Of a stretch of 64,000 nt of DNA, positions 1 through 64,000 are shown piece by piece. The stretch is from an uncultured Bacilli bacterium (GTDB taxonomy: Bacteria > Bacillota_I > Bacilli_A > RF39 > UBA660). The notes under the pieces were generated by a model, which saw only the letters and a program-made list of their open reading frames with translations, made no database searches and was not told the DNA's origin. Location of the stretch: positions 5,371 through 69,370 of the forward strand of contig CAKOQM010000001.1 in the NCBI GenBank assembly GCA_934101275.1, in the 5' to 3' direction. Numbering within the stretch: the stretch's first letter is position 1; each line of letters begins with the position of its first letter. The position numbers and the translations under genes were made by a program.

Positions 1-57
1 AATAATTATTTTGGATGTTACAGTAAAAATGATAAATTATATTTAGAAAATGTTTTA

Positions 58-2052
58 ATGAAAATGCAACTTGAAGGGCTCATTTATAATGATGATGGCG
101 TTTATAAATTGTTTCCTAAACATTATAAAGTTGTCTCATTAGAACAAATGATGTATAAGAAAATAGAAAAAAAGGCTTGTTTTAAAAATGATAAGAATGT
201 ACTGATTCCTATTGAATCTAAAAATTTAAATGGCGCTATGGTGGGAGATATTGTTGTTTTAGATGAAAAAAGACGACAGGTAAAAAAGATATTAAAACGT
301 AAGATTTCGAACATTCATTGTGAGGTTATCTTAGAAGACGGTTTAAAAAAACTTAAACCTCTACGTATTTTAGGAGATGATCATCTTCAAGTAAGGATAT
401 CTTATAAAGATATGAAACATCTTGTTGTTGGAGATATTGTACTCGTTTCTTTAACGAATGAAAAATATGATTCTTTTTATGAAGCTAATATGATCGAAAA
501 AATAGGCCATAAAGATGATCCTGATCTTGCATTAAATATTATTGCCTCTAATCATGGGTTTAAGCTTTCACATTCAAAAGAAGCTCTTACAGAGGCCAAA
601 GAGCTACCAACCAAAGTAACTCCAAGCGATCTTGTCGGTCGTGTTGATTTAAGGAAAGAAGAAATTTTCACCATTGACGGCATTTACACAAAAGATATGG
701 ATGACGCGGTAGGCCTAAAAAAACTTTCGAATGGTGATTATGAACTGACAGTTTCTATTGCAGATGTTAGTCATTATATAAAACCAGGAAGTGCTCTTTG
801 GAGGGAAGCTGCGGCAAGAAGTACCTCTTTATATATGGTAAATTCTGTTATTCCTATGTTTCCACATATTCTTTCAAATGGTATTTGTTCTTTAAATGAA
901 AAGGAAGATCGTTTGGCACTCACTTGTTTTATCAAACTAAATTCTAAAGGAAAGATTTTAAACTATCATGTTCTTCCAACTGTTATTAATTCAAAGAAAA
1001 AAATGAATTATACCGATGTGGAGAAGGTTTTAAATGGCGAAAAAGTAACAGGCTATGAGGACTATGAAAATACATTAAAAACGATGTATGAACTTTCTAA
1101 AATATTAAAAGAAAAACGAGATGCTTTACCATTTTTATCAGGGGATATTTCCTATACTTTTGATGAAAATAAAAAAATAATTGATTTTAACCGTCAAAAA
1201 AATAATGAAGCAATGGGCATCATCGAGGAATTTATGATTTTAGCTAATGTATGTATGGCTAAATATTCTACTTTTCTTGGCATGCCAACACCTTATCGTA
1301 TTCATGAAAAACCTGATGAGTATAAAATCGATGAACTTTTTGAGACTTTAGCTAAAAGTGGATATCCTATTTCAGATTGTAAAAGTCAAAGTCTTTATTT
1401 AACACTTCATATGATTTTAGATAAATATAAAGATAGTTTAGATTATAATTATATATCAAGTTTAATCTTAAAAAGCATGAAAAGAGCCAAATATAGTTCT
1501 TATAATGAAGGACACTACGCCTTAAAAGAACCTTATTATGCCCATTTTACGAGCCCGATCAGAAGATTTCCAGATTTACTCCTCCATTATCAAATTCATA
1601 CGGTTTTAGAAAATCAATATCCTGTAAAATGTATAAAAGAAGGTCAAATGGAAGAATTATGCGTGCATGCTAGTTTTATGGAACAATCCGCGGATGCTGC
1701 CGAAAAAGAAGCTGATGAATATACTCTTTTAAAATACATGCAACGACATCCCGAAAGACTTTATCAAGGCTATATTAAAGAACTTGGGGATAATTACATA
1801 CATGTTTTAACCAACGAGGGTATTAAAGGTCGGATTCCTTATCATTGTTTACCAGATAACCTTATTATTTCACAGGAAAAGGGGGTCATATATTTCCACA
1901 AAGAGCCTTATTTAAAAGTAGGACACGTTTGTTTATTTAAACTGCTTAATGTTGATTGGTCTTCTAATGAAGTTACCTTTGATATTGAAAAAAATTTATC
2001 GATACGTACGTTTAATAAAGATTACAGCCGCGTTTTAAAAAGAATCCCTTAA
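58..2052 (+). CDS. rnr: Ribonuclease R / RNase II family (RNB domain) 3'-5' exoribonuclease
   Basis: 664 aa; RNB catalytic motif 'HYALKEPYYAHFTSPIRRFPDLLLH'; C-terminal S1-like region. Confidence 0.85.
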   Translation: MKMQLEGLIYNDDGVYKLFPKHYKVVSLEQMMYKKIEKKACFKNDKNVLIPIESKNLNGAMVGDIVVLDEKRRQVKKILKRKISNIHCEVILEDGLKKLKPLRILGDDHLQVRISYKDMKHLVVGDIVLVSLTNEKYDSFYEANMIEKIGHKDDPDLALNIIASNHGFKLSHSKEALTEAKELPTKVTPSDLVGRVDLRKEEIFTIDGIYTKDMDDAVGLKKLSNGDYELTVSIADVSHYIKPGSALWREAAARSTSLYMVNSVIPMFPHILSNGICSLNEKEDRLALTCFIKLNSKGKILNYHVLPTVINSKKKMNYTDVEKVLNGEKVTGYEDYENTLKTMYELSKILKEKRDALPFLSGDISYTFDENKKIIDFNRQKNNEAMGIIEEFMILANVCMAKYSTFLGMPTPYRIHEKPDEYKIDELFETLAKSGYPISDCKSQSLYLTLHMILDKYKDSLDYNYISSLILKSMKRAKYSSYNEGHYALKEPYYAHFTSPIRRFPDLLLHYQIHTVLENQYPVKCIKEGQMEELCVHASFMEQSADAAEKEADEYTLLKYMQRHPERLYQGYIKELGDNYIHVLTNEGIKGRIPYHCLPDNLIISQEKGVIYFHKEPYLKVGHVCLFKLLNVDWSSNEVTFDIEKNLSIRTFNKDYSRVLKRIP

Positions 2053-2080
2053 AAAAGCTTTTAGGCTTTTTTCTTTATGA
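2053..2080 (+). terminator. Small hairpin plus T-run downstream of rnr
   Basis: aaaagc-ttttag-gctttttt immediately after the rnr stop. Confidence 0.4.
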
Positions 2081-2108
2081 AATCTTGATGAAAATAATTG
2101 TAAGGGTG

Positions 2109-2137
2109 TTGACAAATATGCTAAATGAGCATAAACT
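2109..2137 (+). promoter_or_regulatory. Sigma-A-like promoter for the marR-ABC operon with an overlapping palindromic operator
   Basis: TTGACA at 2109-2114, 17 nt spacer, TAAACT at 2132-2137; perfect palindrome tatgct-aaatg-agcata at 2117-2133 overlaps the spacer and -10. Confidence 0.5.
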
Positions 2138-2174
2138 GTTTTGGTAAGGCAACTTACAAAGTAGGTGAATTGTT

Positions 2175-2630
2175 GTGAAAAATAAAAGTATATTACATGA
2201 AATGAAAGTGTTAGATCATTTAATAATCCGAAATTTATTTTTAGAAAAACCTGAATATTTAAAAGAAGCTCCGACACTTACTCAAGTGCAAATTCTGGGA
2301 CATTTAATGAAAAATGAAAATAAAGAAGTTTATCAAAATGATTTAGAAAGCGTTTTGAATTTAAGAAGAGCCACTGTTTCTGGGGTTTTAAAGACAATGG
2401 AAAAAAAAGGTTTAATTAAAAGAGAAACGGCTTTAAAAGATGCAAGAACCAAAAGGATTATTTTAAATGAAGATGTTAAGAAAAAATGTGATAGACAAAA
2501 AAATCGTTTTCATGATTTTGAAGAAATATTAAAAAAAGATATTTCGGAAAATGATTTAGAAACTTTTTTTAATGTTTTAAATCAAATGCAACAAAATATA
2601 AAAATTTTAGATTCATCAAAATGTAAATAG
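2175..2630 (+). CDS. MarR-family transcriptional regulator
   Basis: 151 aa; winged-helix region 'LNLRRATVSGVLKTMEKKGLIKRE'; GTG start at 2175 (alternative ATG at 2199); directly upstream of two ABC exporter genes. Confidence 0.8.
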   Translation: MKNKSILHEMKVLDHLIIRNLFLEKPEYLKEAPTLTQVQILGHLMKNENKEVYQNDLESVLNLRRATVSGVLKTMEKKGLIKRETALKDARTKRIILNEDVKKKCDRQKNRFHDFEEILKKDISENDLETFFNVLNQMQQNIKILDSSKCK

Positions 2631-2656
2631 GACCTTAAAAAGGAAAGGAAAGAAAA

Positions 2657-4420
2657 ATGTTAAAATTATTAAAGAATTTTGGTAAAAAAGAATGGTTTTT
2701 AATTTTTGCCTCATTTATTTTAATTTTAGGACAAGTATGGTTAGATTTAAAAAGCCCTGATTATATGTCACAAATAACGATTCTTGTTCAAACCGAAGGT
2801 AGCCAAATGAAAGATATTCTTTTAAATGGTGGGTATATGTTACTCTGTACGTTTGGTAGTCTTATTTTATCCATTATTGTTGGTTATTTTGCTTCTTATT
2901 TAGCAGCTACTTTTTCTAAGAAAACAAGAAGTTTACTTTTTAGAAAAATAGAAGACATGGGAATGCATGAAGTTAAACAATTTAAAACAAGTAGTTTAAT
3001 TACAAGAACAACAAATGATATTACGCAAATAGAAATGTTAATTGCGATGGGCTTGCAACTTTTAATTAAAGCACCTGTGACAGCTATCTGGGCAATTTCA
3101 AAAATTGTCAATAAATCTTTAGAATGGAGTGTTATTACTGCTGTTGCTGTTTTAGTACTACTTTTAACGATTGGTTTACTTGTTTTACTTGTTATGCCTA
3201 AATTCAAAGTGGTTCAAAAATTAACGGACCGTGTAAATAATTCTATTCGAGAAAATTTAACAGGTATTCGTGTCGTTAGAGCTTTTAATGCAGAAAAATA
3301 TCAAGAAGACAAATTTAATGATATTAACTCTGAATTAACAAAAACACAGTTATTCAATCAACGTACCATGTCTATTTTATCTCCTATGATGTATTTAGTT
3401 ATGTATATGTTAACTCTTTCTATTTATTTTGTGGGAGCAAGTCTTATTAAAAATGCGATGCTCGCAGATAAATTAACTTTATTTGGTGATATGGTTGTTT
3501 TCTCATCTTATGCTATGCAAATTATAATGGCCTTTCTAATGCTTGCTATGATCTTTATGATGTTACCTCGAGCTCAAGTTTCTGCGAAACGTATTAATGA
3601 GGTATTAGATACACCTTTATCAATTAATGATGGAAAGATCTTAACAAATAATCAAAAAGAAAAAGGTACTGTTGAATTTAAAAATGTATCCTTTAAATAC
3701 CCTGATGCGGAAGAGTATTTATTAAAAAATATTTCTTTTACAGCAAAACAAGGTGAAACCGTTGCTTTTATCGGTTCTACCGGTTCGGGTAAAAGTTCTC
3801 TTATTAATTTAGTTCCGCGTTTTTATGATGCGACAGACGGTGAAGTTTTAGTAGATGGTGTAAACGTAAAAGACTATAAACAAGAAACACTTCGTAACAA
3901 GATTGGTTATGTTCCTCAAAAAGCAGTTATTTTTAACGGTACAATAAATGAAAATGTTTCTTATGGTGAAAATGGTCAAGAAAAGATTACCGAAGAAAAA
4001 ATAAAAGAGGCTATCAAAGTTGCTCAAGCAGAAGAATTTGTTTCAAAAATGGATAATACTTATGAAACACATATTGCTCAAGGTGGAACCAATGTTTCCG
4101 GAGGTCAAAAACAAAGACTTTCTATAGCAAGAGCTATTGCAAGAGATCCTGAAATTTATATTTTTGATGATTCTTTTTCTGCACTCGATTATAAAACAGA
4201 CGCGATTTTAAGAAAAGAATTAAAAAATTATACGAAAGATGCGACGAGCTTAATTGTGGCTCAAAGAATTGGTACCATTATGAATGCAGATAAAATTCTT
4301 GTTTTAGAAAACGGTGAATGTGTTGGTATGGGTACTCATGAAGAATTATTAAAAACTTGCGAAGTCTATAAAGAAATCGCTTTATCACAATTGTCAAAGG
4401 AGGAGTTAGAAAATGCATAG
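2657..4420 (+). CDS. ABC transporter permease/ATP-binding protein (exporter half-transporter)
   Basis: 587 aa; N-terminal TM domain; Walker A 'GSTGSGKSS', ABC signature 'LSGGQKQRLSIARAI', Walker B 'IYIFDDSFSALD'. Confidence 0.9.
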   Translation: MLKLLKNFGKKEWFLIFASFILILGQVWLDLKSPDYMSQITILVQTEGSQMKDILLNGGYMLLCTFGSLILSIIVGYFASYLAATFSKKTRSLLFRKIEDMGMHEVKQFKTSSLITRTTNDITQIEMLIAMGLQLLIKAPVTAIWAISKIVNKSLEWSVITAVAVLVLLLTIGLLVLLVMPKFKVVQKLTDRVNNSIRENLTGIRVVRAFNAEKYQEDKFNDINSELTKTQLFNQRTMSILSPMMYLVMYMLTLSIYFVGASLIKNAMLADKLTLFGDMVVFSSYAMQIIMAFLMLAMIFMMLPRAQVSAKRINEVLDTPLSINDGKILTNNQKEKGTVEFKNVSFKYPDAEEYLLKNISFTAKQGETVAFIGSTGSGKSSLINLVPRFYDATDGEVLVDGVNVKDYKQETLRNKIGYVPQKAVIFNGTINENVSYGENGQEKITEEKIKEAIKVAQAEEFVSKMDNTYETHIAQGGTNVSGGQKQRLSIARAIARDPEIYIFDDSFSALDYKTDAILRKELKNYTKDATSLIVAQRIGTIMNADKILVLENGECVGMGTHEELLKTCEVYKEIALSQLSKEELENA

Positions 4421-6692
4421 AGGTCCTCAAAATGAAACAGCCAAAGACTTTGGCGGTTCTATGAAAAGATTATTTAAAGAATTAAAGACTTATCAAAAAG
4501 CTATTTTTCTTGCTTTGATTTTAGCAGCTCTTGGTTCTATTTTGTCTTTATTTGCTCCAAATAAATTATCTAATTTGACAGATGAAATTCAAAAGGGCTT
4601 AATTATTAATCAGAATAACATGACAGAGATCGCTACAGATATTCAAAATAATTTAATGACATCTTTACCAGAATATTTAAGTTTTAATTTAGATAATAAT
4701 ACTTTAATGAAAATTATGATTTCTTCTTCTATTAGTACAGAAGAAAAAGAAAATTTTCAAACTTATTTAAGTGATTTAAAAGATGGTAAAAAAGATTTTA
4801 CATATCTAGCTACTTTTTCTGATGATTTATTAAATTTATTGTTTGAAGATTCAAATTTTAAAGGAATAACAGTAACTAAAGAAGATAAAATTTCTTTTCT
4901 AAAGGGAATGAATAATAAAGAGTTTATTTTAAAAGATGATGTTAAAAACGTCTTATTATCTGATATCACAATCGATAATATTACAATTTCTTCAAAAGAC
5001 CAACTAAACTTTTTAAATATTTTATCTACCTTAAATGAATCAAATAGTTCCGAAATATATCAAAAATTAGAGGGAGCTCCTGAAAGTGTTCGCTTACTTA
5101 TTGAACCATATATGGATATGGATGTCATTAAAAAAATAGCCTTATTTTTATTAACGCTTTATTTAATAAGTGCCTTATTTAATTACATTGAATCTATTTT
5201 AATGACCAATGTTTCTAATGGTTTTGCTAAAGAATTAAGAGGTAAAATTTCTCATAAAATTAATTTATTACCTTTAAAATATTTTGACGCTCATCAATCA
5301 GGAGATATCTTATCTCGTGTGACAAACGATGTTGATAGTATTGCTCAATCATTAAATATGAGTTTGTCACCTTTAGTAAGTGCTTTAACTTTATTTATTG
5401 GTACCATTATCATGATGTTCGTAACAAATTGGATCCTTGCTCTTACAGCTATTTTATCGAGTTTACTAGGTTTTGTCTTTATGTTTGGGGTTTTAAGTAA
5501 ATCACAAAAATACTTTGTCGCACGTCAAGAAGAGTTAGGAGCTTTAAACGGACATATTGAAGAAGTTTATGGTGGCTTAAATGTTGTCAAGGCTTACAAT
5601 GCTCAAAAGATTTCTAATGAAAAATTCGATTCTTTAAATGAAAACGTTTATAATGCTAACCGTAAAAGTCAATTTTTATCAGGTCTTATGATGCCTATGA
5701 TGAACTTTATTGGTAACTTTGGCTATGTTGCTGTTTGTATTGTCGGAGCTTTACTTACTATCAATGGTAAAATTAGTTTTGGCGTTATTATTGCTTTCAT
5801 TACTTATGTTAGAATGTTTACCTCACCATTATCTCAAATTGCTCAAGCCATGACTTCATTACAATCAACTGCCGCAGCGAGTGAAAGAGTATTTGAATTT
5901 TTAGACGAAGAAGAAATGAAAGATGAATCTTCTTTAAAAGAACATTTAGCTCTAGAAGATGCCAAAGGAAATATTGAATTTAAAAATGTTGTCTTTAAAT
6001 ATGACGGCAATGAAAAACCAACCATTCATAACTTTAGTGCTAAAGTAAAAAGCGGTCAAAAAGTAGCAATTGTTGGTCCAACGGGTGCTGGTAAAACTAC
6101 AATGGTAAACTTATTAATGAAGTTTTATGACATCAGTGGAGGAGATATCATTATTGATGGTAAAAGTATTAAAGATTTAACCAGAGAAAATGTTCATGAT
6201 TTATTTACAATGGTTCTTCAAGATACTTGGTTATTTAATGGTACCATCAAAGAAAATATTATTTACAGTCGTGATAATATTAGCGATGACGATGTCAAAC
6301 GAGTTTGTAAAGTTGTTGGGCTAGATCATTTTATTAAAACTTTATCGGATGGTTATGATACCGAGTTAGGTGATAATGATAGTGTTTCGTCTGGTCAAAG
6401 ACAACTTTTAACGATTGCTAGAGCTATGCTTTCTTCATCTCCATTCTTAATTTTGGATGAAGCGACAAGTAATGTTGACACAAGAACAGAAGAATTAGTC
6501 CAAAAAGCTATGGATAAACTTTGTGAAGGAAAAACATCATTTATTATTGCTCACCGTTTATCAACCATTAAAAATGCTGATTTGATTTTAGTTATGAAAG
6601 ACGGTAATATTATTGAAACTGGTAATCATGATGAACTTATCAAAAAGAACGGTTTTTATGCCGATTTGTATAATTCACAGTTTGAAAAATAA
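4413..6692 (+). CDS. ABC transporter permease/ATP-binding protein (partner half-transporter) with a long extracytoplasmic insert
   Basis: 759 aa; 8-nt overlap with the upstream gene; RBS AAGGAGGAG; Walker A 'GPTGAGKTT', signature 'SGQRQLLTIARAM'; ~200 aa hydrophilic segment between TM1 and TM2. Confidence 0.9.
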   Translation: MHRGPQNETAKDFGGSMKRLFKELKTYQKAIFLALILAALGSILSLFAPNKLSNLTDEIQKGLIINQNNMTEIATDIQNNLMTSLPEYLSFNLDNNTLMKIMISSSISTEEKENFQTYLSDLKDGKKDFTYLATFSDDLLNLLFEDSNFKGITVTKEDKISFLKGMNNKEFILKDDVKNVLLSDITIDNITISSKDQLNFLNILSTLNESNSSEIYQKLEGAPESVRLLIEPYMDMDVIKKIALFLLTLYLISALFNYIESILMTNVSNGFAKELRGKISHKINLLPLKYFDAHQSGDILSRVTNDVDSIAQSLNMSLSPLVSALTLFIGTIIMMFVTNWILALTAILSSLLGFVFMFGVLSKSQKYFVARQEELGALNGHIEEVYGGLNVVKAYNAQKISNEKFDSLNENVYNANRKSQFLSGLMMPMMNFIGNFGYVAVCIVGALLTINGKISFGVIIAFITYVRMFTSPLSQIAQAMTSLQSTAAASERVFEFLDEEEMKDESSLKEHLALEDAKGNIEFKNVVFKYDGNEKPTIHNFSAKVKSGQKVAIVGPTGAGKTTMVNLLMKFYDISGGDIIIDGKSIKDLTRENVHDLFTMVLQDTWLFNGTIKENIIYSRDNISDDDVKRVCKVVGLDHFIKTLSDGYDTELGDNDSVSSGQRQLLTIARAMLSSSPFLILDEATSNVDTRTEELVQKAMDKLCEGKTSFIIAHRLSTIKNADLILVMKDGNIIETGNHDELIKKNGFYADLYNSQFEK

Positions 6693-6702
6693 GATTAAAA
6701 AA

Positions 6703-6730
6703 GTCTCAAATAATTGCTTTGAGGCTTTTT
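6703..6730 (+). terminator. Rho-independent terminator after the ABC operon
   Basis: hairpin ctcaaa/tttgag followed by GCTTTTTGTG. Confidence 0.55.
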
Positions 6731-6820
6731 GTGTGTCAAGAAATGTCAACTTTATTACTTTTTTTTGAGAATGAACAAAATATCTCCTATAATATAATTT
6801 TATAAAGGAGAGAAATTGCA

Positions 6821-7360
6821 ATGAAAGAAAATAAATATATGATCCAGCTATGTGAGGTAAACAAAGAAGTGCTTGCTATGGATAAAGAAAGAAAGGATAA
6901 TTTTTTAACGACTCAACTTGGTGTGTTTCAAGAAGATAATGTTTTTTTAAATCATGAAGCTATTATTGTTGTGCCATCTAAACATCCTGGCATGGTAAAA
7001 GAATATTTTACAGGTAGAGAAATTCCTCTAGTTTCTTTAGAAATCTATCGAAATTTAGATAAAAAAATAGCTCCAACGGATAAGCCTTACGCCTACTATG
7101 TAAATAGTAATTTAAAAAGTACACTTTTTGGCTTTCAAATTGTTTATCATGATATGAATTTTAAAGTAGAAAATGAACCTTTTAATCGCAAAAAAGTGAC
7201 GGATGAAGATCTTAAAAGCTTTATGAGTCAAAAAGGAATGTCTTTAGATGAATATAAGACTTATCTTTTAGATCGTTTTCGTATTTTGGAAGTCGAGCAT
7301 AAAAATAATTTAAATACGGCTTTAAAAAGAGTCAAAACTTTGTGGCAAACAAAAAAATGA
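6821..7360 (+). CDS. Hypothetical protein
   Basis: 179 aa ORF with RBS AAAGGAGAG upstream; no recognisable motif. Confidence 0.5.
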   Translation: MKENKYMIQLCEVNKEVLAMDKERKDNFLTTQLGVFQEDNVFLNHEAIIVVPSKHPGMVKEYFTGREIPLVSLEIYRNLDKKIAPTDKPYAYYVNSNLKSTLFGFQIVYHDMNFKVENEPFNRKKVTDEDLKSFMSQKGMSLDEYKTYLLDRFRILEVEHKNNLNTALKRVKTLWQTKK

Positions 7361-7389
7361 AGCAACAACTTCATTTTTTTAATACCAAA

Positions 7390-7548
7390 TTAAGCCATTT
7401 TTTTAGCTTCTCTTGCACTAATAACTACTTTTTCTCCATTGATAGTCTTCTTTTGAAAATTTGGCTTTTGAACTCTTTTTGTTGCGTTTAGCGCTTTACT
7501 TCTTGAATTAACTGTTAAAGGTTTTTTGGTTGATACTTTCTTTGCCAT
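7390..7548 (-). CDS. rpmB: 50S ribosomal protein L28
   Basis: 52 aa ORF absent from the ORF track (<60 aa): MAKKVSTKKPLTVNSRSKALNATKRVQKPNFQKKTINGEKVVISAREAKKMA. Matches the L28 pattern (NxTKR...NxQK...INGE...V.ISAR.LK) recalled from the B. subtilis protein; RBS AGGTGA. Confidence 0.75.
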   Translation of the reverse strand: MAKKVSTKKPLTVNSRSKALNATKRVQKPNFQKKTINGEKVVISAREAKKMA

Positions 7549-7686
7549 TATCTTTCACCTCGCTTTTTCTCTTTAAAATCTTATCAAAAAGAAGGGGCAA
7601 AGTCAAATGAAATCGCCTGTTTTTCGTCGAGGTTTACTTTTTTTTCTCTGAAAACTATGATAAAATGAAAAAGCAGGTGATGTTTC

Positions 7687-8178
7687 ATGAAAAAAATAGT
7701 AAAAGAAAGCCTACCGTATCTCTTGATTTTACTTGCTGTCATTTTTATTCGTTTTTATCTTGTGACACCGATAAAAGTAAATGGTATGAGCATGTATGAT
7801 ACGTTAAGTGGAAATGAAATTATGCTTTTGTGGCGTAGAAAAAAAATCGAACGTTATGATATTATTGTGGCTGATTTAATTGAAAATGATAAAAAAGTCG
7901 ATACGATTATAAAAAGAGTTTATGGTCTTCCTGGAGAAACCATTAAATGTGAAAATGGCGTTCTTTATATTAATGATCATAAGATAGAAGACTCTTACGC
8001 TTATGGTAAAACAGATGATTTTGAAGCAATCACTTTAAAGGAAGATGAGTACTTTATTTTAGGAGATAATCGTGAAATCTCTTTAGATAGTCATATTTTT
8101 GGACCTGAAAAGAAAGAAAATATAAAAGGTGTTGCGGATTTTATTATTTTTCCTTTTAGTAAATTTGGGAAAATATAA
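7687..8178 (+). CDS. lepB: Signal peptidase I (P-type, Ser-Lys dyad)
   Basis: 163 aa; N-terminal TM; box B 'GMSMYDTL', box D 'KRVYGLPGE', box E 'GDNREISLDS'. Confidence 0.85.
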   Translation: MKKIVKESLPYLLILLAVIFIRFYLVTPIKVNGMSMYDTLSGNEIMLLWRRKKIERYDIIVADLIENDKKVDTIIKRVYGLPGETIKCENGVLYINDHKIEDSYAYGKTDDFEAITLKEDEYFILGDNREISLDSHIFGPEKKENIKGVADFIIFPFSKFGKI

Positions 8179-8216
8179 GAAGTAGTTTGCCAGTAAAAAT
8201 GAAGGAGCTGATAAAG

Positions 8217-9077
8217 ATGAACCAAGAAAGTCGTACAAATATAAATTTTTATCCCGGCCATATGGCCAAAACGAGAAGGTTGATTGCAGAAAAATATCCA
8301 CTCATAGATATTGTTTATGAAGTTGTGGATGCTAGAATTCCTTTTTCTTCAAAGATTAAAGATATCTATAATATTATAGGTAATAAGCCTAAAATTTTAA
8401 TTATGACCAAAAAAGATTTGTGTGATGAGAAAATAACACAAAGCTGGGTAAATTATTATGAAAATTTAGGCACTCCGGTTGTTCTTGTAGATTTAAATAA
8501 TTCTAATGATTATGAAAAAATAATAACCCTAACGCACCAAATCATGGCTAAAACACAAGAAAAAAGATTAGATAAGGGCTTAAAAGAAAAAGAAATTAGA
8601 GCCTTAGTTGTTGGTATTCCAAACGTTGGTAAAAGTACTCTTATTAATCGTTTATGTAAAAGAAAGGTGGCCAATGTTGGAAATAAACCAGGTGTGACCC
8701 AAAATATTAGCTGGTTACGCACTCATAGTGATATTTTGCTTTTAGATACGCCAGGAATTTTATGGCCTAAATTAGATCAAAATGAGATAGCTTTTAATTT
8801 AGCGTCTTTCACAGCGATAAAAGAAGAAGTTTTACCTTTAGATGATATTGCTGTTTATATTTTAAAAAAATTATCGATGTATTATCCTACTAAGTTAAAA
8901 GAAAATTATGATATTGACTCTGTAACAGATGAGAATATCATGGAAGCTTATGAGACAATTGGTAAGAAAATTGGAGCTTTAAAAAATGGTGAAGTAGATT
9001 ATGAAAGAGTTTCTACGAAGATAATTAATGATATAAAATTAGAAAAAATAAAAGGAATCACTTTTGATAGGAAGTAG
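8217..9077 (+). CDS. rbgA: Ribosome biogenesis GTPase A (YlqF/RbgA)
   Basis: Circularly permuted GTPase; 'INFYPGHMAKTRR', G1 'GIPNVGKSTLINRL', 'DTPGILWP'; start moved to the ATG at 8217 behind RBS AAGGAG (ORF-track start 8187). Confidence 0.85.
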   Translation: MNQESRTNINFYPGHMAKTRRLIAEKYPLIDIVYEVVDARIPFSSKIKDIYNIIGNKPKILIMTKKDLCDEKITQSWVNYYENLGTPVVLVDLNNSNDYEKIITLTHQIMAKTQEKRLDKGLKEKEIRALVVGIPNVGKSTLINRLCKRKVANVGNKPGVTQNISWLRTHSDILLLDTPGILWPKLDQNEIAFNLASFTAIKEEVLPLDDIAVYILKKLSMYYPTKLKENYDIDSVTDENIMEAYETIGKKIGALKNGEVDYERVSTKIINDIKLEKIKGITFDRK

Positions 9078-9082
9078 TAAAA

Positions 9083-9718
9083 ATGAATGATTTATTAGCG
9101 TTTGAAAAAGAACTATACAAAGAAGGCTATACCTTAATATGCGGGACAGATGAAGCTGGTCGCGGTCCTCTTGTTGGTCCTGTTGTTGCTGGGGCTGTTA
9201 TTTTGCCTTTAAATTACCATTTAGATGGTCTTACGGATTCTAAAAAATTAAGTGAAAAAAAACGAGAAAAATTTTTTGAAATCATTAAACAAGACGCTAT
9301 AGCTTATGGTATTGGCATAGTTGATGCTAAAACAATTGACGAAATTAATATATATGAAGCCAGTCGCTTGGCTATGAAAAAGGCTATTGCTGATTTAAAG
9401 GTAAAACCAGATTATATTTTAACAGATGCAATGCCTATATTAGATATGGATGTTCCAGTAAAACCAATTATCCATGGTGATGGCCTTTCTATTACTATTG
9501 CGGCAGCCTCTGTACTGGCTAAAGTAACACGAGACCATTATATGTATGAATTGGATAAAAAGTATCCTGAATATGAATTTAAGAAGCATAAGGGTTATCC
9601 AACAAAAAGACATCTGGAACTTATAAAAAAGTATGGGGTAACACCAGATTATCGTTTTTCCTATAAACCCGTTAAAAATATAGTAGAAAGTGGGAAAATG
9701 GATGAAGAGGCAAAATAA
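9083..9718 (+). CDS. rnhB: Ribonuclease HII
   Basis: 211 aa; active-site 'GTDEAGRGPLVGPVV'. Confidence 0.9.
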   Translation: MNDLLAFEKELYKEGYTLICGTDEAGRGPLVGPVVAGAVILPLNYHLDGLTDSKKLSEKKREKFFEIIKQDAIAYGIGIVDAKTIDEINIYEASRLAMKKAIADLKVKPDYILTDAMPILDMDVPVKPIIHGDGLSITIAAASVLAKVTRDHYMYELDKKYPEYEFKKHKGYPTKRHLELIKKYGVTPDYRFSYKPVKNIVESGKMDEEAK

Positions 9719-11690
9719 ATTAAGAAGTATTATTTTTTCTTTACTTCCTATTTTCTTTTTCTTTGCTATAGAGCTTTTATTAAGAATAATGCTTCATTTT
9801 CCTTTATGGGATTACGCTACCTTACGGATTTTAATGGCATCGTTTATCTATGGCTCTTTCGTAGTGCTTTTTTCTTTGTTATTTAAATCGGAGAAGAAAC
9901 GTTTTTTTGTGATAGCAATATGCCTATTTTTAGCTAGTCTTTATGATTGGTTACAATTAGGATTTTATAATTATCTTGGCATGTTTATTTCTTTAAATAC
10001 CGCATCTCAAGCTGGCGCGGTTACCGACTATATTGCCAGCTTTTTACAAAGCTTTTCGGTAGAAAGTTATGCTCTTTTTGCTCCATTTATTATATATTTT
10101 CTTACCTTTTTAAAAAAATCTTATTCTCTTTTTGAGCAAAAGAAAAATAAAATTATTTATTATATCGCTTTAATGATAGTAAATATTCCTTTTTGGGTGG
10201 GAAGTATTAATCTTTCATTTATGCAAAATCCTTTGCAGTTAATTTCTAATAAAGAACTTATTTTTAATCCTTCAAATTCCTCTATTGCTATAAATCAATT
10301 TGGTGGCCAAACTTATTTGTTTTTGGATATTAAGGAACTTATTTTTCCTCATAAAGTAGGGGAAGAAAATAATGAAATTACCGAAACAGTGGATGATAGT
10401 CTTTGGCTCCAAGTCATCAAAGACGAACAAGATTCAACGTATAAAAAATTAAATTCCTATTTTATTCAAAATTCTTTAACTGAAAAAAATGATTATACAG
10501 GCTATTTTAAAGGTAAAAATGTTATTGTTATTATGATGGAATCGGTTAATTATGCCATTTCTCAAGCAGAATACTATCCTAATTTTGCTCGGCTTTTAAA
10601 AAATAGTTGGTATTGGCAAAATAATTATAGCCCTAGAGGAGCATGCTCCACCGCAGATAATGAATTTTCTGGCATTACCAGTCTTTATGCAATTCCAACG
10701 ACTTGTACAGCTAATACTTATCTTAATAATACGTATTTTACTTCTTTATTTAATCGTTTCAAAGACAGTGGTTATAAAGTAACCAGTTTCCATGATTTTG
10801 ATGACACGTATTATAAAAGAAGTATTTATCATCCTAATCTTGGTAGTGAACATTTTTATAATGTCAATGATCTTAACATTTCCTATATTAACGATGGAGT
10901 TCACTGGCCTAATGATGGTTTAATGATGGGCCAAATTTTATCTTATGCTCAAGACGAATCCAAACCTTTTATGAGTTTTGTCACCACAGTAAGTGCCCAT
11001 ATGGCGTATGCATACGACAGTGGTGAAGGGGATAAATACATGAGTTTGTTTGAAAAACTTGGTTACGATGAAGAATTAACACGTTATTTGTCAAAACTTA
11101 AAATTACCGATGATGCCTTAGGTGTTTTACTAGATTCATTACAAGATAAAGGTATATTAGATGATACTGTACTTGTTTTATATGGAGATCATTATCCTTA
11201 TGGACTTTCAAAAGAAAATGTTGCTAAAATTGTTGATTATGATGTCGATTATTACAATGATATTGAAAAGACTCCTTTTGTTATATATAATAGTAAATTA
11301 GAAGCCAAAGTTTTTGATCAAAAGACATCTTATATTAATATTTTACCGACATTGGCTAATTTATTTGATTTAGATTATGATTCTAGATTTTATATGGGAA
11401 CTGATTTGTTTTCACCATCTTATGAAAATAGAGTTGTTTTCACAGATTCTTCTTGGATGGATGACAAAGCATTTTATAATGCTTTAAATGGAACGATTAC
11501 GTATTTAAAAGAGGACACTTATACAACAGAAGAAATTCAAAAAATTAATCAATCCATTTACAATAAAAAAGAAATGAGTAGGCTTGCTATTACAAGTAAT
11601 TATTTTGATTATTTAGAAAAAGCTTTGCAAGAAAGGAAAGATAAGCAAAATGAAGAAACTAATGATCGTGGAGTCACCACACAAGAGTAA
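9690..11690 (+). CDS. LTA synthase family protein (polytopic membrane N-terminus plus extracellular sulfatase-like domain)
   Basis: 666 aa; about 5 N-terminal TM helices; 'VIVIMMESVNYA' matches the LtaS/sulfatase metal-site motif; overlaps the rnhB 3' end. Confidence 0.75.
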   Translation: MGKWMKRQNKLRSIIFSLLPIFFFFAIELLLRIMLHFPLWDYATLRILMASFIYGSFVVLFSLLFKSEKKRFFVIAICLFLASLYDWLQLGFYNYLGMFISLNTASQAGAVTDYIASFLQSFSVESYALFAPFIIYFLTFLKKSYSLFEQKKNKIIYYIALMIVNIPFWVGSINLSFMQNPLQLISNKELIFNPSNSSIAINQFGGQTYLFLDIKELIFPHKVGEENNEITETVDDSLWLQVIKDEQDSTYKKLNSYFIQNSLTEKNDYTGYFKGKNVIVIMMESVNYAISQAEYYPNFARLLKNSWYWQNNYSPRGACSTADNEFSGITSLYAIPTTCTANTYLNNTYFTSLFNRFKDSGYKVTSFHDFDDTYYKRSIYHPNLGSEHFYNVNDLNISYINDGVHWPNDGLMMGQILSYAQDESKPFMSFVTTVSAHMAYAYDSGEGDKYMSLFEKLGYDEELTRYLSKLKITDDALGVLLDSLQDKGILDDTVLVLYGDHYPYGLSKENVAKIVDYDVDYYNDIEKTPFVIYNSKLEAKVFDQKTSYINILPTLANLFDLDYDSRFYMGTDLFSPSYENRVVFTDSSWMDDKAFYNALNGTITYLKEDTYTTEEIQKINQSIYNKKEMSRLAITSNYFDYLEKALQERKDKQNEETNDRGVTTQE

Positions 11691-13689
11691 AACTATTACA
11701 GGTTTTTTAGGAAGTGACTATAAAGTTGTTTCAAGTAAAGGCCACATCATGGATTTAGCCACATCTGGTAAGTTCGGATTAGGGGTTGATGTTGACAATG
11801 ATTTTAAAGCGAGTTATGTGCCTATAAAAGGAAAAAGTAGTCTCATCAAAGAATTAAAAAAAGACGTTAAAGAAGCCGATGAAATTATATTATCTACCGA
11901 CCCTGACCGCGAAGGTGAAGCTATTTCTTGGCATTTAAAAGAAACTTTAAAAATTGATGAAGATAAATATGTTCGTGTTACTTTTAATGAGATCACAAAA
12001 GATGTTGTTTTAAATGCTTTAAAAAATCCTCGTAAAATTGATGACAATCTTGTAAAAAGTCAAGAAACAAGACGTATTTTAGACCGAATTATTGGGTTTC
12101 GTTTGAGTAAACTTATGCAGAGTAAGACGGGTGGTAAAAGTGCTGGCCGTGTTCAAAGTGTTGCTTTAAAATTGATTGTTGATAGAGAAAGAGAAATTCA
12201 AGCTTTTGTTCCAGAAGAATACTGGACAATTGAAGCAATATTTAAAGATTTCACCGCGACTTTAGAAAAATATAAAAATAAAAAAATTACCATTAAAAAT
12301 GAAGAAGAAGCAACAAATATTGTTGAAAGCTTAGAAGATTATTTTAAAATAGCAGATAAAACAACCAAAGAAGCCTCACGAAATAGCAAACCGGTTTTTA
12401 AAACAACAACTTTACAAACTATGGCCTCAAATAAGCTTGGTTTTTCTTCATCAAGAACCATGCGAATTGCCCAAAAATTATATGAAGGGGTTGAAGTAGA
12501 GGGGAAAAGTATTGGTTTAATTACTTATATGAGAACGGATTCAGAACGTGTTTCCCCATCATTTGTTACTGAGACCAAAGATTATATAAAAACCACTTAC
12601 GGAGCAAATTATGTAGGTCAAGTAAAAGTTCCTAAGAAAAAGGAAAATATTCAAGATGCCCACGAAGGTATCCGACCAACAAGTATTTTAAATACACCTG
12701 AAAAATTAAAGAAATCTTTATCACCAGAAGAATACAAACTTTATGAAATGATTTATACGCGGGCTTTAGCTTCTATTATGGCGCCAGCGAAACTGCTTAA
12801 TACATCCGTCTCTCTTTTAAATAACGATTATTTATTTAAAACGACAGGAAGTGTTTTACTTTTTGATGGATATTTAAAAGTGTATAGTAAATATGAAGAT
12901 CAGAAAGATACGATTTTACCTGATTTTGACGCTTATGAAGAAGGTAAAATAAAGAAAGAAGAAATAAAAAAAGAACAACATTTTACCAAACCAGAATCAC
13001 GATATACCGAAGGTTCTTTAATAAAAACGATGGAAAGTTTAGGAATTGGACGACCAAGTACCTATGCTCCTACCATTCAGACATTAAAAGACCGGGAATA
13101 TGTTACTTTAGAAGAAAAGAAATTTGTCCCAACTAAAGTAGGGTTTGAAATTACAGATAAACTTCAAGAATTTTTTAGTAACATTATAAATGTAGAATAC
13201 ACGGCTAATATGGAAACAGAATTAGATGAAATTGCTGAAGATAAAATTAATAATGTCGATGTGTTAAAAACTTTTTATAATGAATTTGAACCAATGGTCG
13301 AAGATGCTTTTGGCAAAATGGAAAAAGCACAACCTCAAGAAACTGGTGAAATGTGTCCTTTATGTGGTTCTTCTTTAGTCATACGCCATGGTAGATATGG
13401 AGAATTCGTTGCTTGTTCCAATTATCCAAATTGTAAATATATTAAAAAAGAAGAGAAAAAAGTAGTAGAAGTTATGCCTTGCCCAAAATGCGACGGTAAA
13501 ATTATTGAGCGCAAAACAAAACGTGGCAAAATATTTTATGGTTGCAGCAACTATCCAAAATGTGACTTTGCTTCTTGGGATAAACCAATACTTCAAAAAT
13601 GCCCAAATTGTCAAGGTGTTTTAGTTGAAAAAAAAGATGGTATTCATTGTTTAAACTGTGATTATCATAAGGATTTAGAAGAAAAATAA
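11650..13689 (+). CDS. topA: DNA topoisomerase I
   Basis: 679 aa; TOPRIM N-terminus 'LMIVESPHKSKTI'; three C-terminal Cys4 zinc ribbons (CPLCGS...CSNYPNC etc.). Confidence 0.9.
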   Translation: MKKLMIVESPHKSKTITGFLGSDYKVVSSKGHIMDLATSGKFGLGVDVDNDFKASYVPIKGKSSLIKELKKDVKEADEIILSTDPDREGEAISWHLKETLKIDEDKYVRVTFNEITKDVVLNALKNPRKIDDNLVKSQETRRILDRIIGFRLSKLMQSKTGGKSAGRVQSVALKLIVDREREIQAFVPEEYWTIEAIFKDFTATLEKYKNKKITIKNEEEATNIVESLEDYFKIADKTTKEASRNSKPVFKTTTLQTMASNKLGFSSSRTMRIAQKLYEGVEVEGKSIGLITYMRTDSERVSPSFVTETKDYIKTTYGANYVGQVKVPKKKENIQDAHEGIRPTSILNTPEKLKKSLSPEEYKLYEMIYTRALASIMAPAKLLNTSVSLLNNDYLFKTTGSVLLFDGYLKVYSKYEDQKDTILPDFDAYEEGKIKKEEIKKEQHFTKPESRYTEGSLIKTMESLGIGRPSTYAPTIQTLKDREYVTLEEKKFVPTKVGFEITDKLQEFFSNIINVEYTANMETELDEIAEDKINNVDVLKTFYNEFEPMVEDAFGKMEKAQPQETGEMCPLCGSSLVIRHGRYGEFVACSNYPNCKYIKKEEKKVVEVMPCPKCDGKIIERKTKRGKIFYGCSNYPKCDFASWDKPILQKCPNCQGVLVEKKDGIHCLNCDYHKDLEEK

Positions 13690-13697
13690 AATTGCCT

Positions 13698-13760
13698 CTT
13701 GACGTTCGGGGGGGGGGTATCTGTTATAATCATCATAGGAAGACTATGGTGATTTTTTCT
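13698..13760 (+). promoter_or_regulatory. Promoter cassette with a G10 homopolymer in the -35/-10 spacer, followed by an inverted repeat and a T-run (copy A)
   Basis: TTGACG at 13698-13703; G10 at 13707-13716; extended -10 TGtTATAAT at 13721-13729 (20 nt spacer); inverted repeat atcatcatag/ctatggtgat at 13728-13752 then TTTTTT; a near-identical cassette lies at 51725-51795 on the minus strand. Confidence 0.6.
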
Positions 13761-13897
13761 TGCAAAAAATCACTATTACCCTTCACATTTATAACTAAAT
13801 GGTATTGAAATGTTATAATGTTTTATGTACTAAGTAAAAAGCGTTTAAAACGCACCATACTGTTACATACTAAAAAGAAAAAGGAGTTGTTCCATTT

Positions 13898-15505
13898 ATG
13901 GAAAAAAAGAGAAGAAATATTTTAATTACAATTGTTTTATTAATAGGTATCATCGCTGTTATAGGCGTCTCTTATGCTTTATGGGTATTGAACTTAACTC
14001 AAACTGGTCAAAATGATATTGTTTCATCATGTTTTAATATCACTTATGAAGATAAAGACAATATTAGTTTACAAAAGGCCTACCCAATCTTAGATGAAGA
14101 AGGAAAGAAATTAGTACCATATGAATTCACGATTACCAATTCTTGTGATTCCTATGCTTCTTTTAATGTTAATCTAGAAGTCTTAAATACCACGACTTTA
14201 ACAAACAACGATGCCGTTAAAGCTATGATATCATCAAAAACAAATGATACCGAGACAGAGATAACAACGAGTTTATTATCAAGTTATCAAACAACCACGA
14301 AAACCTTAGATAATGCTAAAATAGCATTTAATTTAACAACAGGCTATTTAAATGTAAAAGAATCTAAAACTTATACCTTAAGATTATGGTTAGACGAAAA
14401 TGTGGATATGAATACCGAAGGTGTTCAAAATGCTAAATTTAGTTCAAAAGTAGTTGTCACAACAAGCTATGCAGAAGAAATACCGAAATCTGCGGTAGAG
14501 ACAATAGTATCATTAGTAAGTGGAGCAGATATTAGTTCAACAGATGTTTATACAGTGCCAGATAAAGAAGGAGATAATTGTACATATACCTTCGTATATG
14601 ATGGAACGAGTGATAACAATTTAAGATATGTCGGATCAAATCCATGTAATTATATAAAAATAGATGATGAGTTATGGCGAATCGTTGGTGTGATGAATAG
14701 CATAGATGATGGCACAGGCAAGAAAGAAAGCCGTATAAAATTAATCCGGTCAGAGTCAATAGGAGGATATTCTTGGGATACATCCGATTCTAGCATAAAT
14801 GGAGGCTATGGTATAAATGAGTGGAGTCAAGCCGATTTAATGAAACTTTTAAATCCAGGGTATGAAAGTGAAAGCGTTGGAGGTTCTTTGTACTACAATG
14901 GTGGTTCAGGCACATGTTATAGTGGTCAAAGTAATACAACATCTTCTTGTGATTTTGCAAGTAGTGGCTTAAAAGAAAATTTAAAAGCATTAATAGGGGA
15001 TGCTATCTGGAATACCGGAAGTAACGATGGTGTCATATATGGGTATGATACAATAACTAGTAAATTCTATGAATTAGAAAGAAGTAATAATACAGGGAAG
15101 ATATGTTCATCAGGAAACTATTGTAATGATACCGTAGAAAGAACGACAACGTGGACAGGAAAAGTAGGATTAATATATCCTTCTGATTATGGATATGCGA
15201 CTAGTGGAAGAAGAGCTGCAAGTCAAAGCAGTTGCTCAAATGAAAAAATGTCTAATTGGATTGCTAGTTCTTATAGTGATTGCAGATCTAATGATTGGAT
15301 ATATAATTCATCTACTCAGTGGACTATTTTTCATTATGCGTTCTCTTCATCTGCTAGTGATGCGATGTATATTAGAGATACTGGAGACGTCAATACCAAC
15401 TATGTGGGTGTTAATAATGGTGTCCGTCCTTCTATTTATTTAAAACCTAATGTTTCTATTTTGTCTGGTGAAGGTACTTTGGAAGATCCCTATGTATTAG
15501 GATAA
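13898..15505 (+). CDS. Secreted/surface protein, paralogous family member A (N-terminal signal-anchor, Ser/Thr-rich, conserved C-terminal module)
   Basis: 535 aa; 'KKRRN' then TM then 'GVSYALW'; 'YTLRLWLDENV' block shared with the 51404 ORF; C-terminal 'GVRPSIYLKPNVSILSGEGTLEDPYVLG'; RBS AAAGGAG. Confidence 0.8.
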   Translation: MEKKRRNILITIVLLIGIIAVIGVSYALWVLNLTQTGQNDIVSSCFNITYEDKDNISLQKAYPILDEEGKKLVPYEFTITNSCDSYASFNVNLEVLNTTTLTNNDAVKAMISSKTNDTETEITTSLLSSYQTTTKTLDNAKIAFNLTTGYLNVKESKTYTLRLWLDENVDMNTEGVQNAKFSSKVVVTTSYAEEIPKSAVETIVSLVSGADISSTDVYTVPDKEGDNCTYTFVYDGTSDNNLRYVGSNPCNYIKIDDELWRIVGVMNSIDDGTGKKESRIKLIRSESIGGYSWDTSDSSINGGYGINEWSQADLMKLLNPGYESESVGGSLYYNGGSGTCYSGQSNTTSSCDFASSGLKENLKALIGDAIWNTGSNDGVIYGYDTITSKFYELERSNNTGKICSSGNYCNDTVERTTTWTGKVGLIYPSDYGYATSGRRAASQSSCSNEKMSNWIASSYSDCRSNDWIYNSSTQWTIFHYAFSSSASDAMYIRDTGDVNTNYVGVNNGVRPSIYLKPNVSILSGEGTLEDPYVLG

Positions 15506-15633
15506 GTATTTATTATAATTAAGACGTGTCTGTTTTATATAAATAGCACATCTTTTTTTGTCAAAGAACAGTTATTTTGCTTTAAAATTAGAAGTTATCT
15601 TGATATACTTAAGAGGTGAAAGGTAGGAAATAA

Positions 15634-17862
15634 ATGAAACAAGAATGGAATGGTTTTAAAAGTGGAGTCTGGATGGATGAAATAAATGTATCTGACTTTA
15701 TTTTAAAAAACTATAAAGAATATGATGGAGATGGATCTTTTTTAAAAGACTCAACTTCTAAAACAAAAAAGGTGTGGCAAACATGCGAAGATTTATTGAA
15801 AGAAGAATTAGAAAAACATGTTTTAGATATTGATACAACACATATGTCCGGTATTAATTCTTTTGCGCCTGGATATATATGTGATGAAGATAATGTTATT
15901 GTTGGTCTTCAAACAGATAAGCCGTTAAAACGGATAGTTAATCCTTATGGTGGCATTCGTATGGTTTATCAGGAATTAGAAGCTTATGGCTATAAATTAG
16001 ATGATACGGTAGCTAAATATTTTAAAGAATTTCGTAAAACGCATAACGATGGCGTTTTTGATGCTTATCCGGAAAGCGTTAGAAAAGCCCGCCATGTAGG
16101 CCTTTTAACAGGATTACCAGATGCTTATGGCCGTGGTCGAATTATTGGTGACTATAGAAGAGTGGCTCTTTACGGTATTGATTATTTAATGAGTGAAAAG
16201 AAAAAAGATTGGGATAATTTAACTGGTCCTATGACAGATGATTTAATTCGTTTACGTGAAGAAGTTTCTATGCAATATAAGGCTTTAGATGAAATTAAAA
16301 AAATGGCGGCGTCTTATGGTTTTGATATTTCTAAACCAGCTTCTAATGCAAAAGAAGCTGTTCAGTGGACTTATTTTGCTTATTTAGCAGCCGTTAAAGA
16401 AAACAACGGTGCCGCAATGAGTCTTGGTAGAGTAGATGCCTTTTTTGATATTTATTTTGAAAGAGATGTAGAAAAAGGATTATTAACAGAAGAAAATGTT
16501 CAAGAAATTATTGATCAATTTGTTATTAAACTTCGTTTAGTAAGACATTTAAGAACGCCTGAATATGACGAGTTATTTTCTGGCGACCCAACTTGGGTGA
16601 CATGTTCTATTGGTGGATTAAATGATAAGGGAGAATCCTTAGTTACCAAAACCTCTTTAAGACTTTTACATACGCTTGTCAATTTAGATACGGCTCCAGA
16701 ACCTAATATGACTGTTTTATGGAGTGAAAAATTACCAGAAAATTTTAAAACTTACTGTGCCGAGATGTCTATTACAACGGATGCTATTCAATATGAAAAT
16801 GATGACGTTATGAGACCTTTATATGGTCCTGATTACGCTATTGCTTGTTGTGTATCGGCTATGCGTGAAGGAAAAGATATGCAATTTTTTGGAGCTCGTT
16901 GTAACCTTGCTAAAGCTCTACTTTATTCATTAAATGGTGGAATCGATGAAATAAAAAAGGAAAAAGTTATTGATGGTTTTGCTAAAAATACGGATGAAAT
17001 TTTAGATTTTGAAACGGTTAAAGAAAACTATTTTAGAATGCTTAAGGAAATTGCTTCTATTTATAGTGACGCGATGAATGTTATTCATTATATGCATGAT
17101 AAATATGCTTACGAAGCTGGCCAAATGGCTTTACATGATACACATGTTAGAAGACTAATGGCTTATGGTGTTGCGGGGCTTTCTGTTGTTGCAGACTCTT
17201 TATCTGCTATTAAATATGCTAAAGTAAGACCAATAAAAGACGAAGATGGAATCATGGTGGATTTTGAAATAACCGGCGATTTTCCTAAATATGGAAATGA
17301 TGATGATCGTGTCGATGATTTAGCTAAAGAAGTCTTAGAAAAATTTTACGAAGAATTATCAAGTCATCCTTGCTATAGAAATGCTCATCCAACACTTTCT
17401 GTCTTAACAATTACATCAAATGTGGTATATGGATCTAAAACAGGGGCCACTCCAGATGGAAGAAAAAAAGGCGTTGCTTTTGCTCCTGGAGCGAATCCAA
17501 TGCATCAAAGAGATGAAAATGGGGCGATTGCAAGCTTAAATTCAGTAGCCAAACTTCATTATCAAGGATGCTGTGAAGATGGGATTTCCAATACCTTTAG
17601 TATTGTTCCAACAAGTCTTGGTCATAGCAAAGAAGAACAAATAACCAATCTTGTTTCTTTATTAGAAGGATATTTTAGTCAAGGAGCACATCATTTAAAT
17701 GTAAATGTACTAAATAGAGAAACCCTTATAGATGCAATGAATCATCCTTTAAAATATCCACTTTTAACGATTCGTGTTTCAGGGTATGCTGTACGTTTTA
17801 ATAGATTAACAAGGAAGCAACAAGAGGAAGTTATCGCAAGAACTTTCCATGAAAAATTATAA
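15634..17862 (+). CDS. pflB: Formate C-acetyltransferase (pyruvate formate-lyase)
   Basis: 742 aa; glycyl-radical motif 'RVSGYAVRF' near the C-terminus. Confidence 0.9.
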
Positions 17863-18575
17863 TGACGGGTTATATTAATTCTATTGAATCTTTTGGACTC
17901 GTGGATGGACCTGGTATTCGTACCGTTATTTTCCTAAGTGGATGTCGTTTAAGATGTTTATATTGTCATAATCCAGAAATGTGGCAAATGGCTGGCAACC
18001 AAATGACCGCAGAAGAACTTGTTTCAAAAATAAAACGAAATAAACCTTATTTTAAGAGAAATAATGGTGGAGTTACTTTCTCAGGAGGAGAACCAACTTT
18101 ACAAAAAGATTTTCTTATAGAAGTGATGAAAAAATTAAAAAAAGAAGATATTTCAATTGCTTTAGATACGTGTGGCGTTGGTCTTGATGATTATGATGAG
18201 ATTTTATCTTTAACGGACATTGTTTTATTTGATGTTAAATTTACAAATGAAGAAGGCTATAAAAAGCTAACAGGCCAAAGTATGGCCTCTTCTTTAAAAT
18301 TCATCGAGGCTTTAAACAAAAGTGGAAAACCAGTTTGGATACGACAAGTTATTGTTCCTGGAATGATGGATAATGAAAATTATTTAAAAGAACTGGCATC
18401 TTATCTAAAAAAAATCAATAATATTGAAAAGATTGAATTTTTACCGTTTCATCATTTAGGTTTTTCTAAATATGAAAAATTACACTTAGAAAATCCTTTG
18501 AAAGACGTTAAGGAAATGGACATTCAAAAGTGTCAGGAACTTTATGAGTATTTCATGAAAATTTATAAAGAATAA
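17862..18575 (+). CDS. pflA: Pyruvate formate-lyase activating enzyme (radical SAM)
   Basis: 237 aa; 'CRLRCLYCHNPE' CxxxCxxC cluster; directly follows pflB. Confidence 0.9.
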   Translation: MTGYINSIESFGLVDGPGIRTVIFLSGCRLRCLYCHNPEMWQMAGNQMTAEELVSKIKRNKPYFKRNNGGVTFSGGEPTLQKDFLIEVMKKLKKEDISIALDTCGVGLDDYDEILSLTDIVLFDVKFTNEEGYKKLTGQSMASSLKFIEALNKSGKPVWIRQVIVPGMMDNENYLKELASYLKKINNIEKIEFLPFHHLGFSKYEKLHLENPLKDVKEMDIQKCQELYEYFMKIYKE

Positions 18576-18699
18576 GCCAGTTAAGGCTTATTTTTGCCGT
18601 AAGTGGTGTCTTTAAGAAAAGGTTCTATAAAACGTTTGTATTCCCTATAGATTTATGCTAGAATAAAACATACTTATTTTAAAGGGGGGGAAAATAAGT

Positions 18700-19143
18700 A
18701 TGTTGGACGAAGATATAAAATTAAAAATAATACCTTGTAATTATGAAATAGTTAGGAACTTAGAAAAAGTTAGATTGGACGCTTTTGATAAGCCTAATGA
18801 AAATGTCGAAACGTTAACAAAAGAATTTTTTGCTGAAAATACATCTGGAATCATGGCACTTTACAAAGATAAGATTGTCGCAGGGTGTTATGTTTCTTCA
18901 CATGCTCCAGTACTTTATATCTCTTATTTATTTGTTCATCCAGATTATCAAAAGAAACATTATTACATTGGTAAGAAAATACTTTTAGAAACTTTAAAAA
19001 GAAAGATAGATTTTGAAAATTATTATTGTGAAAAATTTTCTTTCGCTCATATGATAGCTGAAAATAAAAAATTAAAAGAGCTTTACCTTTCTTGGGGATT
19101 TGAAGCTCCTTATCAAACATTACTTGTACGAAAAAATATATAA
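18700..19143 (+). CDS. GNAT-family N-acetyltransferase (putative)
   Basis: 147 aa; 'YISYLFVHPDYQKKHYYIGKKILLETL' resembles GNAT motif A; a G7 run sits in the RBS region (18684-18690). Confidence 0.5.
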   Translation: MLDEDIKLKIIPCNYEIVRNLEKVRLDAFDKPNENVETLTKEFFAENTSGIMALYKDKIVAGCYVSSHAPVLYISYLFVHPDYQKKHYYIGKKILLETLKRKIDFENYYCEKFSFAHMIAENKKLKELYLSWGFEAPYQTLLVRKNI

Positions 19144-19158
19144 GTTAGGAGGTTTATT

Positions 19159-20433
19159 ATGTTTGTTGATGTTGTAAAAATGAAATTAATGGCAGGAAAA
19201 GGTGGTGACGGTTGTACTTCTTTTCGGAGGGAAAAATATATTCCAATGGGAGGCCCTGATGGTGGCTCTGGTGGCAAAGGTGGTGACATTGTCTTTGTTT
19301 GTGATGAAAGTTTAAAAACACTCGTTGATTTAAAATATCACAAGATTGTTAAAGCAACAAAAGGAGAAAATGGTAAAGGCAAAAATAGACGTGGCAGTAA
19401 TGCTGATGACGTTATTATAAAGGTACCGGTTGGCACAACAATTTTTGATGAAGATACTGGTCTTGTTCTTGCTGATTTACTAGAAGATAAAGAAGAAGTT
19501 GTTGTGGCTCATGGTGGAAGAGGTGGAAGAGGAAATACAGCTTTTGCAACTCATGAAAAACCAGCTCCAGAATTTTCTGAATTAGGAGAACCAGGTGAAA
19601 TAAGATATATAAAATGTGAATTAAAACTTCTTGCTGATGTTGGGTTGGTAGGTATGCCAAGCGTTGGTAAAAGTACTATTTTAAATGCAGTTACCAGTGC
19701 TAATCCTAAAATAGCAAGTTATCATTTTACAACGTTAAGTCCTAATTTAGGCGTTGTCACTTTAAAAGATAAAAGTTCTTTTATTTTAGCGGATTTGCCC
19801 GGAATGATTGAAGGAGCAAGTAAAGGCGTCGGCCTTGGCCTTGACTTTTTAAGACATGCTTCTCGTTGTCGTATTTTGGCTCATGTCATTGATATGGGAA
19901 GTGAAGAAGGAAGAGATCCTATTCAAGATTATGAAATTATTCGAAATGAAATTATAAACTATAGTGATGCTCTTGCTCAAAAGAAAGAAATTATTTTAGC
20001 AAATAAAAAAGATTTACCTTCCTATGAAGAAAATCTTAAAAAATTTAAAGAAAAATATCCAGATAAAGAAATTTATGAAATAAGTGGTCTTACAAAAGAA
20101 GGCTTAGATGATTTAATGCTTCATTTAAAAATAATGATTGATACGCTTCCGAAAACAAGAGTTTATCAAAATGATGAATATGAATCAACCGTTGTTTATC
20201 GTTTTAAAAACGAAAAACCTTATACGATTACTAAAGAAGATGGTATATGGATTATAAAGGGTGAGGAAATCAATAAACTTTTTGCTATGACACGTTTCGA
20301 AGAAAAAGAAGCTGTTCTTCGTTTTGGAAGAAAACTTAAAGGAATGGGTATTGATAACGAGCTCGAACGTCTTGGTGCAAAACGTGGAGATGAAGTTCAA
20401 ATAATGGATTATTTATTTGAATTTAAGGAATAA
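19159..20433 (+). CDS. obg: GTPase Obg
   Basis: 424 aa; Gly-rich Obg fold 'GGDGCTSFRREKYIPMGGPDGGSGGKGGDI'; G1 'GMPSVGKST'; C-terminal OCT/TGS-like domain; RBS AGGAGG. Confidence 0.9.
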   Translation: MFVDVVKMKLMAGKGGDGCTSFRREKYIPMGGPDGGSGGKGGDIVFVCDESLKTLVDLKYHKIVKATKGENGKGKNRRGSNADDVIIKVPVGTTIFDEDTGLVLADLLEDKEEVVVAHGGRGGRGNTAFATHEKPAPEFSELGEPGEIRYIKCELKLLADVGLVGMPSVGKSTILNAVTSANPKIASYHFTTLSPNLGVVTLKDKSSFILADLPGMIEGASKGVGLGLDFLRHASRCRILAHVIDMGSEEGRDPIQDYEIIRNEIINYSDALAQKKEIILANKKDLPSYEENLKKFKEKYPDKEIYEISGLTKEGLDDLMLHLKIMIDTLPKTRVYQNDEYESTVVYRFKNEKPYTITKEDGIWIIKGEEINKLFAMTRFEEKEAVLRFGRKLKGMGIDNELERLGAKRGDEVQIMDYLFEFKE

Positions 20434-20758
20434 ATTTTAATACAGAACCAATATAAAATTTTAAACTCGTATTTTTAGGTAATTCTAAAATATGAGTTTT
20501 TTTAGGTTCATCACTTACTTTAACCACTTTGTTAGGAGGAACATCTCGGTAAATGTAAATGACTTGATTCGAATCATTTAAGCCAATAACATCAATGTTT
20601 TCTTTCATAAAAAAGGTATGAATCGCGTTACATTTAGGAAAAAGAATACCATAATTAATATTTGTCTTTCCCATAAGGCCTAAAAGCCGATCTTTAAATT
20701 TCACAGCTTTTTTGATTTCAATTTCTTTATTATTTAATTTAAGTTTCATGTTTATCAC
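20423..20758 (-). CDS. DUF192-family protein
   Basis: 111 aa; 'RLLGLMGKTNINYGILFPKCNAIHTFFMKENIDVIGLND' fits the DUF192 (COG1430) pattern. Confidence 0.6.
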   Translation of the reverse strand: MINMKLKLNNKEIEIKKAVKFKDRLLGLMGKTNINYGILFPKCNAIHTFFMKENIDVIGLNDSNQVIYIYRDVPPNKVVKVSDEPKKTHILELPKNTSLKFYIGSVLKFIP

Positions 20759-20859
20759 CTAATTTACTTTATGAGACATTTCTTTAAATATTCAAACTTG
20801 TTATCTCTTTTAAAATATTATATAATTTTTTTAGATAGAAAGTATACGGTGAATTTAAA

Positions 20860-21225
20860 ATGCAATTAAAAAAATATAAAGAAAAAAGATCTTCAAATAA
20901 AATCATTGGCTTATTTCTTATTTTGACAACTTTATTATTAGCAGGAATTTATTTATATACGTCCTTTGCTTATTATAGCGAAGAAAAAAAATTTGATGTT
21001 ATTAATGGTTCTGTTTCAGATCCAGGAGACATTTACTTTGCTTTTTATGTGGATGATAAAATAAGTAAGTCTATGCCAAAAGAAGAAGAAGGGTATCTTC
21101 TAGATTCTGGAAAATCAACCTGTACAAACGGTGCTACTCCTGAACTTAATTTAGAAACTTGGTCTATCTTGGTAAAGAATATGACTGTTTCTAAGACAAA
21201 ATGTACGCTTTATTTTAAAAAATAA
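20860..21225 (+). CDS. Small membrane-anchored protein, possible short member of the 13898/51679 family
   Basis: 121 aa; Lys-rich N-terminus, TM, 'TSFAYY' after the TM (compare GVSYALW, GISYAYL); promoter TTGTTA-17-TATAAT upstream. Confidence 0.5.
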   Translation: MQLKKYKEKRSSNKIIGLFLILTTLLLAGIYLYTSFAYYSEEKKFDVINGSVSDPGDIYFAFYVDDKISKSMPKEEEGYLLDSGKSTCTNGATPELNLETWSILVKNMTVSKTKCTLYFKK

Positions 21226-21396
21226 GTGACGAAAAGAGACTATAAAAGCAAAATAGGCTCTTTTTTTTGTGTAAATTTTTAATCTATAGAACTTGCCTTG
21301 TCTTATTGTTATTATACTTACACTTAATTATTGGCACTCATATATTGACAGTGCTAAATAAATGTGTTATAACTTTAAGTGTTGAAAGAAGGAATG

Positions 21397-23280
21397 GATA
21401 TGGCTAAAAAACAATTTAAAGCAGAATCAAAAAAATTAATGGATTTAATGATAAATTCAATTTATACAAATAAAGAAATTTTCTTAAGAGAAATCATTTC
21501 TAATGCCAGTGATGCGATTGATAAGCTTCATTATGAATCTCTTACTAATAAAGATATTAAGGTAGATACGAAAGGGTTTGAAATCTTTTTAAAAACGGAT
21601 AAAGAAAATCGCACATTAACTATTAGTGATAATGGGTGTGGTATGACCAAAGAAGAGTTAGAAACAAACTTAGGTACCATTGCTAAGAGTGGTTCTCTTG
21701 CTTTTAAAGAAGAAAAAGAACCTCAAAAAGATATTGATATTATTGGTCAATTTGGTGTTGGCTTTTACAGTGCTTTTATGGTTTCTTCTAAAATCGAAGT
21801 GATATCAAAAGCTTATGGTAGGGATGAAGCCTATAAATGGACAAGTGAAGGCATTGATGGGTATACCATCGAAAGTACTTCTAAAGAAACTTATGGTACC
21901 GATATTATTTTAACCTTAAAAGAGGATACGGAAGATGAAAAATATTCAGAATACTTAGAAGATTACCGTTTAAGAGGACTTATTAAAAAATATTCTGATT
22001 ATATTACTTACCCAATTAAGATGGAAATTACACACAGTCATTTAAAAGAAGGCACCGAAAATGAATATGAAACTCATACGGAAATAGAAACTTTAAATGA
22101 TCAAATTCCTTTATGGAAAAGGGATAAGAAAAAGATTAAAGAGGAAGATTATAATACCTTCTACAGTGATAAATTCATGGACTATGAAAAGCCTTTAAAA
22201 GTCATTCATACCAGTGCTGAAGGATTAGTAAGTTTTAACAGTTTACTTTTTATCCCAAGTCATGCACCTTATGATTTTTATACAAAAACATATGAAAAAG
22301 GATTACAACTTTATTCTAATGGGGTTTTAATCATGGAAAACTGTGCTGATTTACTTCCTGATTACTTTAGTTTTGTGAAAGGTGTCGTAGATTCTCCGGA
22401 TTTATCTTTGAATATTTCAAGAGAAATGCTTCAACAAGATAAAAATTTAAAACTTATTGCAAAGAATATTGAAACAAAAATTATTAAAGAATTAAGTACC
22501 ATGATGAAAGAGGATAAAGAAAATTATGAGAAATTCTTTAAAGCTTTCGGAGCTACGGTAAAATACGGCATTTATGCGGACTTTGGTATGCATAAAGACA
22601 AACTTCAAGATTTAATTATCTTTGCTTCTTCTTATGAAAATAAAATGACCTCTTTAAAAGATTATGTCTCAAGAATGAAAGACGGCCAAGAAGCTATTTA
22701 TTACGCTTGTGGGGAAACAACGGATAAGATCAAACTTATGCCTCAAGTAGAGCAAGTCAATGATAAAGGTTATGAGATCTTATATTGTACCGAATACGTT
22801 GATGAATTTACTTTCCAAAGCCTAAGAGAATATGAAGGTAAAAAGTTTGTCAATATTTGTAAAGAAGACTTAAATCTAGATACGGAAGAAGAAAAAGAAG
22901 AAATCAAAAAGATTAACGAAGAATGCAAAGATTTACTTGGCCTTATGAAAGGTGCTTTAACAGATATTTCGGATGTTAAATTTACGAATCGTTTGAAAAA
23001 TCATCCTGTTTGTTTAGTAAGTGAAGGTGATATTTCTATTGAAATGGAAAAAGTCATTAATGCTATGCCAACCGATGAAAAAATCAAAGCCAATAAAGTT
23101 TTAGAGATTAATGCAAATCATAAGATTGCCGATAAATTAAAACACTTATATGAAATTGATAAAGACGCTTTAAAAGATTATACAAAGATTTTATATGCCG
23201 AGGCTTGTCTTATTGAAGGACTTCCAGTAGAAAATCCAACAGAGCTTGCTAATCTTATTTGTGATAAATTGGCAAATTAA
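21397..23280 (+). CDS. htpG: Molecular chaperone HtpG (Hsp90)
   Basis: 'FLRELISNASDAIDKL' ATPase motif; start set at the ATG at 21397 behind RBS AAGAAGGA (ORF-track TTG at 21379). Confidence 0.9.
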   Translation, partial: DMAKKQFKAESKKLMDLMINSIYTNKEIFLREIISNASDAIDKLHYESLTNKDIKVDTKGFEIFLKTDKENRTLTISDNGCGMTKEELETNLGTIAKSGSLAFKEEKEPQKDIDIIGQFGVGFYSAFMVSSKIEVISKAYGRDEAYKWTSEGIDGYTIESTSKETYGTDIILTLKEDTEDEKYSEYLEDYRLRGLIKKYSDYITYPIKMEITHSHLKEGTENEYETHTEIETLNDQIPLWKRDKKKIKEEDYNTFYSDKFMDYEKPLKVIHTSAEGLVSFNSLLFIPSHAPYDFYTKTYEKGLQLYSNGVLIMENCADLLPDYFSFVKGVVDSPDLSLNISREMLQQDKNLKLIAKNIETKIIKELSTMMKEDKENYEKFFKAFGATVKYGIYADFGMHKDKLQDLIIFASSYENKMTSLKDYVSRMKDGQEAIYYACGETTDKIKLMPQVEQVNDKGYEILYCTEYVDEFTFQSLREYEGKKFVNICKEDLNLDTEEEKEEIKKINEECKDLLGLMKGALTDISDVKFTNRLKNHPVCLVSEGDISIEMEKVINAMPTDEKIKANKVLEINANHKIADKLKHLYEIDKDALKDYTKILYAEACLIEGLPVENPTELANLICDKLAN

Positions 23281-23282
23281 GG

Positions 23283-23312
23283 AAAATCAAGGGAAAACCT
23301 TGATTTTTCTTT
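23283..23312 (+). terminator. Rho-independent terminator after htpG
   Basis: aaaatcaagg-gaaaa-ccttgatttt followed by TC. Confidence 0.6.
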
Positions 23313-23359
23313 AACAAAATAGGTATTCCTATGTTATAATCTTTAGTACGGGTGGTAAG

Positions 23360-25900
23360 ATGAAACGTAGTGAAGTAAATTATGAAGAATTAAGTCCCAT
23401 GATGAAACAATATATGGACACAAAAAAGGAGTATGAAGAAGAACTTCTTTTCTATCGTATTGGTGATTTTTATGAACTTTTCTTTGAAGATGGTTTAACA
23501 GCCTCAAGAGAATTGGAACTTACATTAACTGGAAAAAATGCGGGTCTTAAAGAAAGAGTACCCATGTGCGGTGTTCCTTTTCATTCTGTTAAGCCTTATA
23601 TTGAGAAGTTGGTTAATAAGGGTTATAAGGTAGCCATTTGTGAGCAATTAGAAGATCCTAAAGACGCTAAAGGGATGGTAAAAAGGGGTGTTACCCAAGT
23701 TATTAGTAAAGGTACAGTTGTCGATTTAGAACTTTTAAATGAACATAATAACCATTATATCGCAAGTATTCTTGATTTTTCTTATATTTATACCCTTTGT
23801 TATGCCGATATATCAACAGGTAGTATATACGTTTCTATCTTGCCACATCAAAAAGACAAACTTTTAAGCACCATTTTAAATCTTGATATTTTAGAAGTCG
23901 TTGTAAAAAAAGATTTAGATTATGAACTTCAATCTACTTTAAAAGGAAACTATGGTATTGAACTTTCTTATGATGATGAACTTTTAAATAACGAATACGA
24001 AAGCGTATATGACTCTCTTGAAGAACCTCATTACATCGAAGCAATTAAGCATTTAATGCATTATTTAGTCGTTAAAGAATTAAAAGACCTTTCACATTTT
24101 AAACCTGCAGAGATTGTGATTCCTGATGATTATTTAATGATGGATGTTCATACGGTTCGTAATTTGGAGCTTGTTGAAACGCTCCGGCTAAAAGAAAGAA
24201 CGTATTCGCTTATTTGGCTTTTAGATAAAACTAAAACAAGTATGGGTTCGCGGAAATTAAAATTTTGGCTTATGAATCCTTTAAAAAAGAAAGATTTGAT
24301 TGAAGAACGTTATGATAAGATTGAAATTTTAAATCAAGAATTTATTTTAAAAGATGAGTTAAGAAGTGCCTTATATAATATTTATGATATCGAAAGACTT
24401 TGTGGTAAAGTTTCATGTGGTTCTTTAAATGCTCGGGACTTATTACAATTAAAACAAAGTTTAAAAGAACTTCCTAAAATAAAAGAAATTGTTCATAATC
24501 TTCATTTTGATATTAATATAGATACCCATGAAGATCTTTATAAGCTTTTAGAAGAAGCTATTTATGAAGATCCTCCGGTAACGGTTAAAGAAGGTTATTT
24601 AATCAAAGAAGGATATAATAAAGAGTTAGATGAATTAAAGCAAATTCGTAGTGGTGGTAAAGAATTTATCGCCAGTATTGAGAATAATTTAAAAGAAGAA
24701 ACGGGCATTAAAAATTTAAAAGTAGGTTTCAATAAAGTATTTGGATACTACATTGAAATTACCAAAGGTCAAATAAATAATGTCCCAGAAAGCCTTCATT
24801 GGGAAAGAAGACAAACCCTTACGGGCTGTGAACGTTATATTAGTCCTGAATTAAAAGAAAAAGAAGCTTTGATTTTAAATGCGGAAGAAAAAATCATTGA
24901 TTTGGAATATTGCCTATTTTGTGATATTAAAGAAACGATTAAAAAGCAAATCTTAAGTCTTACCGATACAGCTAATTTAATTGCTGAATTAGACGCGATT
25001 ACAGCCTTATCCGTGGATGCCGAAGAATTACATTTGGTAAGACCTACATTGAATGAAAATCATAAAATTGAAATTAAAAATGGTCGTCACCCTGTGATTG
25101 AAAAAGTAAGTAATAAAGAGTATGTCGCTAACGACTGTGTAATGGATGAATCCATAAACACCCTTTTAATTACCGGACCAAACATGAGTGGTAAATCCAC
25201 TTATATGCGACAATTAGCCATTATTTTAATCATGGCGCAGATGGGGTCTTTTGTCCCAGCCGCATCGGCTAACTTACCCATTGTTGATAAAATATTTACC
25301 CGAATTGGGGCCAGTGATGATTTAGTAAGTGGCGAATCTACCTTTATGGTGGAAATGAAAGAAGCTAAAAATGCGATTTGTAACGCGACCGAGGATAGTC
25401 TTATTTTGTTTGACGAATTAGGAAGAGGCACCGCGACTTATGATGGTATGAGTTTAGCTGAAAGCATTTTGTCTTATGTAGCTACTCATATTCGTTGTAA
25501 AACTCTTTTTTCAACCCATTATCATGAATTAACAGCCCTAGAAAGTAAAATCCCTTCTATTAAAAATGTTCATGTTAGTGCTGTGGAAGAAAACGGGAAT
25601 CTTATCTTCTTACATAAAATTAAAAATGGCGCGGTAGATAAAAGTTATGGTATTCACGTAGCTAAATTAGCGGGACTCCCTGAACAAATTATCAATGACG
25701 CCAATGAAATTTTGATTCAACACGAAAAGCAAACAAAAAAGAAAAAAAATGAAGAACAAATTCAATTTGTTATGGAGTTTCCGGAAGAAAAAGAAGATCC
25801 TGTTAAAGAAAAATTAAAAAATGTTGATATTTTACATATGACCCCTTTAGAAGCAATCAATTTTATTTATGAATTAAAAGAAGAATTAAATGACAAGTAG
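23360..25900 (+). CDS. mutS: DNA mismatch repair protein MutS
   Basis: 846 aa; Walker A 'GPNMSGKSTYMRQ', 'STHYHEL'; no mutL follows. Confidence 0.9.
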   Translation: MKRSEVNYEELSPMMKQYMDTKKEYEEELLFYRIGDFYELFFEDGLTASRELELTLTGKNAGLKERVPMCGVPFHSVKPYIEKLVNKGYKVAICEQLEDPKDAKGMVKRGVTQVISKGTVVDLELLNEHNNHYIASILDFSYIYTLCYADISTGSIYVSILPHQKDKLLSTILNLDILEVVVKKDLDYELQSTLKGNYGIELSYDDELLNNEYESVYDSLEEPHYIEAIKHLMHYLVVKELKDLSHFKPAEIVIPDDYLMMDVHTVRNLELVETLRLKERTYSLIWLLDKTKTSMGSRKLKFWLMNPLKKKDLIEERYDKIEILNQEFILKDELRSALYNIYDIERLCGKVSCGSLNARDLLQLKQSLKELPKIKEIVHNLHFDINIDTHEDLYKLLEEAIYEDPPVTVKEGYLIKEGYNKELDELKQIRSGGKEFIASIENNLKEETGIKNLKVGFNKVFGYYIEITKGQINNVPESLHWERRQTLTGCERYISPELKEKEALILNAEEKIIDLEYCLFCDIKETIKKQILSLTDTANLIAELDAITALSVDAEELHLVRPTLNENHKIEIKNGRHPVIEKVSNKEYVANDCVMDESINTLLITGPNMSGKSTYMRQLAIILIMAQMGSFVPAASANLPIVDKIFTRIGASDDLVSGESTFMVEMKEAKNAICNATEDSLILFDELGRGTATYDGMSLAESILSYVATHIRCKTLFSTHYHELTALESKIPSIKNVHVSAVEENGNLIFLHKIKNGAVDKSYGIHVAKLAGLPEQIINDANEILIQHEKQTKKKKNEEQIQFVMEFPEEKEDPVKEKLKNVDILHMTPLEAINFIYELKEELNDK

Positions 25901-25929
25901 TAAAATAGAATGTAGAAAGGTGATTATTA

Positions 25930-26526
25930 ATGAAAGACATTAAAATTTATCCTCCTAAATTTCTGGAAAATGAGGATAAAAAGAAACAAAATATTTTAGT
26001 AGCACGAGAAATACTTAATAAGATTATGCATGCTGGTGATTATGAGTCTGCCATGAATTCTTATATTGAATTATTCTATATCTGTGGAAAAAATAAAAAA
26101 AAATTAGAAGCTTTCTTAAATTTACCAATAAACACTTTCTTTTATATGCCTACACAAGATTATTTGATTAAAGATATGCCTATTATACAAGAGATAAGTA
26201 AAAACTTTAATCCCAAAAATATTTTACAGGTAGATGCTATCGTTGGCTTAGATGAAATAGGCAGAAACCCTAGAGAGCAAGCTATATATGAGCCTCAAGT
26301 TTTTTATCTTCCTTGTGAAGGTATGAAAGATGAAGAAATTCTTTATACCTATAAAGAAAAAAGAGATCTTTATAATCAGATTAATCATGCAATTATGATA
26401 AAAGATACTGACTTTTTAACAGAAAATATAGAATTCATTGAATCTATGCCTTGTTATCATTGGTGTCTTTCACATTTTAATTTAAAAAACAAACATTTTG
26501 TCTTGCAAAAAGAAAGAAAAGAATAA
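25930..26526 (+). CDS. Hypothetical protein
   Basis: 198 aa; no recognisable motif; terminator hairpin at 26530-26572. Confidence 0.45.
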   Translation: MKDIKIYPPKFLENEDKKKQNILVAREILNKIMHAGDYESAMNSYIELFYICGKNKKKLEAFLNLPINTFFYMPTQDYLIKDMPIIQEISKNFNPKNILQVDAIVGLDEIGRNPREQAIYEPQVFYLPCEGMKDEEILYTYKEKRDLYNQINHAIMIKDTDFLTENIEFIESMPCYHWCLSHFNLKNKHFVLQKERKE

Positions 26527-26750
26527 GAAAAAGCTGAATAGAAAGAAGTAAATTTCTTAACAGCTTTTTTATTTTAAATATTTTTCCATCCGTGATAAAG
26601 TAAGATTATCTTTCAATAAATCATCAATCATCTGTTCTAAAATTTTTTTTACAAACATAAGGCGAACTTTATATTGAGAAAACATACCAATATCAAAAAT
26701 GCTTGTCGCTGTTTGTTAAATAAACTTTTTTTGCAAATCATTTATGCGTT

Positions 26751-26940
26751 TTATCGCATCTTCATTAGATAAAAATTCATTTTTTTGATTCTAGAATTGT
26801 AAAATAGGATGAGAGTGATCGAAAAAAGGATAAATCTTTAATAACTTTTTTGCTGTATTTATAAATAATGCCATCTTTTCCTGAACCAATTATTTTTAAT
26901 TTGGCCAGTTCTTGTTTGGTAATTTCTAATTGAGGTTTCA
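26751..26940 (-). pseudogene. Truncated N-terminal remnant of the kinase-like gene next to it
   Basis: Minus-strand translation '...LEITKQELAKLKIIGSGKDGIIYKYSKKVIKDL...' then an early stop; 32-bp exact repeat (26885-26916 = 27727-27758) with the intact paralog; no start codon. Confidence 0.55.
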
Positions 26941-26958
26941 AAAACAACAATTCCTTTC

Positions 26959-27780
26959 TTAATATAAATGTTTTTTCATTCTTTCTAAAGTGAGTTCATT
27001 ATTCAAAAAATCGGTAATTAAAGGTTCTGGCAACCGATCAGCTAAAGTATAGCAAAGACGCTCATCTTCGGGATTAGCAATATATTCAGTGATATATTCT
27101 TGGGAAAGTAATTCAATAACCAAAACACCTAGTGAAAACTCTGTTATTTTTTGATATTTTTTATTTTTTATAGCGGAATAAATCGCTGAATGACCATCAA
27201 TATCAATAATTTGAGGATCTAAAAAAGATGTTAATAACACATTGGTGTTACGACTTTCACTTGTTGGATGTTGACATAAATCAATGTGATAAATATTATG
27301 ATCTAAAAGTTCTTGAACTTCCTCAAGAATTTTTTTAACAATTTTAAGACGTGCCCGATATACAGGGATATACATTGCATTATAAATATTGGAAGATGGG
27401 TGGTGATAATATAAAGAACAGCCTTTTAAATGACCATCCACATAAACTAACTTTTCTGGCAGTTTCGTTAAATGAATATCTTTTTGCTTTTCAATAGCTT
27501 TTAAAATAGACTCTTTACGATAAAGTTTAACACCTTCTTCGTCTATAAATTGAATCGTATTTTGTTGTCTTCTTTTCTTTTGATAATCTTTAATTGGTGT
27601 AATGTTGACACCATCTTTGTCAAAAAGCGTATTTTTAATAGATAATTGCATGCAATCGGAATAGGAATGATATATTTTTAAAAGTTCCTTATTATTATAC
27701 TTATAAATTGTTCCTTCAGAGCCCTGACCAATTATTTTTAATTTGGCCAGTTCTTGTTGACTTATTTCAATTTTATTCAT
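26959..27780 (-). CDS. Protein-kinase-like fold protein (putative small-molecule or protein kinase)
   Basis: 274 aa from the ATG at 27780 behind RBS AAGGAGTG; Gly-loop 'IGQGSEGTIYKY', Lys in 'LLKIY', catalytic-loop-like 'YHIDLCQH...NVLL', 'IIDIDGHS'. Confidence 0.55.
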   Translation of the reverse strand: MNKIEISQQELAKLKIIGQGSEGTIYKYNNKELLKIYHSYSDCMQLSIKNTLFDKDGVNITPIKDYQKKRRQQNTIQFIDEEGVKLYRKESILKAIEKQKDIHLTKLPEKLVYVDGHLKGCSLYYHHPSSNIYNAMYIPVYRARLKIVKKILEEVQELLDHNIYHIDLCQHPTSESRNTNVLLTSFLDPQIIDIDGHSAIYSAIKNKKYQKITEFSLGVLVIELLSQEYITEYIANPEDERLCYTLADRLPEPLITDFLNNELTLERMKKHLY

Positions 27781-27951
27781 TTTTTTCTCACTCCTTAGAT
27801 AGATATTATAAAAAAATAAAGCCAAAATCTCAAAAAATATAGATATCTATTTACATTTTGTTTACATATTTAAAATGTACAAGAAAGGACGGTTTTAACT
27901 AGTATCTTTCTTCTTTTTTTGGTAAAATAGTTAGGAATGAAGGTGATTTAG

Positions 27952-28347
27952 ATGCTTAATAGAAGTGAAGCACGTAAAATTTGTATGATTTGTTTATATC
28001 AGATTGATATTTTAAGACAAAACAAACTTCCTATTGATATAAAGGAAATTATAAAAGAAAATTTAGAAGTAGAGAATAATTTTGTAGAAAATGTTGTCAC
28101 AGGTGTCACGGATCATTTAGAAGAATTAGATGATTTATGTAACACTTATTTAACCAATTGGAAAATTAATCGTTTAGATAAAACTGGAGCAAATATTTTG
28201 AGAATGGCTTTTTATGAATTAAAATATATGGATACACCTTCTATCGTTGTGATAAATGAAGCGGTAGAACTTGCTAAAACCTATACGGATAAAGAACTTG
28301 CCAACATGATAAATGCATCCTTAGACAAGTACATAAAGGAATTATAA
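27952..28347 (+). CDS. nusB: Transcription antitermination factor NusB
   Basis: 131 aa; 'RSEARKICMICLYQIDI' NusB N-terminal signature. Confidence 0.85.
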   Translation: MLNRSEARKICMICLYQIDILRQNKLPIDIKEIIKENLEVENNFVENVVTGVTDHLEELDDLCNTYLTNWKINRLDKTGANILRMAFYELKYMDTPSIVVINEAVELAKTYTDKELANMINASLDKYIKEL

Positions 28348-29357
28348 TGAAAGTCCAAAATGGTATTGTCACACTAAAAAGTATTGTTCCAGATTGGCGT
28401 AAAGCTATAAAAAATAATACCGTTATTCCTAACGATTTATGCGGCGGGTTTTATGATGGGTATTGGTTAAATGATATTGAGGGTGAAAATTATTTTTTCA
28501 AAATATCTAAAAAAAAAGGTTTTTCCAAAGAACTTTTTAATCAAATTTTAGGTGAAGAACTTGCCAGAATGGTTGGTATTGAAACCGTTCATTCTAAAGT
28601 AGTTGATGTTGGTAATCATTTTTATGGTTTATTATCTTTTAATTATATAAAATACAATGATGAAGTTTTCTCTGGTAAAAGCATAGTTTTACAATATTTA
28701 CATCATCTTTATAAGGATAATCTTTTAGAACTTTGGTTAGATAGTCGTTTAACAAAGGAAGAAAAAGCTGCTTTTGAAAACGAAAATTTAGATGAAATGA
28801 TGCAGGTATTAAATTCTCATAATCTTAATTGCAATTCTTTAAATTTTATTTGGGATGCCCTTTATTATCATTTTAAAGATTTTTCTCAAGGAAATTTAAT
28901 TACAGAAAAAATCATTAAGAATTTGACTCAACGTTACATTTTTTCCTTTTTTATCATGAACAAAGATTTTCATTTAAAAAATTGGGAAGTACTCGATATC
29001 CATCAAAATTACCGTTTATCTCCTTTATATGACATTGATCTTAGTTTTGATAAATCTTTTTCTGATTTAAACAAAAATAATTCTTTGCAATCTTATGAAA
29101 CGGATATTGCAAGTATTTATGAAGATTTCGAAAGATATTTTTATTCTTCAGCTGAAAGTTTTAGAGTAGAAGTCTATCATCAAAAAGAAGTGCTAAAACC
29201 TGAAAATGTCCAAGCTGCTTTAGATAACATTTTAAGTATTTATCAAGATCCTAAATTAAATTCATATGCCGATGCAATTATGACAAATTATGTTTCACAT
29301 TACGAGCAAATAAACGCTATAACAAAGGAACGTACATTATGGCAGACAAATACTTAA
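28347..29357 (+). CDS. HipA-like Ser/Thr kinase domain protein
   Basis: 336 aa; 'NKDFHLKNWEVL' (HipA D-x-H-x-KN catalytic motif) and 'LSPLYDIDLS' (HipA L-x-P-x-YD motif); start overlaps the nusB stop (ATAATGA) and its end overlaps the xseA start. Confidence 0.6.
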   Translation: MKVQNGIVTLKSIVPDWRKAIKNNTVIPNDLCGGFYDGYWLNDIEGENYFFKISKKKGFSKELFNQILGEELARMVGIETVHSKVVDVGNHFYGLLSFNYIKYNDEVFSGKSIVLQYLHHLYKDNLLELWLDSRLTKEEKAAFENENLDEMMQVLNSHNLNCNSLNFIWDALYYHFKDFSQGNLITEKIIKNLTQRYIFSFFIMNKDFHLKNWEVLDIHQNYRLSPLYDIDLSFDKSFSDLNKNNSLQSYETDIASIYEDFERYFYSSAESFRVEVYHQKEVLKPENVQAALDNILSIYQDPKLNSYADAIMTNYVSHYEQINAITKERTLWQTNT

Positions 29358-30685
29358 CTATCGCGGCTATCAATAGCTATATAAAAAATTTGTTTGATTC
29401 CAATACTTTTTTAAACAAAGTATATTTAAAAGGTGAAATTAGTAATTTTAAAAATCATTCTTCAGGACATCTTTATTTAACCTTAAAAGATGAAAATTCG
29501 AGAATAAGTGCTATTATGTTTAAAAGTGCCGCGAGTCATTTAACGTTTAAACCGGAAGATGGGATGAATGTTTTAGTTGAAGGAAGAATTGCTGTATATC
29601 CTGCGGGGGGTAATTATCAAATTTATATTGAAAAAATGCAACCTGATGGCCTTGGCAATTTATATGTCGAATTTGAAAGACTAAAAAAGAAGTTAGCTAG
29701 CGAAGGCCTTTTTGATCCAAAATATAAAAAAGAAATTCCTAAGTTTCCAACTAGAATTGGTATTATCACAGCCCCAACAGGAGCAGCGATTAAAGATATA
29801 TTAAGTACTTTAAAACGAAGATTTCCTTATGCGAAAACGCTTCTTTTTCCGTCTTTAGTACAAGGGACTTCTGCAGCTAATGATATTGCTCAAAATATTT
29901 TTAAAGCCAACCATTATCGTTTAGATGTTTTAATCGTTGGCCGTGGTGGCGGTTCCATTGAAGACTTATGGGCTTTTAATGAAGAAGTTGTAGCAAGAGC
30001 GATTTTTGCCTCTTCTATACCTATTATTAGTGCTGTGGGTCACGAGGTTGACTTTACTATTTCGGATTACGTCGCGGATAGACGTGCTCCCACACCAACA
30101 GGTGCCGCCGAGATGGCTGTGCCAACAAAAGAAGAAGTTAAAACAATTTTTTGTCAAAAAGAAGAACAAATAAAGCGCTTATTTTCTTCACGCCTAGAAC
30201 AAGCAAGCCATCGTTTAAATATTTTAAAAAATCATTATGTATTAAAGAATCCAAAAGTTTTATATGAAATGAAAATGCAACATTTAGATAACTTAACGGA
30301 TACTTTGCAAAAAAATTATATATATTATTTAAGTCTCAAACAAGCCTCACTTAATAAATATAAAACTCATTATATTTTAAATAATCCAACTATTTTATAT
30401 CAGGCTTCAAAAGAAAAATATATAGCTTTAAATGAAAAATTGCAAAAAGAAATAAAAAGTTATTTACAAGATAAAAAACAAAAACTTTATTATACAATAC
30501 AAAATTTAAAACTGTTAAATCCGTTAAATATTTTAGAACAAGGTTATGCGATTGTCAAAAAAGAAGACAAAATAATTACCGATATCAAAAATATTAACAA
30601 AGAAGATACATTGAGTGTTACCTTAAATAAAGGAACGTTAAAAGTAAAAGTAAAGGAGATTAATTATGAAAGAAATGACATTTGA
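29339..30685 (+). CDS. xseA: Exodeoxyribonuclease VII large subunit
   Basis: 448 aa; N-terminal OB-fold, 'RGGGSIEDLWAFNEE' core, coiled-coil C-terminus. Confidence 0.9.
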   Translation: MADKYLTIAAINSYIKNLFDSNTFLNKVYLKGEISNFKNHSSGHLYLTLKDENSRISAIMFKSAASHLTFKPEDGMNVLVEGRIAVYPAGGNYQIYIEKMQPDGLGNLYVEFERLKKKLASEGLFDPKYKKEIPKFPTRIGIITAPTGAAIKDILSTLKRRFPYAKTLLFPSLVQGTSAANDIAQNIFKANHYRLDVLIVGRGGGSIEDLWAFNEEVVARAIFASSIPIISAVGHEVDFTISDYVADRRAPTPTGAAEMAVPTKEEVKTIFCQKEEQIKRLFSSRLEQASHRLNILKNHYVLKNPKVLYEMKMQHLDNLTDTLQKNYIYYLSLKQASLNKYKTHYILNNPTILYQASKEKYIALNEKLQKEIKSYLQDKKQKLYYTIQNLKLLNPLNILEQGYAIVKKEDKIITDIKNINKEDTLSVTLNKGTLKVKVKEINYERNDI

Positions 30686-30920
30686 AAACGCTTTAAATAA
30701 TCTAGAAACGATTATTAAAGATCTAGAAAATGGTAATATACCATTAGAAGATGCTATCAGTAAATATACCGACGCGATGAATTTAGTTAAAGTGTGTCAA
30801 GAAAAATTAGATAATGCTACAGAACAAGTGAATAAAATTATTGGCGAAAATGGGGAAGTACAAGACTTTTTAATGAAAGAAGAGGATGCAAATGACAAAA
30901 CTAGTAACGAAGATAACTGA
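30666..30920 (+). CDS. xseB: Exodeoxyribonuclease VII small subunit
   Basis: 84 aa; 'FENALNNLETIIKDLENGNIPLEDAI'; overlaps xseA. Confidence 0.85.
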   Translation: MKEMTFENALNNLETIIKDLENGNIPLEDAISKYTDAMNLVKVCQEKLDNATEQVNKIIGENGEVQDFLMKEEDANDKTSNEDN

Positions 30921-32310
30921 TCGGGATACTGATTTTGCAACTTGGTATAACGATGTTTTAAGAGAAGCCGATTTGGTAAATTATTCAAGTGTTAAAGGAA
31001 GTATGATTATTAGACCTTATGGTTATGCCATTTGGGAAAATATGCAAAGTATACTAGATAAAGAATTCAAAAAACTAGGCCATCAAAACGTTCAAATGCC
31101 CATGTTTATTCCTGAATCTTTATTAAATGTAGAAAAAGAACATGTTGAAGGGTTTGCCCCAGAAGTAGCGTGGGTTACCTATGGAGGAGAAAATAAGTTA
31201 GAAGAAAGAATGTGTGTGAGACCAACAAGTGAAGTTTTATTTTGTGATCATTTTAAAAACATTGTCAAATCTTATCGTGACTTACCCCTTTTATATAATC
31301 AGTGGTGCACTATTGTTCGTTGGGAGAAGACAACACGACCTTTCCTAAGAAGCCGAGAAATCCTTTGGCAAGAGGGACATACTCTTCATAGAACAAAAGA
31401 AGAAGCCCATGAAGAAACACTTAGAATGTTTAAAGTTTATGAAGATTTTCAAAGAAATGTTTTAGCCCTTCCTGTTATCACGGGACGAAAAACAGAAAAA
31501 GAAAAATTTGCTGGTGCTGAAGAAACCTATACTATCGAAGCCATGATGTATGATGGAGTAGCTCTTCAAAATGGTACAAGTCATTATTTTGGTCAACATT
31601 TTGCTAAAGCTTTTGGTATTCAATTTTTAGATACGGATAATACATTAAAAACCCCCTATCAAACAAGCTGGGGTGTTACAACACGTATGATTGGAGCTTT
31701 AATTATGACTCATGGGGATAATCATGGTTTGGTGCTTCCACCTAATATTGCTCCTACTAAAGTTGTCTTTATTCCTATTGGTAAAGAAAAAGACGTTTTG
31801 GATACTGTTCACTCATTAAAAGAGGCATTAGATCCTATGATTACCTCGTCTATAGATACTTCTGAAAAATCACCTGGTTTTAAATTTGCAGATGCCGAGG
31901 TAAAAGGTATCCCTATAAGAGTAGAAGTAGGAAAAAGAGACTTAGAAAAAAATGAAGTTACTTTAGTAAGACGAGATACGTTGAAAAAAGAAAGTGTACC
32001 TCTTACAGAAGTTCCTCAGCGTATTGAAAGTCTTTTAAAAGAGATTCAAAAAGATATGTATGATCGGGCTTTAAAAAGACGTGATAGCATGATTTATGAA
32101 GTCAAAACAAAAGAAGAATTCCAAGACATTGCTAAAAACAAACCGGGCTTTATTTTAATGCTATGGTGTGGTAAAACAGCTTGCGAAGATACTATTAAAG
32201 AAGAAACAGGACTTAAAAGCCGGTGCATCAAAGAAGAAATAAATGACGGTGTCTGTGCTTATTGCGGCAGTCCTGCTAAATATAAAATTTACTTTGGTAA
32301 ACAATATTAA
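30886..32310 (+). CDS. proS: Proline--tRNA ligase, archaeal/eukaryotic-like (no editing insertion; C-terminal Zn-binding domain ending in Tyr)
   Basis: 474 aa; class II aaRS motifs; C-terminal 'CAYCGSPAKYKIYFGKQY'. Confidence 0.85.
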   Translation: MQMTKLVTKITDRDTDFATWYNDVLREADLVNYSSVKGSMIIRPYGYAIWENMQSILDKEFKKLGHQNVQMPMFIPESLLNVEKEHVEGFAPEVAWVTYGGENKLEERMCVRPTSEVLFCDHFKNIVKSYRDLPLLYNQWCTIVRWEKTTRPFLRSREILWQEGHTLHRTKEEAHEETLRMFKVYEDFQRNVLALPVITGRKTEKEKFAGAEETYTIEAMMYDGVALQNGTSHYFGQHFAKAFGIQFLDTDNTLKTPYQTSWGVTTRMIGALIMTHGDNHGLVLPPNIAPTKVVFIPIGKEKDVLDTVHSLKEALDPMITSSIDTSEKSPGFKFADAEVKGIPIRVEVGKRDLEKNEVTLVRRDTLKKESVPLTEVPQRIESLLKEIQKDMYDRALKRRDSMIYEVKTKEEFQDIAKNKPGFILMLWCGKTACEDTIKEETGLKSRCIKEEINDGVCAYCGSPAKYKIYFGKQY

Positions 32311-32314
32311 AAAA

Positions 32315-32350
32315 AAGAATAAGACGATAGAAAAAATCTTATTCTTTTTT
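32315..32350. terminator. Bidirectional rho-independent terminator between proS and the spoIVB-like gene
   Basis: aagaataag-N14-cttattctt followed by TTTT; A-run on the other side. Confidence 0.65.
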
Positions 32351-33347
32351 AGTTATTTTTTAAAAGGGCATCTCCTGTTTCTAACATTGTCGTAATAAAA
32401 ATAGCATAACCAGTTGCGGGATTATCCGTAATAACATGGGTGACAGCCCCGATTATTTTACCATTTTGAACAATTGGAGATCCACTCATTCCTTGAACGA
32501 TACCACCAGCTTCATCTAAAAGATCTTTATCGGTGACAATAAAAGATATGTTTTTGACATCATTGTATTCTTGAATTGATGTAATATCGATTTGATACTT
32601 TCTTTTATCCTTACCACTTAAAACTGTATAAATTTCAGCCGTTCCTATTTTAATTTCTTCTTTTTTAGCAACAGGAATGGTTTGTGATATTAAATTATCT
32701 TTATAAATTCCATATATACCATGACGTGTATTGTTATTTAAGGATCCATAAATTTTATTAAAGTGAAATTCACCATTTTTTTCACCTGCATTCCCCCTTG
32801 TACTTTTACGGATACTTGTGACAGGACTTTCAAAAATAAGTCCGGTTTTAACTTCCACTAATTTTAGACTATTACTTTCTAAAATTTCATGTCCTAAAGC
32901 CCCATAAATTTTTGTTTCAGGATCAATATAGGTAAGGGTGCCAAGACCCGTAATACTATCTTTAACATAAAGTCCTGTTTTATAAACGCCATCGACTTCT
33001 TTTAAGTTCAAAGAAAGCGTTAAAATTTGTTCTTCACGCTTCACTGTAACGTTTATTTTATTATCTTGAACATTTTTTAAAATCGCATTACTTAAAGAAT
33101 CTACAGAATCAACCGGTGTTTCTCCAACTTTTAAAATATAATCCCCAATTTTTATTTCTGGGGAGCCTTTTAAATACGTACCATCAACTTTATAAAAGCC
33201 AACGACTAAAATACCAGGTGTTTTAATTTGAATACCTATATTTTCTCCGCCTAAAATAACTTCATTAGAATAAGCGAGAACAAGAGTAGGGCACAAAAAG
33301 AATAGAAATAGGAGGATATTAAAACAAAATTTTTTCATACTTACCAC
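32349..33347 (-). CDS. spoIVB: SpoIVB-like S55 peptidase (PDZ plus serine peptidase)
   Basis: 332 aa; signal/TM N-terminus; 'GTLTYIDPETKIYGALGH', catalytic 'GMSGSPI'. Confidence 0.75.
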   Translation of the reverse strand: MVSMKKFCFNILLFLFFLCPTLVLAYSNEVILGGENIGIQIKTPGILVVGFYKVDGTYLKGSPEIKIGDYILKVGETPVDSVDSLSNAILKNVQDNKINVTVKREEQILTLSLNLKEVDGVYKTGLYVKDSITGLGTLTYIDPETKIYGALGHEILESNSLKLVEVKTGLIFESPVTSIRKSTRGNAGEKNGEFHFNKIYGSLNNNTRHGIYGIYKDNLISQTIPVAKKEEIKIGTAEIYTVLSGKDKRKYQIDITSIQEYNDVKNISFIVTDKDLLDEAGGIVQGMSGSPIVQNGKIIGAVTHVITDNPATGYAIFITTMLETGDALLKNN

Positions 33348-33405
33348 CTCACTTTTATTATGCTTTAATAAACCATAAAAAAAATGGTAATAACTGGGTT
33401 ACCAT

Positions 33406-33501
33406 TTATGAAATTGCATAAGCAATAATGCTGCCAGCAATACCTAAAACCATAATAATTAATGTAATCCATGTTACAATTTTTCTTGTTTTTTTACTCA
33501 T
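33406..33501 (-). CDS. Small membrane peptide (31 aa), putative
   Basis: MSKKTRKIVTWITLIIMVLGIAGSIIAYAIS; RBS GAAGGTGA; not in the ORF track. Confidence 0.3.
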   Translation of the reverse strand: MSKKTRKIVTWITLIIMVLGIAGSIIAYAIS

Positions 33502-33603
33502 TTCGTTCACCTTCTAACTTAAAAGTTCATTATAACTTTAACATAATCCTTATAAAAAGTACATAAAAAGTTACTTTTGGCATAGGATTTAACAGGTGAA
33601 AAT

Positions 33604-34185
33604 ATGACACTTTTAAAAAAGTTTTTTAATCAAAAAAAATATCTTTTTTTGTTTATGAGCACACTTCTTTTCATTGGTTTTACTATTGGTCTTTATTTAA
33701 GCATTATGCATATCTCCTCTTTAAAAGACAGTCTTTATTATTTTATAAGTAATAAAAATAATTTGCATTTAAACTATCTTTATATTCATTTTTTCTTTCT
33801 TGTTATTAGCTTTCTATCTTCATTTTTTGTGGTCGGTTTAGCCATACTTTGCACTCTTATTTTTTACGAAGGTATGACTTTAGGTTTTTTACTCGGATTA
33901 TTTAGCCTAACGTTGTCTTTTAAAGGTGGCCTTTATGCTCTTATTTTTTTTATTTTTACCCAGTTGTTTTATCTTATTATTCTTTTTCTTTTTTTTATTA
34001 AATGCTTTAATATAGCCCGTAAAATGATTGGCAAAGTCCTATATAAAACCGATCCCACCAATTATCTTGTTTTAATGACGAAAAGTTGTGGTCTTTTAAT
34101 TTTAGCTGTGGTTCTTTATGACTTTTTACTTCTTCTTTTCAGTAAACCTTTATTAAACGTTTTTGCTTTTCTCTTAGAAGTATGA
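33604..34185 (+). CDS. SpoIIM-like polytopic membrane protein (putative)
   Basis: 193 aa, about 5 TM; 'FYEGMTLGFLLGLFSLTLSFKGGLYALIFFI' resembles the SpoIIM/DUF95 core. Confidence 0.45.
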   Translation: MTLLKKFFNQKKYLFLFMSTLLFIGFTIGLYLSIMHISSLKDSLYYFISNKNNLHLNYLYIHFFFLVISFLSSFFVVGLAILCTLIFYEGMTLGFLLGLFSLTLSFKGGLYALIFFIFTQLFYLIILFLFFIKCFNIARKMIGKVLYKTDPTNYLVLMTKSCGLLILAVVLYDFLLLLFSKPLLNVFAFLLEV

Positions 34186-34218
34186 TAAAATAGGCCTTAG
34201 AAAAAGAGGTCGAATACT

Positions 34219-35334
34219 ATGGCAAAAAAAGTAATTGTTGGAATGAGTGGGGGAGTTGACTCTGCCGTTAGTGCTTATTTATTAAAAAAACAAGGCTATG
34301 AAGTAGAAGGCCTTTTTATGCGTAATTGGGATGCAGGGCTTAATAACGATATTTTAGGCAATCCTACTTTAAATAATAATATTTGTCCTCAAGAACAAGA
34401 TTATAATGATGCCTTGAAAACTTGTGAAATTCTAGGTATTCCTCTTCATCGTGTAGACTTTATCAAAGAATATTGGGACAACGTTTTTACTTATTTTTTA
34501 AATGAATTAAAAAAGGGAAGAACTCCCAATCCAGATTTGCTTTGCAATAAATATATTAAATTCGATGTCTTTAAAAAAGAAGCTAAAAAACTAGGTGGTG
34601 ACTTTATGGCTACAGGTCATTATGCTAGATTAAAAGATGGACTTCTTTTAAAAGGTGTCGATGAAAATAAAGATCAAACATATTTTCTTGCTCAGTTAAG
34701 TAAAGAACAATTAGAAGATGTTTTATTCCCTGTTGGAGATCTCCATAAAGATGAGGTAAGAAAAATAGCAAGTGAATGTGGTTTAAATGTTGCCTCAAAA
34801 AAAGACTCCACGGGAATTTGTTTTATTGGCGAAAGAAATTATCAAGAATTTATCCGCAATTATTTAAAACCTAATCCTGGGAATATTGTGAATGTCGAAA
34901 CAAAACAAGTGATAGGTAGACACACTGGACTTATGAACTATACCATTGGTCAAAGAAGAAATGTCGGCCTTTCCGGATTTCAAGAACGTCATTATGTCTG
35001 TGGTAAAAATGTTTTTAAAAATGAACTCTATGTAGCTTTTGGCGATGACTCTAGTTATTTAATCAGTGATAGCTGTCTTTTAGAAGATGTCAATTTAACT
35101 ATCAATAATCCGCCAAAGAAGTGTCAAGCTAAATTTCGCTACCGTGGAGAAGATTATCCTATTGAACTTGAAATTTTGCCTAATAAAATGTCCAAAGTTA
35201 CTTATAAAGAAGGCGTTAAAGCCGTAACTCCTGGACAATTTTGTGTTTTCTATGATGGGGATATTTGTTTTGGCAGTGGCATTATTAAAGAAATTTACAA
35301 AAATGATGAAAGAATTTGGTATTTAAATAATTAA
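34219..35334 (+). CDS. mnmA: tRNA-specific 2-thiouridylase MnmA
   Basis: 371 aa; PP-loop 'VIVGMSGGVDSAV'; 'CNKYIKFDVF'. Confidence 0.9.
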   Translation: MAKKVIVGMSGGVDSAVSAYLLKKQGYEVEGLFMRNWDAGLNNDILGNPTLNNNICPQEQDYNDALKTCEILGIPLHRVDFIKEYWDNVFTYFLNELKKGRTPNPDLLCNKYIKFDVFKKEAKKLGGDFMATGHYARLKDGLLLKGVDENKDQTYFLAQLSKEQLEDVLFPVGDLHKDEVRKIASECGLNVASKKDSTGICFIGERNYQEFIRNYLKPNPGNIVNVETKQVIGRHTGLMNYTIGQRRNVGLSGFQERHYVCGKNVFKNELYVAFGDDSSYLISDSCLLEDVNLTINNPPKKCQAKFRYRGEDYPIELEILPNKMSKVTYKEGVKAVTPGQFCVFYDGDICFGSGIIKEIYKNDERIWYLNN

Positions 35335-35379
35335 GTATGTTACCAAGATAAATCTTTCAGCTTCTTTATTTACTTTTAC

Positions 35380-35409
35380 TTGACACAAAAGTGTCTAGTG
35401 CCTTATAAT
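35380..35409 (+). promoter_or_regulatory. Sigma-A-like promoter for the 35449 gene
   Basis: TTGACA at 35380-35385, 18 nt spacer, TATAAT at 35404-35409. Confidence 0.5.
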
Positions 35410-35448
35410 TAAAATGTAAATTATAAATAAAGAGAGTAGGCAAAGATA

Positions 35449-36243
35449 ATGAACAGATTAAACGAATTATTACAAGAATTAGGAATTTCAAAAGTGCGTT
35501 TAGCAAAATATTTAGGTGTTTCTAGACAAATGGTATATAATTACCTTGAACTTGACGATATTAATAAGTGGCCTAAAGAAAAGAAAATTTTGCTTTATCG
35601 TTTATTAGATATTAATGATGATAAAAATCAGTCTATTGATTCTATAAAAGTAACAACAGATTATCTTATGAGTGTAGAAAATAGATTAAATACAGGTGTT
35701 AAAGGCACTAACAATATTTCTAACTATTTTGACTTAAAGAATTTAAATAAGGAATCTCAAATTCTTATTACCAATATTTTAAATCTATTAAGAGAAAGGT
35801 TAGGGGATGATAAGAAAAAGCAAGAAAATTATTACGCTTTTTTATACCTTTATCATATGCTTCAATCTATGGACAATGTACCTGAAATAAAATATATATT
35901 TGGTTATATGTCTAAAGCAACAGGATTTACAAATCCTGAGGAATTCAAATTTAATGAAGATAGACAATTTATCTTTGAAGGAATATTGTACTCTGCCCTA
36001 ACGCTTTATAACAATGGGGGAGCCTCACGTAGTAAACTTGCCCTATCACATAAACGTTTTGTTCAAGAGATAGAAAAACAAAATGAAGAAAAATTAAGTC
36101 GTACGCAACAATTATTTACTTTAAGAACGCAAGCTTTAAAAGAACTTGGTTATAGTGAAATGAACGGTTCGAATGCTTCTGAAATTATTGAAAAAATTGC
36201 TGAAATTGAATCACGTGGTTCAATTATGAATGCTGATGAATAA
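35449..36243 (+). CDS. HTH-domain protein (N-terminal XRE-like HTH, uncharacterised C-terminus)
   Basis: 264 aa; 'LGISKVRLAKYLGVSRQMVYNYLE'. Confidence 0.6.
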   Translation: MNRLNELLQELGISKVRLAKYLGVSRQMVYNYLELDDINKWPKEKKILLYRLLDINDDKNQSIDSIKVTTDYLMSVENRLNTGVKGTNNISNYFDLKNLNKESQILITNILNLLRERLGDDKKKQENYYAFLYLYHMLQSMDNVPEIKYIFGYMSKATGFTNPEEFKFNEDRQFIFEGILYSALTLYNNGGASRSKLALSHKRFVQEIEKQNEEKLSRTQQLFTLRTQALKELGYSEMNGSNASEIIEKIAEIESRGSIMNADE

Positions 36244-36501
36244 TATCTATATTTTTATAGATATTTTTTTATCTTAAAACTTGCAACGAGATGATGGATT
36301 ATTCATCTTTTAAAATTTCGATGCAAATTAGAAGATATACAAATTTATAAATATTTAAATAAATATTAAAAATTATTATTAGAAAATCAAATATTTTGAC
36401 AAAGACTAGAATGCTAAAACCAAACAAATGAAATGATATATTATAGTAATATTTAAGGTAAAATAATTTTAATTTAAATATAAATTTGCGATAAAATTAA
36501 T

Positions 36502-36529
36502 GTATTTTTAAAAGTTGCATAATATATAT
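36502..36529 (+). repeat. dif-like XerCD-type site (attL of the prophage)
   Basis: AAGTTGCATAA-TATATA-TTATGTTAACC; spacer and right arm match the Firmicute dif consensus recalled from B. subtilis (ACTTCCTAGAA-TATATA-TTATGTAAACT) at 6/6 and 9/11. Confidence 0.55.
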
Positions 36530-36547
36530 TATGTTAACCGTGATATT

Positions 36548-36832
36548 TTAAATTAAATGCAGTTCGCTATACTGCTCTTGTTCTCTTTTTTTATAGATTT
36601 CTAAAAGTTCGATACGTTGTTTTATTAATTCTTTATAAAACATAAGTTCTTTCATAGAATAACACGACAACATTGCATAGCGTTTGTAATATTCATGATG
36701 ACCATAAACCTTACAAAAATTATAAGCACATACTAACAAATCATATCGATTTTTTAAATAAGTTAAGTTATTACAAGAACTAACTTCTTTTACAAACTTC
36801 TTTTCATTTTCAGATAAACCTTTATAAATCAT
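36548..36832 (-). CDS. Phage hypothetical protein (possibly the C-terminal part of a frameshifted rep)
   Basis: 94 aa; overlaps the rep 3' end by 11 nt in another frame. Confidence 0.4.
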   Translation of the reverse strand: MIYKGLSENEKKFVKEVSSCNNLTYLKNRYDLLVCAYNFCKVYGHHEYYKRYAMLSCYSMKELMFYKELIKQRIELLEIYKKREQEQYSELHLI

Positions 36833-37451
36833 AGTAAGACATTACCCTTTCATACGGCTCATTATGTTTTTGCAAAGCCCTTATAAATGTCACAGTCGAA
36901 CGTCTATAAATATCATACAAACCATTTAAAGCCACATACCTAACAAAATCTTGTTCATCTAAGTAACCAACAAAACTATCAATGTAATCCAACAATTCTA
37001 AAACCTTTTCACTCTCATCTTTACCGGAATTTTTAATATAATTTTTTAACTTTTGTTTGAGACTACCCTGTACATTTCTAACGTCATATTGATACTTATC
37101 AGGTTCATTATAATGAATCAAATAAAGTAAACTACGTTCTAAACTTCGACATTTTTGTATATAATTAATTTCAATACCTAAATCTTTAGCTAAAGCCGAA
37201 TTCCATACTGGATTATTAAAACGGATAACAACATGTGTATGAACTTTTTTTAGATTTCCATCTTCATCTAAATCACTATCATGATTAATCGAAGCATAAT
37301 CGTATGAACGTTTTACAATCTCAATTGCTTCTTTATGGCTTTCGTCCTCATTTGGATAAAGTAACAAGCAAAACTTTCTATCTCTAAACTTTTCAATAGC
37401 CAAACTATCACCCTCCCCTATTTTGACACAAATTTTTTTAAATTGACACAA
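36822..37451 (-). CDS. Rolling-circle replication initiator (HUH endonuclease)
   Basis: 209 aa; HUH-like 'KKVHTHVVIRFNNP'; Tyr-rich 'YLIHYNEPDKYQYDV'; sits next to the hairpin-rich IG region. Confidence 0.55.
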   Translation of the reverse strand: MCQFKKICVKIGEGDSLAIEKFRDRKFCLLLYPNEDESHKEAIEIVKRSYDYASINHDSDLDEDGNLKKVHTHVVIRFNNPVWNSALAKDLGIEINYIQKCRSLERSLLYLIHYNEPDKYQYDVRNVQGSLKQKLKNYIKNSGKDESEKVLELLDYIDSFVGYLDEQDFVRYVALNGLYDIYRRSTVTFIRALQKHNEPYERVMSYYDL

Positions 37452-37922
37452 TGGTATGTGTCAGAAAAAAGCCTTTATTTATCGTACTTAATAGACCTTT
37501 GACACATGACACACAGATTGCTATTAGTCGTAGTATAGCAATCTATAATTTATAATCTTTTATATTATAGTATTTATATTATTAAATTACTTATATATTA
37601 AATAATTTAATTTTTTAGCTGGTTAGGTGCGAAAGCACGATTATAACATCAAAAAGAGATAATTATAAAAACAGTTCATTAAAATTTTTTTGATATCGCT
37701 TTTTATAACAAGATAGATACTCTTTTTAATGTTAAAAAATTATACTTGCTTCCACTTCGTCAAGGCTATTGCAGTTATCAAGCAGAATATCAACGAAGCA
37801 GCAAAACCTTGACAAAGATACGAATTTCTTTCAAATAAGTTTTTATAAAATGGATTAAGTTCTATTAAATTAATAACCAGCTAAAAAAATCATAAAGATT
37901 GCTATTTTATTGTATATAAAAA
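37452..37922. repeat. Phage intergenic region with nested inverted repeats (candidate ssDNA origins or packaging signal)
   Basis: 14-bp inverted repeat ttttttagctggtt (37610-37624) and aaccagctaaaaaa (37873-37887); internal palindromes cttcgtcaagg...ccttgacaaag, ttgcag...ctgcaa-like; no coding potential. Confidence 0.5.
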
Positions 37923-38204
37923 CTAGCTTGCATTAATTGGCAATTTTCGAATAATCCACATTGAAAAATGATAAATATGATCAAAATTCGCGGCTAAAAT
38001 TACTAAAGGAACTAGCGTTTTAATCGTCGAAATACGAACAAAAAAACCTAATAAATCCAAATGATCAAAAATAAGATTAACAAAACCGTTAAGACTTGTT
38101 AAAATTGATACGTCTAATTGAGGCAAACTTGGCAACACGGCAAAAATCAAATCAACTAATAATTTAGCTAAATCTAATATAAAAGTTGTAACCATCACTA
38201 TCAA
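37923..38204 (-). CDS. Phage small hydrophobic protein (minor coat or pVI-like candidate)
   Basis: 93 aa, largely hydrophobic; overlaps the upstream gene (ATGA). Confidence 0.45.
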   Translation of the reverse strand: MIVMVTTFILDLAKLLVDLIFAVLPSLPQLDVSILTSLNGFVNLIFDHLDLLGFFVRISTIKTLVPLVILAANFDHIYHFSMWIIRKLPINAS

Positions 38205-39985
38205 ACCTTCTTTCGAATCCTGTATTCACGATGAGTTTTATGAGCCGTAACGGATTGATGAACTTGATTATTATCATCAATTGTATAATTTTGGCTAGCT
38301 GATAAAATATCCGTTTCGTACGTATCATTATTACCAAAAACACGATTATAAATATTAGAACAATAATTAAAAAAACTTAACATCAGCAAAGCATCTACAC
38401 ACATCAAATAAATATCATGCATATTTTTAATATTACTATCATTTAACAAACTAGCTAAATCAAAAGAGCCGGCTGAAATGATTGTTCCGTCAAAATTAGC
38501 AACTTTAAAATTAGGCCACGAAATCACATAAGAACCAGTATCCGTTAACTCGGTAAATCTTTCTAAAAATGTAATTATCCAAGTAAACGGATAACTTAAA
38601 AAGCCAAATTGATTAGTTAAACTCTCATTCACGCCTTTAAACCAGTACGAAAGGTCCTCTTTTGAAGGAACAAACAAAGACCTCAACATATTGCGAAAAT
38701 TAGACCAAAAATCCTCTGTACTTTTTTTAAAAGAATCAAAAAAGTTAGAAATTGTATCTGCAACAACCTCATTCGAAGACTTTGAAGTAAAATTATAAGT
38801 TGCCTTAGCAACATTACCATTTGAATCAACAATTCTAAAATATAAAGTATGTTTACCAAAATTAACATTACTAAACGTATAATGATTCGTTGGAATATCA
38901 ATCCAAGAACCATCGTCAAGTTTCAAATAGTATTTTTCAATTTTACCAGACATGGCATAACTATCACGTAAATCGACATAAATATTACTATCATTATAAG
39001 AAACAATATAACGTAAAACCGGTAACAAAGATGTTTTAACATCAACATTAAAAGTTGAAAGAGGTGTATTTGAACCGTCTTTATAAACGGCTTTTGCTGT
39101 ACCAGAATAAGAACCATTACTAAAACCGGTTAGCGTTACAGATTTCTCAGTCGTATAAACATAATCATAGCTACCCAATGTATAATAATATCCAACAACG
39201 TTATCCTCATCTGTAGCATTAAAATTTAATGTGATATCCGAACCACTAACCGAACTTGTTACATTTAAAAGACCTAAGTTATCACTTTCATAATTAATAT
39301 CTGATGAAAGATATAAATAATATATATTTTCAATATAATCCGTTGCAGAATCCGTTTGAGCATATGCTTTATTATCTAAATCAACAAACAAACTAAAGAA
39401 TTCAATATATTTTTTAGGAACACGACAACTAATCACAGCACTCGGAAAATCAGAATTGGAGCTTGTTGTTAAACAATCATATGGCTTATATGTTTCGTTA
39501 TTTGCATCACCAAACCTCGATTGCACACTAAAATGTAATCTATTAAAAATTTGATAGCTTTCAAAAATACCAGCTTGTATTTCATTATTTTTTGCTGAAG
39601 CATACATTCTAAAATATAAAGTATAAAAATTATTATCATTTGAAAGTATTCCTTGATTAAAAAAATTTTCATAAGAAAAACGATAAGAATTTGTTGTTAA
39701 ATAATAATCTGTTAACTCATTTGCTTTTACATAAACAGGAATACGATAACCTGTAAAATTTGGATACAAATTACTTATTTTTTTATCATTTAAATAATCA
39801 AGTTTCAAATAATCAAGGTTAGAATAATTAAAGTTTTGATAAGTATCAGAATTATTAAACCTATAATAAAGATATTTAGGTCTTATCTGAACAGGAGTTA
39901 AAGCATTAACATGAGTAATATCAAAAAATAAAGTTACGAAACTCAATGTTGCAAATATAAAAATCGTTTCTAATATTCTTTTCAT
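38201..39985 (-). CDS. Phage large secreted protein (candidate adsorption/pIII-like protein)
   Basis: 594 aa; N-terminal signal peptide 'IFIFATLSFVTLFFDITHVNA'; Asn/Ser/Tyr-rich; hydrophobic C-terminal region. Confidence 0.5.
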   Translation of the reverse strand: MKRILETIFIFATLSFVTLFFDITHVNALTPVQIRPKYLYYRFNNSDTYQNFNYSNLDYLKLDYLNDKKISNLYPNFTGYRIPVYVKANELTDYYLTTNSYRFSYENFFNQGILSNDNNFYTLYFRMYASAKNNEIQAGIFESYQIFNRLHFSVQSRFGDANNETYKPYDCLTTSSNSDFPSAVISCRVPKKYIEFFSLFVDLDNKAYAQTDSATDYIENIYYLYLSSDINYESDNLGLLNVTSSVSGSDITLNFNATDEDNVVGYYYTLGSYDYVYTTEKSVTLTGFSNGSYSGTAKAVYKDGSNTPLSTFNVDVKTSLLPVLRYIVSYNDSNIYVDLRDSYAMSGKIEKYYLKLDDGSWIDIPTNHYTFSNVNFGKHTLYFRIVDSNGNVAKATYNFTSKSSNEVVADTISNFFDSFKKSTEDFWSNFRNMLRSLFVPSKEDLSYWFKGVNESLTNQFGFLSYPFTWIITFLERFTELTDTGSYVISWPNFKVANFDGTIISAGSFDLASLLNDSNIKNMHDIYLMCVDALLMLSFFNYCSNIYNRVFGNNDTYETDILSASQNYTIDDNNQVHQSVTAHKTHREYRIRKKV

Positions 39986-39988
39986 ACT

Positions 39989-40555
39989 CTACCTCCTTCT
40001 TTTAAACTCAATAGCTAAAAATATTAATAAAATAGCTATAGTAATCATTAAAAAATATGGTTTTAATTCATCTAATGTTAAACCATTTGTTGAAGCGTTT
40101 GTATCGTTTGATGAATTATCATTAACTTTTTTATCGTGATAATTTGTTACGTATGAACCATTAAAACTCAAATTAGACCAACCAGACGTGCTTTTATAAG
40201 TAGAATAAATACCTAATGAATCTTGCTCAAAAATATAACACTGCGCGGTCAAATGACCGTTAAATGAAGAACGATTAACACTAAAAGAAGAACCAGAACC
40301 AGTTTTATGATTGGTAGATGTAATAGCATCATCATTTAAAAAACATAAACGTAATTGTTTATCAGATTCAAAAACAGTACGACCTATAACATAATAATCT
40401 AAAAATGAAGAATACGAAAACCAAAGTTCCCTTTTAGCAAACGTCTCAACATAATCGGGTACATCGTAAAACTTAAAAGTAGATGCACTAACAGAAATTG
40501 TTTGAAGTGATAAAGATATAATCATAATGGATAAAAAATAAATAATCTTACGCAT
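39989..40555 (-). CDS. Phage secreted protein with C-terminal membrane anchor
   Basis: Signal peptide 'MRKIIYFLSIMIISLSLQTISVSA'; C-terminal TM plus 'KRRR'; start set at the ATG at 40555 (ORF-track TTG 40597). Confidence 0.45.
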   Translation of the reverse strand: MRKIIYFLSIMIISLSLQTISVSASTFKFYDVPDYVETFAKRELWFSYSSFLDYYVIGRTVFESDKQLRLCFLNDDAITSTNHKTGSGSSFSVNRSSFNGHLTAQCYIFEQDSLGIYSTYKSTSGWSNLSFNGSYVTNYHDKKVNDNSSNDTNASTNGLTLDELKPYFLMITIAILLIFLAIEFKRRR

Positions 40556-40695
40556 ATTATCACAATACTTTCTTTTTATTACCACCGATAAAGTCAAGCA
40601 TTAAATTAATTAATCTGTTAGCAATTTCAAAAACTAAATAAATTGGAAAAGCTACAACAAGTAAAGAAGCAATGCAATTAACAATAACTTGGTAA

Positions 40696-41421
40696 TCAAC
40701 GTTTACTATCATAAATATCAACACCTTTACTTTCAATTTTTAAATTTTTGTTTTCAATAACTTTATAAGTATCATACCTTTTAAACGACAAAGGATTTTT
40801 AAAGTATCTAAATACCCTTTTGACGGTACCTTTTAAATTCGTTCCAGTACTCTCTTCACCGTCAATACTATTTCGGTCGATAAGACTATTTTTTTGTAAA
40901 AAACCAAATAGCTTTTTTTCACAATAAATTACAACATCAAATTGCTCACGTAACTGTTTGGCCATCCGGCCAAACACTTGACTCGTAGCAACAATATGAA
41001 TACGTTGTTTACGTTGTTGAGCTATTTGAGTCATAACATCCATATCAATATTTTTGCTACCTAATGAATTAAAATAAAGTTGAATCTCATCGATTAAAAA
41101 GATAACTCCTTGTTTACCATTTTTATACTTTGTTAAATCCTTTGCTTCTTGAAATAAAAATACTCGTTCATTATCAAAAGGATAATCTGTTAGTTCTAAA
41201 TTCGTAACAATTTTACAATTAGGATACAACTTTAACAATTTATATACATAATTTACAGCTGATAAAGTTTTACCAGAACCTTGAGGCCCACAAAAAATAC
41301 AAAGGCCATCAGGTCGAAAGTAATCAGGATTTTCTCTATAAAAATCACGTTGATACTTAAGTTGTTTAAAAATATTTAAAGGCCCTAGCTTTTCTTTTAA
41401 AGCATAAGCACTAACCGCCAT
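40696..41421 (-). CDS. Zot-like (pI-type) filamentous-phage assembly ATPase
   Basis: 241 aa; Walker A 'GPQGSGKTLSAV', Walker B 'IFLIDEIQLYF'; RBS AGGTGA. Confidence 0.7.
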   Translation of the reverse strand: MAVSAYALKEKLGPLNIFKQLKYQRDFYRENPDYFRPDGLCIFCGPQGSGKTLSAVNYVYKLLKLYPNCKIVTNLELTDYPFDNERVFLFQEAKDLTKYKNGKQGVIFLIDEIQLYFNSLGSKNIDMDVMTQIAQQRKQRIHIVATSQVFGRMAKQLREQFDVVIYCEKKLFGFLQKNSLIDRNSIDGEESTGTNLKGTVKRVFRYFKNPLSFKRYDTYKVIENKNLKIESKGVDIYDSKR

Positions 41422-41429
41422 AAAATCAC

Positions 41430-41531
41430 CTACTTATTTTTATGAAAAATTTTATTCCAAGCCCAATTAAAAAACTTGTATATTAAAAATACTAAAAAGA
41501 AACTTAACAGGCTACTCATAACATCATTCAT
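41430..41531 (-). CDS. Phage small membrane protein (33 aa; pVII/pIX-like minor coat candidate)
   Basis: MNDVMSSLLSFFLVFLIYKFFNWAWNKIFHKNK; ATGAATGA overlap with the upstream ORF; not in the ORF track. Confidence 0.35.
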   Translation of the reverse strand: MNDVMSSLLSFFLVFLIYKFFNWAWNKIFHKNK

Positions 41532-41727
41532 CTTTTTGCTCCTCTCTTTTCTCATCAATTTTTTTACTTAAATTTTTAAGCAATGCTTTTCTTTCTGGTT
41601 TACTTAATTTATTAAATTTATGTAGCAAAACATATAAATACTCTAATTGGTCTAAAGTTAAATTATCTAAATTATTCATAATCACTAAATTTTTAGAAAA
41701 AAAGGAATGATAAAACACGCATATCAC
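41524..41727 (-). CDS. Phage hypothetical protein
   Basis: 67 aa; charged C-terminus. Confidence 0.35.
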   Translation of the reverse strand: MICVFYHSFFSKNLVIMNNLDNLTLDQLEYLYVLLHKFNKLSKPERKALLKNLSKKIDEKREEQKDE

Positions 41728-41745
41728 TCCTAATTTTCCAACGTA

Positions 41746-41961
41746 TTATAAACGAATACGTCCAGCCGCAACAGCGCTTGTGAAAGCATTAACAGCTTTA
41801 CGAACTCCTAACCAAAGTAAGAAGAAGCCCATACCTACACCAACAACAGAAGCTAAAACATTTAAAACTTGAGCTGTAGTAATAGAACTTGTTAGCGCTG
41901 TAATGAAAGCAGTAAAATCAATCGTTGTAGGTTGAGTTTCTTGAGATGCTTCCATAGACAA
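41746..41961 (-). CDS. Major coat protein candidate (pVIII-like)
   Basis: 71 aa; acidic N-terminus, single TM 'VVGVGMGFFLLWLGV', basic C-terminus 'RKAVNAF...GRIRL'; RBS GGAGG. Confidence 0.55.
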   Translation of the reverse strand: MSMEASQETQPTTIDFTAFITALTSSITTAQVLNVLASVVGVGMGFFLLWLGVRKAVNAFTSAVAAGRIRL

Positions 41962-42138
41962 ACCTCCTTTTCATTCTTTTTGTCCTTTTTTATAAAAAAG
42001 GAGCGTCTTACTAAAAGCGGTCAAACAGTAAGACAACAGTTTATAAGCTGCTGGTTTTTAATTTTAAGTATATTAGAATAAAGAGTTTATAAGATAAAAA
42101 TATATATAAATTTTTACTTAAAATCACCGCAAATTTTT

Positions 42139-42408
42139 TTAATATCGTTTATTTTTATTTTTTTCAACATAAATATAAACAACTTTACGACCAAAATGTT
42201 TTTTGAACCACAAACGAATACTTCGAAAAAAATATTTAATCTTAGTTTTTAAATTTCTAGAGGGTTTAAGATTGTAATAGCCTATATATTCTTCACCAAA
42301 ACCATTATAGCTACCAATTTTCAAAGGTATTGAATCTTTATAAGGTTCATAACCAAATCTACATCTATAACAATCATGATTGTAACTATAATAAATTAAT
42401 AATCGCAT
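42139..42408 (-). CDS. Phage hypothetical protein
   Basis: 89 aa, basic, Tyr-rich. Confidence 0.35.
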   Translation of the reverse strand: MRLLIYYSYNHDCYRCRFGYEPYKDSIPLKIGSYNGFGEEYIGYYNLKPSRNLKTKIKYFFRSIRLWFKKHFGRKVVYIYVEKNKNKRY

Positions 42409-42682
42409 TGTTATACTTAATACCAGTAATTTTAGTCTTTGGCTTCATTGGATTCATAGGATTTTCAACGGTTTCAACCATTAAAGTACATTCCTTGTTT
42501 ACCATTTTTTCATCAAGCTTATCAAAAGCAGTAATCGGCAAAAATGCATAAAGTACAATGTATCCTTTTACCTTTTCAGATTTACAAGGCTTATCGGTTG
42601 CAATATAATCGATTCTTGTATAAGGTTCTTTACCTTTCGGACAACATTTTGTTATCGTTGTCAAATTAACTTTTAATTCCAT
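42386..42682 (-). CDS. Phage hypothetical protein (ssDNA-binding gV-like candidate by position and size)
   Basis: 98 aa; assignment is by context only. Confidence 0.3.
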   Translation of the reverse strand: MELKVNLTTITKCCPKGKEPYTRIDYIATDKPCKSEKVKGYIVLYAFLPITAFDKLDEKMVNKECTLMVETVENPMNPMKPKTKITGIKYNNAIINLL

Positions 42683-42738
42683 TTTTTACGCTCCTTTTCT
42701 ATCTTTTGTTTTATGGCACAAAAGCTAAAGCCAAGAAA

Positions 42739-42954
42739 TTACCAGAAACCTCTATTAGGCGAATAAACAACATTATTTACATAAACATTCTCTAAATGAA
42801 GTTGATTCAAAAGAATATTGAAAAATTTTAAAGCTTGTTCTTTTGTTTTAAAATGAAAAGTTGCGAATGATAAATTACCGTCTAAAAAATGAATTTTAAT
42901 AAACCTATCATCTAGCTCCAAAATGTGTAAATAATTATCATTTATAAAATACAT
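42739..42954 (-). CDS. Phage hypothetical protein
   Basis: 71 aa. Confidence 0.35.
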   Translation of the reverse strand: MYFINDNYLHILELDDRFIKIHFLDGNLSFATFHFKTKEQALKFFNILLNQLHLENVYVNNVVYSPNRGFW

Positions 42955-43442
42955 ACGTCTTTTTTTACAAGATTAATTGACTTATTTAAAACATCACGAC
43001 ACAGGTTTACAGCTTCGGTTTTATCACAAAAAGAAAATTCAATTTCATCTAAACCAGAAGAATCATTAAAGCCTAATTTGATAATATACAAGCCTAAAGC
43101 GTCTTTATAAGCTTTAATAAATTTCACTTTTAAATAATCAATAGTAAATTCCATATCCTCAACTACTTCCTCAACTTCCTCATCAGTCATACATAAAAAC
43201 TTTTTAATAATATATCTTACATCCGAATATGATTTACAAGTACCGTCATATAAATAAATGTAGCCCTCTTCACCAGTTAAAATATCAAAAGCTTTTGCCA
43301 TTTCGGAATCGGAATCACAAAAGTAAACACAATAAGCATTTATAAAGTTTTCATATGTTAAGTCAATGTCGTTTTCTTTCATATAATCGTTAACTTTTCT
43401 CATATTCATCATTTCATAAACAATATTAATCATCTTTATCAC
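42942..43442 (-). CDS. Phage hypothetical protein (acidic)
   Basis: 166 aa; first gene of the minus-strand module, divergent from the XRE repressor. Confidence 0.45.
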   Translation of the reverse strand: MIKMINIVYEMMNMRKVNDYMKENDIDLTYENFINAYCVYFCDSDSEMAKAFDILTGEEGYIYLYDGTCKSYSDVRYIIKKFLCMTDEEVEEVVEDMEFTIDYLKVKFIKAYKDALGLYIIKLGFNDSSGLDEIEFSFCDKTEAVNLCRDVLNKSINLVKKDVCIL

Positions 43443-43547
43443 TCCTTTTATATACGTTTAACGCATTTATATATCAATTATATACGTGTGACGTTTACTT
43501 GTCAATACGCAATAAGTATATTTTGTAAAATAACTTTGGTGAGGAAA

Positions 43548-43781
43548 ATGAATATAAATAGATTGAAAGAAATAAGAGAAGATAAAGATTATAAACAAAG
43601 TGAGGTTGCAAAAATTCTAAATGTAACACAAGCACAATATAGCAGATATGAAACAGGTGAAAACACAATTCCACTTGACAAAATATATAAACTAGCAGAA
43701 TTTTACAAAACATCAATAGATTATCTAGTTTATAGAACAGATGAAAGAAATCCTTATCCAAAAAGTATAATGAAAAATTGA
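43548..43781 (+). CDS. XRE-family HTH repressor (phage cI/Cro-like)
   Basis: 'MNINRLKEIREDKDYKQSEVAKILNVTQAQYSRYETGENTIPLDKIYKLAEFYKTSIDYLV'; ATG at 43548 behind RBS GGTGAGGAAA. Confidence 0.75.
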   Translation: MNINRLKEIREDKDYKQSEVAKILNVTQAQYSRYETGENTIPLDKIYKLAEFYKTSIDYLVYRTDERNPYPKSIMKN

Positions 43782-43792
43782 AAGAGGAAAAA

Positions 43793-43945
43793 ATGAACAA
43801 TCAAAGTTTAGAAGAAATTAATCAAAGTTTAAAAACAATAAAAGATATTATTGTTGAAGAATATAAAAGAAAAAAAAGTATCGAAATGTTAAAAATTGCT
43901 ATAGCCCTTCTTATATTTGCTATTATCTACATTAGATACTCATAA
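43793..43945 (+). CDS. Small membrane protein (50 aa)
   Basis: MNNQSLEEINQSLKTIKDIIVEEYKRKKSIEMLKIAIALLIFAIIYIRYS; RBS AAGAGGAAAA; hairpin aagattgc/gcaatctt just downstream (43949-43977). Confidence 0.45.
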   Translation: MNNQSLEEINQSLKTIKDIIVEEYKRKKSIEMLKIAIALLIFAIIYIRYS

Positions 43946-44022
43946 AAAAAGATTGCCTAAAACCAATTTGCAATCTTAAAATAAAGGACTTATTTTTCAA
44001 GCATCAATAGGAGGTGACAACA

Positions 44023-44115
44023 TTGAAAAATACAATTAATTCAAAAAAACACAAAATTTTAACAATATGTATAATTCTATTCTTTGTTTTATTAGCAATT
44101 TCAACATTAAAATAA
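44023..44115 (+). CDS. Small hydrophobic peptide (30 aa), putative
   Basis: TTG start behind a strong RBS AGGAGGTGA; MKNTINSKKHKILTICIILFFVLLAISTLK. Confidence 0.3.
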   Translation: MKNTINSKKHKILTICIILFFVLLAISTLK

Positions 44116-44189
44116 AACATCGATAATTAATTAAGCCCTTTACGATACCTAAATTACATTTTTATAATAAATTAAGTATCGCAAAAGGT

Positions 44190-44366
44190 TTATTTTTTTA
44201 ACCTTTTGTACAACTTACAACCCATATTACTAATCATTCTTAATAAAATCAATATTGCAACAAGAAGAATAAATCCAATTATATATTCAAAATCATTAGT
44301 AATAAAATAAAAAATAAATGAATCAATAAAAATAATTAAGCATAACAGAATTTCATAATTATTCAT
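44190..44366 (-). CDS. Small membrane protein (58 aa), putative
   Basis: MNNYEILLCLIIFIDSFIFYFITNDFEYIIGFILLVAILILLRMISNMGCKLYKRLKK; RBS AAGGGG; hairpin aaaaggtt/aaccttttt at 44183-44207 overlaps the stop. Confidence 0.35.
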   Translation of the reverse strand: MNNYEILLCLIIFIDSFIFYFITNDFEYIIGFILLVAILILLRMISNMGCKLYKRLKK

Positions 44367-44393
44367 AAAGTAACCCCTTTACACATTTTGATA

Positions 44394-44421
44394 TTTTCAT
44401 AACGTAAATATTATGTTAACC
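44394..44421 (+). repeat. dif-like site, second copy (attR of the prophage)
   Basis: TTTTCATAACG-TAAATA-TTATGTTAACC; shares the 17-mer a[t/a]atattatgttaaccg with 36514-36530. Confidence 0.55.
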
Positions 44422-44459
44422 GCAATAGTTTAAATTATTATTTATAAGATACTCTTTGT

Positions 44460-45209
44460 TTATAATAAACGATTTAAAAATAAAATTAGAATTCCGACAA
44501 AACTACCTAATAATAAAAACGTCTCTTGATGATACGATAAAGCTTTGGGAAGTAATTCTTCAATAGCTAACGTTATCATAATACCACCAACAAAAAGCAA
44601 AATTATACCAATTAATTCTGGTGAAAGAAATGGTTTTAAAAACAAGCAGGCAATAATCGCTCCAACTGGTTCGGCTATACCAGATAAAAAAGTCATTCCT
44701 ATAGCTTTTCTTTTGTTTTGTGTGGCATAATAAATAGGAACCGCTATACTAATTCCTTCGGGAATATTATGAAGCATAATAGCTATACTGATATGTAATC
44801 CGAGAGAAAAATTTTGATAACTGCTCAAAAAGGTTAAGATGCCTTCTGGCAAGTTATGGAGCATAAGAGTGAGCATACTTAAAATACCTAATCGATATAA
44901 AGAACTATCCCCTCTTCCCTTCTCTATTTTTTGGTTTATAAAACGAATCGTAAAGATAGAAAAAAGAAAAATAAATAAAGACAACAAGATACCTTTAACT
45001 AATTTAAATTTTGTTAGAATAATATAACTAGCTTCAGGTATCAATTCTAAAATCGAAATACCAATCATTATCGTTAAAGAAAGGCTTAAACAGAAAGTAA
45101 TAAATTTATTAATACTTTTATGTGACCATTTCAAAAAAATAACGAAAGATCCCAAAACAGTTGATAGACCAGCCATGGTAGATAAAATAAAAGGAATAAA
45201 AAAAGACAT
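44460..45209 (-). CDS. zupT: ZIP-family divalent metal transporter (ZupT-like)
   Basis: 249 aa, 8 TM; 'HNLPEGI' and 'HNIPEGISIAVPI' signatures. Confidence 0.8.
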   Translation of the reverse strand: MSFFIPFILSTMAGLSTVLGSFVIFLKWSHKSINKFITFCLSLSLTIMIGISILELIPEASYIILTKFKLVKGILLSLFIFLFSIFTIRFINQKIEKGRGDSSLYRLGILSMLTLMLHNLPEGILTFLSSYQNFSLGLHISIAIMLHNIPEGISIAVPIYYATQNKRKAIGMTFLSGIAEPVGAIIACLFLKPFLSPELIGIILLFVGGIMITLAIEELLPKALSYHQETFLLLGSFVGILILFLNRLL

Positions 45210-45233
45210 AGTATCACCTATTTCATACTATGC

Positions 45234-46259
45234 TTAAAATTTCTTTTTAGAAAGACTATTTTTTCTTTTTAAATACTCATCAAAATTTAAAATTCCTAAC
45301 CGTAAGAGATCTTCTAAAGACGAATTATAAATATCATTGGTATCCATTTCTTTCATGACTGCCTCTACTCCACCGCGATCAAAAATTTCTTCCATTAAAG
45401 AATTGTCGAAGCTTTGCATTTTTATCTTTTGCTCTAGATAGTAATCTTCCATACTCATATGTGTTTTAAATTCGTCTTGTGACATAAGATTAGGCGCAGC
45501 TGGTATGCGAGCTAATCTTCTTTTGGCTTCTAAAATAGAAATCGTTCCTGGTGTATTTTCAAGTCCAAATAAAAACTTAGGATAATAGTATTCCATTCTA
45601 CTTTGAATTTGATTTATATTTAAAGGATTTTTATGTAAGTAGTTTAAATACTCTACAACAAGGCCTCTTAATTTTTTATAGGATAATAGATCTTCTAAAA
45701 TAAGATTATTTTTAAAAGGCTTATAGTCAATAAGACGTCCTAAAATTCTTTTATCTAAAACGGCACAATTTTCATAATTAAAGTAGTTAAAGGAAGCGTT
45801 ATTACTCACAATGTTGTTAATAATGCGAAAGACATATTCTCTAAAGAAAGGCGTATCTTCTAGATTTAATTTTCTTGTTTTTATATGGACGACGTTGTTA
45901 TATCTTTCTTGAGCCAATTTAGCAAGACCACTATAAATTTTAGCTTTCAAATCGGTTAAATTATCAGGAAGAGAATAATTATATATTAACTCATAAGTAT
46001 GAAAATTGAAAAAATCCTTTTTACTATTGGTAACTCTTAAAATATAAAAATCTGTTTTTTCATCAATCACATATAACGAGTTGGCGTGTTTAATAAGTTT
46101 CAAGAATTCTTCCTTAGAATAATGCATGGTAAATAAATCAATTAGAGAAATATCTTTAAATTGTTCTTGTAACATTAGACTTTGTGAAAAATCAGGCATT
46201 TTAAGAACACACGCTCTTCCGTGATTGGCACCTATTAAATAATAATAGCTTCTTTTCAT
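45234..46259 (-). CDS. Hypothetical protein
   Basis: 341 aa; no recognisable motif. Confidence 0.5.
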   Translation of the reverse strand: MKRSYYYLIGANHGRACVLKMPDFSQSLMLQEQFKDISLIDLFTMHYSKEEFLKLIKHANSLYVIDEKTDFYILRVTNSKKDFFNFHTYELIYNYSLPDNLTDLKAKIYSGLAKLAQERYNNVVHIKTRKLNLEDTPFFREYVFRIINNIVSNNASFNYFNYENCAVLDKRILGRLIDYKPFKNNLILEDLLSYKKLRGLVVEYLNYLHKNPLNINQIQSRMEYYYPKFLFGLENTPGTISILEAKRRLARIPAAPNLMSQDEFKTHMSMEDYYLEQKIKMQSFDNSLMEEIFDRGGVEAVMKEMDTNDIYNSSLEDLLRLGILNFDEYLKRKNSLSKKKF

Positions 46260-46391
46260 AGACTTACCCTCATTTCTATAAATATTTTAACGAAAAACAC
46301 TTATTTTCACAAGATTATTTTGCCAATATTTGTTATTTAATTCATGTATCTTTTTTTCTGTTTGGTTCATAATACTAGTGGGAGGTAAAAA

Positions 46392-46487
46392 ATGAAAAAA
46401 AATCAAAAAAATAATTCTAGAAAACAAGAACGTAAAAATCAAAATCAAAAACGTGAATCTAGAAATCAAGAAAAATCTTGTGATTAA
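46392..46487 (+). CDS. Small highly basic protein (31 aa), putative
   Basis: MKKNQKNNSRKQERKNQNQKRESRNQEKSCD; strong RBS GGGAGGT 7 nt upstream; followed by a perfect hairpin terminator; not in the ORF track. Confidence 0.4.
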   Translation: MKKNQKNNSRKQERKNQNQKRESRNQEKSCD

Positions 46488-46493
46488 TACAAT

Positions 46494-46527
46494 AAGGAAG
46501 AATGATGTCGTTTCTTCCTTATTTTTT
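46494..46527. terminator. Bidirectional rho-independent terminator (small basic ORF / xerD)
   Basis: aaggaagaa-N9-ttcttcctt then ATTTTTT. Confidence 0.65.
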
Positions 46528-47394
46528 GGCATGAGGATGAAATTCGTTATATTCATCCTTGTTTTTTTGATTTGTCACATGTGTATAAATTTCTGTTGTT
46601 GAGATATTGCTATGGCCAAGAAATGTTTGAATCGTTCGTAGGCTTGCGCCATTTAAAAGTAAATGTGTTGCAAAAGAATGACGAAGCATATGAGGATTTA
46701 CCTTTCTATCAATTGTTTGTAAGGATATTTCATTTAAAATTTTATTCATTCCTTGTCTTGTTATTGGTGTTCCTCGATTGTTTAAAAAAAGTTCATCATA
46801 TACTTTACCTTTTTTGACAAGTTGACTTCGATATACATTTAAATACAATTTTAAATACTTTAGGGAAGTTTCATTTAGATAAACCACTCTTTCTTTAGAA
46901 CCCTTTCCTTCTACGACTACCCATTCCTGTTCAAAATCAATATTTTTAAGTTTCAGTGAAACTAATTCACTAATTCTTAAACCTGTTGCATAAAGGATTT
47001 CTAACATTGCCTTAGTACGATAATCAAAAATCGTTTTTAAAGGAAAAGAAAGTAATTTATCAACTTCTTCATAGGAAAGATAATTAGGTAAATGCTCCCC
47101 TATTTTAGGAAAGAAAATGGTAGAACAAGGGTTAATTGCCTCTTCTTTTCCTTCGTTTAAAAAATCATAAAACCCATTTAATGTAGATAGATAATGAGAT
47201 CGTGTTCTTTCGTTTTGTCCACGGCTTTGTAAAAAGGAAAGAAGATCGTCTTTTGTTAAATCTAAAGCGGACTTTCTATCTTTAAAAAAAATTTTTAATT
47301 GATTTAAATCATTTTCATAAGAAAGTAATGTATTTTCACTTAACTTTTTTTCAAATTTTATATATTCTTTATATCTTGTTATTTCTTGTTTCAT
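46519..47394 (-). CDS. xerD: Tyrosine recombinase, XerD/XerC-like
   Basis: 291 aa; C-terminal catalytic 'LRHSFATHLLLNGASLRTIQTFLGHSNISTTEIYTHV'; about 2.1 kb from the dif-like site at 44394. Confidence 0.75.
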   Translation of the reverse strand: MKQEITRYKEYIKFEKKLSENTLLSYENDLNQLKIFFKDRKSALDLTKDDLLSFLQSRGQNERTRSHYLSTLNGFYDFLNEGKEEAINPCSTIFFPKIGEHLPNYLSYEEVDKLLSFPLKTIFDYRTKAMLEILYATGLRISELVSLKLKNIDFEQEWVVVEGKGSKERVVYLNETSLKYLKLYLNVYRSQLVKKGKVYDELFLNNRGTPITRQGMNKILNEISLQTIDRKVNPHMLRHSFATHLLLNGASLRTIQTFLGHSNISTTEIYTHVTNQKNKDEYNEFHPHAKK

Positions 47395-47464
47395 ATTATC
47401 ACAAGATAAGTATAAAGGCTTTTCAAAATCTTGTCAAACTGATATACTAAGTACAGGTGATAAC

Positions 47465-48661
47465 ATGCAAATATTAGCAAATGAAATGCGTCCAAACACG
47501 TTAAGTGAAGTTATTGGTCAAACGCATCTTATTGGTAAAAATAAAATTATAACAAACCTAGTTGAACAAAAGCATTTGTGCTCTATGATCTTATATGGTC
47601 GTCCAGGAACAGGTAAAACATCTATTGCTAACGCGATTGTTCATGATTTAAAAAAGCCTTATAAATTTTTGAATGCAACCATGAATAATAAAAGTGATTT
47701 TGACATTGCCATTGAGGAAGCAAAAATGTATGGGGATTTCATCCTTATTGTTGATGAAATTCATCGTATGAATAAAGATAAACAAGATATCTTACTTCCT
47801 CATATTGAATCAGGTTTAATCACTTTAATTGGCCTTACGACATCGAATCCTTATCATAAAATAAATCCAGCGATACGAAGCCGTGTTCAAATTTTTGAAC
47901 TTCATGACTTATCGATAGAGGATATTATGGTTGGTCTTAAAAGAGCAGTTCAAAAGTTAGACGGTTGTGTTATTTTAGATGACGCGATTAATTATGTTGC
48001 TACTTATTCAAGTGGAGATGTAAGAAGTGCTTTAAATCTATTAGAAACAGCCTATTATGCTTCAAAAAATCATGAAATCACTTTAGAACTTTTAAAAAAT
48101 ATTCAAAGTAAACCTGTTTTTTTTCATGATAAAAATGAAGATGGACATTACGATGTTTTATCGGCCTTTCAAAAATCTATTCGCGGGAGTGATGTCGATG
48201 CGGCTCTGCATTATTTAGCTCGTTTGATAGAAGCAGGAGATCTCGATAGCATTTATAGAAGAATGAGCGTGATTGCCTATGAAGATATTGGTCTTGCCAA
48301 TCCTTCTATAGGTCCAAAAGTAATGGCTGCGATAAGTGCTGCAGAGCTTGTGGGATTACCTGAAGCACGTATTCCTCTTGGTACGATCGTTACAGAAATG
48401 GCTTTATCACCTAAATCAAATTCAGCACATGTAGCTTTAGATGAAGCCTTAAATGACATTAGAAGAGGTTCTACAGGTAATGTTCCAGACAATATAAAAA
48501 CGTCTAGTCAAACTTATTTATATCCTCATAACTATAAAAATGCTTACGTAAAACAAAATTATATGCCTGAGAATTTAAAAGGTAAAAAATATTATCATCC
48601 ACGTGATAATAAATATGAAAATAATCTTAATAAACTATGGCATGAGATGAGGGGTGAATAA
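47465..48661 (+). CDS. rarA: Recombination factor RarA (MgsA) AAA+ ATPase
   Basis: 398 aa; Walker A 'YGRPGTGKTS', Walker B 'ILIVDEIHR'. Confidence 0.85.
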   Translation: MQILANEMRPNTLSEVIGQTHLIGKNKIITNLVEQKHLCSMILYGRPGTGKTSIANAIVHDLKKPYKFLNATMNNKSDFDIAIEEAKMYGDFILIVDEIHRMNKDKQDILLPHIESGLITLIGLTTSNPYHKINPAIRSRVQIFELHDLSIEDIMVGLKRAVQKLDGCVILDDAINYVATYSSGDVRSALNLLETAYYASKNHEITLELLKNIQSKPVFFHDKNEDGHYDVLSAFQKSIRGSDVDAALHYLARLIEAGDLDSIYRRMSVIAYEDIGLANPSIGPKVMAAISAAELVGLPEARIPLGTIVTEMALSPKSNSAHVALDEALNDIRRGSTGNVPDNIKTSSQTYLYPHNYKNAYVKQNYMPENLKGKKYYHPRDNKYENNLNKLWHEMRGE

Positions 48662-48662
48662 T

Positions 48663-49550
48663 ATGAATAAAATTGCTCTTTTAGGAAGTGGAGCGTTTGC
48701 CCTTTCTTTTTTAGAAGTATTAGATAAAAAAGATAATGCTTTGACTTTATGGAGTCCCGATAAAAATTTCAAAAAGAAGTTAAAAAATGCCACTTTGACA
48801 TACGATTTATTAGAATCTGTAAAAGATAAGGACTATATTTTTATTTTAGTAAGTTCAAAATATCTAGGTTCTTTATTAAACACTCTTTTAAAATTAGATC
48901 TTACAGAAAAAGTCCTATTTATCGGTACAAAAGGACTCCTACAAGAAGACCCTTATTATTTAAGTGACTTTTTAGAAAAACATTCTTTAATCTATACTAT
49001 TTTTGGTGGACCCAATTTAGCTAGTGAGCTATTAAAAAAATCGCCAACAACAATAAGTTTTTCTTCTAATTATATGGAAAGTCAAAAAATAGTTAAAAAT
49101 ATTTTTCCTAACTGGATCCAACCTTTATATGTCAAAAATCCACATCATCTTGAACTGTGTAATGTTCTTAAAAATATATATGCTATTGGTTCTGGCATGC
49201 TTTATTCTTACTATCCCTTTTTAAACACCCATTTTTCATATATAAACAAAGTGATTTTAGAGCTTCAAAATCTTTTAAAAGAAGATATCTACCCTTTTTT
49301 AGGGGATGTTTTACTTACCTCTTCTATGAAAGATTCTAGAAATTATACATATGGTCTTTTATTTTCAAACAAGAAAAAGAAAGATAAATTTTTAAAAAAC
49401 AACACGGTGGAAGGTTTAGAAAACTTAGAATATGTTAAAAAGATTTTAGAAAAAGAAGGTCTTTGTGCTCCAATATTTTTAAGTATCTACGAAAGTATTA
49501 AAGAAGATAATATTTCTCCTAAATTAAAAGAAGTTATTTTTGGGTCATAA
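48663..49550 (+). CDS. NAD(P)-dependent glycerol-3-phosphate dehydrogenase (GpsA)-like protein, divergent
   Basis: Rossmann N-terminus 'KIALLGSGAFALSF'; 'VLKNIYAIGSGM' resembles the GpsA 'ALKNVIAIGAG' motif; ATG at 48663 behind RBS AGGGGTGA. Confidence 0.5.
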   Translation: MNKIALLGSGAFALSFLEVLDKKDNALTLWSPDKNFKKKLKNATLTYDLLESVKDKDYIFILVSSKYLGSLLNTLLKLDLTEKVLFIGTKGLLQEDPYYLSDFLEKHSLIYTIFGGPNLASELLKKSPTTISFSSNYMESQKIVKNIFPNWIQPLYVKNPHHLELCNVLKNIYAIGSGMLYSYYPFLNTHFSYINKVILELQNLLKEDIYPFLGDVLLTSSMKDSRNYTYGLLFSNKKKKDKFLKNNTVEGLENLEYVKKILEKEGLCAPIFLSIYESIKEDNISPKLKEVIFGS

Positions 49551-50220
49551 CTTCTTTTTTGATATCATTAATAACATAACTTGACATTAAAGCTCCAGCT
49601 GCCATAGGGACGGCACAAATGGTCCCTAAAAGAGCAGCATGTTTAGGAACTTCTAAGCTACATACACACATAGATTTTAAAGCTTTCTCATTTTTATTTA
49701 ATTGACTTCTAATTTTCTTTGCAAGGGGATCACTTTTCGTGTTTTTAAGAGGAATTATTTCTAACAACTCAGGATGAGTTTTATTAGCCGTTCCCATGCA
49801 TGTTATAAGCTTCACTTTAGCTTTTGTACAAACTTCTATCAATTTAACTTTAATAGAAACTGTGTCACAAGCGTCTAAAACATAGTCAAATGGCTTTACA
49901 AAGTCACTTGTGATATCTTCTGCAGCAAGGCTTTTTTTCAAGGCTTTAACATATGTTTTTGAAGGTATTTGTTCTGATCTTTTTTGGGCAGCTAAAACCT
50001 TATCCATACCAATGGTTTCGGTTGTCGAAAGAATCTGTCTATTTAGGTTTGTTATATCAAAAACATCTTTATCAACAACGGTTATTTCCTTAATACCGGT
50101 GCGTATTAAAGATTCAAAAACATATCCTCCAACACCGCCTAAACCAATCAAAAGAACTTTCGTATTTTTAATACGGTTTATAACATCTTCATCAAGTAAT
50201 CTTTCAATTCTTTCAAACAT
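49534..50220 (-). CDS. ThiF/MoeB/HesA-family E1-like protein (TcdA/CsdL-like)
   Basis: 228 aa; 'VLLIGLGGVGGYVFESLIRTGIKEITVVDKDVFDITNLNRQ' dinucleotide-binding motif. Confidence 0.75.
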   Translation of the reverse strand: MFERIERLLDEDVINRIKNTKVLLIGLGGVGGYVFESLIRTGIKEITVVDKDVFDITNLNRQILSTTETIGMDKVLAAQKRSEQIPSKTYVKALKKSLAAEDITSDFVKPFDYVLDACDTVSIKVKLIEVCTKAKVKLITCMGTANKTHPELLEIIPLKNTKSDPLAKKIRSQLNKNEKALKSMCVCSLEVPKHAALLGTICAVPMAAGALMSSYVINDIKKEVMTQK

Positions 50221-50484
50221 ATATATTCACTATCCTTTAAACAACAAAAAAACCAAATGTAAGTCAGTGTGATAAAATCCCCGCTTTCTCGCAGGTGGGC
50301 ATCTCTCTTATATTTCAGGATCCTAATTCACTTAACGGATTAGTTTTCTACACCATATAAGGTTCTGATTCCCGTATATCACCATAGTCGGTTTTATGTA
50401 ACTATCTTACACTTGGTAACTAAATTATACAATAAATTAATGAGAGGCGCAACTATATTTACACAAGTTTACACTTGCAAAATC

Positions 50485-51679
50485 TTAAGGCGTTTGAATG
50501 ATATAAGGACTACTTGAAGTACCAATTCCGCCACTTATTTTGGCATCCTCTTTTATATTTATAATAGCTGTGATAAGTCCAATAGAATATTTTAGAGCTT
50601 TATTTCCTTTTTTACTTGTCGTCACAGTAAAACGATCATTTTCATTAGGACATGTTAATATAGGCGATATCTTCCATTTGATATAAGCCTTTATCAGATT
50701 TATCACTTTCTTCTTCTGTTTGATTAGCACATAGCCACTTAAAGTGTATTTTCTCGTTTTTATAGATGTGCCACCAAATCTGGTTGCAGTACATCTGTAA
50801 AACTTGCTTTTGAAAGCTCATATACAGATACACAATTTGAAGTTGCTTTCCAAATGGTGACAATGTCTTGACAACTTGTTGCATAACCTGCATTACAAAA
50901 ATAATACTTGGCATTTGTATAATCTAATGTTGTCAGATCTAATTGTTCTACATTCGTTAAGACATATTTACCTGTCTCACTATTATTAAAGGTATAGCCG
51001 GTTCCAATAGGAAGTAAGACATAAGAAGAACTTAAATTTTTAAATCTCTCATCATTATCTTTTAAGGCTACTAAGTCAGGATGAGGCATCGTAATAGATA
51101 CATTAGATGTTGTACTCGATTTACTTTCATTCCATATTAAGATACTGATGGTTACTTTGGATAAAAACATTGTGTTCATAGCATCTGTGTCTTCTGCTGT
51201 TACATTTTCATCCATCCATAATCTTAAAGTGTAATCGGAACTGTCTTCCGTTCCTAAAGTACCTTTTAATAAAATTTTAGAGGTGGTTACATTATCTAAA
51301 ATTACTTCTGTACTTTCTAAATCCTTTAAATTTGTCATAGCTTCATTATTTACCATAGCTTTTATGTATTTATAAGGCATAGTTATCTCTTTTAATATTT
51401 CCAAGTTAATAGTGTAACTTAAAAATAAATCACAGGTATTTGTTATAGTAAAGCTATAAGGAGTTAGCTTTTTTCCTTCTTCATCACTTATTGGATAAGC
51501 TTTTTCTAAATTAATATCATTTTTTCATTTGTTAAAGACAAACTTAGACAGCTCGTTACTAACTTATTTGGATTATTCTGCGAAAATGTTAAAAACAAAT
51601 AGGCATAAGAGATGCCTATGACACAAACTATTAATAATCCTATTCCGAGTAACAATACTATTTTTTCCTTTTTATTCAT
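50485..51679 (-). pseudogene. Decayed paralog of the 13898 surface-protein gene: frameshift at an A6 tract plus downstream stop and frame break
   Basis: N-terminal ORF (ATG 51679) 'MNKKEKIVLLLGIGLLIVCVIGISYAYLFLTFSQNNPNKLVTSCLSLSLTNEK' stops just after the run gaaaaaatgat; one extra A would fuse it to 'NDINLEKAYPISDEEGKKLTPYSFTITNTCD...YTLRLWMDENV...' (ORF 50760-51404); the 50485-50730 ORF ends 'ISGGIGTSSSPYIIQTP', like the 13898 C-terminus 'LSGEGTLEDPYVLG'. Confidence 0.65.
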
Positions 51680-51724
51680 TTGAAACAGACTTCTTTATTT
51701 CTAGTAAAAGTAAAGCCAAGTAAT

Positions 51725-51795
51725 TTTTACGCACAAAAAATCACCATAGACTTCCTATGATGATTATAAAAGAACCCCCCCTCCCCGAACGCCAA
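51725..51795 (-). promoter_or_regulatory. Promoter cassette, copy B: G4-A-G7 tract in a 21-nt -35/-10 spacer, then an inverted repeat and a T-run
   Basis: Minus strand: TTGGCG (51795-51790), ggggaggggggg (51786-51775), TATAAT (51768-51763), inverted repeat atcatcatag/ctatggtgat, then tttttt; about 85% identical to 13698-13770. Confidence 0.6.
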
Positions 51796-52089
51796 GGGGA
51801 TTTTGGAAAAAGTTGCTATTAGTAACTTTCTGTATGATTTTATGTTGTATAAAAATAACGGGTATTTTAATATATTTTTCTTTGTAACAATTTCATAACC
51901 GTTTTCTGATCCGAGGTCCATTTATTGCATGTACTAGCCTGTTCATCACATAAACCTCCACAGCAAAAACTATTACAATTTGAACAAGTATGTTTAATAC
52001 TATTAGCAAGTTTATTAGCCATAAGTGTACAAAGGCATAAGTAAATTAAATCCTCATCATATGTCTTTTTAGAACCCAATTTTTTTTAA

Positions 52090-52278
52090 TTATTTTTCAT
52101 TTTCTTCATTTTTAATAATTATCCCATTTTTAATGGTAAAGTATTTTTTGAAAGACGCCCTTTTAATTTCAACTTTAAAGCTTTTTTCACTAAGTTTTTT
52201 AACAATAACTTTGATAACGAAATCTAGTTTTTCTTTTGTAACAAAATTTTCTTGAAATCTTTTTTTCTTTGCTTCCAT
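52090..52278 (-). CDS. Hypothetical small protein
   Basis: 62 aa, Lys-rich, upstream of and co-directional with holA. Confidence 0.3.
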   Translation of the reverse strand: MEAKKKRFQENFVTKEKLDFVIKVIVKKLSEKSFKVEIKRASFKKYFTIKNGIIIKNEENEK

Positions 52279-52332
52279 AATAGCATCGAAAATATCGTAA
52301 TATTGTAATTCAAAATTTCTTCATTCTATTTT

Positions 52333-53271
52333 TTAACTATCAAAAACTTCTGTTAAGAAAGCATACATAGCTACTACTTTATCTTCACGACCGCTTTTGA
52401 TACCTAAATCTAGTTTGGATAAGTCTACCAAAATGGTTTTTAAATCGTCCTTATGATAAAGGCTTGCTTCTTTACGAAGCTTTGTAGCCTGCCAATCTTG
52501 AATACTCAAATGAGAAGCTATGTCTTTTGCTATATAATTTTTTTCTTCTAATAATTTATAACAATAAACAAGACGATATTCACGAGCTAAAAGATTTAAC
52601 AATTGTAAAGGATCTGTTTTTAAAGTTAAAAAATTTTCATAAAGATTTATAGAAGTAAAACTATCTTTCAAGACAACGGCATCCACAAATTTAAAGACAT
52701 TGTCCGTTACATTTACAGGAATCATTTCTTTTAGTTCTTCTAAGGTAATACGGTCATTTTTTTGATAATATAATTCAAGTTTAGCGATTTCATTTAAAAT
52801 GATATCATAATTACTCAAACAAGCATCTATAAGATATTTTATGGCCTCATCTTTAATTTGATAAGCTTTCATCTTATTTTTTATAATATTTTGAAGTTCA
52901 TAATTTTTAGGTACCTTTAACTCAAGATAACCATTTTGCTGAATTATACTTTTACTTAAAGTTTTTCTCGTATCGACATCTTCATAAGTAGTAAAAATTA
53001 AAGTCGTAAGACTATTGGGATTACTTAAATATTTTGTTAATTTTGTTGTATCTTTTTCGTTTAATTTCGTAGCACCAAAAAAAGAGGCATTTTTCACAAT
53101 AACAGCTTTTTCTTCAGCAAACATAGATACAAAAGAAGCTTCTTCTAAAATAGCATCCACTGAGCTTTCTGGATAAGATAATGTTGTTTTTTCTAAAATA
53201 TTTTGTGTAAGTTCTTGAATTTTTTCATCCATTAAAACTTTAGATTCACTTTTTATTAAAAAAACTTGCAT
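52333..53271 (-). CDS. holA: DNA polymerase III delta subunit
   Basis: 312 aa; overall HolA-like layout ('DPLQLLNLLAREYRLVYCYK', C-terminal 'DLGIKSG'). Confidence 0.7.
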   Translation of the reverse strand: MQVFLIKSESKVLMDEKIQELTQNILEKTTLSYPESSVDAILEEASFVSMFAEEKAVIVKNASFFGATKLNEKDTTKLTKYLSNPNSLTTLIFTTYEDVDTRKTLSKSIIQQNGYLELKVPKNYELQNIIKNKMKAYQIKDEAIKYLIDACLSNYDIILNEIAKLELYYQKNDRITLEELKEMIPVNVTDNVFKFVDAVVLKDSFTSINLYENFLTLKTDPLQLLNLLAREYRLVYCYKLLEEKNYIAKDIASHLSIQDWQATKLRKEASLYHKDDLKTILVDLSKLDLGIKSGREDKVVAMYAFLTEVFDS

Positions 53272-53363
53272 AGGATCACCTGTACCTGGGTCAATTATAT
53301 CATGGATACTTTAAGATGTAAATTAAGGTGACTTCCTTATTCTAAATAAGAAAATAATCTAAA

Positions 53364-53714
53364 CTAATTTTTAGGTTTAAAAATAAAAGATAAGACAAAA
53401 GCAAAAATAACAGCACTCGTTATTGCCGCGGAACTTTTGACAAGTAAACCACTAAAGAGACCTAAAATTCCCATTTCATGGTAACCTTCTATAACACTTT
53501 GATAAAGCATATTACCAAAGTTAGAAATCAAAATCGTCGCGCCTGCTCCTCCAAAAGATATAAGTTTTGGATAAAGGCCAAAGAAAGCTAAAATAGCCCC
53601 TAAAACAGTAAACATAGAAGTGATATGGCCAGGTGTTAATTTTGTATTATCTAAGATAAGTTGGGCGACAAGACAAAAAAGACCTGTGACCAAAAAAGCA
53701 TTTATATAAATCAT
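53364..53714 (-). CDS. spoVAEB: Stage V sporulation protein AE (SpoVAEb-type)
   Basis: 116 aa membrane protein; 'FGGAGATILISNFGNMLYQSVIEG' SpoVAC/SpoVAEb family core. Confidence 0.7.
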   Translation of the reverse strand: MIYINAFLVTGLFCLVAQLILDNTKLTPGHITSMFTVLGAILAFFGLYPKLISFGGAGATILISNFGNMLYQSVIEGYHEMGILGLFSGLLVKSSAAITSAVIFAFVLSFIFKPKN

Positions 53715-54691
53715 TTTGTGACCTCCAAACTAACAGCATGAGCAATGGCTGGAATTGTTATTTTTTGATTAACAAGAAAAGGATTATGTAAGGAACCCGT
53801 TCCTATAATCAAAATACGATGATACTTATTAGATTTTAAGATTTTTCCAAATAAATAAAGTGGTAAAGCAACAGGGCCGCTGGCACCTGCATTTGTTTCT
53901 TCCTGATTTTTTAAATATAATTCGCAGCCAGCATCTAAATGTTTTGTAAGTTTTATGTGATAGGCTTGTTTTAAATATTCTTTTAATATTTTTGATCCAA
54001 TACAACCTAAGTCTCCTGTTAAAATAAGATCATAATAATCTATAGAACGTTTCATTTCCTTTAAATGTTCATTTAAAACATCCGCGGCAGCAGGGGCCAT
54101 GATCGCTCCCATATGGCTTGTATCGTTTTGTCCCATATCAATAACTTTACCAATCGTATAACTTTCTATTTTTATAGAAGAAGGCTCCTTTGTAAGTAAA
54201 ACACTAACACTACCCGTGGCCGTAAACGTCGCAGTTAAGGGTCTTGGCGCGCCGTATTCAATAGGATAACGAAATTGCTTTTCAGCCGATAAATTATGTG
54301 ATGATGTCACACAGATTCCTAAAGCTTTTGTTTTATTTTCGAGAAATTCCGCGGCTAGAAATAGACTTTCCACAAAAGATGCGCAGGCGGAATAAACACC
54401 TAAATAAGGTATATTATAATAACGAGCCGCATAACTAGATGTTCCAATTTGATTCGATAAGTCCCCTGAAACAAGTAAAGAAATCTGACTTGGTAACAGG
54501 TGATTTTTTTCTAGTAAATTATCTACAGCAACTTTTTGCATTTTAATTTCTGCTTGTTCAAATGTACTTGCTTTAAAATAAAAATCATCTAAAGTCATAT
54601 CATAATCTTTTACACTCCCCTCTTTTTCGAAAGGTCCCGCAATTGTAAAAGTATCTTTGATATAGACATTATTTATTTTTTTACTAGCCAT
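53711..54691 (-). CDS. spoVAD: Stage V sporulation protein AD
   Basis: 326 aa; thiolase/ketoacyl-synthase-like fold, 'MASKKINNVYIKDTFTIAGPFEKEG'; overlapping starts and stops with its neighbours. Confidence 0.8.
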   Translation of the reverse strand: MASKKINNVYIKDTFTIAGPFEKEGSVKDYDMTLDDFYFKASTFEQAEIKMQKVAVDNLLEKNHLLPSQISLLVSGDLSNQIGTSSYAARYYNIPYLGVYSACASFVESLFLAAEFLENKTKALGICVTSSHNLSAEKQFRYPIEYGAPRPLTATFTATGSVSVLLTKEPSSIKIESYTIGKVIDMGQNDTSHMGAIMAPAAADVLNEHLKEMKRSIDYYDLILTGDLGCIGSKILKEYLKQAYHIKLTKHLDAGCELYLKNQEETNAGASGPVALPLYLFGKILKSNKYHRILIIGTGSLHNPFLVNQKITIPAIAHAVSLEVTK

Positions 54692-55121
54692 AAATGATCA
54701 CCCCTAAAATTCCTAAGAAAAAGGCACTTACCATACCGTATAATAATACACTTCCTGCCAAGCGAAAAAAATTAGAACCAAGACCTGTAATAAGGCCATC
54801 ACGTCTATAATCTAAGGCGGCTGAAGTAACCGAATGGGCAAATCCTGTTGTTGGTAAAAAAAGACCGGCCTGACACTTACTTACCCATGTATCAAAAAAG
54901 CCTAACGAGGTCAAAAAACTAGAAGCAAATATCATTGTAATGCAAAGCCATACAAAAGCTTCTTTTTGGGGAATACCAAAACAATTTTCTAACACCGTCA
55001 CAAAAATTTGACCCATTAATCCTATTAATCCTCCCACGAAAAAAGAAATAAAAGCACGTTTCATTTTAGGCTCTTTTGGTTTTAACTCATCCACTAATTT
55101 TTGATATTCATCTTTATTCAT
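54684..55121 (-). CDS. spoVAC: Stage V sporulation protein AC
   Basis: ATG at 55121 behind RBS AGGAGGA; membrane protein 'FISFFVGGLIGLMGQ...LFLPTTGFAHSVTSAALDYRRDG'. Confidence 0.75.
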   Translation of the reverse strand: MNKDEYQKLVDELKPKEPKMKRAFISFFVGGLIGLMGQIFVTVLENCFGIPQKEAFVWLCITMIFASSFLTSLGFFDTWVSKCQAGLFLPTTGFAHSVTSAALDYRRDGLITGLGSNFFRLAGSVLLYGMVSAFFLGILGVIIYG

Positions 55122-55217
55122 ATCTGTCCTCCTAGCCCTAGTATGGAATGTTTTTTTAAAATTATACCCATAGACAGGCAATCAAATGTATGGTAGGATT
55201 ATAGACGAGGTGTAGAA

Positions 55218-55844
55218 ATGGAAGAAAGTGTAAAATTAACAGCCAAACAGGAAAAAGTTTTGGATTGCATAAAAAAGTATCAAGCAGAGCATGGTTTTCC
55301 CCCAGCCGTCAGAGAAATTTGTGAAATCCTAGGCTTATCAAGTCCTGCCACCGTACAATCCCATATTAATAATTTAAAAAAAGCCGGTGTGATTCGTAAT
55401 TCAAGCAACAAATTTAGAACACTTGAATTACTTGTTGACAATGAATATTTAAAAGAAGAAGATGGTATTATAAAGGTACCTTTACTTGGTAAAGTAACTG
55501 CAGGAAATCCTATCGAAGCTATTGAAAAGCCAAATGAATTTTTTGAACTTCCTGCTTGTTTAGTTCCTTTAAATAAAACAGTTTTCACTTTAAAAGTAAG
55601 TGGAGATTCTATGATTAATAAAGGTATCCAAGATGGGGATATTGTAATATTAGAAAAACAAAATGTTGCAAATAATGGGGATATTGTGGTAGCCATGACA
55701 GAAGATAATGAAGTGACTTTAAAAACTTTTTATAAGGAAGAGGATCATATCCGTTTACAACCTGAAAATGATACGATGAAGCCTTTTATTTTCCATAATG
55801 TGACCATTTTAGGAAAAGCTATTGGCCTTTTTCATCAATTTTAA
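55218..55844 (+). CDS. lexA: LexA repressor
   Basis: 208 aa; N-terminal wHTH; C-terminal S24 peptidase 'VSGDSMINKGIQDGDIVIL', Ala-Gly cleavage site 'VTAGNP'. Confidence 0.9.
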   Translation: MEESVKLTAKQEKVLDCIKKYQAEHGFPPAVREICEILGLSSPATVQSHINNLKKAGVIRNSSNKFRTLELLVDNEYLKEEDGIIKVPLLGKVTAGNPIEAIEKPNEFFELPACLVPLNKTVFTLKVSGDSMINKGIQDGDIVILEKQNVANNGDIVVAMTEDNEVTLKTFYKEEDHIRLQPENDTMKPFIFHNVTILGKAIGLFHQF

Positions 55845-55897
55845 ATAACCTAAAAAGGGTTATTTTTTTTCATGAAAAAACTCGTTTTTTAACGAGT

Positions 55898-58246
55898 TTA
55901 GAGATCCCAATGCCAGTTTGTAACTTCGTCTAAGTCTTTACCATATTCACGAATATAAACAGCATGTTTTTTTAATTGTTCTTCACAATATGTTTTTAAA
56001 GCAAGCGTATCAAATTCAGAAAGATATTTTAACGCTAGCAAGATTAAATGATAACGATCAAGTTTATTTTGAACACGCATATCAAAAGGTGTGGTAATAG
56101 TTCCTTCTTCTATATAACCACGAACATGGATGTTTTGATTCGTTCTTTTGTAAGTCAATTCATGAATCACATTAGGATACCCATGAAAGGCCAAAACAAC
56201 CGGTTTATTTTTAGTAAAAATAGCGTCAAACTCTTTATCGGTTAGACCATGTGGGTGATCCTCGTGACTTTCTAGTTTCATTAAATCAACCACATTAACA
56301 ACTCTTACCTTTAAATTAGGTAACCAATGTCTTAATATGCTTGTCGCCGCCATGACTTCAAGTGTTGGGGTGTCTCCTGCACAGGCCAAAACAATATCTG
56401 GATTATTATCTAAATCGTTACTGGCAAAGCCAAAGATACCAAGCCCTTTTTCACAATGGCGAATCGCTTCTTTCATTCCTAACCACTCTGGACGAGGATG
56501 TTTACTAGCAATAATTAAGTTAATATAATTTTCACTTTGTAAGCAGTGATCCATCACAGAAATCAAGGTATTGGCATCGCATGGTAAATAAATACGTGCG
56601 ATCGATGATTTTTTGGTTAAAATATGATTAATCATACCCGGATCTTGATGCGTATAACCATTATGATCTTGTTGCCAGCAATGACTTGTAACAAGTAAAT
56701 TTAGACTCGCGATAGGTTTTCGCCAAGCAAGCTCACTAGAAACTTTAAGCCACTTAGCATGTTGACTAATCATAGAATCAACAATACGCATAAAAGATTC
56801 ATAACTATGGAAAATACCATGTCTTCCCGTCAAAAGATAACCTTCTAATAAGCCTTCGCAGACATGTTCCGAAAGCATAGAATCAATCACACGGCCTTCC
56901 GTACTTAAAAGCTCATCATCGTCTAAAATTTTACCCTCAAATTGTCTTTTGGTAACTTCAAACACCGAATAAAGACGATTGGATAAAGCTTCATCTGGGC
57001 CAAAAAGACGGAAATTGGTCGGATTTAATGCAATCACATCTTTTAAGTAACGTCCAAGGACTTTCATATCTTCTTTTTCATCATTGCCAGGATACGGAAT
57101 ACGAATGCCATATTTTAAGATATTAGGAAGTTTTAACGGCTCTTTTACAAGACCGCCATTCGCATTTTTATTTGCACTCATTCTTCTTTCTTTTATAGGC
57201 ATCACACGGCAGGTGTCTTTTAATCTTCCTTTTTCGTCAAATAATTCTTCTGGATGATAACTTTTAAGCCATCTTTCTAAAACTTCTAAGCTTTCGGGAT
57301 GATTTTCATTTACCTCGACAGGAACTTGATGAGACCGAAAGGAGTCTTCAATCTTTTTGCCATCGATTTCTTTTGGACCCGTAAATCCTTTTGGCGTTTT
57401 TAAAATAATCATGGGCCAAATAGGTCTTTTAGTAACCCCTTTTTCTCTTGCTTCTTCTTGGATTAATTTAATTCTTATGATGACTTCATCCATCACTCTG
57501 GCCATTTGTTCATGGATATTTTCTTCTTTTCCAGAATCAACAATATAAGGCTCCCAACCACAACCTTTAAAGAAAGATAAAAGCTCTTCTTCACTAATAC
57601 GAGCAAAAATTGTTGGATTCGCAATTTTATAACCATTAAGATGTAAAATTGGTAAAACAACACCATCTTTTTGAGCATTTAAAAGTTTGTTACAATGCCA
57701 ACTCGTAGCAAGAGGTCCCGTTTCGGCTTCTCCATCGCCAACAATCACGGTGGCAATTAAAGATGGATTATCTAAAACGGCTCCGAAAGCATGAACGAGA
57801 CTATATCCAAGTTCACCACCCTCATTAATACTTCCGGGAACTTCTGGAGCCACATGACTTGATGTACCCCCTGGAAAACTAAAGTGTTTTAAAAATTTAC
57901 GCAAACCCTCTTCATCTTCGGTAAATTCCTTATAACACTCCGTATACGTTCCTTCAAAATAAGATTGTACCATCGCGGATTGGCCCGCATGACCAGGACC
58001 TACCACCCACATCATATTTAAATTATATTTATCAATGACGCGGTTACAATGAACATAGCAAAGATTTTGGCCAGGGGCACTCCCCCAGTGACCCACTAAT
58101 TTTGTTTTTATATCTGAAAAAGAAAGAGGTCTTCTTAAAAGAGGATTATCTTTTAAATATAAAGCCGCGGCGGATAAATAATTGGAGGCTCTAAAATAAC
58201 CATCTATTCTTTTTAATTCTTCTTCATTAAGTGTCATTTTCTGCAT
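55898..58246 (-). CDS. xfp: Phosphoketolase (xylulose-5-phosphate/fructose-6-phosphate)
   Basis: 782 aa; N-terminal 'HWGSAPGQN', TPP-binding 'GDGEAETGPLA'. Confidence 0.9.
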   Translation of the reverse strand: MQKMTLNEEELKRIDGYFRASNYLSAAALYLKDNPLLRRPLSFSDIKTKLVGHWGSAPGQNLCYVHCNRVIDKYNLNMMWVVGPGHAGQSAMVQSYFEGTYTECYKEFTEDEEGLRKFLKHFSFPGGTSSHVAPEVPGSINEGGELGYSLVHAFGAVLDNPSLIATVIVGDGEAETGPLATSWHCNKLLNAQKDGVVLPILHLNGYKIANPTIFARISEEELLSFFKGCGWEPYIVDSGKEENIHEQMARVMDEVIIRIKLIQEEAREKGVTKRPIWPMIILKTPKGFTGPKEIDGKKIEDSFRSHQVPVEVNENHPESLEVLERWLKSYHPEELFDEKGRLKDTCRVMPIKERRMSANKNANGGLVKEPLKLPNILKYGIRIPYPGNDEKEDMKVLGRYLKDVIALNPTNFRLFGPDEALSNRLYSVFEVTKRQFEGKILDDDELLSTEGRVIDSMLSEHVCEGLLEGYLLTGRHGIFHSYESFMRIVDSMISQHAKWLKVSSELAWRKPIASLNLLVTSHCWQQDHNGYTHQDPGMINHILTKKSSIARIYLPCDANTLISVMDHCLQSENYINLIIASKHPRPEWLGMKEAIRHCEKGLGIFGFASNDLDNNPDIVLACAGDTPTLEVMAATSILRHWLPNLKVRVVNVVDLMKLESHEDHPHGLTDKEFDAIFTKNKPVVLAFHGYPNVIHELTYKRTNQNIHVRGYIEEGTITTPFDMRVQNKLDRYHLILLALKYLSEFDTLALKTYCEEQLKKHAVYIREYGKDLDEVTNWHWDL

Positions 58247-58298
58247 ACTATTTCCCTCTCTATCCTATAAACAGTATACAATAATTAAGAAAAAAACA

Positions 58299-58718
58299 CT
58301 AGTCATTTTTTGACTTCGTGCTTTTCTTTTTCTTAGGTTCTTCTTTCTCTAATAAATCTCTTATCTCTTCTAAAAGTCTTACTTCATCACTTTTTTTAGG
58401 CGTTTCTTTTTTAGGCTCTTCTTTCTTTTCTAAATGTGTAATTTTATTAATAAATTTAACAAGTAAGAAAATACAGAAAGAAACAATTAAAAAATCAATA
58501 ACACTTTGAATAAACATACCATATTGAATATTGGCATCTTTAATAGTAAGTGATAAACCAGAAAAATCAATACCACCTAAAACAATCCCTAAAAGAGGGG
58601 TTAAAATATTATTAACAAGAGAGGAGACAATACTTGAAAAAGCCCCTCCAACAATAACGCCGACGGCAAGATCTAAGACATTGCCTCTTTTAATAAACTC
58701 TTTAAATTCTTTAATCAT
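58299..58718 (-). CDS. mscL: Large-conductance mechanosensitive channel
   Basis: ATG at 58718 behind RBS AAAGGAAGT; 'GNVLDLAVGVIVGGAF' TM1; Lys/Glu-rich C-terminal tail. Confidence 0.9.
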   Translation of the reverse strand: MIKEFKEFIKRGNVLDLAVGVIVGGAFSSIVSSLVNNILTPLLGIVLGGIDFSGLSLTIKDANIQYGMFIQSVIDFLIVSFCIFLLVKFINKITHLEKKEEPKKETPKKSDEVRLLEEIRDLLEKEEPKKKKSTKSKND

Positions 58719-59095
58719 ATAATGACTTCCTTTCACATAAAAGAATAGCACAGAAATATTAAAAGAAAAAGATATTATTTCTTTGCCATTTTCATCAATG
58801 TTTAAAATGAATAATTTCTAATACCCGTTTTGGTACTTTCTCTTAAAAATTTCCTAATATCTTTAATAATTATTTTTATCATAACTTCTAAAAAATAGTA
58901 TAAAAAAACTTAGCCAATACTATCAGCTAAGATTATATCACGATGGTCGAGAAGACAGGATTATTAAGTATTAGACGATACAAGTCGTAATCTTCGGATT
59001 TACGGCTTTTTTTGATGCATTATTATCCCTTAAAAATGATTTATATCCTTTAAACTCCAAAAAAATTAAGTGAAATTTAAAGGAGTGTGATATAT

Positions 59096-59848
59096 ATGTC
59101 AGTATTTCGAGTAGAAAAAAACAAAAATTATACTGTAATGAGTAATTATCATTTACAAGATAGAGATTTATCCTTAAAAGCAAAAGGTTTGCTCTCATTT
59201 ATGTTAAGCTTACCAGATGATTGGGATTACTCTTTAAATGGACTAGTATCCATATGTAAAGAAAAACACTCATCAATCAGAACCACATTACAAGAACTAG
59301 AAACAAAAAAATATTTAGAAAGAATACAAAATCGGAACGAAAAAGGTTTATTTGAATATGATTACATAATTTATGAAAAGCCTTATCAAAATGAACCGTA
59401 TATAGATTTTCCACATACGGATGAACCGCATACGGAAAATTACACACAAATAAATACTAATAGAAAAAATATTAATAAAAAAGATAAATTAGATATAAGT
59501 ACCGAAGGAATAATGAATTACCTAATCCAAACTAAATTTTTAGATATCACTGATATTGAAATATATCGCTATAAAGAACTTATTAAAGAATTATTATCAA
59601 AATACACAAAAAATTCACTCTATAAATCACTATGCTATGTTATAAGCAAAATGAAAGATAACAAAAACATTTCAAATAAATTTGCTTACTTTCAAAAAGC
59701 ATTAATTAATGGTTTAGCATTATCAGAAAAAAGTAATGTTCCAGATTGGTTAAATAAGAAAATTGAAAAAGAAAAATTATCCAAGTCTGAAGAATTAGAA
59801 ATGCTTGATTTATTAAGTAAATATAAAGAAACCGAGGTGGCGAAATGA
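59096..59848 (+). CDS. Replication initiator / DnaD-like protein (plasmid or phage RepA N-terminal-like)
   Basis: ATG at 59096 behind RBS AAAGGAG; winged-helix-like 'LSLKAKGLLSFMLSLPDDWDYSLNGL'. Confidence 0.5.
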   Translation: MSVFRVEKNKNYTVMSNYHLQDRDLSLKAKGLLSFMLSLPDDWDYSLNGLVSICKEKHSSIRTTLQELETKKYLERIQNRNEKGLFEYDYIIYEKPYQNEPYIDFPHTDEPHTENYTQINTNRKNINKKDKLDISTEGIMNYLIQTKFLDITDIEIYRYKELIKELLSKYTKNSLYKSLCYVISKMKDNKNISNKFAYFQKALINGLALSEKSNVPDWLNKKIEKEKLSKSEELEMLDLLSKYKETEVAK

Positions 59849-60087
59849 GAGTGTTAACGAAGGAAGGCATTATGTTAAATGATGTGGATACTATTGAACA
59901 ATTTAAAGTAATAACTTATTTAAAAAAATATCCCTTTACAAATAGTTCAAGACTATTTCTATATGATCGATATACAATAAAAGTTATAGACAGTAATAAT
60001 GACGTTGGTTATTTTAAATACGAGAAAGATGGGCAAATACGTTTATTAGAAGAAGAAAATAAAGAAATGGATTCTTTTTCATTATGA
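59845..60087 (+). CDS. Hypothetical protein
   Basis: 80 aa; overlapping stop/start with its neighbours. Confidence 0.4.
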   Translation: MRVLTKEGIMLNDVDTIEQFKVITYLKKYPFTNSSRLFLYDRYTIKVIDSNNDVGYFKYEKDGQIRLLEEENKEMDSFSL

Positions 60088-61346
60088 GTTATGCCATTTT
60101 TAGAACAGAACCTATTTATACTTTAAAAGACTTAGCTCAAATAGGTTCTCATAATAGACGTGAAAAAAAAGCCTATCAATCAAATCCAGACATTGATATA
60201 TCAAAAACTCAAAATAACATAGAAATTATTCCTTGCCTTTCAAAATATACCAAAAAGTTTTATCAAATGACAAGTGACTACAAAAAAGAACACGAAGAAA
60301 AAATGTTGACTATGAGAGAAGACCGTAAAAAGTCTTTCTCTCAAATGTTAAATAGTTCTAAAAGTGTTGTGGCTGATGAAATGATTTTTACAAGTGATAA
60401 TATCTTCTTTGAACAAATGGATGAAAATGACATAAAAAAATGGGCAAACACTTGCATGGAATTTATTTATAATGACATTGGCTATTCAAAAGAACAAATT
60501 CTTCACGCAACAGTTCATATGGATGAAAAAACACCTCATTTACATTGTGTTGTCGTTCCTCTTGTACGAAAATATGACAATAGAACAAAAACAATGAGAT
60601 ACGCAATTAGCAAGAAACAGTATATTAAAGACAAGTATCATTTAAGTGAACTTCAAGACAAATACCATAAACGTATGATTGAAAACGGTTTTGATTTACG
60701 TCGAGGTATAAAACACAGTGATAATGAACACTTAACGGTAAAAGAATTCAAAAAAATAACAAGGAAACTAGATAATAATATAACCGCTCAAAATAAAAAA
60801 TTAAAAGCCGAATATGATAAATTACAAGATAGTTTAAACTCTAGTAAAGAAACATTTAACAAAAAAGAAATTAAAATATCAAAAGAAAGTTATCAGCAAA
60901 TTAAAAATTTGGCAGAAACTACAAAACAAGTATTAGAAGAAACACCAAGAAACTTAGCTCTTTCAAATAGTATTAACGGTTATATAAATTCTTATCACCA
61001 ATTAGCAATGGAAAAAGCTGAAATTCAATACGAGGTGGATAATTTAAAAAAGAAAAATAAGGATTTAAGGCTTAAAAATAAAATTTTAACCGATTTATTA
61101 TTCAACGTTTTCCAAACTTTAAAAAAATGGTTTCATAAAATATTATGCCTAGGTAATGAACAGGATAAAAAGGAAATTGGTAAAGAAATAACTGATTATC
61201 AAACCAAAGGCTATTATAATTATAACGATATTAAAGATATTGTAAAAAATACCTCTTTAGAAAATCAATTTATAAAAGAGGAAAATTATTATGAACTCGA
61301 AAGTACATATTCAAATAAAGATAAAGATGATAGTTTTTCATTATAA
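60084..61346 (+). CDS. MobV-family (Mob_Pre) mobilization relaxase
   Basis: 420 aa; relaxase motif III 'HATVHMDEKTPHLHCVVVPL'; N-terminal 'MSYAIFRTEPI'; coiled-coil C-terminus. Confidence 0.8.
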   Translation: MSYAIFRTEPIYTLKDLAQIGSHNRREKKAYQSNPDIDISKTQNNIEIIPCLSKYTKKFYQMTSDYKKEHEEKMLTMREDRKKSFSQMLNSSKSVVADEMIFTSDNIFFEQMDENDIKKWANTCMEFIYNDIGYSKEQILHATVHMDEKTPHLHCVVVPLVRKYDNRTKTMRYAISKKQYIKDKYHLSELQDKYHKRMIENGFDLRRGIKHSDNEHLTVKEFKKITRKLDNNITAQNKKLKAEYDKLQDSLNSSKETFNKKEIKISKESYQQIKNLAETTKQVLEETPRNLALSNSINGYINSYHQLAMEKAEIQYEVDNLKKKNKDLRLKNKILTDLLFNVFQTLKKWFHKILCLGNEQDKKEIGKEITDYQTKGYYNYNDIKDIVKNTSLENQFIKEENYYELESTYSNKDKDDSFSL

Positions 61347-61370
61347 AAAGGTAAAGTTAACTCACTAACT

Positions 61371-61613
61371 TTACCTTTTATCTTTTTCAATTGTAACTTT
61401 ATAGCCATATTTCTTGGCAACTTTCATAAATGTTTTGAATGAATAATTTCTAACACCACGTTCATAGCCTTGTATTGTCATACCACTAAGACCTATGCTC
61501 TTTCCAAACTCATCTTGTTTCAAATTAGTCCACTCTCTTAAAATTTTCATGATGTCTTTTTCACTATAGTCATTGGCAATAAGTTTCATACAAATTAGTC
61601 CTTTCGTTGACAA
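61371..61613 (-). CDS. XRE-family HTH protein
   Basis: 80 aa; 'REWTNLKQDEFGKSIGLSGMTIQGYERG'. Confidence 0.55.
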   Translation of the reverse strand: MSTKGLICMKLIANDYSEKDIMKILREWTNLKQDEFGKSIGLSGMTIQGYERGVRNYSFKTFMKVAKKYGYKVTIEKDKR

Positions 61614-61681
61614 GCATACAGTATGACGGTATAATTTTATCGTATTCCATACGAGTAGTATGGATAAGAAAGGGATAAAAT

Positions 61682-62032
61682 ATGTACAAAAATGACATTA
61701 GTGAACTATACATGGAAGATATACAAGGTGTCAGAGAAAAAGCTTGGGAAATGTACATATCGGAAGAGAAAAAATACTTGTTAAACGTTCGCCCGCAAGA
61801 AACAGCTTATCGGCTCATGTTATGGTTAAAGTATTATCGTGCAGAAAAGATTGATTTTAACATTATGATATCTAGTTTAATGGAAGACTTTCCTTACGAA
61901 TTATCTAAACTTGAATTAACTAGTTATATTAAGCAAGTTGTGCTTTATTTAGAAAAAAATCATAAGATTAAAGTTATCAGTCAAAAGCCTATGATACTAG
62001 AAACTGATATTCCTTTTACTCAGTTGGTATGA
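61682..62032 (+). CDS. Hypothetical protein
   Basis: 116 aa; overlaps the next gene (ATGA). Confidence 0.4.
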   Translation: MYKNDISELYMEDIQGVREKAWEMYISEEKKYLLNVRPQETAYRLMLWLKYYRAEKIDFNIMISSLMEDFPYELSKLELTSYIKQVVLYLEKNHKIKVISQKPMILETDIPFTQLV

Positions 62033-62286
62033 CTAAAGATGAATGTATTACAAATGCAATCGCAACAAGAATTCTAAAGCTCTGTGAAGAAAAACAAGTT
62101 TCTATCAATCAATTGGCTCAAAAAAGCATTTTAACACAAAGTACGATTCAAAACATTGTAACCAGAAAATCAAAAAATCCCAAATTAAGAACCATTATTT
62201 TAATTTGCTATGGTTTTAATATTTCCTTATATGATTTTTTTGATGACGATATCTTCCATGATTTAGACAAGAGAATTATTGTCTAA
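62029..62286 (+). CDS. XRE-family HTH protein
   Basis: 85 aa; 'VSINQLAQKSILTQSTIQNIVTRKSKNPKLRTI'. Confidence 0.55.
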   Translation: MTKDECITNAIATRILKLCEEKQVSINQLAQKSILTQSTIQNIVTRKSKNPKLRTIILICYGFNISLYDFFDDDIFHDLDKRIIV

Positions 62287-62504
62287 ATTCACTAAAATGA
62301 CATTTTAGTAACACACTACGATATCGGCAGAGCCAATATCGGTGTGCCAAAGGATATTCCTTTGGATACCTAATTGTTTTCCTTTAAAAATTTAAAGAAA
62401 AACAAATACCCCGTCACATAAATGTAACGGGGATTATATTACACTAAATTTACTATCGCTACTTTCATTTGCTAACGCAAACAAAACGTGCCACGTAAAT
62501 TTTT

Positions 62505-63077
62505 TTAAAGGTATTTTCTTTTATCTTGAGGAATAAACACAAGCCCATCAATTTTAGGGTATATTGATTTATCTAATTTTTCTAAATTAGGTTTACTCAA
62601 TCTAGATACCTCTTTTAATTTAGTAGCAATTTCTTGCATAGTAATAGGTTCTTTGTAGCATTCGGGATGTTCTATTCTATCAATTATATCAGTATAAATA
62701 CTCTTACATTCTAAAGTATTATTACGACGCATACTTATATTATCTAACACGTCAAAATAAAAGCGATTATACTCATCTAAAGCATTTTGATAGTCTTTAA
62801 CAGAACGTCTATCGCCAGTATTAATGCCCCAATTGATTGCAGTATCGTCATATCCAGCACGTTTCATTAGACCAGCCAAACTTAAATTTAAAGCTTCAGC
62901 AATTGCTTTTAAAATTAATACATTTGGTTTTTGACGTTTTCCAGCTTCTAATCTTGATATTTCAGCATTATTTATATTAGCAAGTTTTGCCAATTCTCGT
63001 TGAGACAATCCTAAATTCTCACGAGTTTTTTTTATATATTCGCCTAAATCATTAGTATTTTTCATAGTAATAATCAC
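62505..63077 (-). CDS. XRE-family repressor with C-terminal domain
   Basis: 190 aa; 'LGLSQRELAKLANINNAEISRLEAGKRQKP'. Confidence 0.65.
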   Translation of the reverse strand: MIITMKNTNDLGEYIKKTRENLGLSQRELAKLANINNAEISRLEAGKRQKPNVLILKAIAEALNLSLAGLMKRAGYDDTAINWGINTGDRRSVKDYQNALDEYNRFYFDVLDNISMRRNNTLECKSIYTDIIDRIEHPECYKEPITMQEIATKLKEVSRLSKPNLEKLDKSIYPKIDGLVFIPQDKRKYL

Positions 63078-63374
63078 ATCCTTTTCGGCTTAGATATCCC
63101 AAGTGTAACACATTATGTTACAAAAAGCAACAAAAATGTATATTACTATGTTGACAGTTGTAACATATAGTGATATATTATTATCGACAATTTAATTATT
63201 GTCATTGTTCTTTGAAAATTTATTCGAGTTGGAAATCGCCGATATCTGCCAGCTCGTAAAAAAGTACAAGGCACAAAGGCTAACCCTATTGGTACGGGAG
63301 TTGTAGGTAAACTAAAACCTACCTTGCGATAAACGTTAACAAAATTAGAAAACAGCCAGAAAGGAGATGAAAGA

Positions 63375-63641
63375 TTGTCCTATTACGAAACATATAACAT
63401 TTTAAACAAAGTGTGGCTTACCTCTAAAGATATTCAAAAGCTTGTAAACTGCGGTAAAGATACTGCTAGAAAAATACGTGATAAAGTTGCCGAAAAAACA
63501 TTGGCAAAAGGTTACGCATTACCACTATGTAAAAATAAAGTGGTAAGCACTAAAGAAGTGATTGAATATCTTGGCTTAGATATTAAATACATAATTGAAA
63601 TGGCCACTTTAGAGCAAAATAATAAAATAGGATTAAAATAA
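63375..63641 (+). CDS. Excisionase-like small DNA-binding protein (putative)
   Basis: 88 aa immediately upstream of the integrase; TTG start behind RBS AGGAG. Confidence 0.4.
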   Translation: MSYYETYNILNKVWLTSKDIQKLVNCGKDTARKIRDKVAEKTLAKGYALPLCKNKVVSTKEVIEYLGLDIKYIIEMATLEQNNKIGLK

Positions 63642-63642
63642 T

Positions 63643-64000
63643 ATGGCAATTTATAAAAATAGCAAAAATAATACCTTTTATTTCCGTGTTTATCTAACGC
63701 AATCAGATGGAACAAAAGTACAGAAGCAGAAAAACGGTTTTAAAACCAAGCGTGAAGCAAGTAATGCAGAGGTACAGATGATTTTAGAAAACGAAAGATA
63801 TTTACAGAATAAAAAGGAACAAGAAGAACACACAATGATAATTTCTTTTACCGAATTGGTAGAAAATTATAAAAAGTACATGAAAGTAAAGCAAAAACGT
63901 AACTCATATCGCTGTATAACAAATAGAATTGAAACACATTTATTACCTTATTTCAAATCATTTAATGATATTTCTAAAATATCAGCTCAAGATTATATTG
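63643..64000 (+). CDS. int: Tyrosine integrase, N-terminal part (truncated by the window edge)
   Basis: 'MAIYKNSKNNTFYFRVYLTQSDGTKVQKQKNGFKTKREA' arm-binding N-terminus, then SAM-like core-binding 'FTELVENYKKYMKVKQKRNSYRCITNRIETHLLPYF'. Confidence 0.7.
   Translation, partial: MAIYKNSKNNTFYFRVYLTQSDGTKVQKQKNGFKTKREASNAEVQMILENERYLQNKKEQEEHTMIISFTELVENYKKYMKVKQKRNSYRCITNRIETHLLPYFKSFNDISKISAQDYI

Follow-up and report, generated by a model that had tools for sequence, protein, structure and literature searches.

A conserved poly-G promoter cassette, a candidate slippage switch, upstream of putative exported proteins in uncultured gut Bacilli

Programmed heterogeneity of gut commensals is known mostly from invertible promoters. 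In the AT-rich genome of Campylobacter jejuni, tracts of G8-G11 cluster narrowly around a modal length, and many of them are coding and out of frame in the consensus. In Mycoplasma hyorhinis, each member of the Vlp lipoprotein family has its own poly-A promoter, so that the members are turned ON and OFF in combinations. The vlp family is cited in a review (PMC11868660). In Neisseria meningitidis, a homopolymer in the promoter spacer of porA (poly-G) and opc (poly-C) sets the spacing between the -35 and -10 elements and results in graded expression of the surface protein (PMC7864442). In Treponema pallidum, a poly-G tract lies between the -35 and -10 of tp0126, for which the optimum is 17 nt, and in tprL the predominant length in vivo is G9, with G8 active and G10 close to background (PMC7864442).

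The locus described here has its closest precedent, by analogy, in the T. pallidum poly-G promoters (tp0126, tprE/G/J, tprF/I and tprL). The mechanism itself is already known; the lineage and the gene family are new for such a system, and our literature search turned up no report of phase variation by repeats in RF39 or uncultured gut Bacilli. The window, that is, the whole stretch of DNA analysed, is 64 kb from an uncultured gut bacterium of the RF39-type Bacilli, and its cassette from position 13699 onward is referred to as copy A.

The copy A cassette and its downstream gene

An earlier note on this DNA had described a G10 run between a TTGACG -35 and an extended -10, TGtTATAAT, making the spacer 20 nt, and an inverted repeat followed by T6. 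All of these elements are present where the note placed them, the inverted repeat (AATCATCATAG/CTATGGTGATT) being at 13728-13754 and the T6 at 13753-13758, and the cassette reads as follows.

13699-13704, plus strand: -35 hexamer TTGACG of promoter P1 (direct reading)
13705-13724, plus strand: spacer of 20 nt, TTC + G10 + TATCTGT (direct reading)
13708-13717, plus strand: G10 homopolymer, candidate slippage tract (direct reading, word count)
13722-13730, plus strand: extended -10 TGtTATAAT, with TG at 13722-13723 and TATAAT at 13725-13730 (direct reading)
13728-13758, plus strand: 11-bp hairpin and T6, intrinsic terminator of topA (terminator scan, folding, compensatory changes)
13746-13776, plus strand: alternative 13-bp stem-loop, ATGGTGATTTTTT / AAAAAATCACTAT (folding; predicted at the 5' end of the P1 transcript)
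13811-13819, plus strand: P2, a second extended -10, TGTTATAAT (alignment, comparison with non-G paralogs)
13882-13885, plus strand: ribosome-binding site GGAG, preceding the 535-aa gene
13898-15505, plus strand: 535-aa ORF, member of the putative exported-protein family (ORF list)

Upstream of the cassette lies topA, ending at 13689, and the 535-aa ORF is followed by pflB and then pflA. The GC content of the window is roughly 30% (about 0.26-0.37 per 2 kb). In the homopolymer census G10 is an outlier against one G7 and one G6, and the 8-G word GGGGGGGG has a single match site, the copy A tract; no other run of at least eight G's occurs in the window. In 100 shuffles the mean count of this word was 0.08, and the observed count was reached in none. 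Next in length come two G7 runs, one in a ribosome-binding site at 18684 and the other in the second cassette, copy B; the long G tracts of the window are confined to the two cassettes. The G7 at 18684-18690 (plus strand), the only other plus-strand G run of 7 or more, forms the ribosome-binding region, AAAGGGGGGGAAAATAAGTATG, of a gene for a GNAT acetyltransferase. The copy A promoter is missing from a promoter scan that accepts spacers of 16-18 nt only, as would be expected if its spacer is too long. ENA ERZ28614404 scaffold_716 matches the window at 100% identity, and the same G10 is found in two ENA assemblies encoding an identical 535-aa protein. Together with the recurrence of the cassette across the assemblies of several studies, this argues that the copy A tract is not an assembly artefact.

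The hairpin at 13728-13758 folds at -12.8 kcal/mol (z = -4.0) and is flagged as terminator-like by the terminator scan. Pairing is kept in 97% of cells over 12 copies, with compensatory changes at two pairs, and the hairpin with its T6 sits 39 nt past the topA stop, as expected of an intrinsic terminator. Thus the inverted repeat near the -10 is real, but rather than a part of the switch, it is better read as the terminator of topA, and an insulator, overlapped by the -10. Since the 5' arm starts inside the -10, a P1 transcript, whose predicted start is about 13737, some 7 nt past the -10, would lack that arm. In our reading, the hairpin ends the upstream gene and insulates the cassette, and the P1 transcripts escape. 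The alternative stem-loop at 13746-13776 folds at -14.9 kcal/mol (z = -4.9) with 92% of cells paired and no compensatory change across the aligned copies; as modelled, it could be built in P1 transcripts from the terminator 3' arm and the T-run.

Two other candidate elements were rejected. Hairpin 1, which would join the G tract to a pyrimidine run upstream of the -35, is without covariation, and pairing in slid controls reaches 77-84%, indicating a composition effect. A leader peptide starting from the ATG at 13747 is likewise discounted; the ATG is missing in two copies (L007 and L039) and the 'SD' in the loop is variable.

The downstream gene had been said to encode a secreted protein of 535 aa. 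An ORF of that length is present, and 'secreted' remains a prediction from one N-terminal hydrophobic segment. This single segment spans about residues 7-32; all 10 Cys lie beyond it, and the protein past it is 38% S/T/N/G. The first Cys is residue 45 and none lies at the end of the segment, as a lipobox would call for. Profile searches of Pfam, NCBIfam and PDB with the protein gave no match. A first AlphaFold model was unusable (pLDDT 40); a 54-sequence model reached pLDDT 65 and is predicted to be rich in beta-strands, and with it Foldseek returned weak matches only (TM <=0.38), to beta-sandwich, pilin, CBM and adhesin types. Judged from its sequence, the protein is likely exported or surface located.

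The protein has 4080 homologs in metagenomes, and a scan of one genome per species gave 9-17 paralogs per MAG. The tract precedes members of what is, by these numbers, a multi-copy family of putative exported proteins, which it would control. The hosts are MAGs of uncultured 'Bacilli', 'Tenericutes' and 'Erysipelotrichaceae' recovered from the guts of humans, chickens, rabbits, mice and ruminants. Four family paralogs without a G tract (P0008, P0019, P0089 and P0107) served as contrast. Two of these, P0008 and P0019 (L125:3596-4620; L143:3296-4020), adjoin small genes, including a TadE-like gene and a CbiA/ParA (TadZ-like) ATPase gene, and there are hints that the family is linked to a Tad-type pilus or secretion locus. 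L125 is flanked by an IS (DDE_Tnp_1).

The second cassette of the window, copy B, precedes a decayed paralog.

51795-51735, minus strand: copy B cassette, 86% identity to copy A over 78 nt
51786-51775, minus strand: copy B tract G4-A-G7, interrupted, in a 21-nt spacer (sequence read)
51768-51763, minus strand: copy B TATAAT, followed by hairpin and T6 as in copy A (sequence read)
50485-51679, minus strand: decayed paralog behind copy B (tblastn, ORFs and sequence)

Copy B is identical in a Logan assembly. The N-terminal domain of its paralog shares 43% identity with the same domain in the copy A protein (tblastn). The paralog is broken up over four or more frames, first at an A6 run near 51520, and represents a pseudogene in decay or else another slippage site, this time of poly-A. 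A seventh A at this run would restore ...NEKNDINLEKAYP... in the paralog. Directly upstream of copy B, at 51867-52079 (minus strand), is a 70-aa Cys-rich ORF (...CSNCNSFCCGGLCDEQASTCNKW...).

Some features of the window at large were also recorded. Cumulative GC skew has its maximum at about 34000-37000, where the gene orientation flips from mostly plus to mostly minus, and the window probably spans the replication terminus. In both cassettes the G's are on the inferred leading strand. Genes like SpoVAC, SpoVAD and SpoVAEB, and lexA, are found at 53364-55844, by which the organism looks like a spore-forming Firmicute and not a wall-less Mollicute, even though some related MAGs are labelled 'Tenericutes'. 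The whole window has no Rfam match at gathering thresholds. A permissive Rfam scan of 13600-13950 gave just one match, to rliB, at chance level (E = 0.5; 16 bits, where the gathering score is 40). No known RNA family was recognised. A sigma-B-like GGGTAT at the 3' end of the tract has no matching -35 on direct reading and was rejected.

Conservation, spacing and tract length in related genomes

The cassette is about 75 nt long, comprising the -35, N3, G tract, N7, -10, hairpin and T6, and it recurs upstream of many family paralogs. Copies came from a profile search of family loci and from metagenome contigs scanned with an anchored pattern (L145 and L007 are one and the same contig). The layout TTGAC[A/G]-N3-tract-N7-TATAAT-hairpin-T-run is constant over 24 distinct sequence contexts. 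Both hexamers are near-invariant in more than 20 copies, and the N3 and loop sequences vary. The -35 is TTGACA or TTGACG in every class-1 copy except copy B, which has TTGGCG, and TGY-TATAAT is kept in 10 of 12 aligned copies. What is looked for in a contingency locus, an uninterrupted homopolymer of at least about 8 nt in the spacer, is found here as G10, with the same layout in those more than 20 copies. The genes upstream of the cassettes differ (topA, thiI and others), and therefore the conserved hexamers are not explicable as part of the 3' end of any one gene.

It is hardly credible, in our estimate, that the region is simply the topA terminator with chance promoter-like words, or that the poly-G is an artefact of assembly or sequencing. 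The hairpin and T6 do lie close behind topA, and two-colour Illumina chemistry can produce spurious poly-G. However, the entire cassette is kept behind unrelated genes and before paralogs in many independent assemblies, and the tracts are internal to long contigs with unique sequence on either side. Hairpin 1, with no covariation and with slid controls that pair nearly as well, also speaks against this explanation. Contig breaks near the cassettes (L003, L152) were considered as a sign of tract heterogeneity and set aside, the repeat explaining the breaks more simply. As far as conservation can tell, this is a real, evolutionarily maintained poly-G promoter cassette.

Sequence similarity between the copies extends beyond the cassette. 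The 400 nt past it, covering the 5' UTR and N-terminal coding sequence, are 88-94% identical DNA, whereas whole proteins are only about 60-75% identical (the comparison took in L004, L011, L018, L020, L022, L106, L115 and the window). Tandem copies have 185 nt of identical upstream sequence in common. The identity past the cassette suggests concerted evolution or gene conversion at paralog 5' ends. Such similarity, along with the presence of a second promoter, could mean that the cassette is a homology block for recombination or gene conversion, in which the G tract is a passenger and expression is P2-driven or constitutive. P2, which begins some 85 nt before the start codon, corresponds in the alignment to the one promoter region that paralogs without a G tract possess, and in copy A it is intact. 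However, four of the nine G-tract copies have P2 mutations in critical positions (TATAAC in two copies, TGTAAT in one, and TATAGT together with loss of the TG in one), and in L007 and L039 the whole P2 region is absent, leaving P1 with G10 as the sole promoter; the P1 hexamers meanwhile stay at consensus. A homology block also leaves an uninterrupted G10 in a genome of about 30% GC unexplained, and does not account for G tracts in other promoter layouts and in coding regions. We regard it as quite improbable as a full explanation; recombination and a promoter switch are compatible with each other. The intact P2 has a consequence for the switch too: the copy A gene could be expressed from P2 independently of the tract, so that the tract may modulate copy A expression and not gate it. 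Moreover, the extended -10 (TGn) may make P1 active whatever the -35 spacing.

The spacer of the cassette is at odds with ordinary promoters of the same genomes. In the window and 80 related loci, promoters of the form TTGACN-Nx-TATAAT without a G-rich spacer have their mode at x = 17 (14 of 30), and among 29 unrelated promoters caught as a control by the same metagenome pattern, 27 have 15-18 nt, again with mode 17. The ordinary spacing thus appears to be what the main sigma factor of the host uses. The G-tract promoters of the window and the 80 loci have spacers of 19 (3), 20 (8) and 21 nt (1), and of 17 or 18 nt in no case; the cassette copies from the metagenome pattern have 19 (4), 20 (5) and 23 nt (1). 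The cassette spacer is consistently 2-4 nt too long for these genomes. With the near-invariant hexamers, these counts uphold the view of P1 as a sigma-A-type promoter with an over-long spacer.

One natural variant has the ordinary length. In this 'locked' form, TTGACA-GTC-GGAGGGG-TAT[A/C]TG[C/T]-TATAGT, the tract is an interrupted one of 7 nt and the spacer is exactly 17 nt. It is found at a thiI-adjacent site in L006 and three P0042-locus assemblies from three different studies, unchanged in the four assemblies, and it precedes an intact gene. The P2 of the locked copies is TGCTGTAAT, in which the critical -11 position is altered. The locked form fits 17 nt as the functional optimum, with P1 as possibly the sole promoter. 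Interrupted tracts overall give spacers of 17, 19, 20, 21 and 23 nt, and so are not uniformly of 17. The suggestion that loss of 2-3 G would restore 17-18 nt is borne out in part: a 7-nt variant with a 17-nt spacer exists in nature, but a pure G7 or G8 was found in none of about 17 distinct pure-tract contexts.

Those pure-tract contexts comprise 13 G10, 3 G9 (among the tracts, that of L115 is G9) and 1 G11 (L020 has this length), and in most comparisons at the same locus G10 is matched by G10. The tract is stable at the P0080 locus (G10 in three samples) and at the window locus (G10 in both assemblies). Tract-length variation between near-identical strains, which had been looked for, is found at the P0031 locus, where the protein is identical: the Hadza MAG L004 has G10 + G10 at its tandem cassettes, L142 has G10 and L141 has G9 + G9, all of them consensus-assembly values in which homopolymer miscalls remain possible. 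L004 and L141 differ over 4008 aligned nt by 2 SNPs and two one-G indels and by nothing else, and the A/T runs of 6-7 nt, of which this stretch has 19, are all unchanged. At another site, the tract is G5AGAG in three assemblies and G6AGAG in two, with 400-nt upstream flanks 99-100% identical, and a relative whose flank is 96% identical has G10 there. Length differences with constant flanks between close strains, a second mark of contingency loci, are thus seen in the consensus assemblies, and a tract of the copy A type is very probably hypermutable. Since G10 is strongly modal and the same across samples, the presumed ON length would be two to three slippage steps off.

Poly-G elsewhere in the lineage and the proposed switch

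Runs of G8 or longer are not restricted to the cassette layout. In 587 kb of family loci, all 21 such runs are on the sense strand of the gene. Promoters of other layouts have the G tract directly against the -10.

L027:2912-2950: promoter TTGACT-N9-G9-T-TATAAT, 19-nt spacer, tract directly against the -10
L045:2930-2965: promoter TTGACT-N8-G10-T-TATAAT, 19-nt spacer, tract directly against the -10
L043:173-215: promoter with G10 against a weaker -10

Others are in coding sequence. Tracts of G9-G11 are found within the first ~15 codons of relatives, several of which have a common C-terminal domain and a different N-terminus. Simulation of tract lengths, a restored full-length ORF being about 385-510 aa, shows that the consensus is out of frame for five of the six tracts, and that a one-G change (two in one case) mends it.

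L035:1016-1100: coding tract L035a, G9 to G10 restores the ORF
L035:2561-2650: coding tract L035b, in tandem with L035a, G11 to G12 or G9 restores the ORF
L014:4627-4700: coding tract, G9 to G10 restores the ORF
L049:1134-1200: coding tract, G10 to G9 restores the ORF
L065:2964-3010: coding tract, G9 to G8 restores the ORF
L041:3404-3470: coding tract, in frame

Read from sequence, out-of-frame coding tracts are a classic contingency-gene signature. They also indicate that it is normal for this lineage to have a majority-OFF consensus, and this lessens the tension raised by the G10 mode.

In the model that we favor, and consider reasonably probable as a whole, slippage-controlled -35/-10 spacing would act as an expression switch with G10 as the low state. 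The cassette would be portable and insulated, with a sigma-A-type P1 whose consensus -35 and extended -10 are set 20 bp apart by G10. Because its -10 overlaps the 5' arm of the terminator, read-through from upstream would be stopped, and P1 transcripts would reach the gene. Replication slippage would alter the tract by single G's, and with it the -35/-10 spacing and the strength of P1. The G10 majority, as also G9 and G11, would most likely be a weak or OFF state, and shrinkage to G7-G8, with 17-18 nt, would yield a consensus promoter. As the same cassette precedes several family members, a population would carry a shifting mix of expressed variants, in the manner of contingency loci. Our confidence is greater in the promoter status and the hypermutability of the tract than in which length is ON.

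The same modal length can be read differently. The G10/20-bp spacer might itself be the working state, serving a G-tract-binding or DNA-twisting activator or acting as a structural spacer, with the one-G variants as incidental, mildly deleterious products of slippage. Such a fixed-length function is unlikely, although several observations agree with it. Activator-dependent promoters of the MerR type typically have 19-20 bp spacers, and the consensus-like hexamers of the cassette are likewise 19-20 bp apart. G10 is strongly modal over paralogs, species and samples, the two class-2 promoters arrive at a total of 19 nt differently (9 + G9 + 1 and 8 + G10 + 1), and the sense-strand placement of all 21 runs points the same way. 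However, the spacer TTCGGGGGGGGGGTATCTGT has no dyad symmetry and no inverted repeat within it, and no conserved regulator gene is found near the cassettes, whose upstream genes differ between copies. A MerR-type activator-dependent promoter was rejected for want of a dyad-symmetric operator and an associated regulator gene. Further, the same lineage has coding G tracts, where only the reading frame can matter, and in four assemblies the gene behind the 17-nt locked variant is intact. Mutational equilibrium, too, can produce a modal length, and tprL of T. pallidum switches despite the dominance of G9 (PMC7864442).

It is rather improbable, in our view, that the G10/20-bp geometry is a selected new architecture, either through an unknown factor or G-tract conformation or as a rheostat parked three steps off the optimum. 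Were it so, a mobile terminator-promoter cassette would be spread across a large surface-protein family, with all tracts strand-specific.

Significance and comparison with known systems

The finding points to repeat slippage, in promoter and coding poly-G tracts, as governing a large unannotated family of putative exported proteins in low-GC uncultured Bacilli of human, chicken, rabbit and ruminant guts. Tract length can be counted in reads, which offers a handle on strain-level surface variation and, possibly, on evasion of immunity (IgA) or phage. At such loci, the gene calls of MAGs (frameshifted 'pseudogenes') and consensus sequences would be misleading.

The known systems resemble the present one in different respects. 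Like many tracts of C. jejuni, the coding tracts of the related loci are mostly out of frame; unlike those, which are mostly intragenic, the copies of the window are in a promoter spacer. As in the vlp system, members of a multi-gene family each stand behind a homopolymer-bearing promoter, but the homopolymer here is poly-G and not poly-A, the protein has no lipobox, its first Cys being that at residue 45, and the sequences are not homologous. As in porA, the homopolymer is inside the -35/-10 spacer; however, porA is a single gene whose lengths bracket 17 from below, whereas here there are many paralogs and all of the observed lengths are above the optimum.

The likeness is greatest to T. pallidum: both organisms are hard to culture, and in both poly-G lies in promoters of paralogous genes for putative surface proteins, which in T. 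pallidum are putative outer-membrane proteins. The G10 majority would have its parallel in tprL, where the majority length is also not the most active one. The differences are that the present organism is a low-GC gut commensal of Gram-positive type, that its family is unrelated, unannotated and known here from sequence, and that the resting spacer is three over the optimum and not one. Finally, unlike the T. pallidum promoters, the cassette carries an overlapping upstream terminator and often a second promoter downstream.

Follow-up and report, generated by a model that had tools for sequence, protein, structure and literature searches.

A 336-aa protein with the HipA/CtkA kinase fold is encoded inside the nusB-xseA-xseB housekeeping cluster, at positions 28347–29357 (+ strand) of the window, the whole 64,000-nt stretch of DNA analysed here. 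The gene, referred to as X, was read from the ORF map and starts with ATG. Its product is the core kinase only, and the N-subdomain-1, HTH, HipS and HIRAN domains are absent. X belongs to a small, previously unnamed and antitoxin-less family. On balance, X is best explained as a domesticated, antitoxin-less Hip-type kinase that is co-expressed with its operon and is possibly tied to DNA-processing enzymes, and we hold this reading with modest confidence. X is probably a working cellular kinase rather than a toxin. Such a regulatory role, as judged from the sequence, would fit its vertical inheritance, purifying selection and native GC content.

X is tightly packed between its neighbors. The upstream gene is nusB (27952–28347, + strand, 131 aa), which matches Pfam NusB at 105.9 bits and TIGR01951 at 112.6 bits (cut-off 88.35). 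The TAA stop codon of nusB (28345–28347) and the ATG of X (28347–28349) have one base in common (28347), and the junction reads ATAATGA. A Shine-Dalgarno sequence, AAGGAA, locates within the 3' end of nusB (28336–28341, + strand), 5 nt ahead of the ATG, and AAGGA or AGGAG elements precede the start of X in relatives too. At its other end, X overlaps by 19 nt with xseA, which encodes the exonuclease VII large subunit (29339–30685, + strand; TIGR00237 499.6 bits, Pfam Exonuc_VII_L 345.7 bits). Both junctions had been described in the sequence-only reading and can be read directly from the DNA, but the length of the xseA overlap is particular to the window strain. Sequenced relatives, such as L011, have a 4-nt ATGA overlap, and the window strain has TGG where the relatives have the stop codon TGA of this overlap. 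The X protein is 5 aa shorter at the C-terminus in the 99%-identical relative P0001 and in the 63%-identical relatives. The cluster continues with xseB for the exonuclease VII small subunit (30666–30920, + strand; 20-nt overlap with xseA; TIGR01280 70.2 bits, Pfam Exonuc_VII_S) and proS for prolyl-tRNA synthetase (30886–32310, + strand; 35-nt overlap with xseB; Pfam tRNA-synt_2b, HGTP_anticodon and ProRS-C_1). proS is the final gene of the co-directional cluster and is followed by a convergent gene for a SpoIVB-type peptidase.

The 126-nt intergenic region 5' of nusB (27826–27951, + strand; from the ORF map), which is common to nusB and a divergent gene, is the presumed promoter region of nusB-X-xseA-xseB-proS. 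The promoter scan showed no excess over shuffled sequence (40 found, 37.9 expected), and for this reason we assign no individual promoter. No terminator-like site was found on the + strand from nusB to the end of proS, in a scan that also performed no better than shuffled sequence. The operon was defined without either scan. No Rfam family was found in the whole window, and thus no candidate for a riboswitch, leader or RNA antitoxin belonging to a known family.

The Pfam model HipA_C (PF07804) matches residues 187–234 only of X, with a score of 38.9 bits (gathering cut-off 30.5, E 9.6e-10). More distant family members score below the cut-off or show no match. The core of the HipA_C match is the catalytic motif D207-F-H-L-K-N212 (28965–28982, + strand; to 28985 with the following W), in which D207 aligns with HipA D309. 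The second HipA-type motif reads L-S-P-L-Y-D229-I-D-L-S. Its SPLYD part holds the Mg2+-binding aspartate D229 (codon 29031–29033, + strand), which aligns with HipA D332 and with the 'PAYD' of HipT(Lp). The predicted ATP-binding lysine is K52 (codon 28500–28502, + strand), which lies on strand E47–58 of the model, the second strand of the N-lobe hairpin, and would be the equivalent of HipA K181. K52, D207, N212 and D229 are invariant in 84/84 full-length family members, and the motif histidine of D-x-H-x-K-N is kept in 64/85.

The AF2 model of X is a confident, compact fold (pLDDT 92.8, pTM 0.91). When it was searched against PDB with Foldseek, the 30 best matches were all CtkA, HipT or HipA (E 1.5e-8 to 9e-5, TM ~0.45–0.6). 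Beyond these proteins, the fold resembles PI3K/mTOR, PI3K/PI4K-type lipid kinases and maltokinase. Searches of PHROGs and of the viral structure library yielded just weak or generic PI3K-like matches. The NCBIfam YjjJ model scored 15.6 bits against a cut-off of 401, and X was rejected as a YjjJ on this score. The motifs DFHLKNW and LSPLYDIDLS, from which HipA-like kinase identity had been proposed, are thus both present in the 336-aa ORF, and they do score against HipA/CtkA models, with HipA_C above its cut-off and the HipA/HipT/CtkA fold in the model. The sequence-only reading had also named a conserved non-kinase paralogue as an alternative. The lineage-wide conservation was indeed found, but the non-kinase part did not hold because all of the catalytic residues are intact. 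What that reading passed over is that the family is a distinct one, which HipA_C captures marginally, and that other members are found in ruvAB, ligA and topB contexts.

The family does not have the conserved Hip Gly-rich loop with autophosphorylated Ser/Thr. The candidate loop in X is N-D-L-C32-G-G-F-Y-D-G-Y-W, without Ser/Thr. C32 and G33 are gapped columns in 42–45/85 family members, so that the loop is gapped or variable in about half of them, and no GxQxK-type motif was found in the family alignment. HipG kinases are also without Ser/Thr in the Gly-rich loop (PMC8262856), and therefore its absence is no bar to superfamily membership. A K-N-N-S stretch (243–246) after the Mg-binding aspartate is conserved in the nusB clade and missing in distant members; it is a candidate counterpart of the HipA activation loop.

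Among known proteins, X is structurally most similar to CtkA (JHP0940) of Helicobacter pylori (PDB 3akj, 3akk and 3akl; Foldseek E 1.5e-8, TM 0.49–0.57). Both are single-domain kinases with a HipA-type core, and CtkA is about 300 aa long. However, the identity between them is just 11–13%, and a sequence search of PDB with X misses CtkA. The ctkA gene lies in a plasticity zone, varies between strains and encodes a protein that is secreted into host cells; it is not known to have a cognate antitoxin gene. In contrast, X is fixed and vertically inherited in a core operon of gut Bacilli. The best sequence match among solved structures is HipT of HipBST (E. coli O127; Legionella Lpg2370, PDB 7vkb and 8ezr), with a profile E of 3.6e-4. 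HipT is also a core kinase without the HipA N-subdomain-1, of similar length and with D-x-H-L-K-N and P-x-Y-D motifs. It is encoded after hipB and hipS, takes HipS as the antitoxin and TrpS as the target, and carries its autophosphorylated serines in a conserved Gly-rich loop (PMC8262856). Neither HipB/HipS-type partners nor such a loop exist for X. HipA of E. coli K-12 (hipBA) shares the C-lobe fold, the Pfam family PF07804 and the matched catalytic and Mg-binding aspartates, whereas it is a 440-aa protein with an N-terminal subdomain, an HTH antitoxin (HipB) and a patchy distribution, and reaches X with a phmmer E of only 0.027.

HipH/YjjJ of E. coli resembles X in being a Hip-family kinase without an adjoining antitoxin gene (PMC8262856, PMC9948734), although its gene is monocistronic and its N-terminus is extended by an HTH region of ~100 aa (PMC8262856). 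Its substrates RpmE and CsrA are not aminoacyl-tRNA synthetases, and therefore Hip kinases can have other targets. [quoted passage not shown] 2021, PMC8262856). The clade-XI kinases are each defined by an adjoining antitoxin (HipR, HipP, HipN or HipS) and by four conserved Hip motifs (PMC8262856). X has no partner and no conserved Gly-rich loop, and is set apart from clade XI by these published descriptions. PDC-M03A of PADLOC is of comparable size (~280–300 aa), but its match to X is partial and confined to the catalytic core, and X is located in a conserved housekeeping operon.

No HTH gene or other small gene adjoins X in the window. The only nearby intergenic gaps are 27826–27951 and 26527–26958, and in the latter a paralogue of the divergent gene (26959–27825) has decayed to remnants. 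The divergent gene itself has no match in Pfam, NCBIfam, PADLOC, PHROG or PDB, and its single-sequence model was unusable (pLDDT 35.8). Considered as a partner or second kinase, it was rejected as an obligate partner, being missing from more distant loci that retain X, and orf198 (25930–26526) was rejected as a partner since it is missing in L019, L021 and L024. In these three loci the cluster is mutS-nusB-X-xseA(-xseB-proS), with known genes only and no possible partner gene. At the related loci compared, the junctions of X are everywhere 0–30 nt or overlapping, and an antitoxin gene would not fit. In total, no adjoining antitoxin (HipB, HipS, HipR, HipN, HipP or an in-cis HTH/HipS) was found in the window and more than 20 related loci, unlike in the type II toxin-antitoxin modules hipBA, hipBST and the eight further organisations of Gerdes et al. 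2021. The earlier observation that an upstream HTH antitoxin is lacking is thereby borne out and extends to other types of partner gene and to the relatives.

The embedding of the kinase between nusB and xseA, noticed in the window, is also conserved. The nusB-X-xseA arrangement is kept in the window and in L001–L021 (except L022), L023, L024, L027/28 and L033–L040, with one X copy counted per locus. Every examined relative of the nusB clade has the order nusB-X-xseA-xseB(-proS), over X identities from 99% to 23%; in L023 the cluster lacks proS. MutS identity holds at 74–95% across the loci while that of X falls to 23%. The dN/dS of X is ~0.1 (0.08–0.12 at dS 0.1–0.7), and therefore X is under purifying selection. 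The GC content of X (27.0%) is close to that of nusB (27.5%), and no relatives of X were found on viral contigs. With synteny down to 23% identity, native GC and no viral relatives, X does not show the patchy, horizontally mobile distribution of type II toxin-antitoxin modules. X evolves 2–7 times faster than the neighbor genes. This speed is unusual for a core regulator and, together with the variable Gly-rich loop, is a point against a domesticated kinase. In the L020/UMGS1217 lineage, X has a stop at codon 13, and therefore it is dispensable, at least there. The adjacency of nusB and xseA is an old Firmicute arrangement, and in B. subtilis folD lies between the two genes. The position of X could therefore reflect a tolerated insertion and not a function. 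Literature searches on HipA with nusB/xseA, CtkA with HipA, PF07804/HipA_C with ExoVII/RuvB, and PDC-M03 gave no description of this arrangement.

An exhaustive representative search among 1.8 billion proteins defined the family as 89 clusters at 50% identity, with full lengths of 310–335 aa. The exhaustive search was needed because the word-indexed protein search returned 3 clusters with a single sequence and 4 with a 23-sequence profile. The carriers seen are all metagenome-assembled genomes (MAGs) of low-GC, uncultured Bacilli or "Tenericutes". Scanning of genomes and metagenomes was biased to the nusB clade and the long-N-terminus clade, because the broad alignment had no sufficiently conserved stretch and a narrower one was substituted. 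Outside the nusB cluster, ruvA-X-ruvB was found at two loci, and the X proteins encoded there share 42% identity. L041 contains a tandem X-X pair and then ligA, with a 20-nt overlap between ligA and the second X copy, and in L022 a gap of 54 nt separates X from the topoisomerase III gene (topB) downstream. Eight context classes were sampled, and in four of them X is a solitary gene without a DNA-enzyme neighbor; UDG, NUDIX and NT5C genes occur near solitary copies. Each context class other than xseA comprises only 1–2 loci, and the association with DNA repair is a post hoc one.

These data suggest how X may work. X is predicted to be a catalytically competent phosphotransferase of the HipA/CtkA fold. 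It would be co-transcribed with nusB, xseA, xseB and proS, and it appears to be translationally coupled at both ends, with its ATG on the nusB stop and its own stop inside xseA. Because of this co-transcription and coupling, X would be made whenever these housekeeping proteins are made. Constant co-production would in turn rule out a potent, unneutralised growth-arresting toxin, so X is likely non-toxic. Its substrates may be a single cellular protein or a small number of them, phosphorylated on Ser/Thr. Since relatives of X are immediately upstream of, and coupled to, ruvB and ligA, and less tightly linked to topB, the most likely targets would be the co-expressed DNA repair and recombination enzymes or their common partner. 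By analogy with HipA-GltX and HipT-TrpS, ProRS was also considered as a target. ProRS belongs to the class II enzymes and lacks the KMSKS region on which HipA and HipT act, and it is an unlikely target for this reason and because proS is missing from the L023 cluster. Some Hip kinases are linked to DNA-end-binding HIRAN domains, and the HIRAN domain of HipN, the HipI partner, is a precedent for a link between Hip kinases and DNA (Gerdes et al. 2021, PMC8262856). A more specific proposal is that the whole family is a kinase of HipA/PI3K-like fold dedicated to DNA repair and recombination, repeatedly coupled into ExoVII, RuvAB, LigA and topoisomerase III operons, and that it adjusts DNA processing by phosphorylating these enzymes or a partner that they share. 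Such a kinase, of toxin ancestry, would be a prokaryotic functional analogue of the PIKK-type DNA-damage kinases. This proposal is speculative and, as it stands, doubtful.

Several other explanations of X were weighed against the domesticated kinase. X could still be a growth-arresting Hip toxin that is neutralised non-canonically, through cis autophosphorylation, an unlinked or RNA antitoxin, or a flanking housekeeping protein, in which case the operon embedding would be selfish persistence. Its nearest characterised relatives, HipA and HipT, are toxins, and its fast evolution is like that of conflict genes. HipH/YjjJ is still toxic on overproduction without a linked antitoxin gene (PMC9948734), and the antitoxin genes of HipM, HipI and HipJ are downstream of the kinase (PMC8262856). 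However, vertical and syntenic inheritance to less than 25% identity under purifying selection, a distribution neither patchy nor linked to mobile elements, the lack of a candidate antitoxin adjoining X in any locus, and a family in which the Gly-rich-loop serine of Hip autoregulation is not conserved make this unlikely. It is quite unlikely that X, instead of being a protein kinase, phosphorylates nucleic-acid ends or small molecules. It could then be, for instance, a 5'-OH polynucleotide kinase that supplies ligase or ExoVII, or a nucleotide or metabolite kinase, with the fold used as in aminoglycoside, choline and lipid kinases. The catalytic motif of X is of the Hip type (D-x-H-x-K-N), end phosphorylation is of no obvious use to RuvAB, and known polynucleotide kinases are P-loop enzymes. 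The resemblance to PI3K/PI4K-type lipid kinases and maltokinase would nevertheless agree with such an activity, as would the neighbors that process DNA ends (ExoVII and LigA, with UDG, NUDIX and NT5C near solitary copies) and the fact that the HipA peptide-substrate features are unrecognisable at the sequence level.

X matches the PADLOC candidate PDC-M03A (E 2.3e-11, 41.8 bits, residues 146–275 only), and a role in abortive infection, as effectors, has been suggested for Hip kinases (PMC8262856). Together with the rapid evolution of X, this raises an anti-phage defence kinase that was lodged by chance in a housekeeping operon. The match is limited to the common catalytic core, though, and the neighbors of X in the window are housekeeping genes, with no PDC-M03 partner gene or defence island apparent. 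Phage relatives were not found, and the fixed syntenic position over deep divergence is the opposite of defence-gene turnover, so a defence role is very improbable. The least probable explanation is a decaying remnant or dead pseudokinase, retained because its removal would break the translational coupling of the operon. Against the evolution of X faster than all neighbors, the premature stop in one lineage and the degenerate Gly-rich loop stand the low dN/dS, the invariance of the four catalytic residues, the full length retained over the 89 clusters, and the confident model, and the chance of this is minimal.

Hip kinases have been studied almost wholly as the toxins of toxin-antitoxin systems, with a view to persistence and phage defence. 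The published scheme of Hip families is defined by the antitoxin adjoining the kinase. X represents a Hip-fold family with intact catalytic residues and no antitoxin, long fixed in core operons of reduced-genome gut Bacilli. The carriers are all uncultured, and the functional claim is a purely genomic one. If it is true, X would clearly exemplify the domestication of a toxin-type kinase for housekeeping, and the expected substrates of Hip kinases would extend past aminoacyl-tRNA synthetases. The recurrence of X beside the genes for ExoVII, RuvAB, LigA and TopoIII leads to the testable hypothesis that Ser/Thr phosphorylation controls bacterial DNA repair.

The HipA/CtkA-type kinase ORF (28347–29357, + strand) has an ATG start and encodes 336 aa. 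The upstream gene nusB (27952–28347, +; NusB TIGR01951, 112.6 bits) ends with TAA at 28345–28347, and the final A of this stop codon is the first base of the kinase ATG. A Shine-Dalgarno sequence (AAGGAA, +) locates within nusB, 5 nt upstream of the ATG. At the other end, the kinase gene, which stops with TAA, is overlapped by xseA (start 29339, +; TIGR00237, 499.6 bits) for 19 nt, xseA by xseB (+; TIGR01280, 70.2 bits) for 20 nt, and xseB by proS (+; ProRS domains) for 35 nt. The motifs D207-F-H-L-K-N212-W and S-P-L-Y-D229-I-D-L-S are both present. The ORF map and the sequence confirm the HipA-type motifs, the start on the nusB stop and the 19-nt overlap described by the sequence-only reading, and the NCBIfam scores confirm its identities for nusB, xseA and xseB. 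The 19-nt overlap is private to the window sequence: the 99%-identical family protein P0001 ends 5 aa sooner, and sequenced relatives, locus L011 among them, have a 4-nt ATGA overlap at the xseA junction. At 29337–29357, the TGA stop of the relatives is TGG in the window: the kinase gains five residues (WQTNT), and its 4-nt overlap with xseA becomes one of 19 nt. The differing base also opens xseA codon 2.

No terminator-like site was found on the + strand from nusB through the end of proS. Promoter prediction did not rise above shuffled sequence and was uninformative, and Rfam gave no family at the gathering threshold over window positions 1–64000, a result that covers tRNA, rRNA, riboswitches and T-box leaders, the region upstream of proS included. 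Intergenic sequence nearby is limited to the 126-nt leader of nusB and a stretch of 432 nt with decayed gene-copy remnants, and therefore a gene like that for HipB, the HTH antitoxin normally paired with HipA, has no space at this locus. The absence of a HipB partner, also claimed earlier, holds, with overlapping junctions on both sides of the kinase gene.

The 432-nt stretch (26527–26958, −) carries what is left of a decayed tandem paralogue of the divergent gene at 26959–27825 (−). A 57-aa ORF (26777–26950) is 54% identical to residues 18–56 of that gene, and a second fragment in another frame matches its residues 142–178. The divergent gene itself is a 288-aa ORF; translation probably begins at the ATG at 27780, for a product of 273 aa as in relatives. 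By its motifs (IIGQGSEGTIYKY, LLKIY, HNIYHIDLCQH...NTNVLL and IIDIDG) it resembles a second atypical protein-kinase-like protein. It had no match in Pfam, NCBIfam, PADLOC, PHROG or PDB, and its single-sequence AF2 model (pLDDT 35.8) was unusable. Identity is about 60% in the closest relatives, and more distant kinase-bearing loci lack the gene. Between mutS and nusB, a 198-aa ORF (25930–26526, +) without family match in Pfam or NCBIfam shows 24–48% identity in many relatives and is absent from the loci L019, L021 and L024.

The kinase scored above the cut-off of Pfam HipA_C (38.9 bits versus 30.5, E 9.6e-10), as expected from the sequence-only reading, with only residues 187–234 aligned. NCBIfam returned nothing but a sub-threshold YjjJ match. 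In the PDB sequence search the top matches were HipA (E 0.027) and HipT(Lp) (E 0.05), with D207 aligned to HipA D309 and D229 to HipA D332, and the HipT(Lp) match rose to E 3.6e-4 when the family profile was used. The AlphaFold2 model, built from a 23-sequence alignment, reached pLDDT 92.8 and pTM 0.91. Its best 30 PDB fold matches are exclusively CtkA, HipT and HipA chains (E 1.5e-8 to 9e-5, TM about 0.45–0.6), and PI3K, mTOR and SMG1 rank next. HipA N-subdomain-1, HTH, HipS and HIRAN modules were all absent from the protein. These sequence and structure matches indicate that it is a divergent single-domain predicted kinase of the HipA/CtkA fold.

Of 1.84 billion cluster representatives searched exhaustively with HMMER, 89 matched with E ≤ 1e-3, nearly all of them 290–335 aa long and aligned end to end. 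Members score 200–300 bits with the family HMM, and at most 39 bits or not at all with Pfam HipA_C. Judged by these profiles, the family is distinct and HipA_C reaches just its edge. K52, D207, N212 and D229 occur in all 84 full-length members of an 85-sequence alignment, and are predicted to be the lysine, catalytic Asp, Asn and metal-binding Asp required by a protein-kinase-like enzyme. The Hip Gly-rich loop shows no conservation across this alignment; about half of the family is gapped there, and the window protein has C-G-G, without Ser/Thr. Named carriers are all MAGs of uncultured Bacilli, "Tenericutes", Erysipelotrichaceae or Ca. Ventrenecus from gut or rumen, the GC of all loci is 25–32%, and the sole named database entry is "hypothetical protein".

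The order (mutS)-nusB-kinase-xseA-xseB(-proS) was found in both 63%-identity clusters, in 11 of the 12 species genomes retrieved, and on all eight metagenome contigs, as far as their flanks extend. It also occurs with P0040, P0023 and P0035, family proteins merely 23–27% identical to the window protein; the operon context noted in the window is kept in relatives down to 23% kinase identity. Over these syntenic loci the kinase (23–99% identity) diverges far more than MutS (74–95%), ProRS (69–88%), NusB (58–84%) and XseA (57–78%). At each of these loci, its junctions are overlaps or gaps of about 30 nt at most. At L019, L021 and L024 every gene of the cluster has a known function, which leaves no place for a cryptic antitoxin gene. 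The GC of the kinase gene (27.0%) matches that of nusB (27.5%), and none of the viral contigs searched carries a relative. Since the nusB-type context appears in two widely separated parts of a rough neighbour-joining tree, which is indicative only at such divergence, it is suggested to be ancestral for the family.

Other contexts were also found. The order ruvA-kinase-ruvB, with no gap above 9 nt, is present at L026 (P0012; 946–3526) and L030/31 (P0018; L030 1485–4060), two divergent genomes with 42% identical kinases and 81% identical RuvB. At L041 (P0047; 829–4649), a nucleotidyl-transferase gene is followed by tandem kinase copies of 297 and 319 aa, which share 44% identity and lie 4 nt apart, and by ligA, the NAD-dependent DNA ligase gene, with an overlap of 20 nt between ligA and the second copy. 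At L022 the kinase gene precedes topoisomerase III, a weaker linkage because the 54-nt gap holds a TATAAT-like sequence. P0010 (near UDG, NUDIX and NT5C genes), P0015, P0054 and P0057 are solitary. Eight context classes were sampled, and in four of them the co-directional gene that comes next encodes an enzyme of DNA repair, recombination or topology; the chance of this is roughly 4e-4 if such genes are assumed to make up ~5% of a genome, a post hoc estimate in which every non-xseA class is based on 1–2 loci.

From unsaturated pairs (dS 0.1–0.7), dN/dS was 0.08–0.12 for the kinase, 0.04–0.08 for NusB, about 0.05 for XseA, 0.02–0.04 for ProRS, about 0.015 for MutS and about 0.013 for XseB. Purifying selection on the kinase is clear, and amino-acid change is tolerated 2–7 times faster than in its operon mates. 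The kinase gene of L020 (UMGS1217, URPE01000005.1) has TAA at codon 13 (5031–5033), a position that is Gln in its close relative L040, and five contigs carry 267-aa truncated calls of its cluster. The allele is therefore probably real, either inactivated or shortened at its N-terminus, and for both reasons loss of the gene can be tolerated. Between L016 (4547–8896) and L017, identity is 75–89% (dS about 0.7–1.3) for nusB and for the kinase gene over its 5' two-thirds, and 91–100% (dS about 0.1–0.3) over the 3' end of that gene and for xseA, xseB and proS; this mosaic divergence indicates a recombination breakpoint within the kinase gene.

The gene is an intact Hip-fold kinase gene, coupled to nusB and xseA at its two ends and partnerless, and is inherited vertically under purifying selection. 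Its product would be made from the nusB operon transcript by coupled translation whenever NusB and ExoVII are made, and such co-production would not allow a potent growth-arresting toxin to persist without neutralisation. On balance we lean towards a cellular kinase that is not a toxin and is expressed together with its operon, a function that we infer; it is best read as a Ser/Thr kinase that has been domesticated and has one or a few cellular substrates. The association across four operon types would point to DNA-processing enzymes, or a common partner of them, as targets, and a regulator of DNA repair is a tentative version of the non-toxin reading. A cryptic toxin neutralised in cis, by an unlinked factor or by RNA would agree with the family history and with the toxicity of YjjJ, but is unlikely given the deep synteny, the absence of a candidate partner gene at any locus and the missing autoregulatory serine. 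Action on nucleic acid or a small molecule would fit the ExoVII and LigA neighbours and a fold resembling PI3K and maltokinase; characterised HipA_C proteins are, however, all protein kinases, which makes it quite unlikely. The fixed housekeeping context renders a defence kinase very unlikely, despite a partial match to PADLOC PDC-M03A, and a decaying gene or pseudokinase is hardly credible with the observed dN/dS and invariant catalytic residues.

By its fold, its catalytic and Mg motifs and a Pfam score above cut-off, the protein belongs to the Hip/CtkA superfamily, but it lacks the cognate antitoxin gene and conserved Gly-rich loop by which Hip families and toxin-antitoxin toxins are defined, and it falls outside all ten genetic organisations of Gerdes et al. 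2021 (PMC8262856). HIRAN-bearing HipL and HipN are a precedent for a Hip-DNA link (Gerdes et al. 2021, PMC8262856). HipH/YjjJ is a Hip kinase without a linked antitoxin, and phosphorylates RpmE and CsrA, not tRNA synthetases (PMC9948734). In our literature searches, no Hip-type kinase was described from an operon of nusB-xseA, ruvAB or ligA. The proteins appear to form a new Hip-homologous family with an operon-embedded, non-toxin-antitoxin organisation. For specialists in toxin-antitoxin systems and bacterial kinases, domestication of such a kinase in these uncultured hosts and its association with DNA enzymes, the functional side of which we infer, would be surprising and testable.

Follow-up and report, generated by a model that had tools for sequence, protein, structure and literature searches.

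We found a 7,882-bp insertion between positions 36,540 and 44,437 of the window (the whole 64,000-nucleotide stretch that was analysed, to which all positions refer), taking contigs with the empty site as the reference. This interval is very probably the genome of a temperate filamentous phage (inovirus-like, Tubulavirales) located at dif and integrated by host Xer recombination, and the data support its description as an inovirus that exploits this host machinery (IMEX) in Bacillota. None of its 18 ORFs matched an integrase or transposase family, and the element, which lacks an integrase of its own, probably borrows the Xer recombinases of the host. Each of the features listed by a first-pass annotation of this DNA (Rep, Zot, coat, membrane ORFs, intergenic region and XRE gene) was found again in its place.

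Insertion at the host dif

In four otherwise near-identical metagenome contigs (L092, L093, L094 and L098), both flanking host genes are joined through one intact 28-bp dif without the element, which is polymorphic between conspecific contigs. The search for empty dif sites proposed with the first-pass annotation thus returned four independent examples. That annotation had set against its prophage reading a fixed, domesticated block without flanking repeats; what we observed is a polymorphic element with dif repeats on both sides. The spacing of the flanking 33-nt direct repeats is 7,882 bp, equal to the difference in length between the lysogen and the empty-site contigs and in agreement with the earlier estimate of about 7.9 kb. 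In a second host, the element is 97-100% identical over nearly its entire length, against only 65-93% in the flanks. The drop coincides precisely with the att sites (left flank 73-93%, right flank 65-84%). Near-identity with such sharp steps requires a recent horizontal transfer.

The left site, attL (36,512-36,539, plus strand), is an intact host dif made up of the XerC arm AAGTTGCATAA, the central region TATATA and the XerD arm TTATGTTAACC, and it has the same sequence as the empty site in the four contigs. A single copy of the dif-like 23-mer is present in the window, where 0 are expected. The GC skew switches sign here, and the insertion lies at the chromosomal dif near the replication terminus. 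The right site, attR (44,394-44,421, plus strand), is a hybrid, TTTTCATAACG - TAAATA - TTATGTTAACC, which is also found with this element in the second host (L008 and L105). Compared with dif, its XerD arm is identical and 5 of the 6 bases in its central region agree; its XerC arm matches at 2 of 11 positions in register and at 8 of 11 with an 8-nt spacer. Next to the XerD arm of attL there is a 16-nt stretch, GTGATATTTTAAATTA (36,540-36,555, plus strand), seen in repeat family D5 and in the junction sequences; its second copy, with three mismatches, is at 44,422-44,437, and phage-specific DNA runs from 36,556 onward.

The mismatch in the central region follows the XerC arm, with TATATA beside the host arm and TAAATA beside the phage arm. 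Because it stays with its own XerC arm, the crossover is placed on the XerD side of the central region, a call that depends on one nucleotide, seen consistently in both hosts and all four empty sites. The seven bases after the XerD arm conflict with a simple crossover in the core: attL, the empty sites and attR of the second host all have GTGATAT, and attR of this host has GCAATAG. The same att layout was found in nine related prophages, in which the sequence common to the att sites is the central region plus the XerD arm only (17-23 nt). Two of the nine are in tandem arrays, whose phage-phage junctions expose attP directly; there, what follows the XerD arm at attL is DNA of the phage, which places the crossover of those relatives in the core. 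Two relatives have the mirror image, with the XerC arm and central region as the half-site, a pattern expected if Xer recognition is mimicked. Tandem and mixed arrays at a single dif also occur among the relatives.

A candidate for the integrating enzyme is an Xer-family tyrosine recombinase of 291 aa encoded by the host outside the element, 2.1 kb from dif (46,519-47,394, minus strand). It matches NF001399 at 284 bits (cut-off 279) and the XerD model TIGR02225 at 297 bits, under the cut-off of 330, and the gene also adjoins the empty site in L094. The predicted attP junction was absent from IMG/VR and JGI metagenomes, and no contig linking both phage ends was returned. The first-pass annotation took the prophage to be complete; that the element is complete and active we infer, since neither a virion nor ssDNA nor a circular replicative form was observed.

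Gene content of the element

The phage gene module (36,548-43,442) lies on the minus strand only, and all ORFs of the element are intact. Its morphogenesis ATPase, a pI/Zot-like protein of 241 aa (40,696-41,421), carries the Walker A motif GPQGSGKT and no TM-like segment. It matches PF05707 (Zot; E 1.5e-9, 38 bits against a 20.3-bit cut-off) and phrog_197 (5.5e-13), has more than 2,645 relatives, and shows 45-51% identity to genes annotated as Zot or ATPase in circular inoviruses from faeces. It is the only protein of the element with a virus-specific HMM match. Overlapping the 3' end of the pI gene is an ORF for a TM protein of 50-58 aa (40,560-40,736), 27-86% conserved in relatives, possibly the membrane partner of this TM-less ATPase.

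The major coat candidate (69-71 aa; 41,746-41,961) is the best-conserved gene after pI, with 60-90% identity in relatives from Bacilli-type MAGs and 135 homologues, every one of 61-81 aa. Its 71-aa form is acidic at the N-terminus and basic at the C-terminus, with a single TM-like segment at residues 35-53, and the AF2 model shows a disordered N-terminus followed by helices at 17-26 and 29-65 (pLDDT 84). The protein gave no significant HMM or structural match; a weak one was to phrog_2186, 'virion structural protein' (E 0.011). Between this gene and pI are two small overlapping ORFs (41,430-41,727) of 42 aa (41,430-41,558), with one TM-like segment, and 51-67 aa (41,524-41,727), both conserved in the related phage L114.

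As annotated before, there are two large proteins with hydrophobic, signal-like N-terminal segments. That of 594 aa (38,201-39,985), a secreted protein and candidate pIII-like adsorption protein, also has a weak C-terminal hydrophobic segment (residues 525-543); it is variable (22-47% identity in relatives) and had no reliable domain match. The other, a type-I membrane protein of 202 aa (188 aa according to gene callers; 39,989-40,597), ends in a TM segment followed by KRRR and is a candidate for a minor coat or assembly function. A 93-aa protein with two TM-like segments (37,923-38,204), which showed 27-78% identity in a comparison of 24 related loci, is a candidate pVI-like minor coat. TM-like segments are present in several ORFs of 33-93 aa.

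The replication initiator (36,822-37,451) is a 209-aa HUH rolling-circle Rep of the RepB/pMV158 (Rep_2) family, with the motif HTHVVI and a match to PF01719 (Rep_OBD; E 3.6e-17, 63 bits against a 24.6-bit cut-off); both HMM searches suggested earlier, for Zot and for Rep, were thus positive. Rep is 26-31% identical to Rep proteins of small Firmicutes plasmids and 25-40% identical to those of circular faecal inovirus genomes, and a search of the PDB gave no sequence-level match. Downstream of rep, a 94-aa ORF (36,548-36,832), 85% identical in L114 and with no family match, has its stop codon within the 16-nt stretch.

A putative double-strand origin, a 10-bp stem-loop at 37,515-37,546 (minus strand), lies 64 nt upstream of rep and carries in its loop TACTACGAC (37,527-37,535), exactly the published nick sequence of RepB, TACTACG/AC (PMC5030251). 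The window has a single copy of this motif, with 0.08 expected; the motif is also found in bajarodino virus 66, some 120 nt upstream of its rep gene, and on the pI strand in related prophage loci. The surrounding non-coding region (37,452-37,922, minus strand) is a candidate for both origin and packaging signal. Its description as hairpin-rich was confirmed by the ssDNA fold of 37,452-37,925 (474 nt), at -59 kcal/mol against -36.2 +/- 3.6 for shuffled sequences (z -6.3).

The early region (42,139-43,442) encodes proteins of 89 aa (basic), 71 aa and 166 aa (acidic), none with a family match and with conservation confined to the closest relatives. A 98-aa OB-fold protein (42,386-42,682) is a candidate gene-V-like ssDNA-binding protein. 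The phage operon is driven from a switch region (43,448-43,521) with a perfect sigma-70 consensus promoter, TTGACA-17-TATAAT (43,505-43,477, minus strand), overlapped or flanked by three copies of TATATACGTnTnACG, which are operator-like and may act as operators. Divergent from it, on the plus strand (43,548-43,945), are the gene of a 77-aa XRE-family repressor (43,548-43,781; HTH_3 at 4e-16, phrog_8 at 7e-24) and that of a protein of 50-55 aa with a TM-like segment. At the regulator-proximal end, an accessory gene for a 58-aa multi-TM protein (44,190-44,366, minus strand) belongs to a block that is 100% identical between the two hosts.

Known systems and alternative explanations

Among deposited sequences, the element is closest to circular "Inovirus sp." and "bajarodino virus" genomes from animal faeces. 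Complete circular faecal genomes deposited as Inovirus contain relatives of its pI, its Rep, its coat and its minor-coat candidates. Faecal inoviruses (porcine 'Inovirus sp.' MT1352xx, 'bajarodino virus' PQ0061xx and the pig-virome Firmicute type, PMC9723715) have small genomes, as here, and a common gene order of pI, a mid-sized protein, a protein of about 500 aa, one of about 90 aa and Rep. They are free circular genomes without an assigned host, whereas the present element is integrated and host-linked, somewhat larger at 7.9 kb, and equipped with an XRE lysogeny module. A dif-like site of the present type was absent from the five circular GenBank relatives examined, and integration at dif is therefore not uniform in the family. 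A conserved core of coat, pI, p58a, p93 and p594 runs through at least 20 related loci, combined with mosaic modules for rep and the regulator; L112 (pI 81%), for example, has an unrelated REP_ORF2-G2P initiator in place of the RepB-type Rep. The first-pass remark that Gram-positive inoviruses are rarely annotated is not borne out for the gut, where published work (PMC6813254, PMC9723715) shows that they can no longer be called rare.

The known IMEXs include CTXphi, VGJphi and TLCphi of Vibrio, which use the host XerC/XerD, and the gonococcal genomic island at dif (PMC5357621, PMC4246890). With these the present element shares the lack of an integrase, insertion at the chromosomal dif, dif-like repeats and the regeneration of one functional dif; its host, by contrast, is a monoderm Bacillota bacterium. 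It has no inverted attP pair and so is not of the CTX type. Its divergent arm is that of XerC, instead of XerD as in TLCphi and the gonococcal island, and the central-region mismatch puts its crossover on the XerD side; CTXphi and VGJphi, in contrast, use an XerC-only exchange. The RepB of pMV158 has the same PF01719 domain and the identical TACTACG/AC in a hairpin loop upstream of rep; the present Rep, however, is only 26-31% identical to plasmid Reps and serves a phage genome. From the Ff phages (M13, fd) and Pf3 the element differs in lacking a pIV secretin (no secretin gene was found in it), in its Rep of another family and in being temperate with a repressor. Its pI is short compared with that of canonical Inoviridae, without the TM and C-terminal part, and is followed by a separate small TM protein.

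Based on these features, the double-stranded replicative form would carry a dif mimic with a conserved central region and XerD arm and a divergent XerC arm. The host Xer recombinases would join it with dif, exchanging strands at the XerD side of the central region and not at the XerC cleavage point used in CTXphi and VGJphi, so that the Rep-proximal end (attL) would regain an intact dif and the regulator end (attR) would keep the hybrid. The XRE repressor would turn off the consensus leftward promoter; upon derepression, Rep may nick TACTACG/AC in the hairpin upstream of rep and start rolling-circle replication. The 98-aa protein would then coat the ssDNA, and the pI ATPase with its small membrane partner would push it through the single membrane, where it would acquire the helical 71-aa coat and the minor proteins. 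In a monoderm host a secretin would be unneeded.

Insertion by the HUH Rep of the phage, or by homologous recombination over the roughly 33 nt of dif-like homology, might replace Xer in this scheme. HUH proteins can integrate DNA in other systems, the 16 nt past the XerD arm are also similar between the sites, and the apparent crossover in this host may be read as outside the Xer core. We regard such an origin as very unlikely, since the RepB nick motif is missing at the att sites (its sole copy in the window being that in the origin loop), the nine relatives share just the 17-23 nt described above, their tandem junctions put the crossover in the core, and two relatives use the mirror half-site.

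The element might also be a defective or domesticated remnant of a filamentous phage, fixed at the locus and immobile. Many dif-resident elements of other bacteria are cryptic, and the lack of any circular form or virion evidence agrees with this. The empty sites, the intact ORFs and the near-identity of the element in a second host with diverged flanks argue the opposite, making a remnant very unlikely. Still less room is left for a non-viral Xer/dif element or an integrated rolling-circle plasmid, with a Zot-like ATPase and no filamentous virion. Such a nature would fit a plasmid-family Rep with relatives on small Firmicutes plasmids and the restriction of virus-specific HMM matches to pI. 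Against it, pI, coat, p93 and p594 are conserved as a unit, which recurs in complete circular genomes of 4-8 kb from animal faeces, and purified pig-virome particles are reported to have yielded similar Firmicute-type inovirus genomes together with filaments seen by electron microscopy (PMC9723715). The conservation of the coat, modelled as a long helix, and the OB-fold candidate likewise speak for a filamentous phage.

The host

The site belongs to an uncultured Bacilli metagenome-assembled genome (MAG), probably of a spore-forming gut bacterium. The monoderm envelope is suggested by a weak lipoteichoic-acid-synthase-like match (127 bits against a 970-bit cut-off). The earlier mention of an endospore-former is backed by SpoIVB (TIGR02860), which scored 298 bits, just below its 305-bit cut-off, and by SpoVAD, which matched PF07451 at 1e-103.

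Gene content and viral relatives of the prophage

We confirmed the inovirus gene set that the first-pass annotation had described. The genes form a dense array on the minus strand, from 43,442 down to 36,548, with a short divergent pair on the plus strand (43,548-43,945). The 209-aa Rep (36,822-37,451) matched PF01719 (Rep_OBD, RepB/pMV158 family) with an E value of 3.6e-17, exceeding the Pfam gathering score, and the 241-aa Zot-like ATPase (pI; 40,696-41,421) matched PF05707 (Zot, the pI N-terminal ATPase; E 1.5e-9, 38 bits vs a cut-off of 20.3 bits) and phrog_197 (5.5e-13). The divergent gene proposed to be of the XRE type matched HTH_3 (4e-16), the two large proteins supposed to carry signal peptides (594 and 202 aa) have signal-like hydrophobic N-termini, and TM-like segments were detected in six small ORFs, in agreement with the tiny membrane proteins reported earlier. 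No ORF of the element resembles a secretin, an integrase or a transposase; a Pfam and PHROGs search of all 18 of its ORFs for a self-encoded recombinase returned no integrase or transposase match, and no toxin or other cargo with an obvious phenotype was found in it. The 241-aa pI (40560-41421 region) has no TM-like segment, and a conserved TM protein of 50-58 aa that overlaps its 3' end may supply the membrane or C-terminal part of a canonical pI.

The 71-aa protein (41,746-41,961) claimed as a pVIII-like coat does have an acidic N-terminus, a single TM-like segment (residues 35-53) and a basic C-terminus. Its AF2 model (pLDDT 84) has a disordered N-terminus followed by helices at residues 17-26 and 29-65, and the protein, as modelled, has the build of Tubulavirales coat proteins: small, mostly helical, basic at its C-terminus and with a single hydrophobic segment. 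The family comprises 135 members of 61-81 aa, 60-90% identical among the closer relatives (Bacilli-type MAGs); the sole HMM match of the coat was a weak one to phrog_2186 (E 0.011), and Foldseek with the model gave no match. A gene-V-like role for the 98-aa OB-fold protein, the candidate for binding ssDNA, has moderate support.

In tblastn searches of deposited phage records, pI was 45-51% identical to Zot/ATPase genes of complete circular genomes of 4-8 kb, namely porcine 'Inovirus sp.' and 'bajarodino virus' from rodent faeces, and Rep was 25-40% identical to the rep genes of circular genomes under these two names. In bajarodino virus 39 the order after pI is the same, with Zot followed by proteins of 166, 482 and 94 aa and Rep. 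At 7,882 bp, with same-strand structural genes and with relatives that exist as free circular viral genomes, the insertion has the compact genome of Tubulavirales (4.5-12 kb), and it has their pI/Zot-type morphogenesis ATPase. The pI family exceeds 2,645 clusters at 90% identity, many of them on contigs of 4-7 kb and many on long bacterial contigs. Searches of IMG/VR for close relatives gave none with a single protein query and five distant ones with an alignment query; PDB sequence searches with Rep and the pI profile returned nothing useful. Gram-positive inoviruses had been thought to be rarely annotated, but in 2019 inoviruses were reported across many bacterial phyla, with hosts including Clostridium and Bacillus (PMC6813254), and Firmicute-infecting ones are abundant in pig viromes (PMC9723715).

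Among 24 related loci, the conserved core consists of pI, the 71-aa coat, the small TM protein that follows pI and the 93-aa protein, with the 594-aa protein more loosely kept; exchange has affected the modules for rep and for regulation. One of the compared loci, L112, encodes a pI 81% identical to that of the window and shares its structural gene order; at 6050-7075 it carries an unrelated 341-aa REP_ORF2-G2P initiator where the window phage has its RepB-type Rep. Replication modules have therefore been swapped between close relatives.

The element combines a rolling-circle initiator with a putative cognate origin, which lies in an intergenic region of marked secondary structure. The non-coding region claimed to be rich in hairpins (37,452-37,922; folded as 37,452-37,925) has an ssDNA folding energy of -59 kcal/mol vs -36.2 +/- 3.6 for shuffles (z -6.3). 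On the rep coding strand, a 10-bp stem (37,515-37,546) located 64 nt before the start codon of rep bears the loop ACTACGACTA, which together with the last stem base reads TACTACGAC; the nick site of RepB is TACTACG/AC (PMC5030251). This 9-mer occurs once in the window vs 0.08 expected, about 120 nt upstream of rep in the circular genome of bajarodino virus 66, and on the pI strand of related prophage loci. Rep shares with the pMV158 RepB (Rep_2) family the Rep_OBD domain, the HUH motif and the hairpin-loop nick site, and is 26-31% identical to Reps of small Firmicutes plasmids. The motif in the hairpin loop, its recurrence in relatives and the likeness of Rep to plasmid Reps therefore point to a matched RepB-type Rep/origin pair. 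A perfect TTGACA-17-TATAAT promoter (43,505-43,477, minus strand) is directed at the phage operon and stands in back-to-back orientation to the XRE gene. The sequence TATATACGTnTnACG is present here in three copies, two direct and one inverted, which overlap this leftward promoter or flank it. The arrangement looks like a repressor-operator switch, in which these copies would be the operators.

Insertion at dif and transfer between hosts

The array is bracketed by a 33-nt direct repeat whose two copies, at 36,523-36,555 and 44,405-44,437, are 88% identical and lie 7,882 bp from each other. The left copy sits within a complete dif-like site of 28 bp (attL, 36,512-36,539), composed of the XerC arm AAGTTGCATAA, the central region TATATA and the XerD arm TTATGTTAACC, whose right half presumably is a close likeness of the XerD-binding half of the E. 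coli and B. subtilis dif. Known dif sites are laid out as an 11-bp XerC arm, a 6-bp central region and an 11-bp XerD arm (PMC5357621, PMC4246890). At the right end (attR, 44,394-44,421) the XerC arm is TTTTCATAACG, the central region TAAATA and the XerD arm again TTATGTTAACC; compared with attL, the XerD arm is identical (11/11), the central region matches at 5/6 positions and the XerC arm is unrelated (2/11). The direct repeats that border the element are thus dif-like, and the right one is a hybrid site. The 23-mer dif core has a single copy in the window (0 expected), and neither a tRNA nor an Rfam family that could serve as attachment site was found there. GC skew changes from positive (1-32 kb) to negative (36 kb onward), a switch that looks like a replication terminus, the minus-strand prophage adding to the local negative skew. 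The 28-bp organization into arms and central region, this change of sign and the single dif of empty sites place the insertion at the chromosomal dif.

Searches for exact matches to the proteins of the host genes on either side recovered the same prophage at the same place in contigs from other samples. The window itself corresponds, at 100% identity, to L001 (ENA scaffold MERR22-1_SAMEA4766095 scaffold_716). Lysogen-positive data include the runs ERR7738599 and ERR10687750 and the MERR22-1 and Hadza samples. The empty dif site that the first-pass annotation had suggested looking for is present in four contigs from independent samples (L092, L093, L094 and L098). In these the 264-aa HTH gene is joined directly to the ZIP transporter gene through a junction with one dif, AAGTTGCATAA TATATA TTATGTTAACC GTGA[T/C]ATTTTAAATTA TTATTTATAAG. 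The HTH gene (35,449-36,243), which we considered as a part of the element, was rejected as such, being found at the empty sites and showing 91-94% identity like host DNA.

The same phage was found in a second, diverged host (L002, L105 and L008, the MAG contig CAKOOQ010000002.1). Between the two hosts the element (36.5-44.4 kb) is 97-100% identical, the left flank 87-94% (73% in its intergenic part) and the right flank 65-84%, and the drops in identity coincide exactly with the two att sites. An ancient fixed remnant, the alternative raised at the outset, is ruled out by these steps, which indicate instead that one phage was recently transferred between two host species. An excised circle was sought with the predicted attP junction (...TTTTCATAACGTAAATATTATGTTAACC[16 nt]AATGCAGTTCGC...) and a degenerate att pattern, with no match in IMG/VR or JGI metagenomes; look-ups of the terminal ORFs (94 and 58 aa) gave integrated contexts only, and the short contigs carrying pI have no terminal overlap, except for a doubtful one of 22 nt in L112. 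As no circular form or virion was found, we infer the activity of the phage from population genetics only.

Strand exchange at the att sites

Since the element has no recombinase of its own and sits at dif, putative recombination by host Xer proteins is the obvious route of integration. In Proteobacteria, integration at dif through the Xer recombinases of the host is a familiar route. It is the strategy of CTXphi, VGJphi and TLCphi, integrative mobile elements exploiting Xer, or IMEXs (PMC5357621, PMC4246890). A gene for an Xer-family tyrosine recombinase (46519-47394), found next to the empty site as well, is separated from dif by 2.1 kb; the only Xer gene visible in the 64-kb window, it scores about equally on XerD and XerC models, under both equivalog cut-offs. 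Between it and the ZIP transporter gene, at occupied and empty sites alike, lies the gene for a 341-aa protein (45234-46259) with no Pfam or NCBIfam match.

The same att layout was found in nine related prophages (L018, L019, L020, L022, L023, L027, L028, L032 and L041) from MAGs labelled Bacilli or Tenericutes. The central region and XerD arm (17-23 nt) are exactly the same at both sites of every one of these prophages, with a host-type XerC arm, for example ACTTCCTATAA, at the Rep-proximal site and a divergent one at the regulator-proximal site. Two of these loci are tandem arrays at one dif: L023 (2729-13276) holds two near-identical copies about 4.9 kb apart, and in L027 (8539-18166) a 4.2-kb element adjoins a 5.4-kb pI phage. 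Their internal junctions give attP directly and identify the stretch behind the XerD arm of attL as phage DNA in these arrays; the crossover in both, as read from these junctions, is within the shared core.

For the window, a CTXphi/VGJphi-type crossover at the point of XerC cleavage, in which XerC alone exchanges strands and replication resolves the product, was rejected: the central region is TATATA at attL and at the empty sites and TAAATA at attR in both host species, a pattern that does not fit it. Each central region stays with its own XerC arm in the recombinant, so that the crossover falls on the XerD side; such an exchange would fit the att sites of the window, a reading that turns on one base. 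The element also lacks the two inverted attP sites, forming a forked ssDNA hairpin, of CTXphi-type IMEXs, and we found no inverted copy of the XerD arm within it, the nearest one (44,572-44,582) being in host DNA. The att layout of the element is the mirror image of that in TLCphi and the gonococcal island, whose attP has a degenerate XerD arm and retains both the XerC arm and the central region. With an 8-nt spacer allowed, the phage site is TATTTTCATAA-CGTAAATA-TTATGTTAACC, with an 8/11 match to the host XerC arm. A layout like that of TLCphi and the gonococcal island, with XerC arm and central region kept and a degenerate XerD arm, occurs in the related loci L024 (8796-19133) and L026 (8006-14857); in L024 a second element of 5.2 kb, of the window's type, is stacked at the same dif, so that one of each type is present.

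Very tentatively, and with more doubt than confidence, the inoviruses of Bacillota might represent an undescribed Xer-exploiting class. Their attP would mimic only the central region and XerD (RipX) arm, with the XerC arm divergent or displaced by 2 nt (8-nt spacer), and the crossover would fall on the XerD side; sister phages carry the mirror half-site, both kinds stacking at one dif (L024), and the same phage genome is found in two host species. If the crossover is on the XerD side, XerD would be the initiator of strand exchange in monoderm bacteria, with no part for FtsK. A literature search of incomplete coverage gave no paper in which IMEX, XerD, filamentous phage and Gram-positive hosts come together, which is weak evidence.

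The similarity of the two ends extends 16 nt past the XerD arm (36540-36555 and 44422-44437), which does not fit a simple crossover inside the Xer core. This stretch is GTGATATTTTAAATTA at attL and the empty sites, GCAATAGTTTAAATTA at attR of this host and GTGATATTTTAAATTG at attR of the second host, the ends differing at three of the first seven bases in this host and at none in the second; at attL of the related phage L114 it is GTTATATTTTAAACTA. The phage may mimic the host sequence past the Xer core, or host and phage may have exchanged the stretch through crossovers at variable positions. A third possibility is that the lysogenised lineage differed at three bases from the sampled empty-site lineages.

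No dif-like site was found in five circular GenBank relatives. Prophages of the pI family in Lachnospiraceae, including that of the cultured Enterocloster citroniae DSM 19261, carry a dif-like site of palindromic sequence (AGTTTACATAA..TTATGTAAACT) at 6-8 kb downstream of pI (L070:16050-16078, L071:16334-16362 and L074:18032-18060), of which no second copy was found in these three loci. Another cultured strain with a prophage of the pI family is Oscillibacter valericigenes An907.

Host lineage and significance

The element itself is the kind of thing to be expected; its link to a host and the architecture of its att sites are the parts that deserve attention. A large group of gut filamentous phages that until now had no host (more than 2,600 pI clusters, and circular genomes sampled in faeces of pigs, rodents and lemurs) is tied to a concrete lineage, uncultured Bacilli close to Candidatus Ventrenecus, and occupation of dif emerges as the route by which these phages become lysogenic. 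The closest genome record is a Hadza gut MAG labelled 'uncultured Bacilli bacterium', followed by Candidatus Ventrenecus from chicken gut (pI 81-82%) and MAGs labelled Bacilli or Tenericutes. The attB, attL and attR sequences, together with attP from the tandem relatives, are defined substrates for the study of Xer integration in Firmicutes, where the control of Xer recombination differs from that of Proteobacteria (PMC5357621). In MAGs of this uncultured lineage, the element also serves to locate dif and the terminus of replication.

The description of the host as a Gram-positive endospore-former is plausible and unproven. Among the host genes of the window are SpoIVB (298 bits, slightly below the cut-off), SpoVAD (PF07451, 1e-103), MutS, HtpG and LexA, and one protein is a weak match to lipoteichoic acid synthase. 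SpoVAD and LexA are encoded at 53711-55844, about 10 kb from the prophage, and therefore the host is probably capable of sporulation and possesses an SOS regulator with a possible input into prophage induction. Further along the window (59087-63077), a MobV/Mob_Pre relaxase (60,084-61,346) lies between HTH_36 (59,087-59,848) and XRE-family (62,505-63,077) proteins, and this region may be a second, mobilisable integrated element.

Follow-up and report, generated by a model that had tools for sequence, protein, structure and literature searches.

The window, by which we mean the whole 64-kb stretch of DNA analysed here, is 100% identical to a human-gut metagenome scaffold. Its chromosomal genes include those for MutS, NusB, exonuclease VII, ProRS, SpoIVB and MnmA on the left side, and those for ZupT, an XerC/XerD-family recombinase, RarA and the SpoVA proteins on the right. 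A HipA_C-domain kinase gene (28347-29357), toxin-like in character, is found between the nusB and exonuclease VII genes, while an Rfam search of the window returned no RNA family. The two sides are interrupted by 7,882 bp of inserted DNA (36540-44421, minus strand), delimited by its absence from the empty sites and by the spacing of the junctions described below; the exact boundary is arbitrary within the 15-18 nt that the junctions share. On its left flank the host carries a gene for a 264-aa protein (35449-36243, plus strand), and on its right flank the gene of the zinc transporter ZupT (44460-45209, minus strand; NCBIfam ZupT, E=4.5e-63).

Approximately 17 ORFs are packed into these 7.9 kb, all on the minus strand except for the gene of an HTH_3 repressor and one small ORF, which lie on the plus strand. 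The terminal phage gene (36548-36832, minus strand) encodes a 94-aa protein with no Pfam or PHROG match, and its 3' end overlaps the outer flank of the phage attachment site. Next to it, at 36822-37451 on the minus strand, is the gene for a HUH rolling-circle replication initiator of 209 aa (Rep; Pfam Rep_OBD PF01719, E=3.6e-17). Then comes a hairpin-rich non-coding region (37452-37922, minus strand) with inverted repeats such as AGATTGCTAT/ATAGCAATCT, a candidate replication origin or packaging signal. The largest product, of 594 aa (38201-39985, minus strand), belongs to no Pfam or PHROG family, has hydrophobic N- and C-terminal segments and, by its position, is a candidate pIII-like adsorption or minor coat protein; all relatives have a large ORF in the same place. 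An ORF of 188-202 aa with hydrophobic termini is also present in the prophage. The inovirus hallmark, a pI/Zot-type morphogenesis ATPase of 241 aa, is encoded at 40696-41421 on the minus strand (Zot PF05707, E=1.5e-9; PHROG 197, E=5.5e-13). A 71-aa protein without a family match (41746-41961, minus strand) might be the major coat protein, judging from its size and its pattern of a hydrophobic helix followed by a basic C-terminus. Finally, the HTH_3 (Cro/CI-type) repressor of 77 aa (43548-43781, plus strand; Pfam HTH_3, E=4e-16; PHROG 8, E=7e-24) is divergent from the structural genes; this gene call was taken from an identical contig.

Taken together, the Zot/pI and Rep proteins, the coat-like protein and the small, mostly one-stranded genome identify the element as an inovirus-like, presumably filamentous prophage (Tubulavirales). 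Nucleotide matches among GenBank phages were confined to short stretches of "Inovirus sp." and "bajarodino virus" records, none of which exceeded 4% coverage. Among the ORFs of at least 55 aa in 36540-44421, Pfam and PHROG scans gave no match to a recombinase or transposase, in agreement with an earlier reading of the sequence alone (hereafter the sequence-only reading), which had seen no phage integrase in the element. The HUH Rep is the sole DNA-processing enzyme found, and a novel recombinase beyond the reach of profile recognition is possible.

The element is bordered by two dif-like sites of 28 bp. Site 1, or attL (36512-36539, plus strand), is composed of the XerC-type arm AAGTTGCATAA, the central region TATATA and the XerD-type arm TTATGTTAACC. 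Site 2, or attR (44394-44421, plus strand), reads TTTTCATAACG, TAAATA and again TTATGTTAACC. Both had been noticed in the sequence-only reading: its TATATA spacer at site 1 is indeed there, and so are the position 44394-44421, the TAAATA spacer and the identical right arm of site 2, whereas the interval 36502-36529 that it gave for site 1 is placed 10 nt too far to the left. The 17-mer a[t/a]atattatgttaaccg that it described as shared occurs at both sites, though the full repeat is longer, extending over 33 nt (36523-36555 versus 44405-44437) with an identity of 29/33 and a spacing of 7,882 bp. Exactly two copies of the right arm TTATGTTAACC exist in the 64 kb, one at 36529-36539 and the other at 44411-44421, and both are on the plus strand. 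Against E. coli dif, site 1 scores 20/28 and site 2 scores 16/28, and the left arm AAGTTGCATAA retains the inner GCATAA of the E. coli site. Against B. subtilis dif (ACTTCCTAGAATATATATTATGTAAACT, the sequence being checked in PMC3025954), the respective scores are 20/28 and 19/28, and the 9/11 match claimed previously for the right arm is borne out by that sequence. The inner arms of dif are nearly palindromic. Repeat statistics are weak in such an AT-rich window, where other two-copy repeats of like length are present, and the right-arm 11-mer showed no enrichment in the window with up to one mismatch allowed. We therefore accept the site pair as real because of the empty sites, and not because of repeat statistics.

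These empty sites were located through contigs encoding the identical 264-aa left-flank protein, a search that yielded both lysogens and phage-free contigs. In the phage-free contigs L008, L009, L010, L012 and L014, a single uninterrupted dif, identical to site 1, occupies the position of the prophage, which is missing precisely between the two junction sites. The complete ZupT gene directly follows dif in L010, and in L008, L009 and L014 the gene after dif is cut by the contig end. A search of genome contigs with the exact dif 26-mer gave a match in one related MAG only. The left arms of both sites had been taken for degenerate arms of hybrid sites in the sequence-only reading; this holds for site 2, but site 1 is the very site that phage-free relatives carry as their single one.

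The surroundings of site 1 behave like a replication terminus. On the left of dif the GC skew is +0.138, compared with -0.058 on its right, and cumulative G-C peaks at 36559, 20 bp away from the site; when the phage is removed in silico, this peak turns into a plateau that extends 4.4 kb further to the right. Of the large ORFs left of dif, 22/24 are on the plus strand, while the majority of those right of dif are on the minus strand. Such a pattern identifies the window as holding the replication terminus of a gut Bacilli chromosome and site 1 as the chromosomal dif. The sequence-only reading had named a dif located elsewhere, with the repeats absent from empty sites, as the outcome that would speak against it; instead, the empty sites carry dif at this very position, and the terminus is here as well. 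It is also worth mentioning that the DNA just left of the XerC-type arm is hypervariable among similar hosts (L001 1909-2026 versus window 36386-36511), with the 28-bp dif itself being identical, and that the same hypervariability is seen between L022 and L023 (minus strand, ~14147-14170).

Reconstructed from the two junctions, the phage attachment site attP reads TATTTTCATAA-CG-TAAATA-TTATGTTAACC-GTGATATTTTAAATTA, the junction sequence being CATAACGTAAATATTATGTTAACCGTGATATTTTAAATTAAATGC. As reconstructed, it can be described as right-armed: its XerD arm is perfect, its centre agrees with that of the host at 5/6 positions, and its XerC-like arm is shifted by 2 bp, giving an 8-bp spacing. Read with this 8-bp spacer, the left arm of attR (TATTTTCATAA, 44392-44402) matches the host XerC-type arm at 8/11 positions; the left arm and central region of attR are phage-derived. 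Searches for the circular attP junction (left arm and centre joined to the right flank) gave only chance matches in IMG/VR, JGI metagenome contigs and GenBank phages, and a search for phage-only contigs with the two terminal phage proteins gave only lysogen junctions. A CTX-type hairpin attP, built of two inverted dif-like sites, was considered as well and discarded, as the phage has no inverted copy of the arm.

On the outer side of the shared arm, the identity between the junctions continues for a further 16-20 bp, in unrelated phage/host pairs alike: 36540-36555 versus 44422-44437 in the window, ~14118 and ~8141 on the minus strand of L022, and 4306-4325 versus 10248-10267 in L052. The stretch corresponds to the 3' end of the terminal phage gene, and Xer chemistry neither requires nor explains it. 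It might be a phage-derived scar left beside a rebuilt dif by decayed prophages, or might possibly have arisen by flank conversion, through branch migration and subsequent non-Xer resolution.

Comparison of lysogens indicates that the site has been used repeatedly. Identity to the window is 98.8-99.1% for the host and 93.2% for the phage in L006/L007, whereas in L001 it is 90.5% for the left host flank and 99.3% for the phage. Since host and phage identities are discordant in this way, at least three independent insertions must have occurred at the same dif. Polymorphisms at the junctions then allow the crossover to be mapped. The outer flank at attL (36540-36555, plus strand), the 16-bp GTGATATTTTAAATTA, includes the last codons of the 94-aa gene together with its stop codon. 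It agrees at 13-16/16 positions with the host sequence to the right of dif, and lysogens of three different host backgrounds all show it unchanged at attL; because of this invariance, and because it holds the stop codon of the terminal phage gene, we regard it as phage DNA. By contrast, the host flank right of the original dif (44422-44437, plus strand; GCAATAGTTTAAATTA in the window strain) is polymorphic, beginning with GTGAC in L008, L009, L012 and L014, GTGAT in L010 and, at the attR of the window's lineage, GCAATAG. The attL of L006/L007 combines a TATATA centre with a GTGAT flank, and their attR a TAAATA centre with a GTGAC flank. As this GTGAC is that of the closest phage-free relatives, the attR flank is host DNA. 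No phage-free chromosome of the window's own lineage was seen with the GCAATAG flank, whose host origin we infer from the L006/L007 lineage.

In every lysogen with a visible junction, the TATATA of the host is kept at attL and the TAAATA of the phage is found at attR (for L001, attL is the only junction available). The L006/L007 polymorphisms accordingly place the exchange within ATA-TTATGTTAACC-GTGA, that is, in an interval (36526-36543) reaching from position 3 of the central region to +4 beyond the right arm. The analogy of E. coli dif puts the expected XerD cleavage position inside this interval and that of XerC outside it. At the 8-bp spacer, moreover, the nucleotides on the XerC side differ between phage and host and the three beside the XerD side are identical, a combination that fits an exchange on the XerD side. 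A XerC-only exchange resolved by replication, in the style of CTXφ and VGJφ, was rejected, since it would place TAAATA at attL, where TATATA is seen. As for how such an exchange would be completed, a XerD-only reaction and a full two-step reaction with segregation of the heteroduplex centre would both give the same outcome in 2-3 events, so that the junctions cannot tell them apart.

The length of the shared stretch raises the question of whether homology alone might have been sufficient. RecA-dependent or microhomology-mediated recombination over the ~33 bp would draw on a repeat that is unusually long (33 nt, 29/33) and reaches beyond the Xer site, and the phage-type GTGAT flank of L010 would fit an excision with its crossover at the far end of the homology. 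On the other hand, RecA would have to work on a very short homology, 33 bp interrupted by mismatches; an identical architecture, with either arm, recurs in many phage/host pairs with unrelated flanks, and in three independent events the crossover falls within the same 15-18 nt beside the central region. We therefore give this explanation hardly any credence. A crossover within TTTAAATTA, 8-16 bp outside dif, had likewise been suggested by L010, which matches attL up to that point; we rejected it because attR of L006/L007 has the variant of its relatives and because the attL flank, being invariant, is phage DNA. An exchange on the XerD side of the central region is the reading we retain.

The distribution of related phages provides a wider frame for this locus. 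A total of 2,645 pI homologues were found at E<=1e-10, mostly in gut metagenomes; a single-protein scan of IMG/VR with pI returned nothing, and relatives were sought there with an alignment-based scan instead. Among the relatives without an integrase, which reside at dif in other hosts, some are right-armed (L022-24, L031/32, L064), having a full dif on one side and, on the other, a hybrid that shares the central region and the XerD arm; in L022 and L031, the stop codon of Rep falls within the arm. Others are left-armed (L033/34, L035, L036, L052-55, L126), their sites sharing the XerC arm and the centre, for example ACTTCCTATAA TTGATA. Most integrase-less prophages on long contigs adjoin the same MnmA / Xer-RarA synteny as in the window. 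A further group (L025-27, L028) carries a tyrosine integrase beside Rep and is inserted at unrelated loci, not at dif; in L025 (14113-15069) and L028 (6294-7340), where pI is 64-67% identical, the phages are inserted beside CysRS or SRP54 genes. As an integrase is present in some close relatives and absent from others, the integration module has been swapped within one inovirus family.

This distribution also bears on the question of whether a phage function might catalyse the integration, be it the HUH Rep or a recombinase that went unrecognised among the 94-, 163- and 594-aa ORFs. HUH proteins are capable of site-specific integration elsewhere, as in the cases of AAV Rep and IS91/IS200-type elements; most ORFs of the phage are without a family match, and in several relatives the 3' end of the Rep gene overlaps the site. 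Yet the phages at dif use two unrelated Rep families: that of the window, L033 and L036 is Rep_OBD, that of L022, L031 and L035 is REP_ORF2-G2P, and all of these phages have a dif arm and centre in common with the host. The use of two families speaks against Rep being the integrase. Those relatives that do possess a bona fide integrase stay away from dif, repeats of the HUH nick-site type are not seen at the junctions, and what is shared between phage and host is one Xer half-site plus the centre, with a crossover interval that includes the expected XerD cleavage position. Catalysis by a phage protein is, in our opinion, very improbable, and host Xer recombinases are the better candidates.

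Several details of the relatives deserve a comment of their own. The free circular bajarodino virus 42 from rodent faeces (L041, PQ006141.1) contains AAATTGCATAA TATATA at 1819-1835, ending at the Rep stop codon; it agrees with the left half of the window host's dif at 16/17 positions and probably represents a left-armed attP, one that the record PQ006141 leaves unannotated. In the other three of the four free circular rodent inoviruses examined, the best scores of a dif mimic against the consensus were within the range of shuffled sequences. The 7,170-bp phage-only contig L042 has a 22-bp terminal direct repeat (1-30 and the 7086-7170 region), being thus probably circular, and possesses two direct copies of a XerD-type arm, TTATGTTAACT, 65 bp apart beside the Rep end, which may stem from a doubled attP, from a tandem junction or from the assembly. 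In L052, a third, degenerate dif-like site (ACTTCCTATTA CTAATA TTATGTATAAT, 1439-1466) lies 2.9 kb outside the left prophage junction, and is possibly a remnant of another element, i.e., a trace of a tandem IMEX array. Type II-A CRISPR-Cas9 loci with cas9, cas1, cas2 and csn2 abut the dif-integrated prophages of L031 (97-7760) and L036 (1-3166); the L031 array has 26 repeats, and the 49 spacers of the L031/L032 arrays gave no match to the phage sequences of this analysis.

The host recombinase closest at hand is a 291-aa tyrosine recombinase of the XerC/XerD family, encoded at 46519-47394 on the minus strand, with RarA as the next gene. The sequence-only reading had pointed to this xerD-like gene 2.1 kb to the right; the gene is indeed there, 2,098 bp away from site 2. 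Its product reaches 296.9 bits with NCBIfam XerD (TIGR02225; cut-off 329.6) and 283.3 with XerC (cut-off 335), passing only the generic subfamily model NF001399. Among PDB structures it matches E. coli XerD best (1a0p, E=1.2e-50), and the R..K..HxxR..H..Y motifs are readable. No paralogue or partner is encoded within the 64-kb window. A 21-bp tandem repeat (3.3 copies, 67% matches) is present just downstream of the gene at 46400-46469. In every host lineage examined, the Xer gene and RarA lie within ~2-3 kb of dif (Xer genes at L010 4255-5130, L022 4282-5187, L031 16010-16936 and L033 15600-16517), a linkage reminiscent of single-recombinase Xer systems.

One might accordingly imagine that this gene encodes a single recombinase acting on both arms, as XerS does at difSL and XerH at difH, and not one member of a XerC and XerD pair. 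The only Xer gene of the window is ambiguous between XerC and XerD, its distance of 2-3 kb from dif in all lineages examined is like that of single-recombinase systems (PMC5357621), and the inner arms of dif are almost palindromic. Nevertheless, with its 28 bp, its 6-bp centre and outer arms that differ from each other, the site has the classical dif layout, as does the B. subtilis dif served by CodV and RipX, and most Firmicutes outside the streptococci and lactococci have two Xer proteins (PMC5357621, PMC3025954). We consider a single recombinase unlikely.

Overall, the locus holds a temperate inovirus of 7,882 bp that resides at dif, has no recombinase of its own and very probably integrates through the Xer machinery of its host. 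Sequence features that define an integrative mobile element exploiting Xer (IMEX) are all found here: the recombinase is absent, the insertion is at dif, the reconstructed attP is dif-like, and one dif and one hybrid stand in direct repeat. In our scenario, the double-stranded replicative form would carry the dif mimic attP, and host Xer recombinases, one of them encoded 2.1 kb away, would synapse it with dif. The strand exchange would then take place at the XerD side of the centre, leaving a Holliday junction that might be resolved by replication or, alternatively, by another exchange. The product has an intact dif on the left (attL, 36512-36539) and a hybrid on the right (attR, 44394-44421); a functional dif would be regenerated at attL, so that dimer resolution would be preserved. 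The Xer-mediated, IMEX-type integration suggested by the sequence-only reading is supported by the empty sites, the terminus, the lack of a recombinase and the relatives at dif; the dependence on Xer we infer from the Xer-family gene nearby, from the crossover interval and from the integrase-bearing relatives, which do not use dif.

In Proteobacteria, XerD is controlled by FtsK, and phages circumvent this control with ssDNA hairpins or XafT. In B. subtilis, neither SftA nor SpoIIIE is a direct activator of CodV/RipX (PMC5357621), and a XerD-side exchange might therefore need no phage activator. It is tempting to go further, although we hold the following picture to be doubtful as a whole. Gut Bacilli might harbour a large undescribed family of Gram-positive IMEX, the right-armed members of which would use XerD only and be resolved by replication, mirroring the XerC-only CTX/VGJ phages, which would be possible since Firmicute Xer needs no FtsK activation; repeated integration and decay would leave scars that rewrite 16-20 bp beside dif. 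If true, such phage scars would explain why the flank identity is extended and why the DNA around dif is hypervariable.

IMEX biology is known almost entirely from Proteobacteria (Vibrio, Neisseria, Enterobacter). The mechanism class to which we assign our phage is already known, and we found no report, in the searchable literature, of an IMEX in Firmicutes or in any Gram-positive host. A close resemblance is to TLCφ-type elements, which also have no integrase, carry an attP mimicking one dif arm plus the centre, target the chromosomal dif and rebuild dif at one junction. TLCφ, for which strand exchange on the XerD side is on record, integrates with XerD acting first (PMC5357621). It differs in sharing, like the gonococcal genetic island (GGI), the XerC arm, whereas the window phage shares the XerD arm. 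Furthermore, the window host belongs to Gram-positive, spore-forming Bacilli, the identity here runs 16 bp past the arm, no XafT-like gene was recognised, and the proteins are unrelated to those of vibriophages except for pI/Zot. Half-site attPs, in the form of left- and right-armed 17-mers, are known in Vibrio inoviruses and DJR phages (PMC12715192). CTXφ and VGJφ are likewise filamentous phages that integrate at dif through host XerCD. However, CTXφ employs a folded ssDNA hairpin of two inverted sites and a XerC-only exchange, and the window phage is without an inverted second site; VGJφ employs a XerC-only exchange on double-stranded DNA, and the junction centres in the window rule out a crossover on the XerC side. 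GGI and EludIMEX-1 are flanked by dif and a degenerate dif-like site and have no recombinase of their own (PMC5357621), but they are non-phage islands of 29-57 kb from Proteobacteria in which the degenerate arm is the XerD arm.

Among phages of Gram-positive gut bacteria, the inovirus prophages of Enterocloster and Hungatella (PMC10061712) are similar in their size of 5-8.5 kb, in possessing a pI homologue and in their flanking direct repeats, and metagenomic inoviruses from rodents and pigs have ~70-79% nucleotide identity to the window phage in pI/Zot, the repressor and one unannotated ORF. The papers on Gram-positive gut inoviruses differ from our analysis in that the repeats were not identified as dif and Xer was not discussed; dif and Xer are absent both from the large inovirus survey and from the Enterocloster inovirus paper (PMC10061712). 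A dif-directed, Xer-dependent route, if it operates as we propose, accounts for the integration of many integrase-less gut inovirus prophages. It also supplies callers of metagenomic prophages with an exact boundary rule, namely a repeated dif half-site beside the terminus synteny of MnmA / Xer-RarA.

The locus appears to display the same parasitic strategy in a Gram-positive gut bacterium, with natural empty sites and several independent insertions, and its polymorphisms already place the crossover on the XerD side. With B. subtilis dif, the substrate of CodV-RipX, the window dif has in common its 28 bp, the TATATA centre, 9/11 positions of the right arm and the location at the terminus, and it differs in the left arm, which agrees at 5/11 positions only; elsewhere among the hosts of this phage family, ACTTCCTATAA as left arm agrees with that of B. 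subtilis dif at 10/11. The window offers a concrete attP/dif pair for studying the hijack of CodV/RipX-type recombinases.
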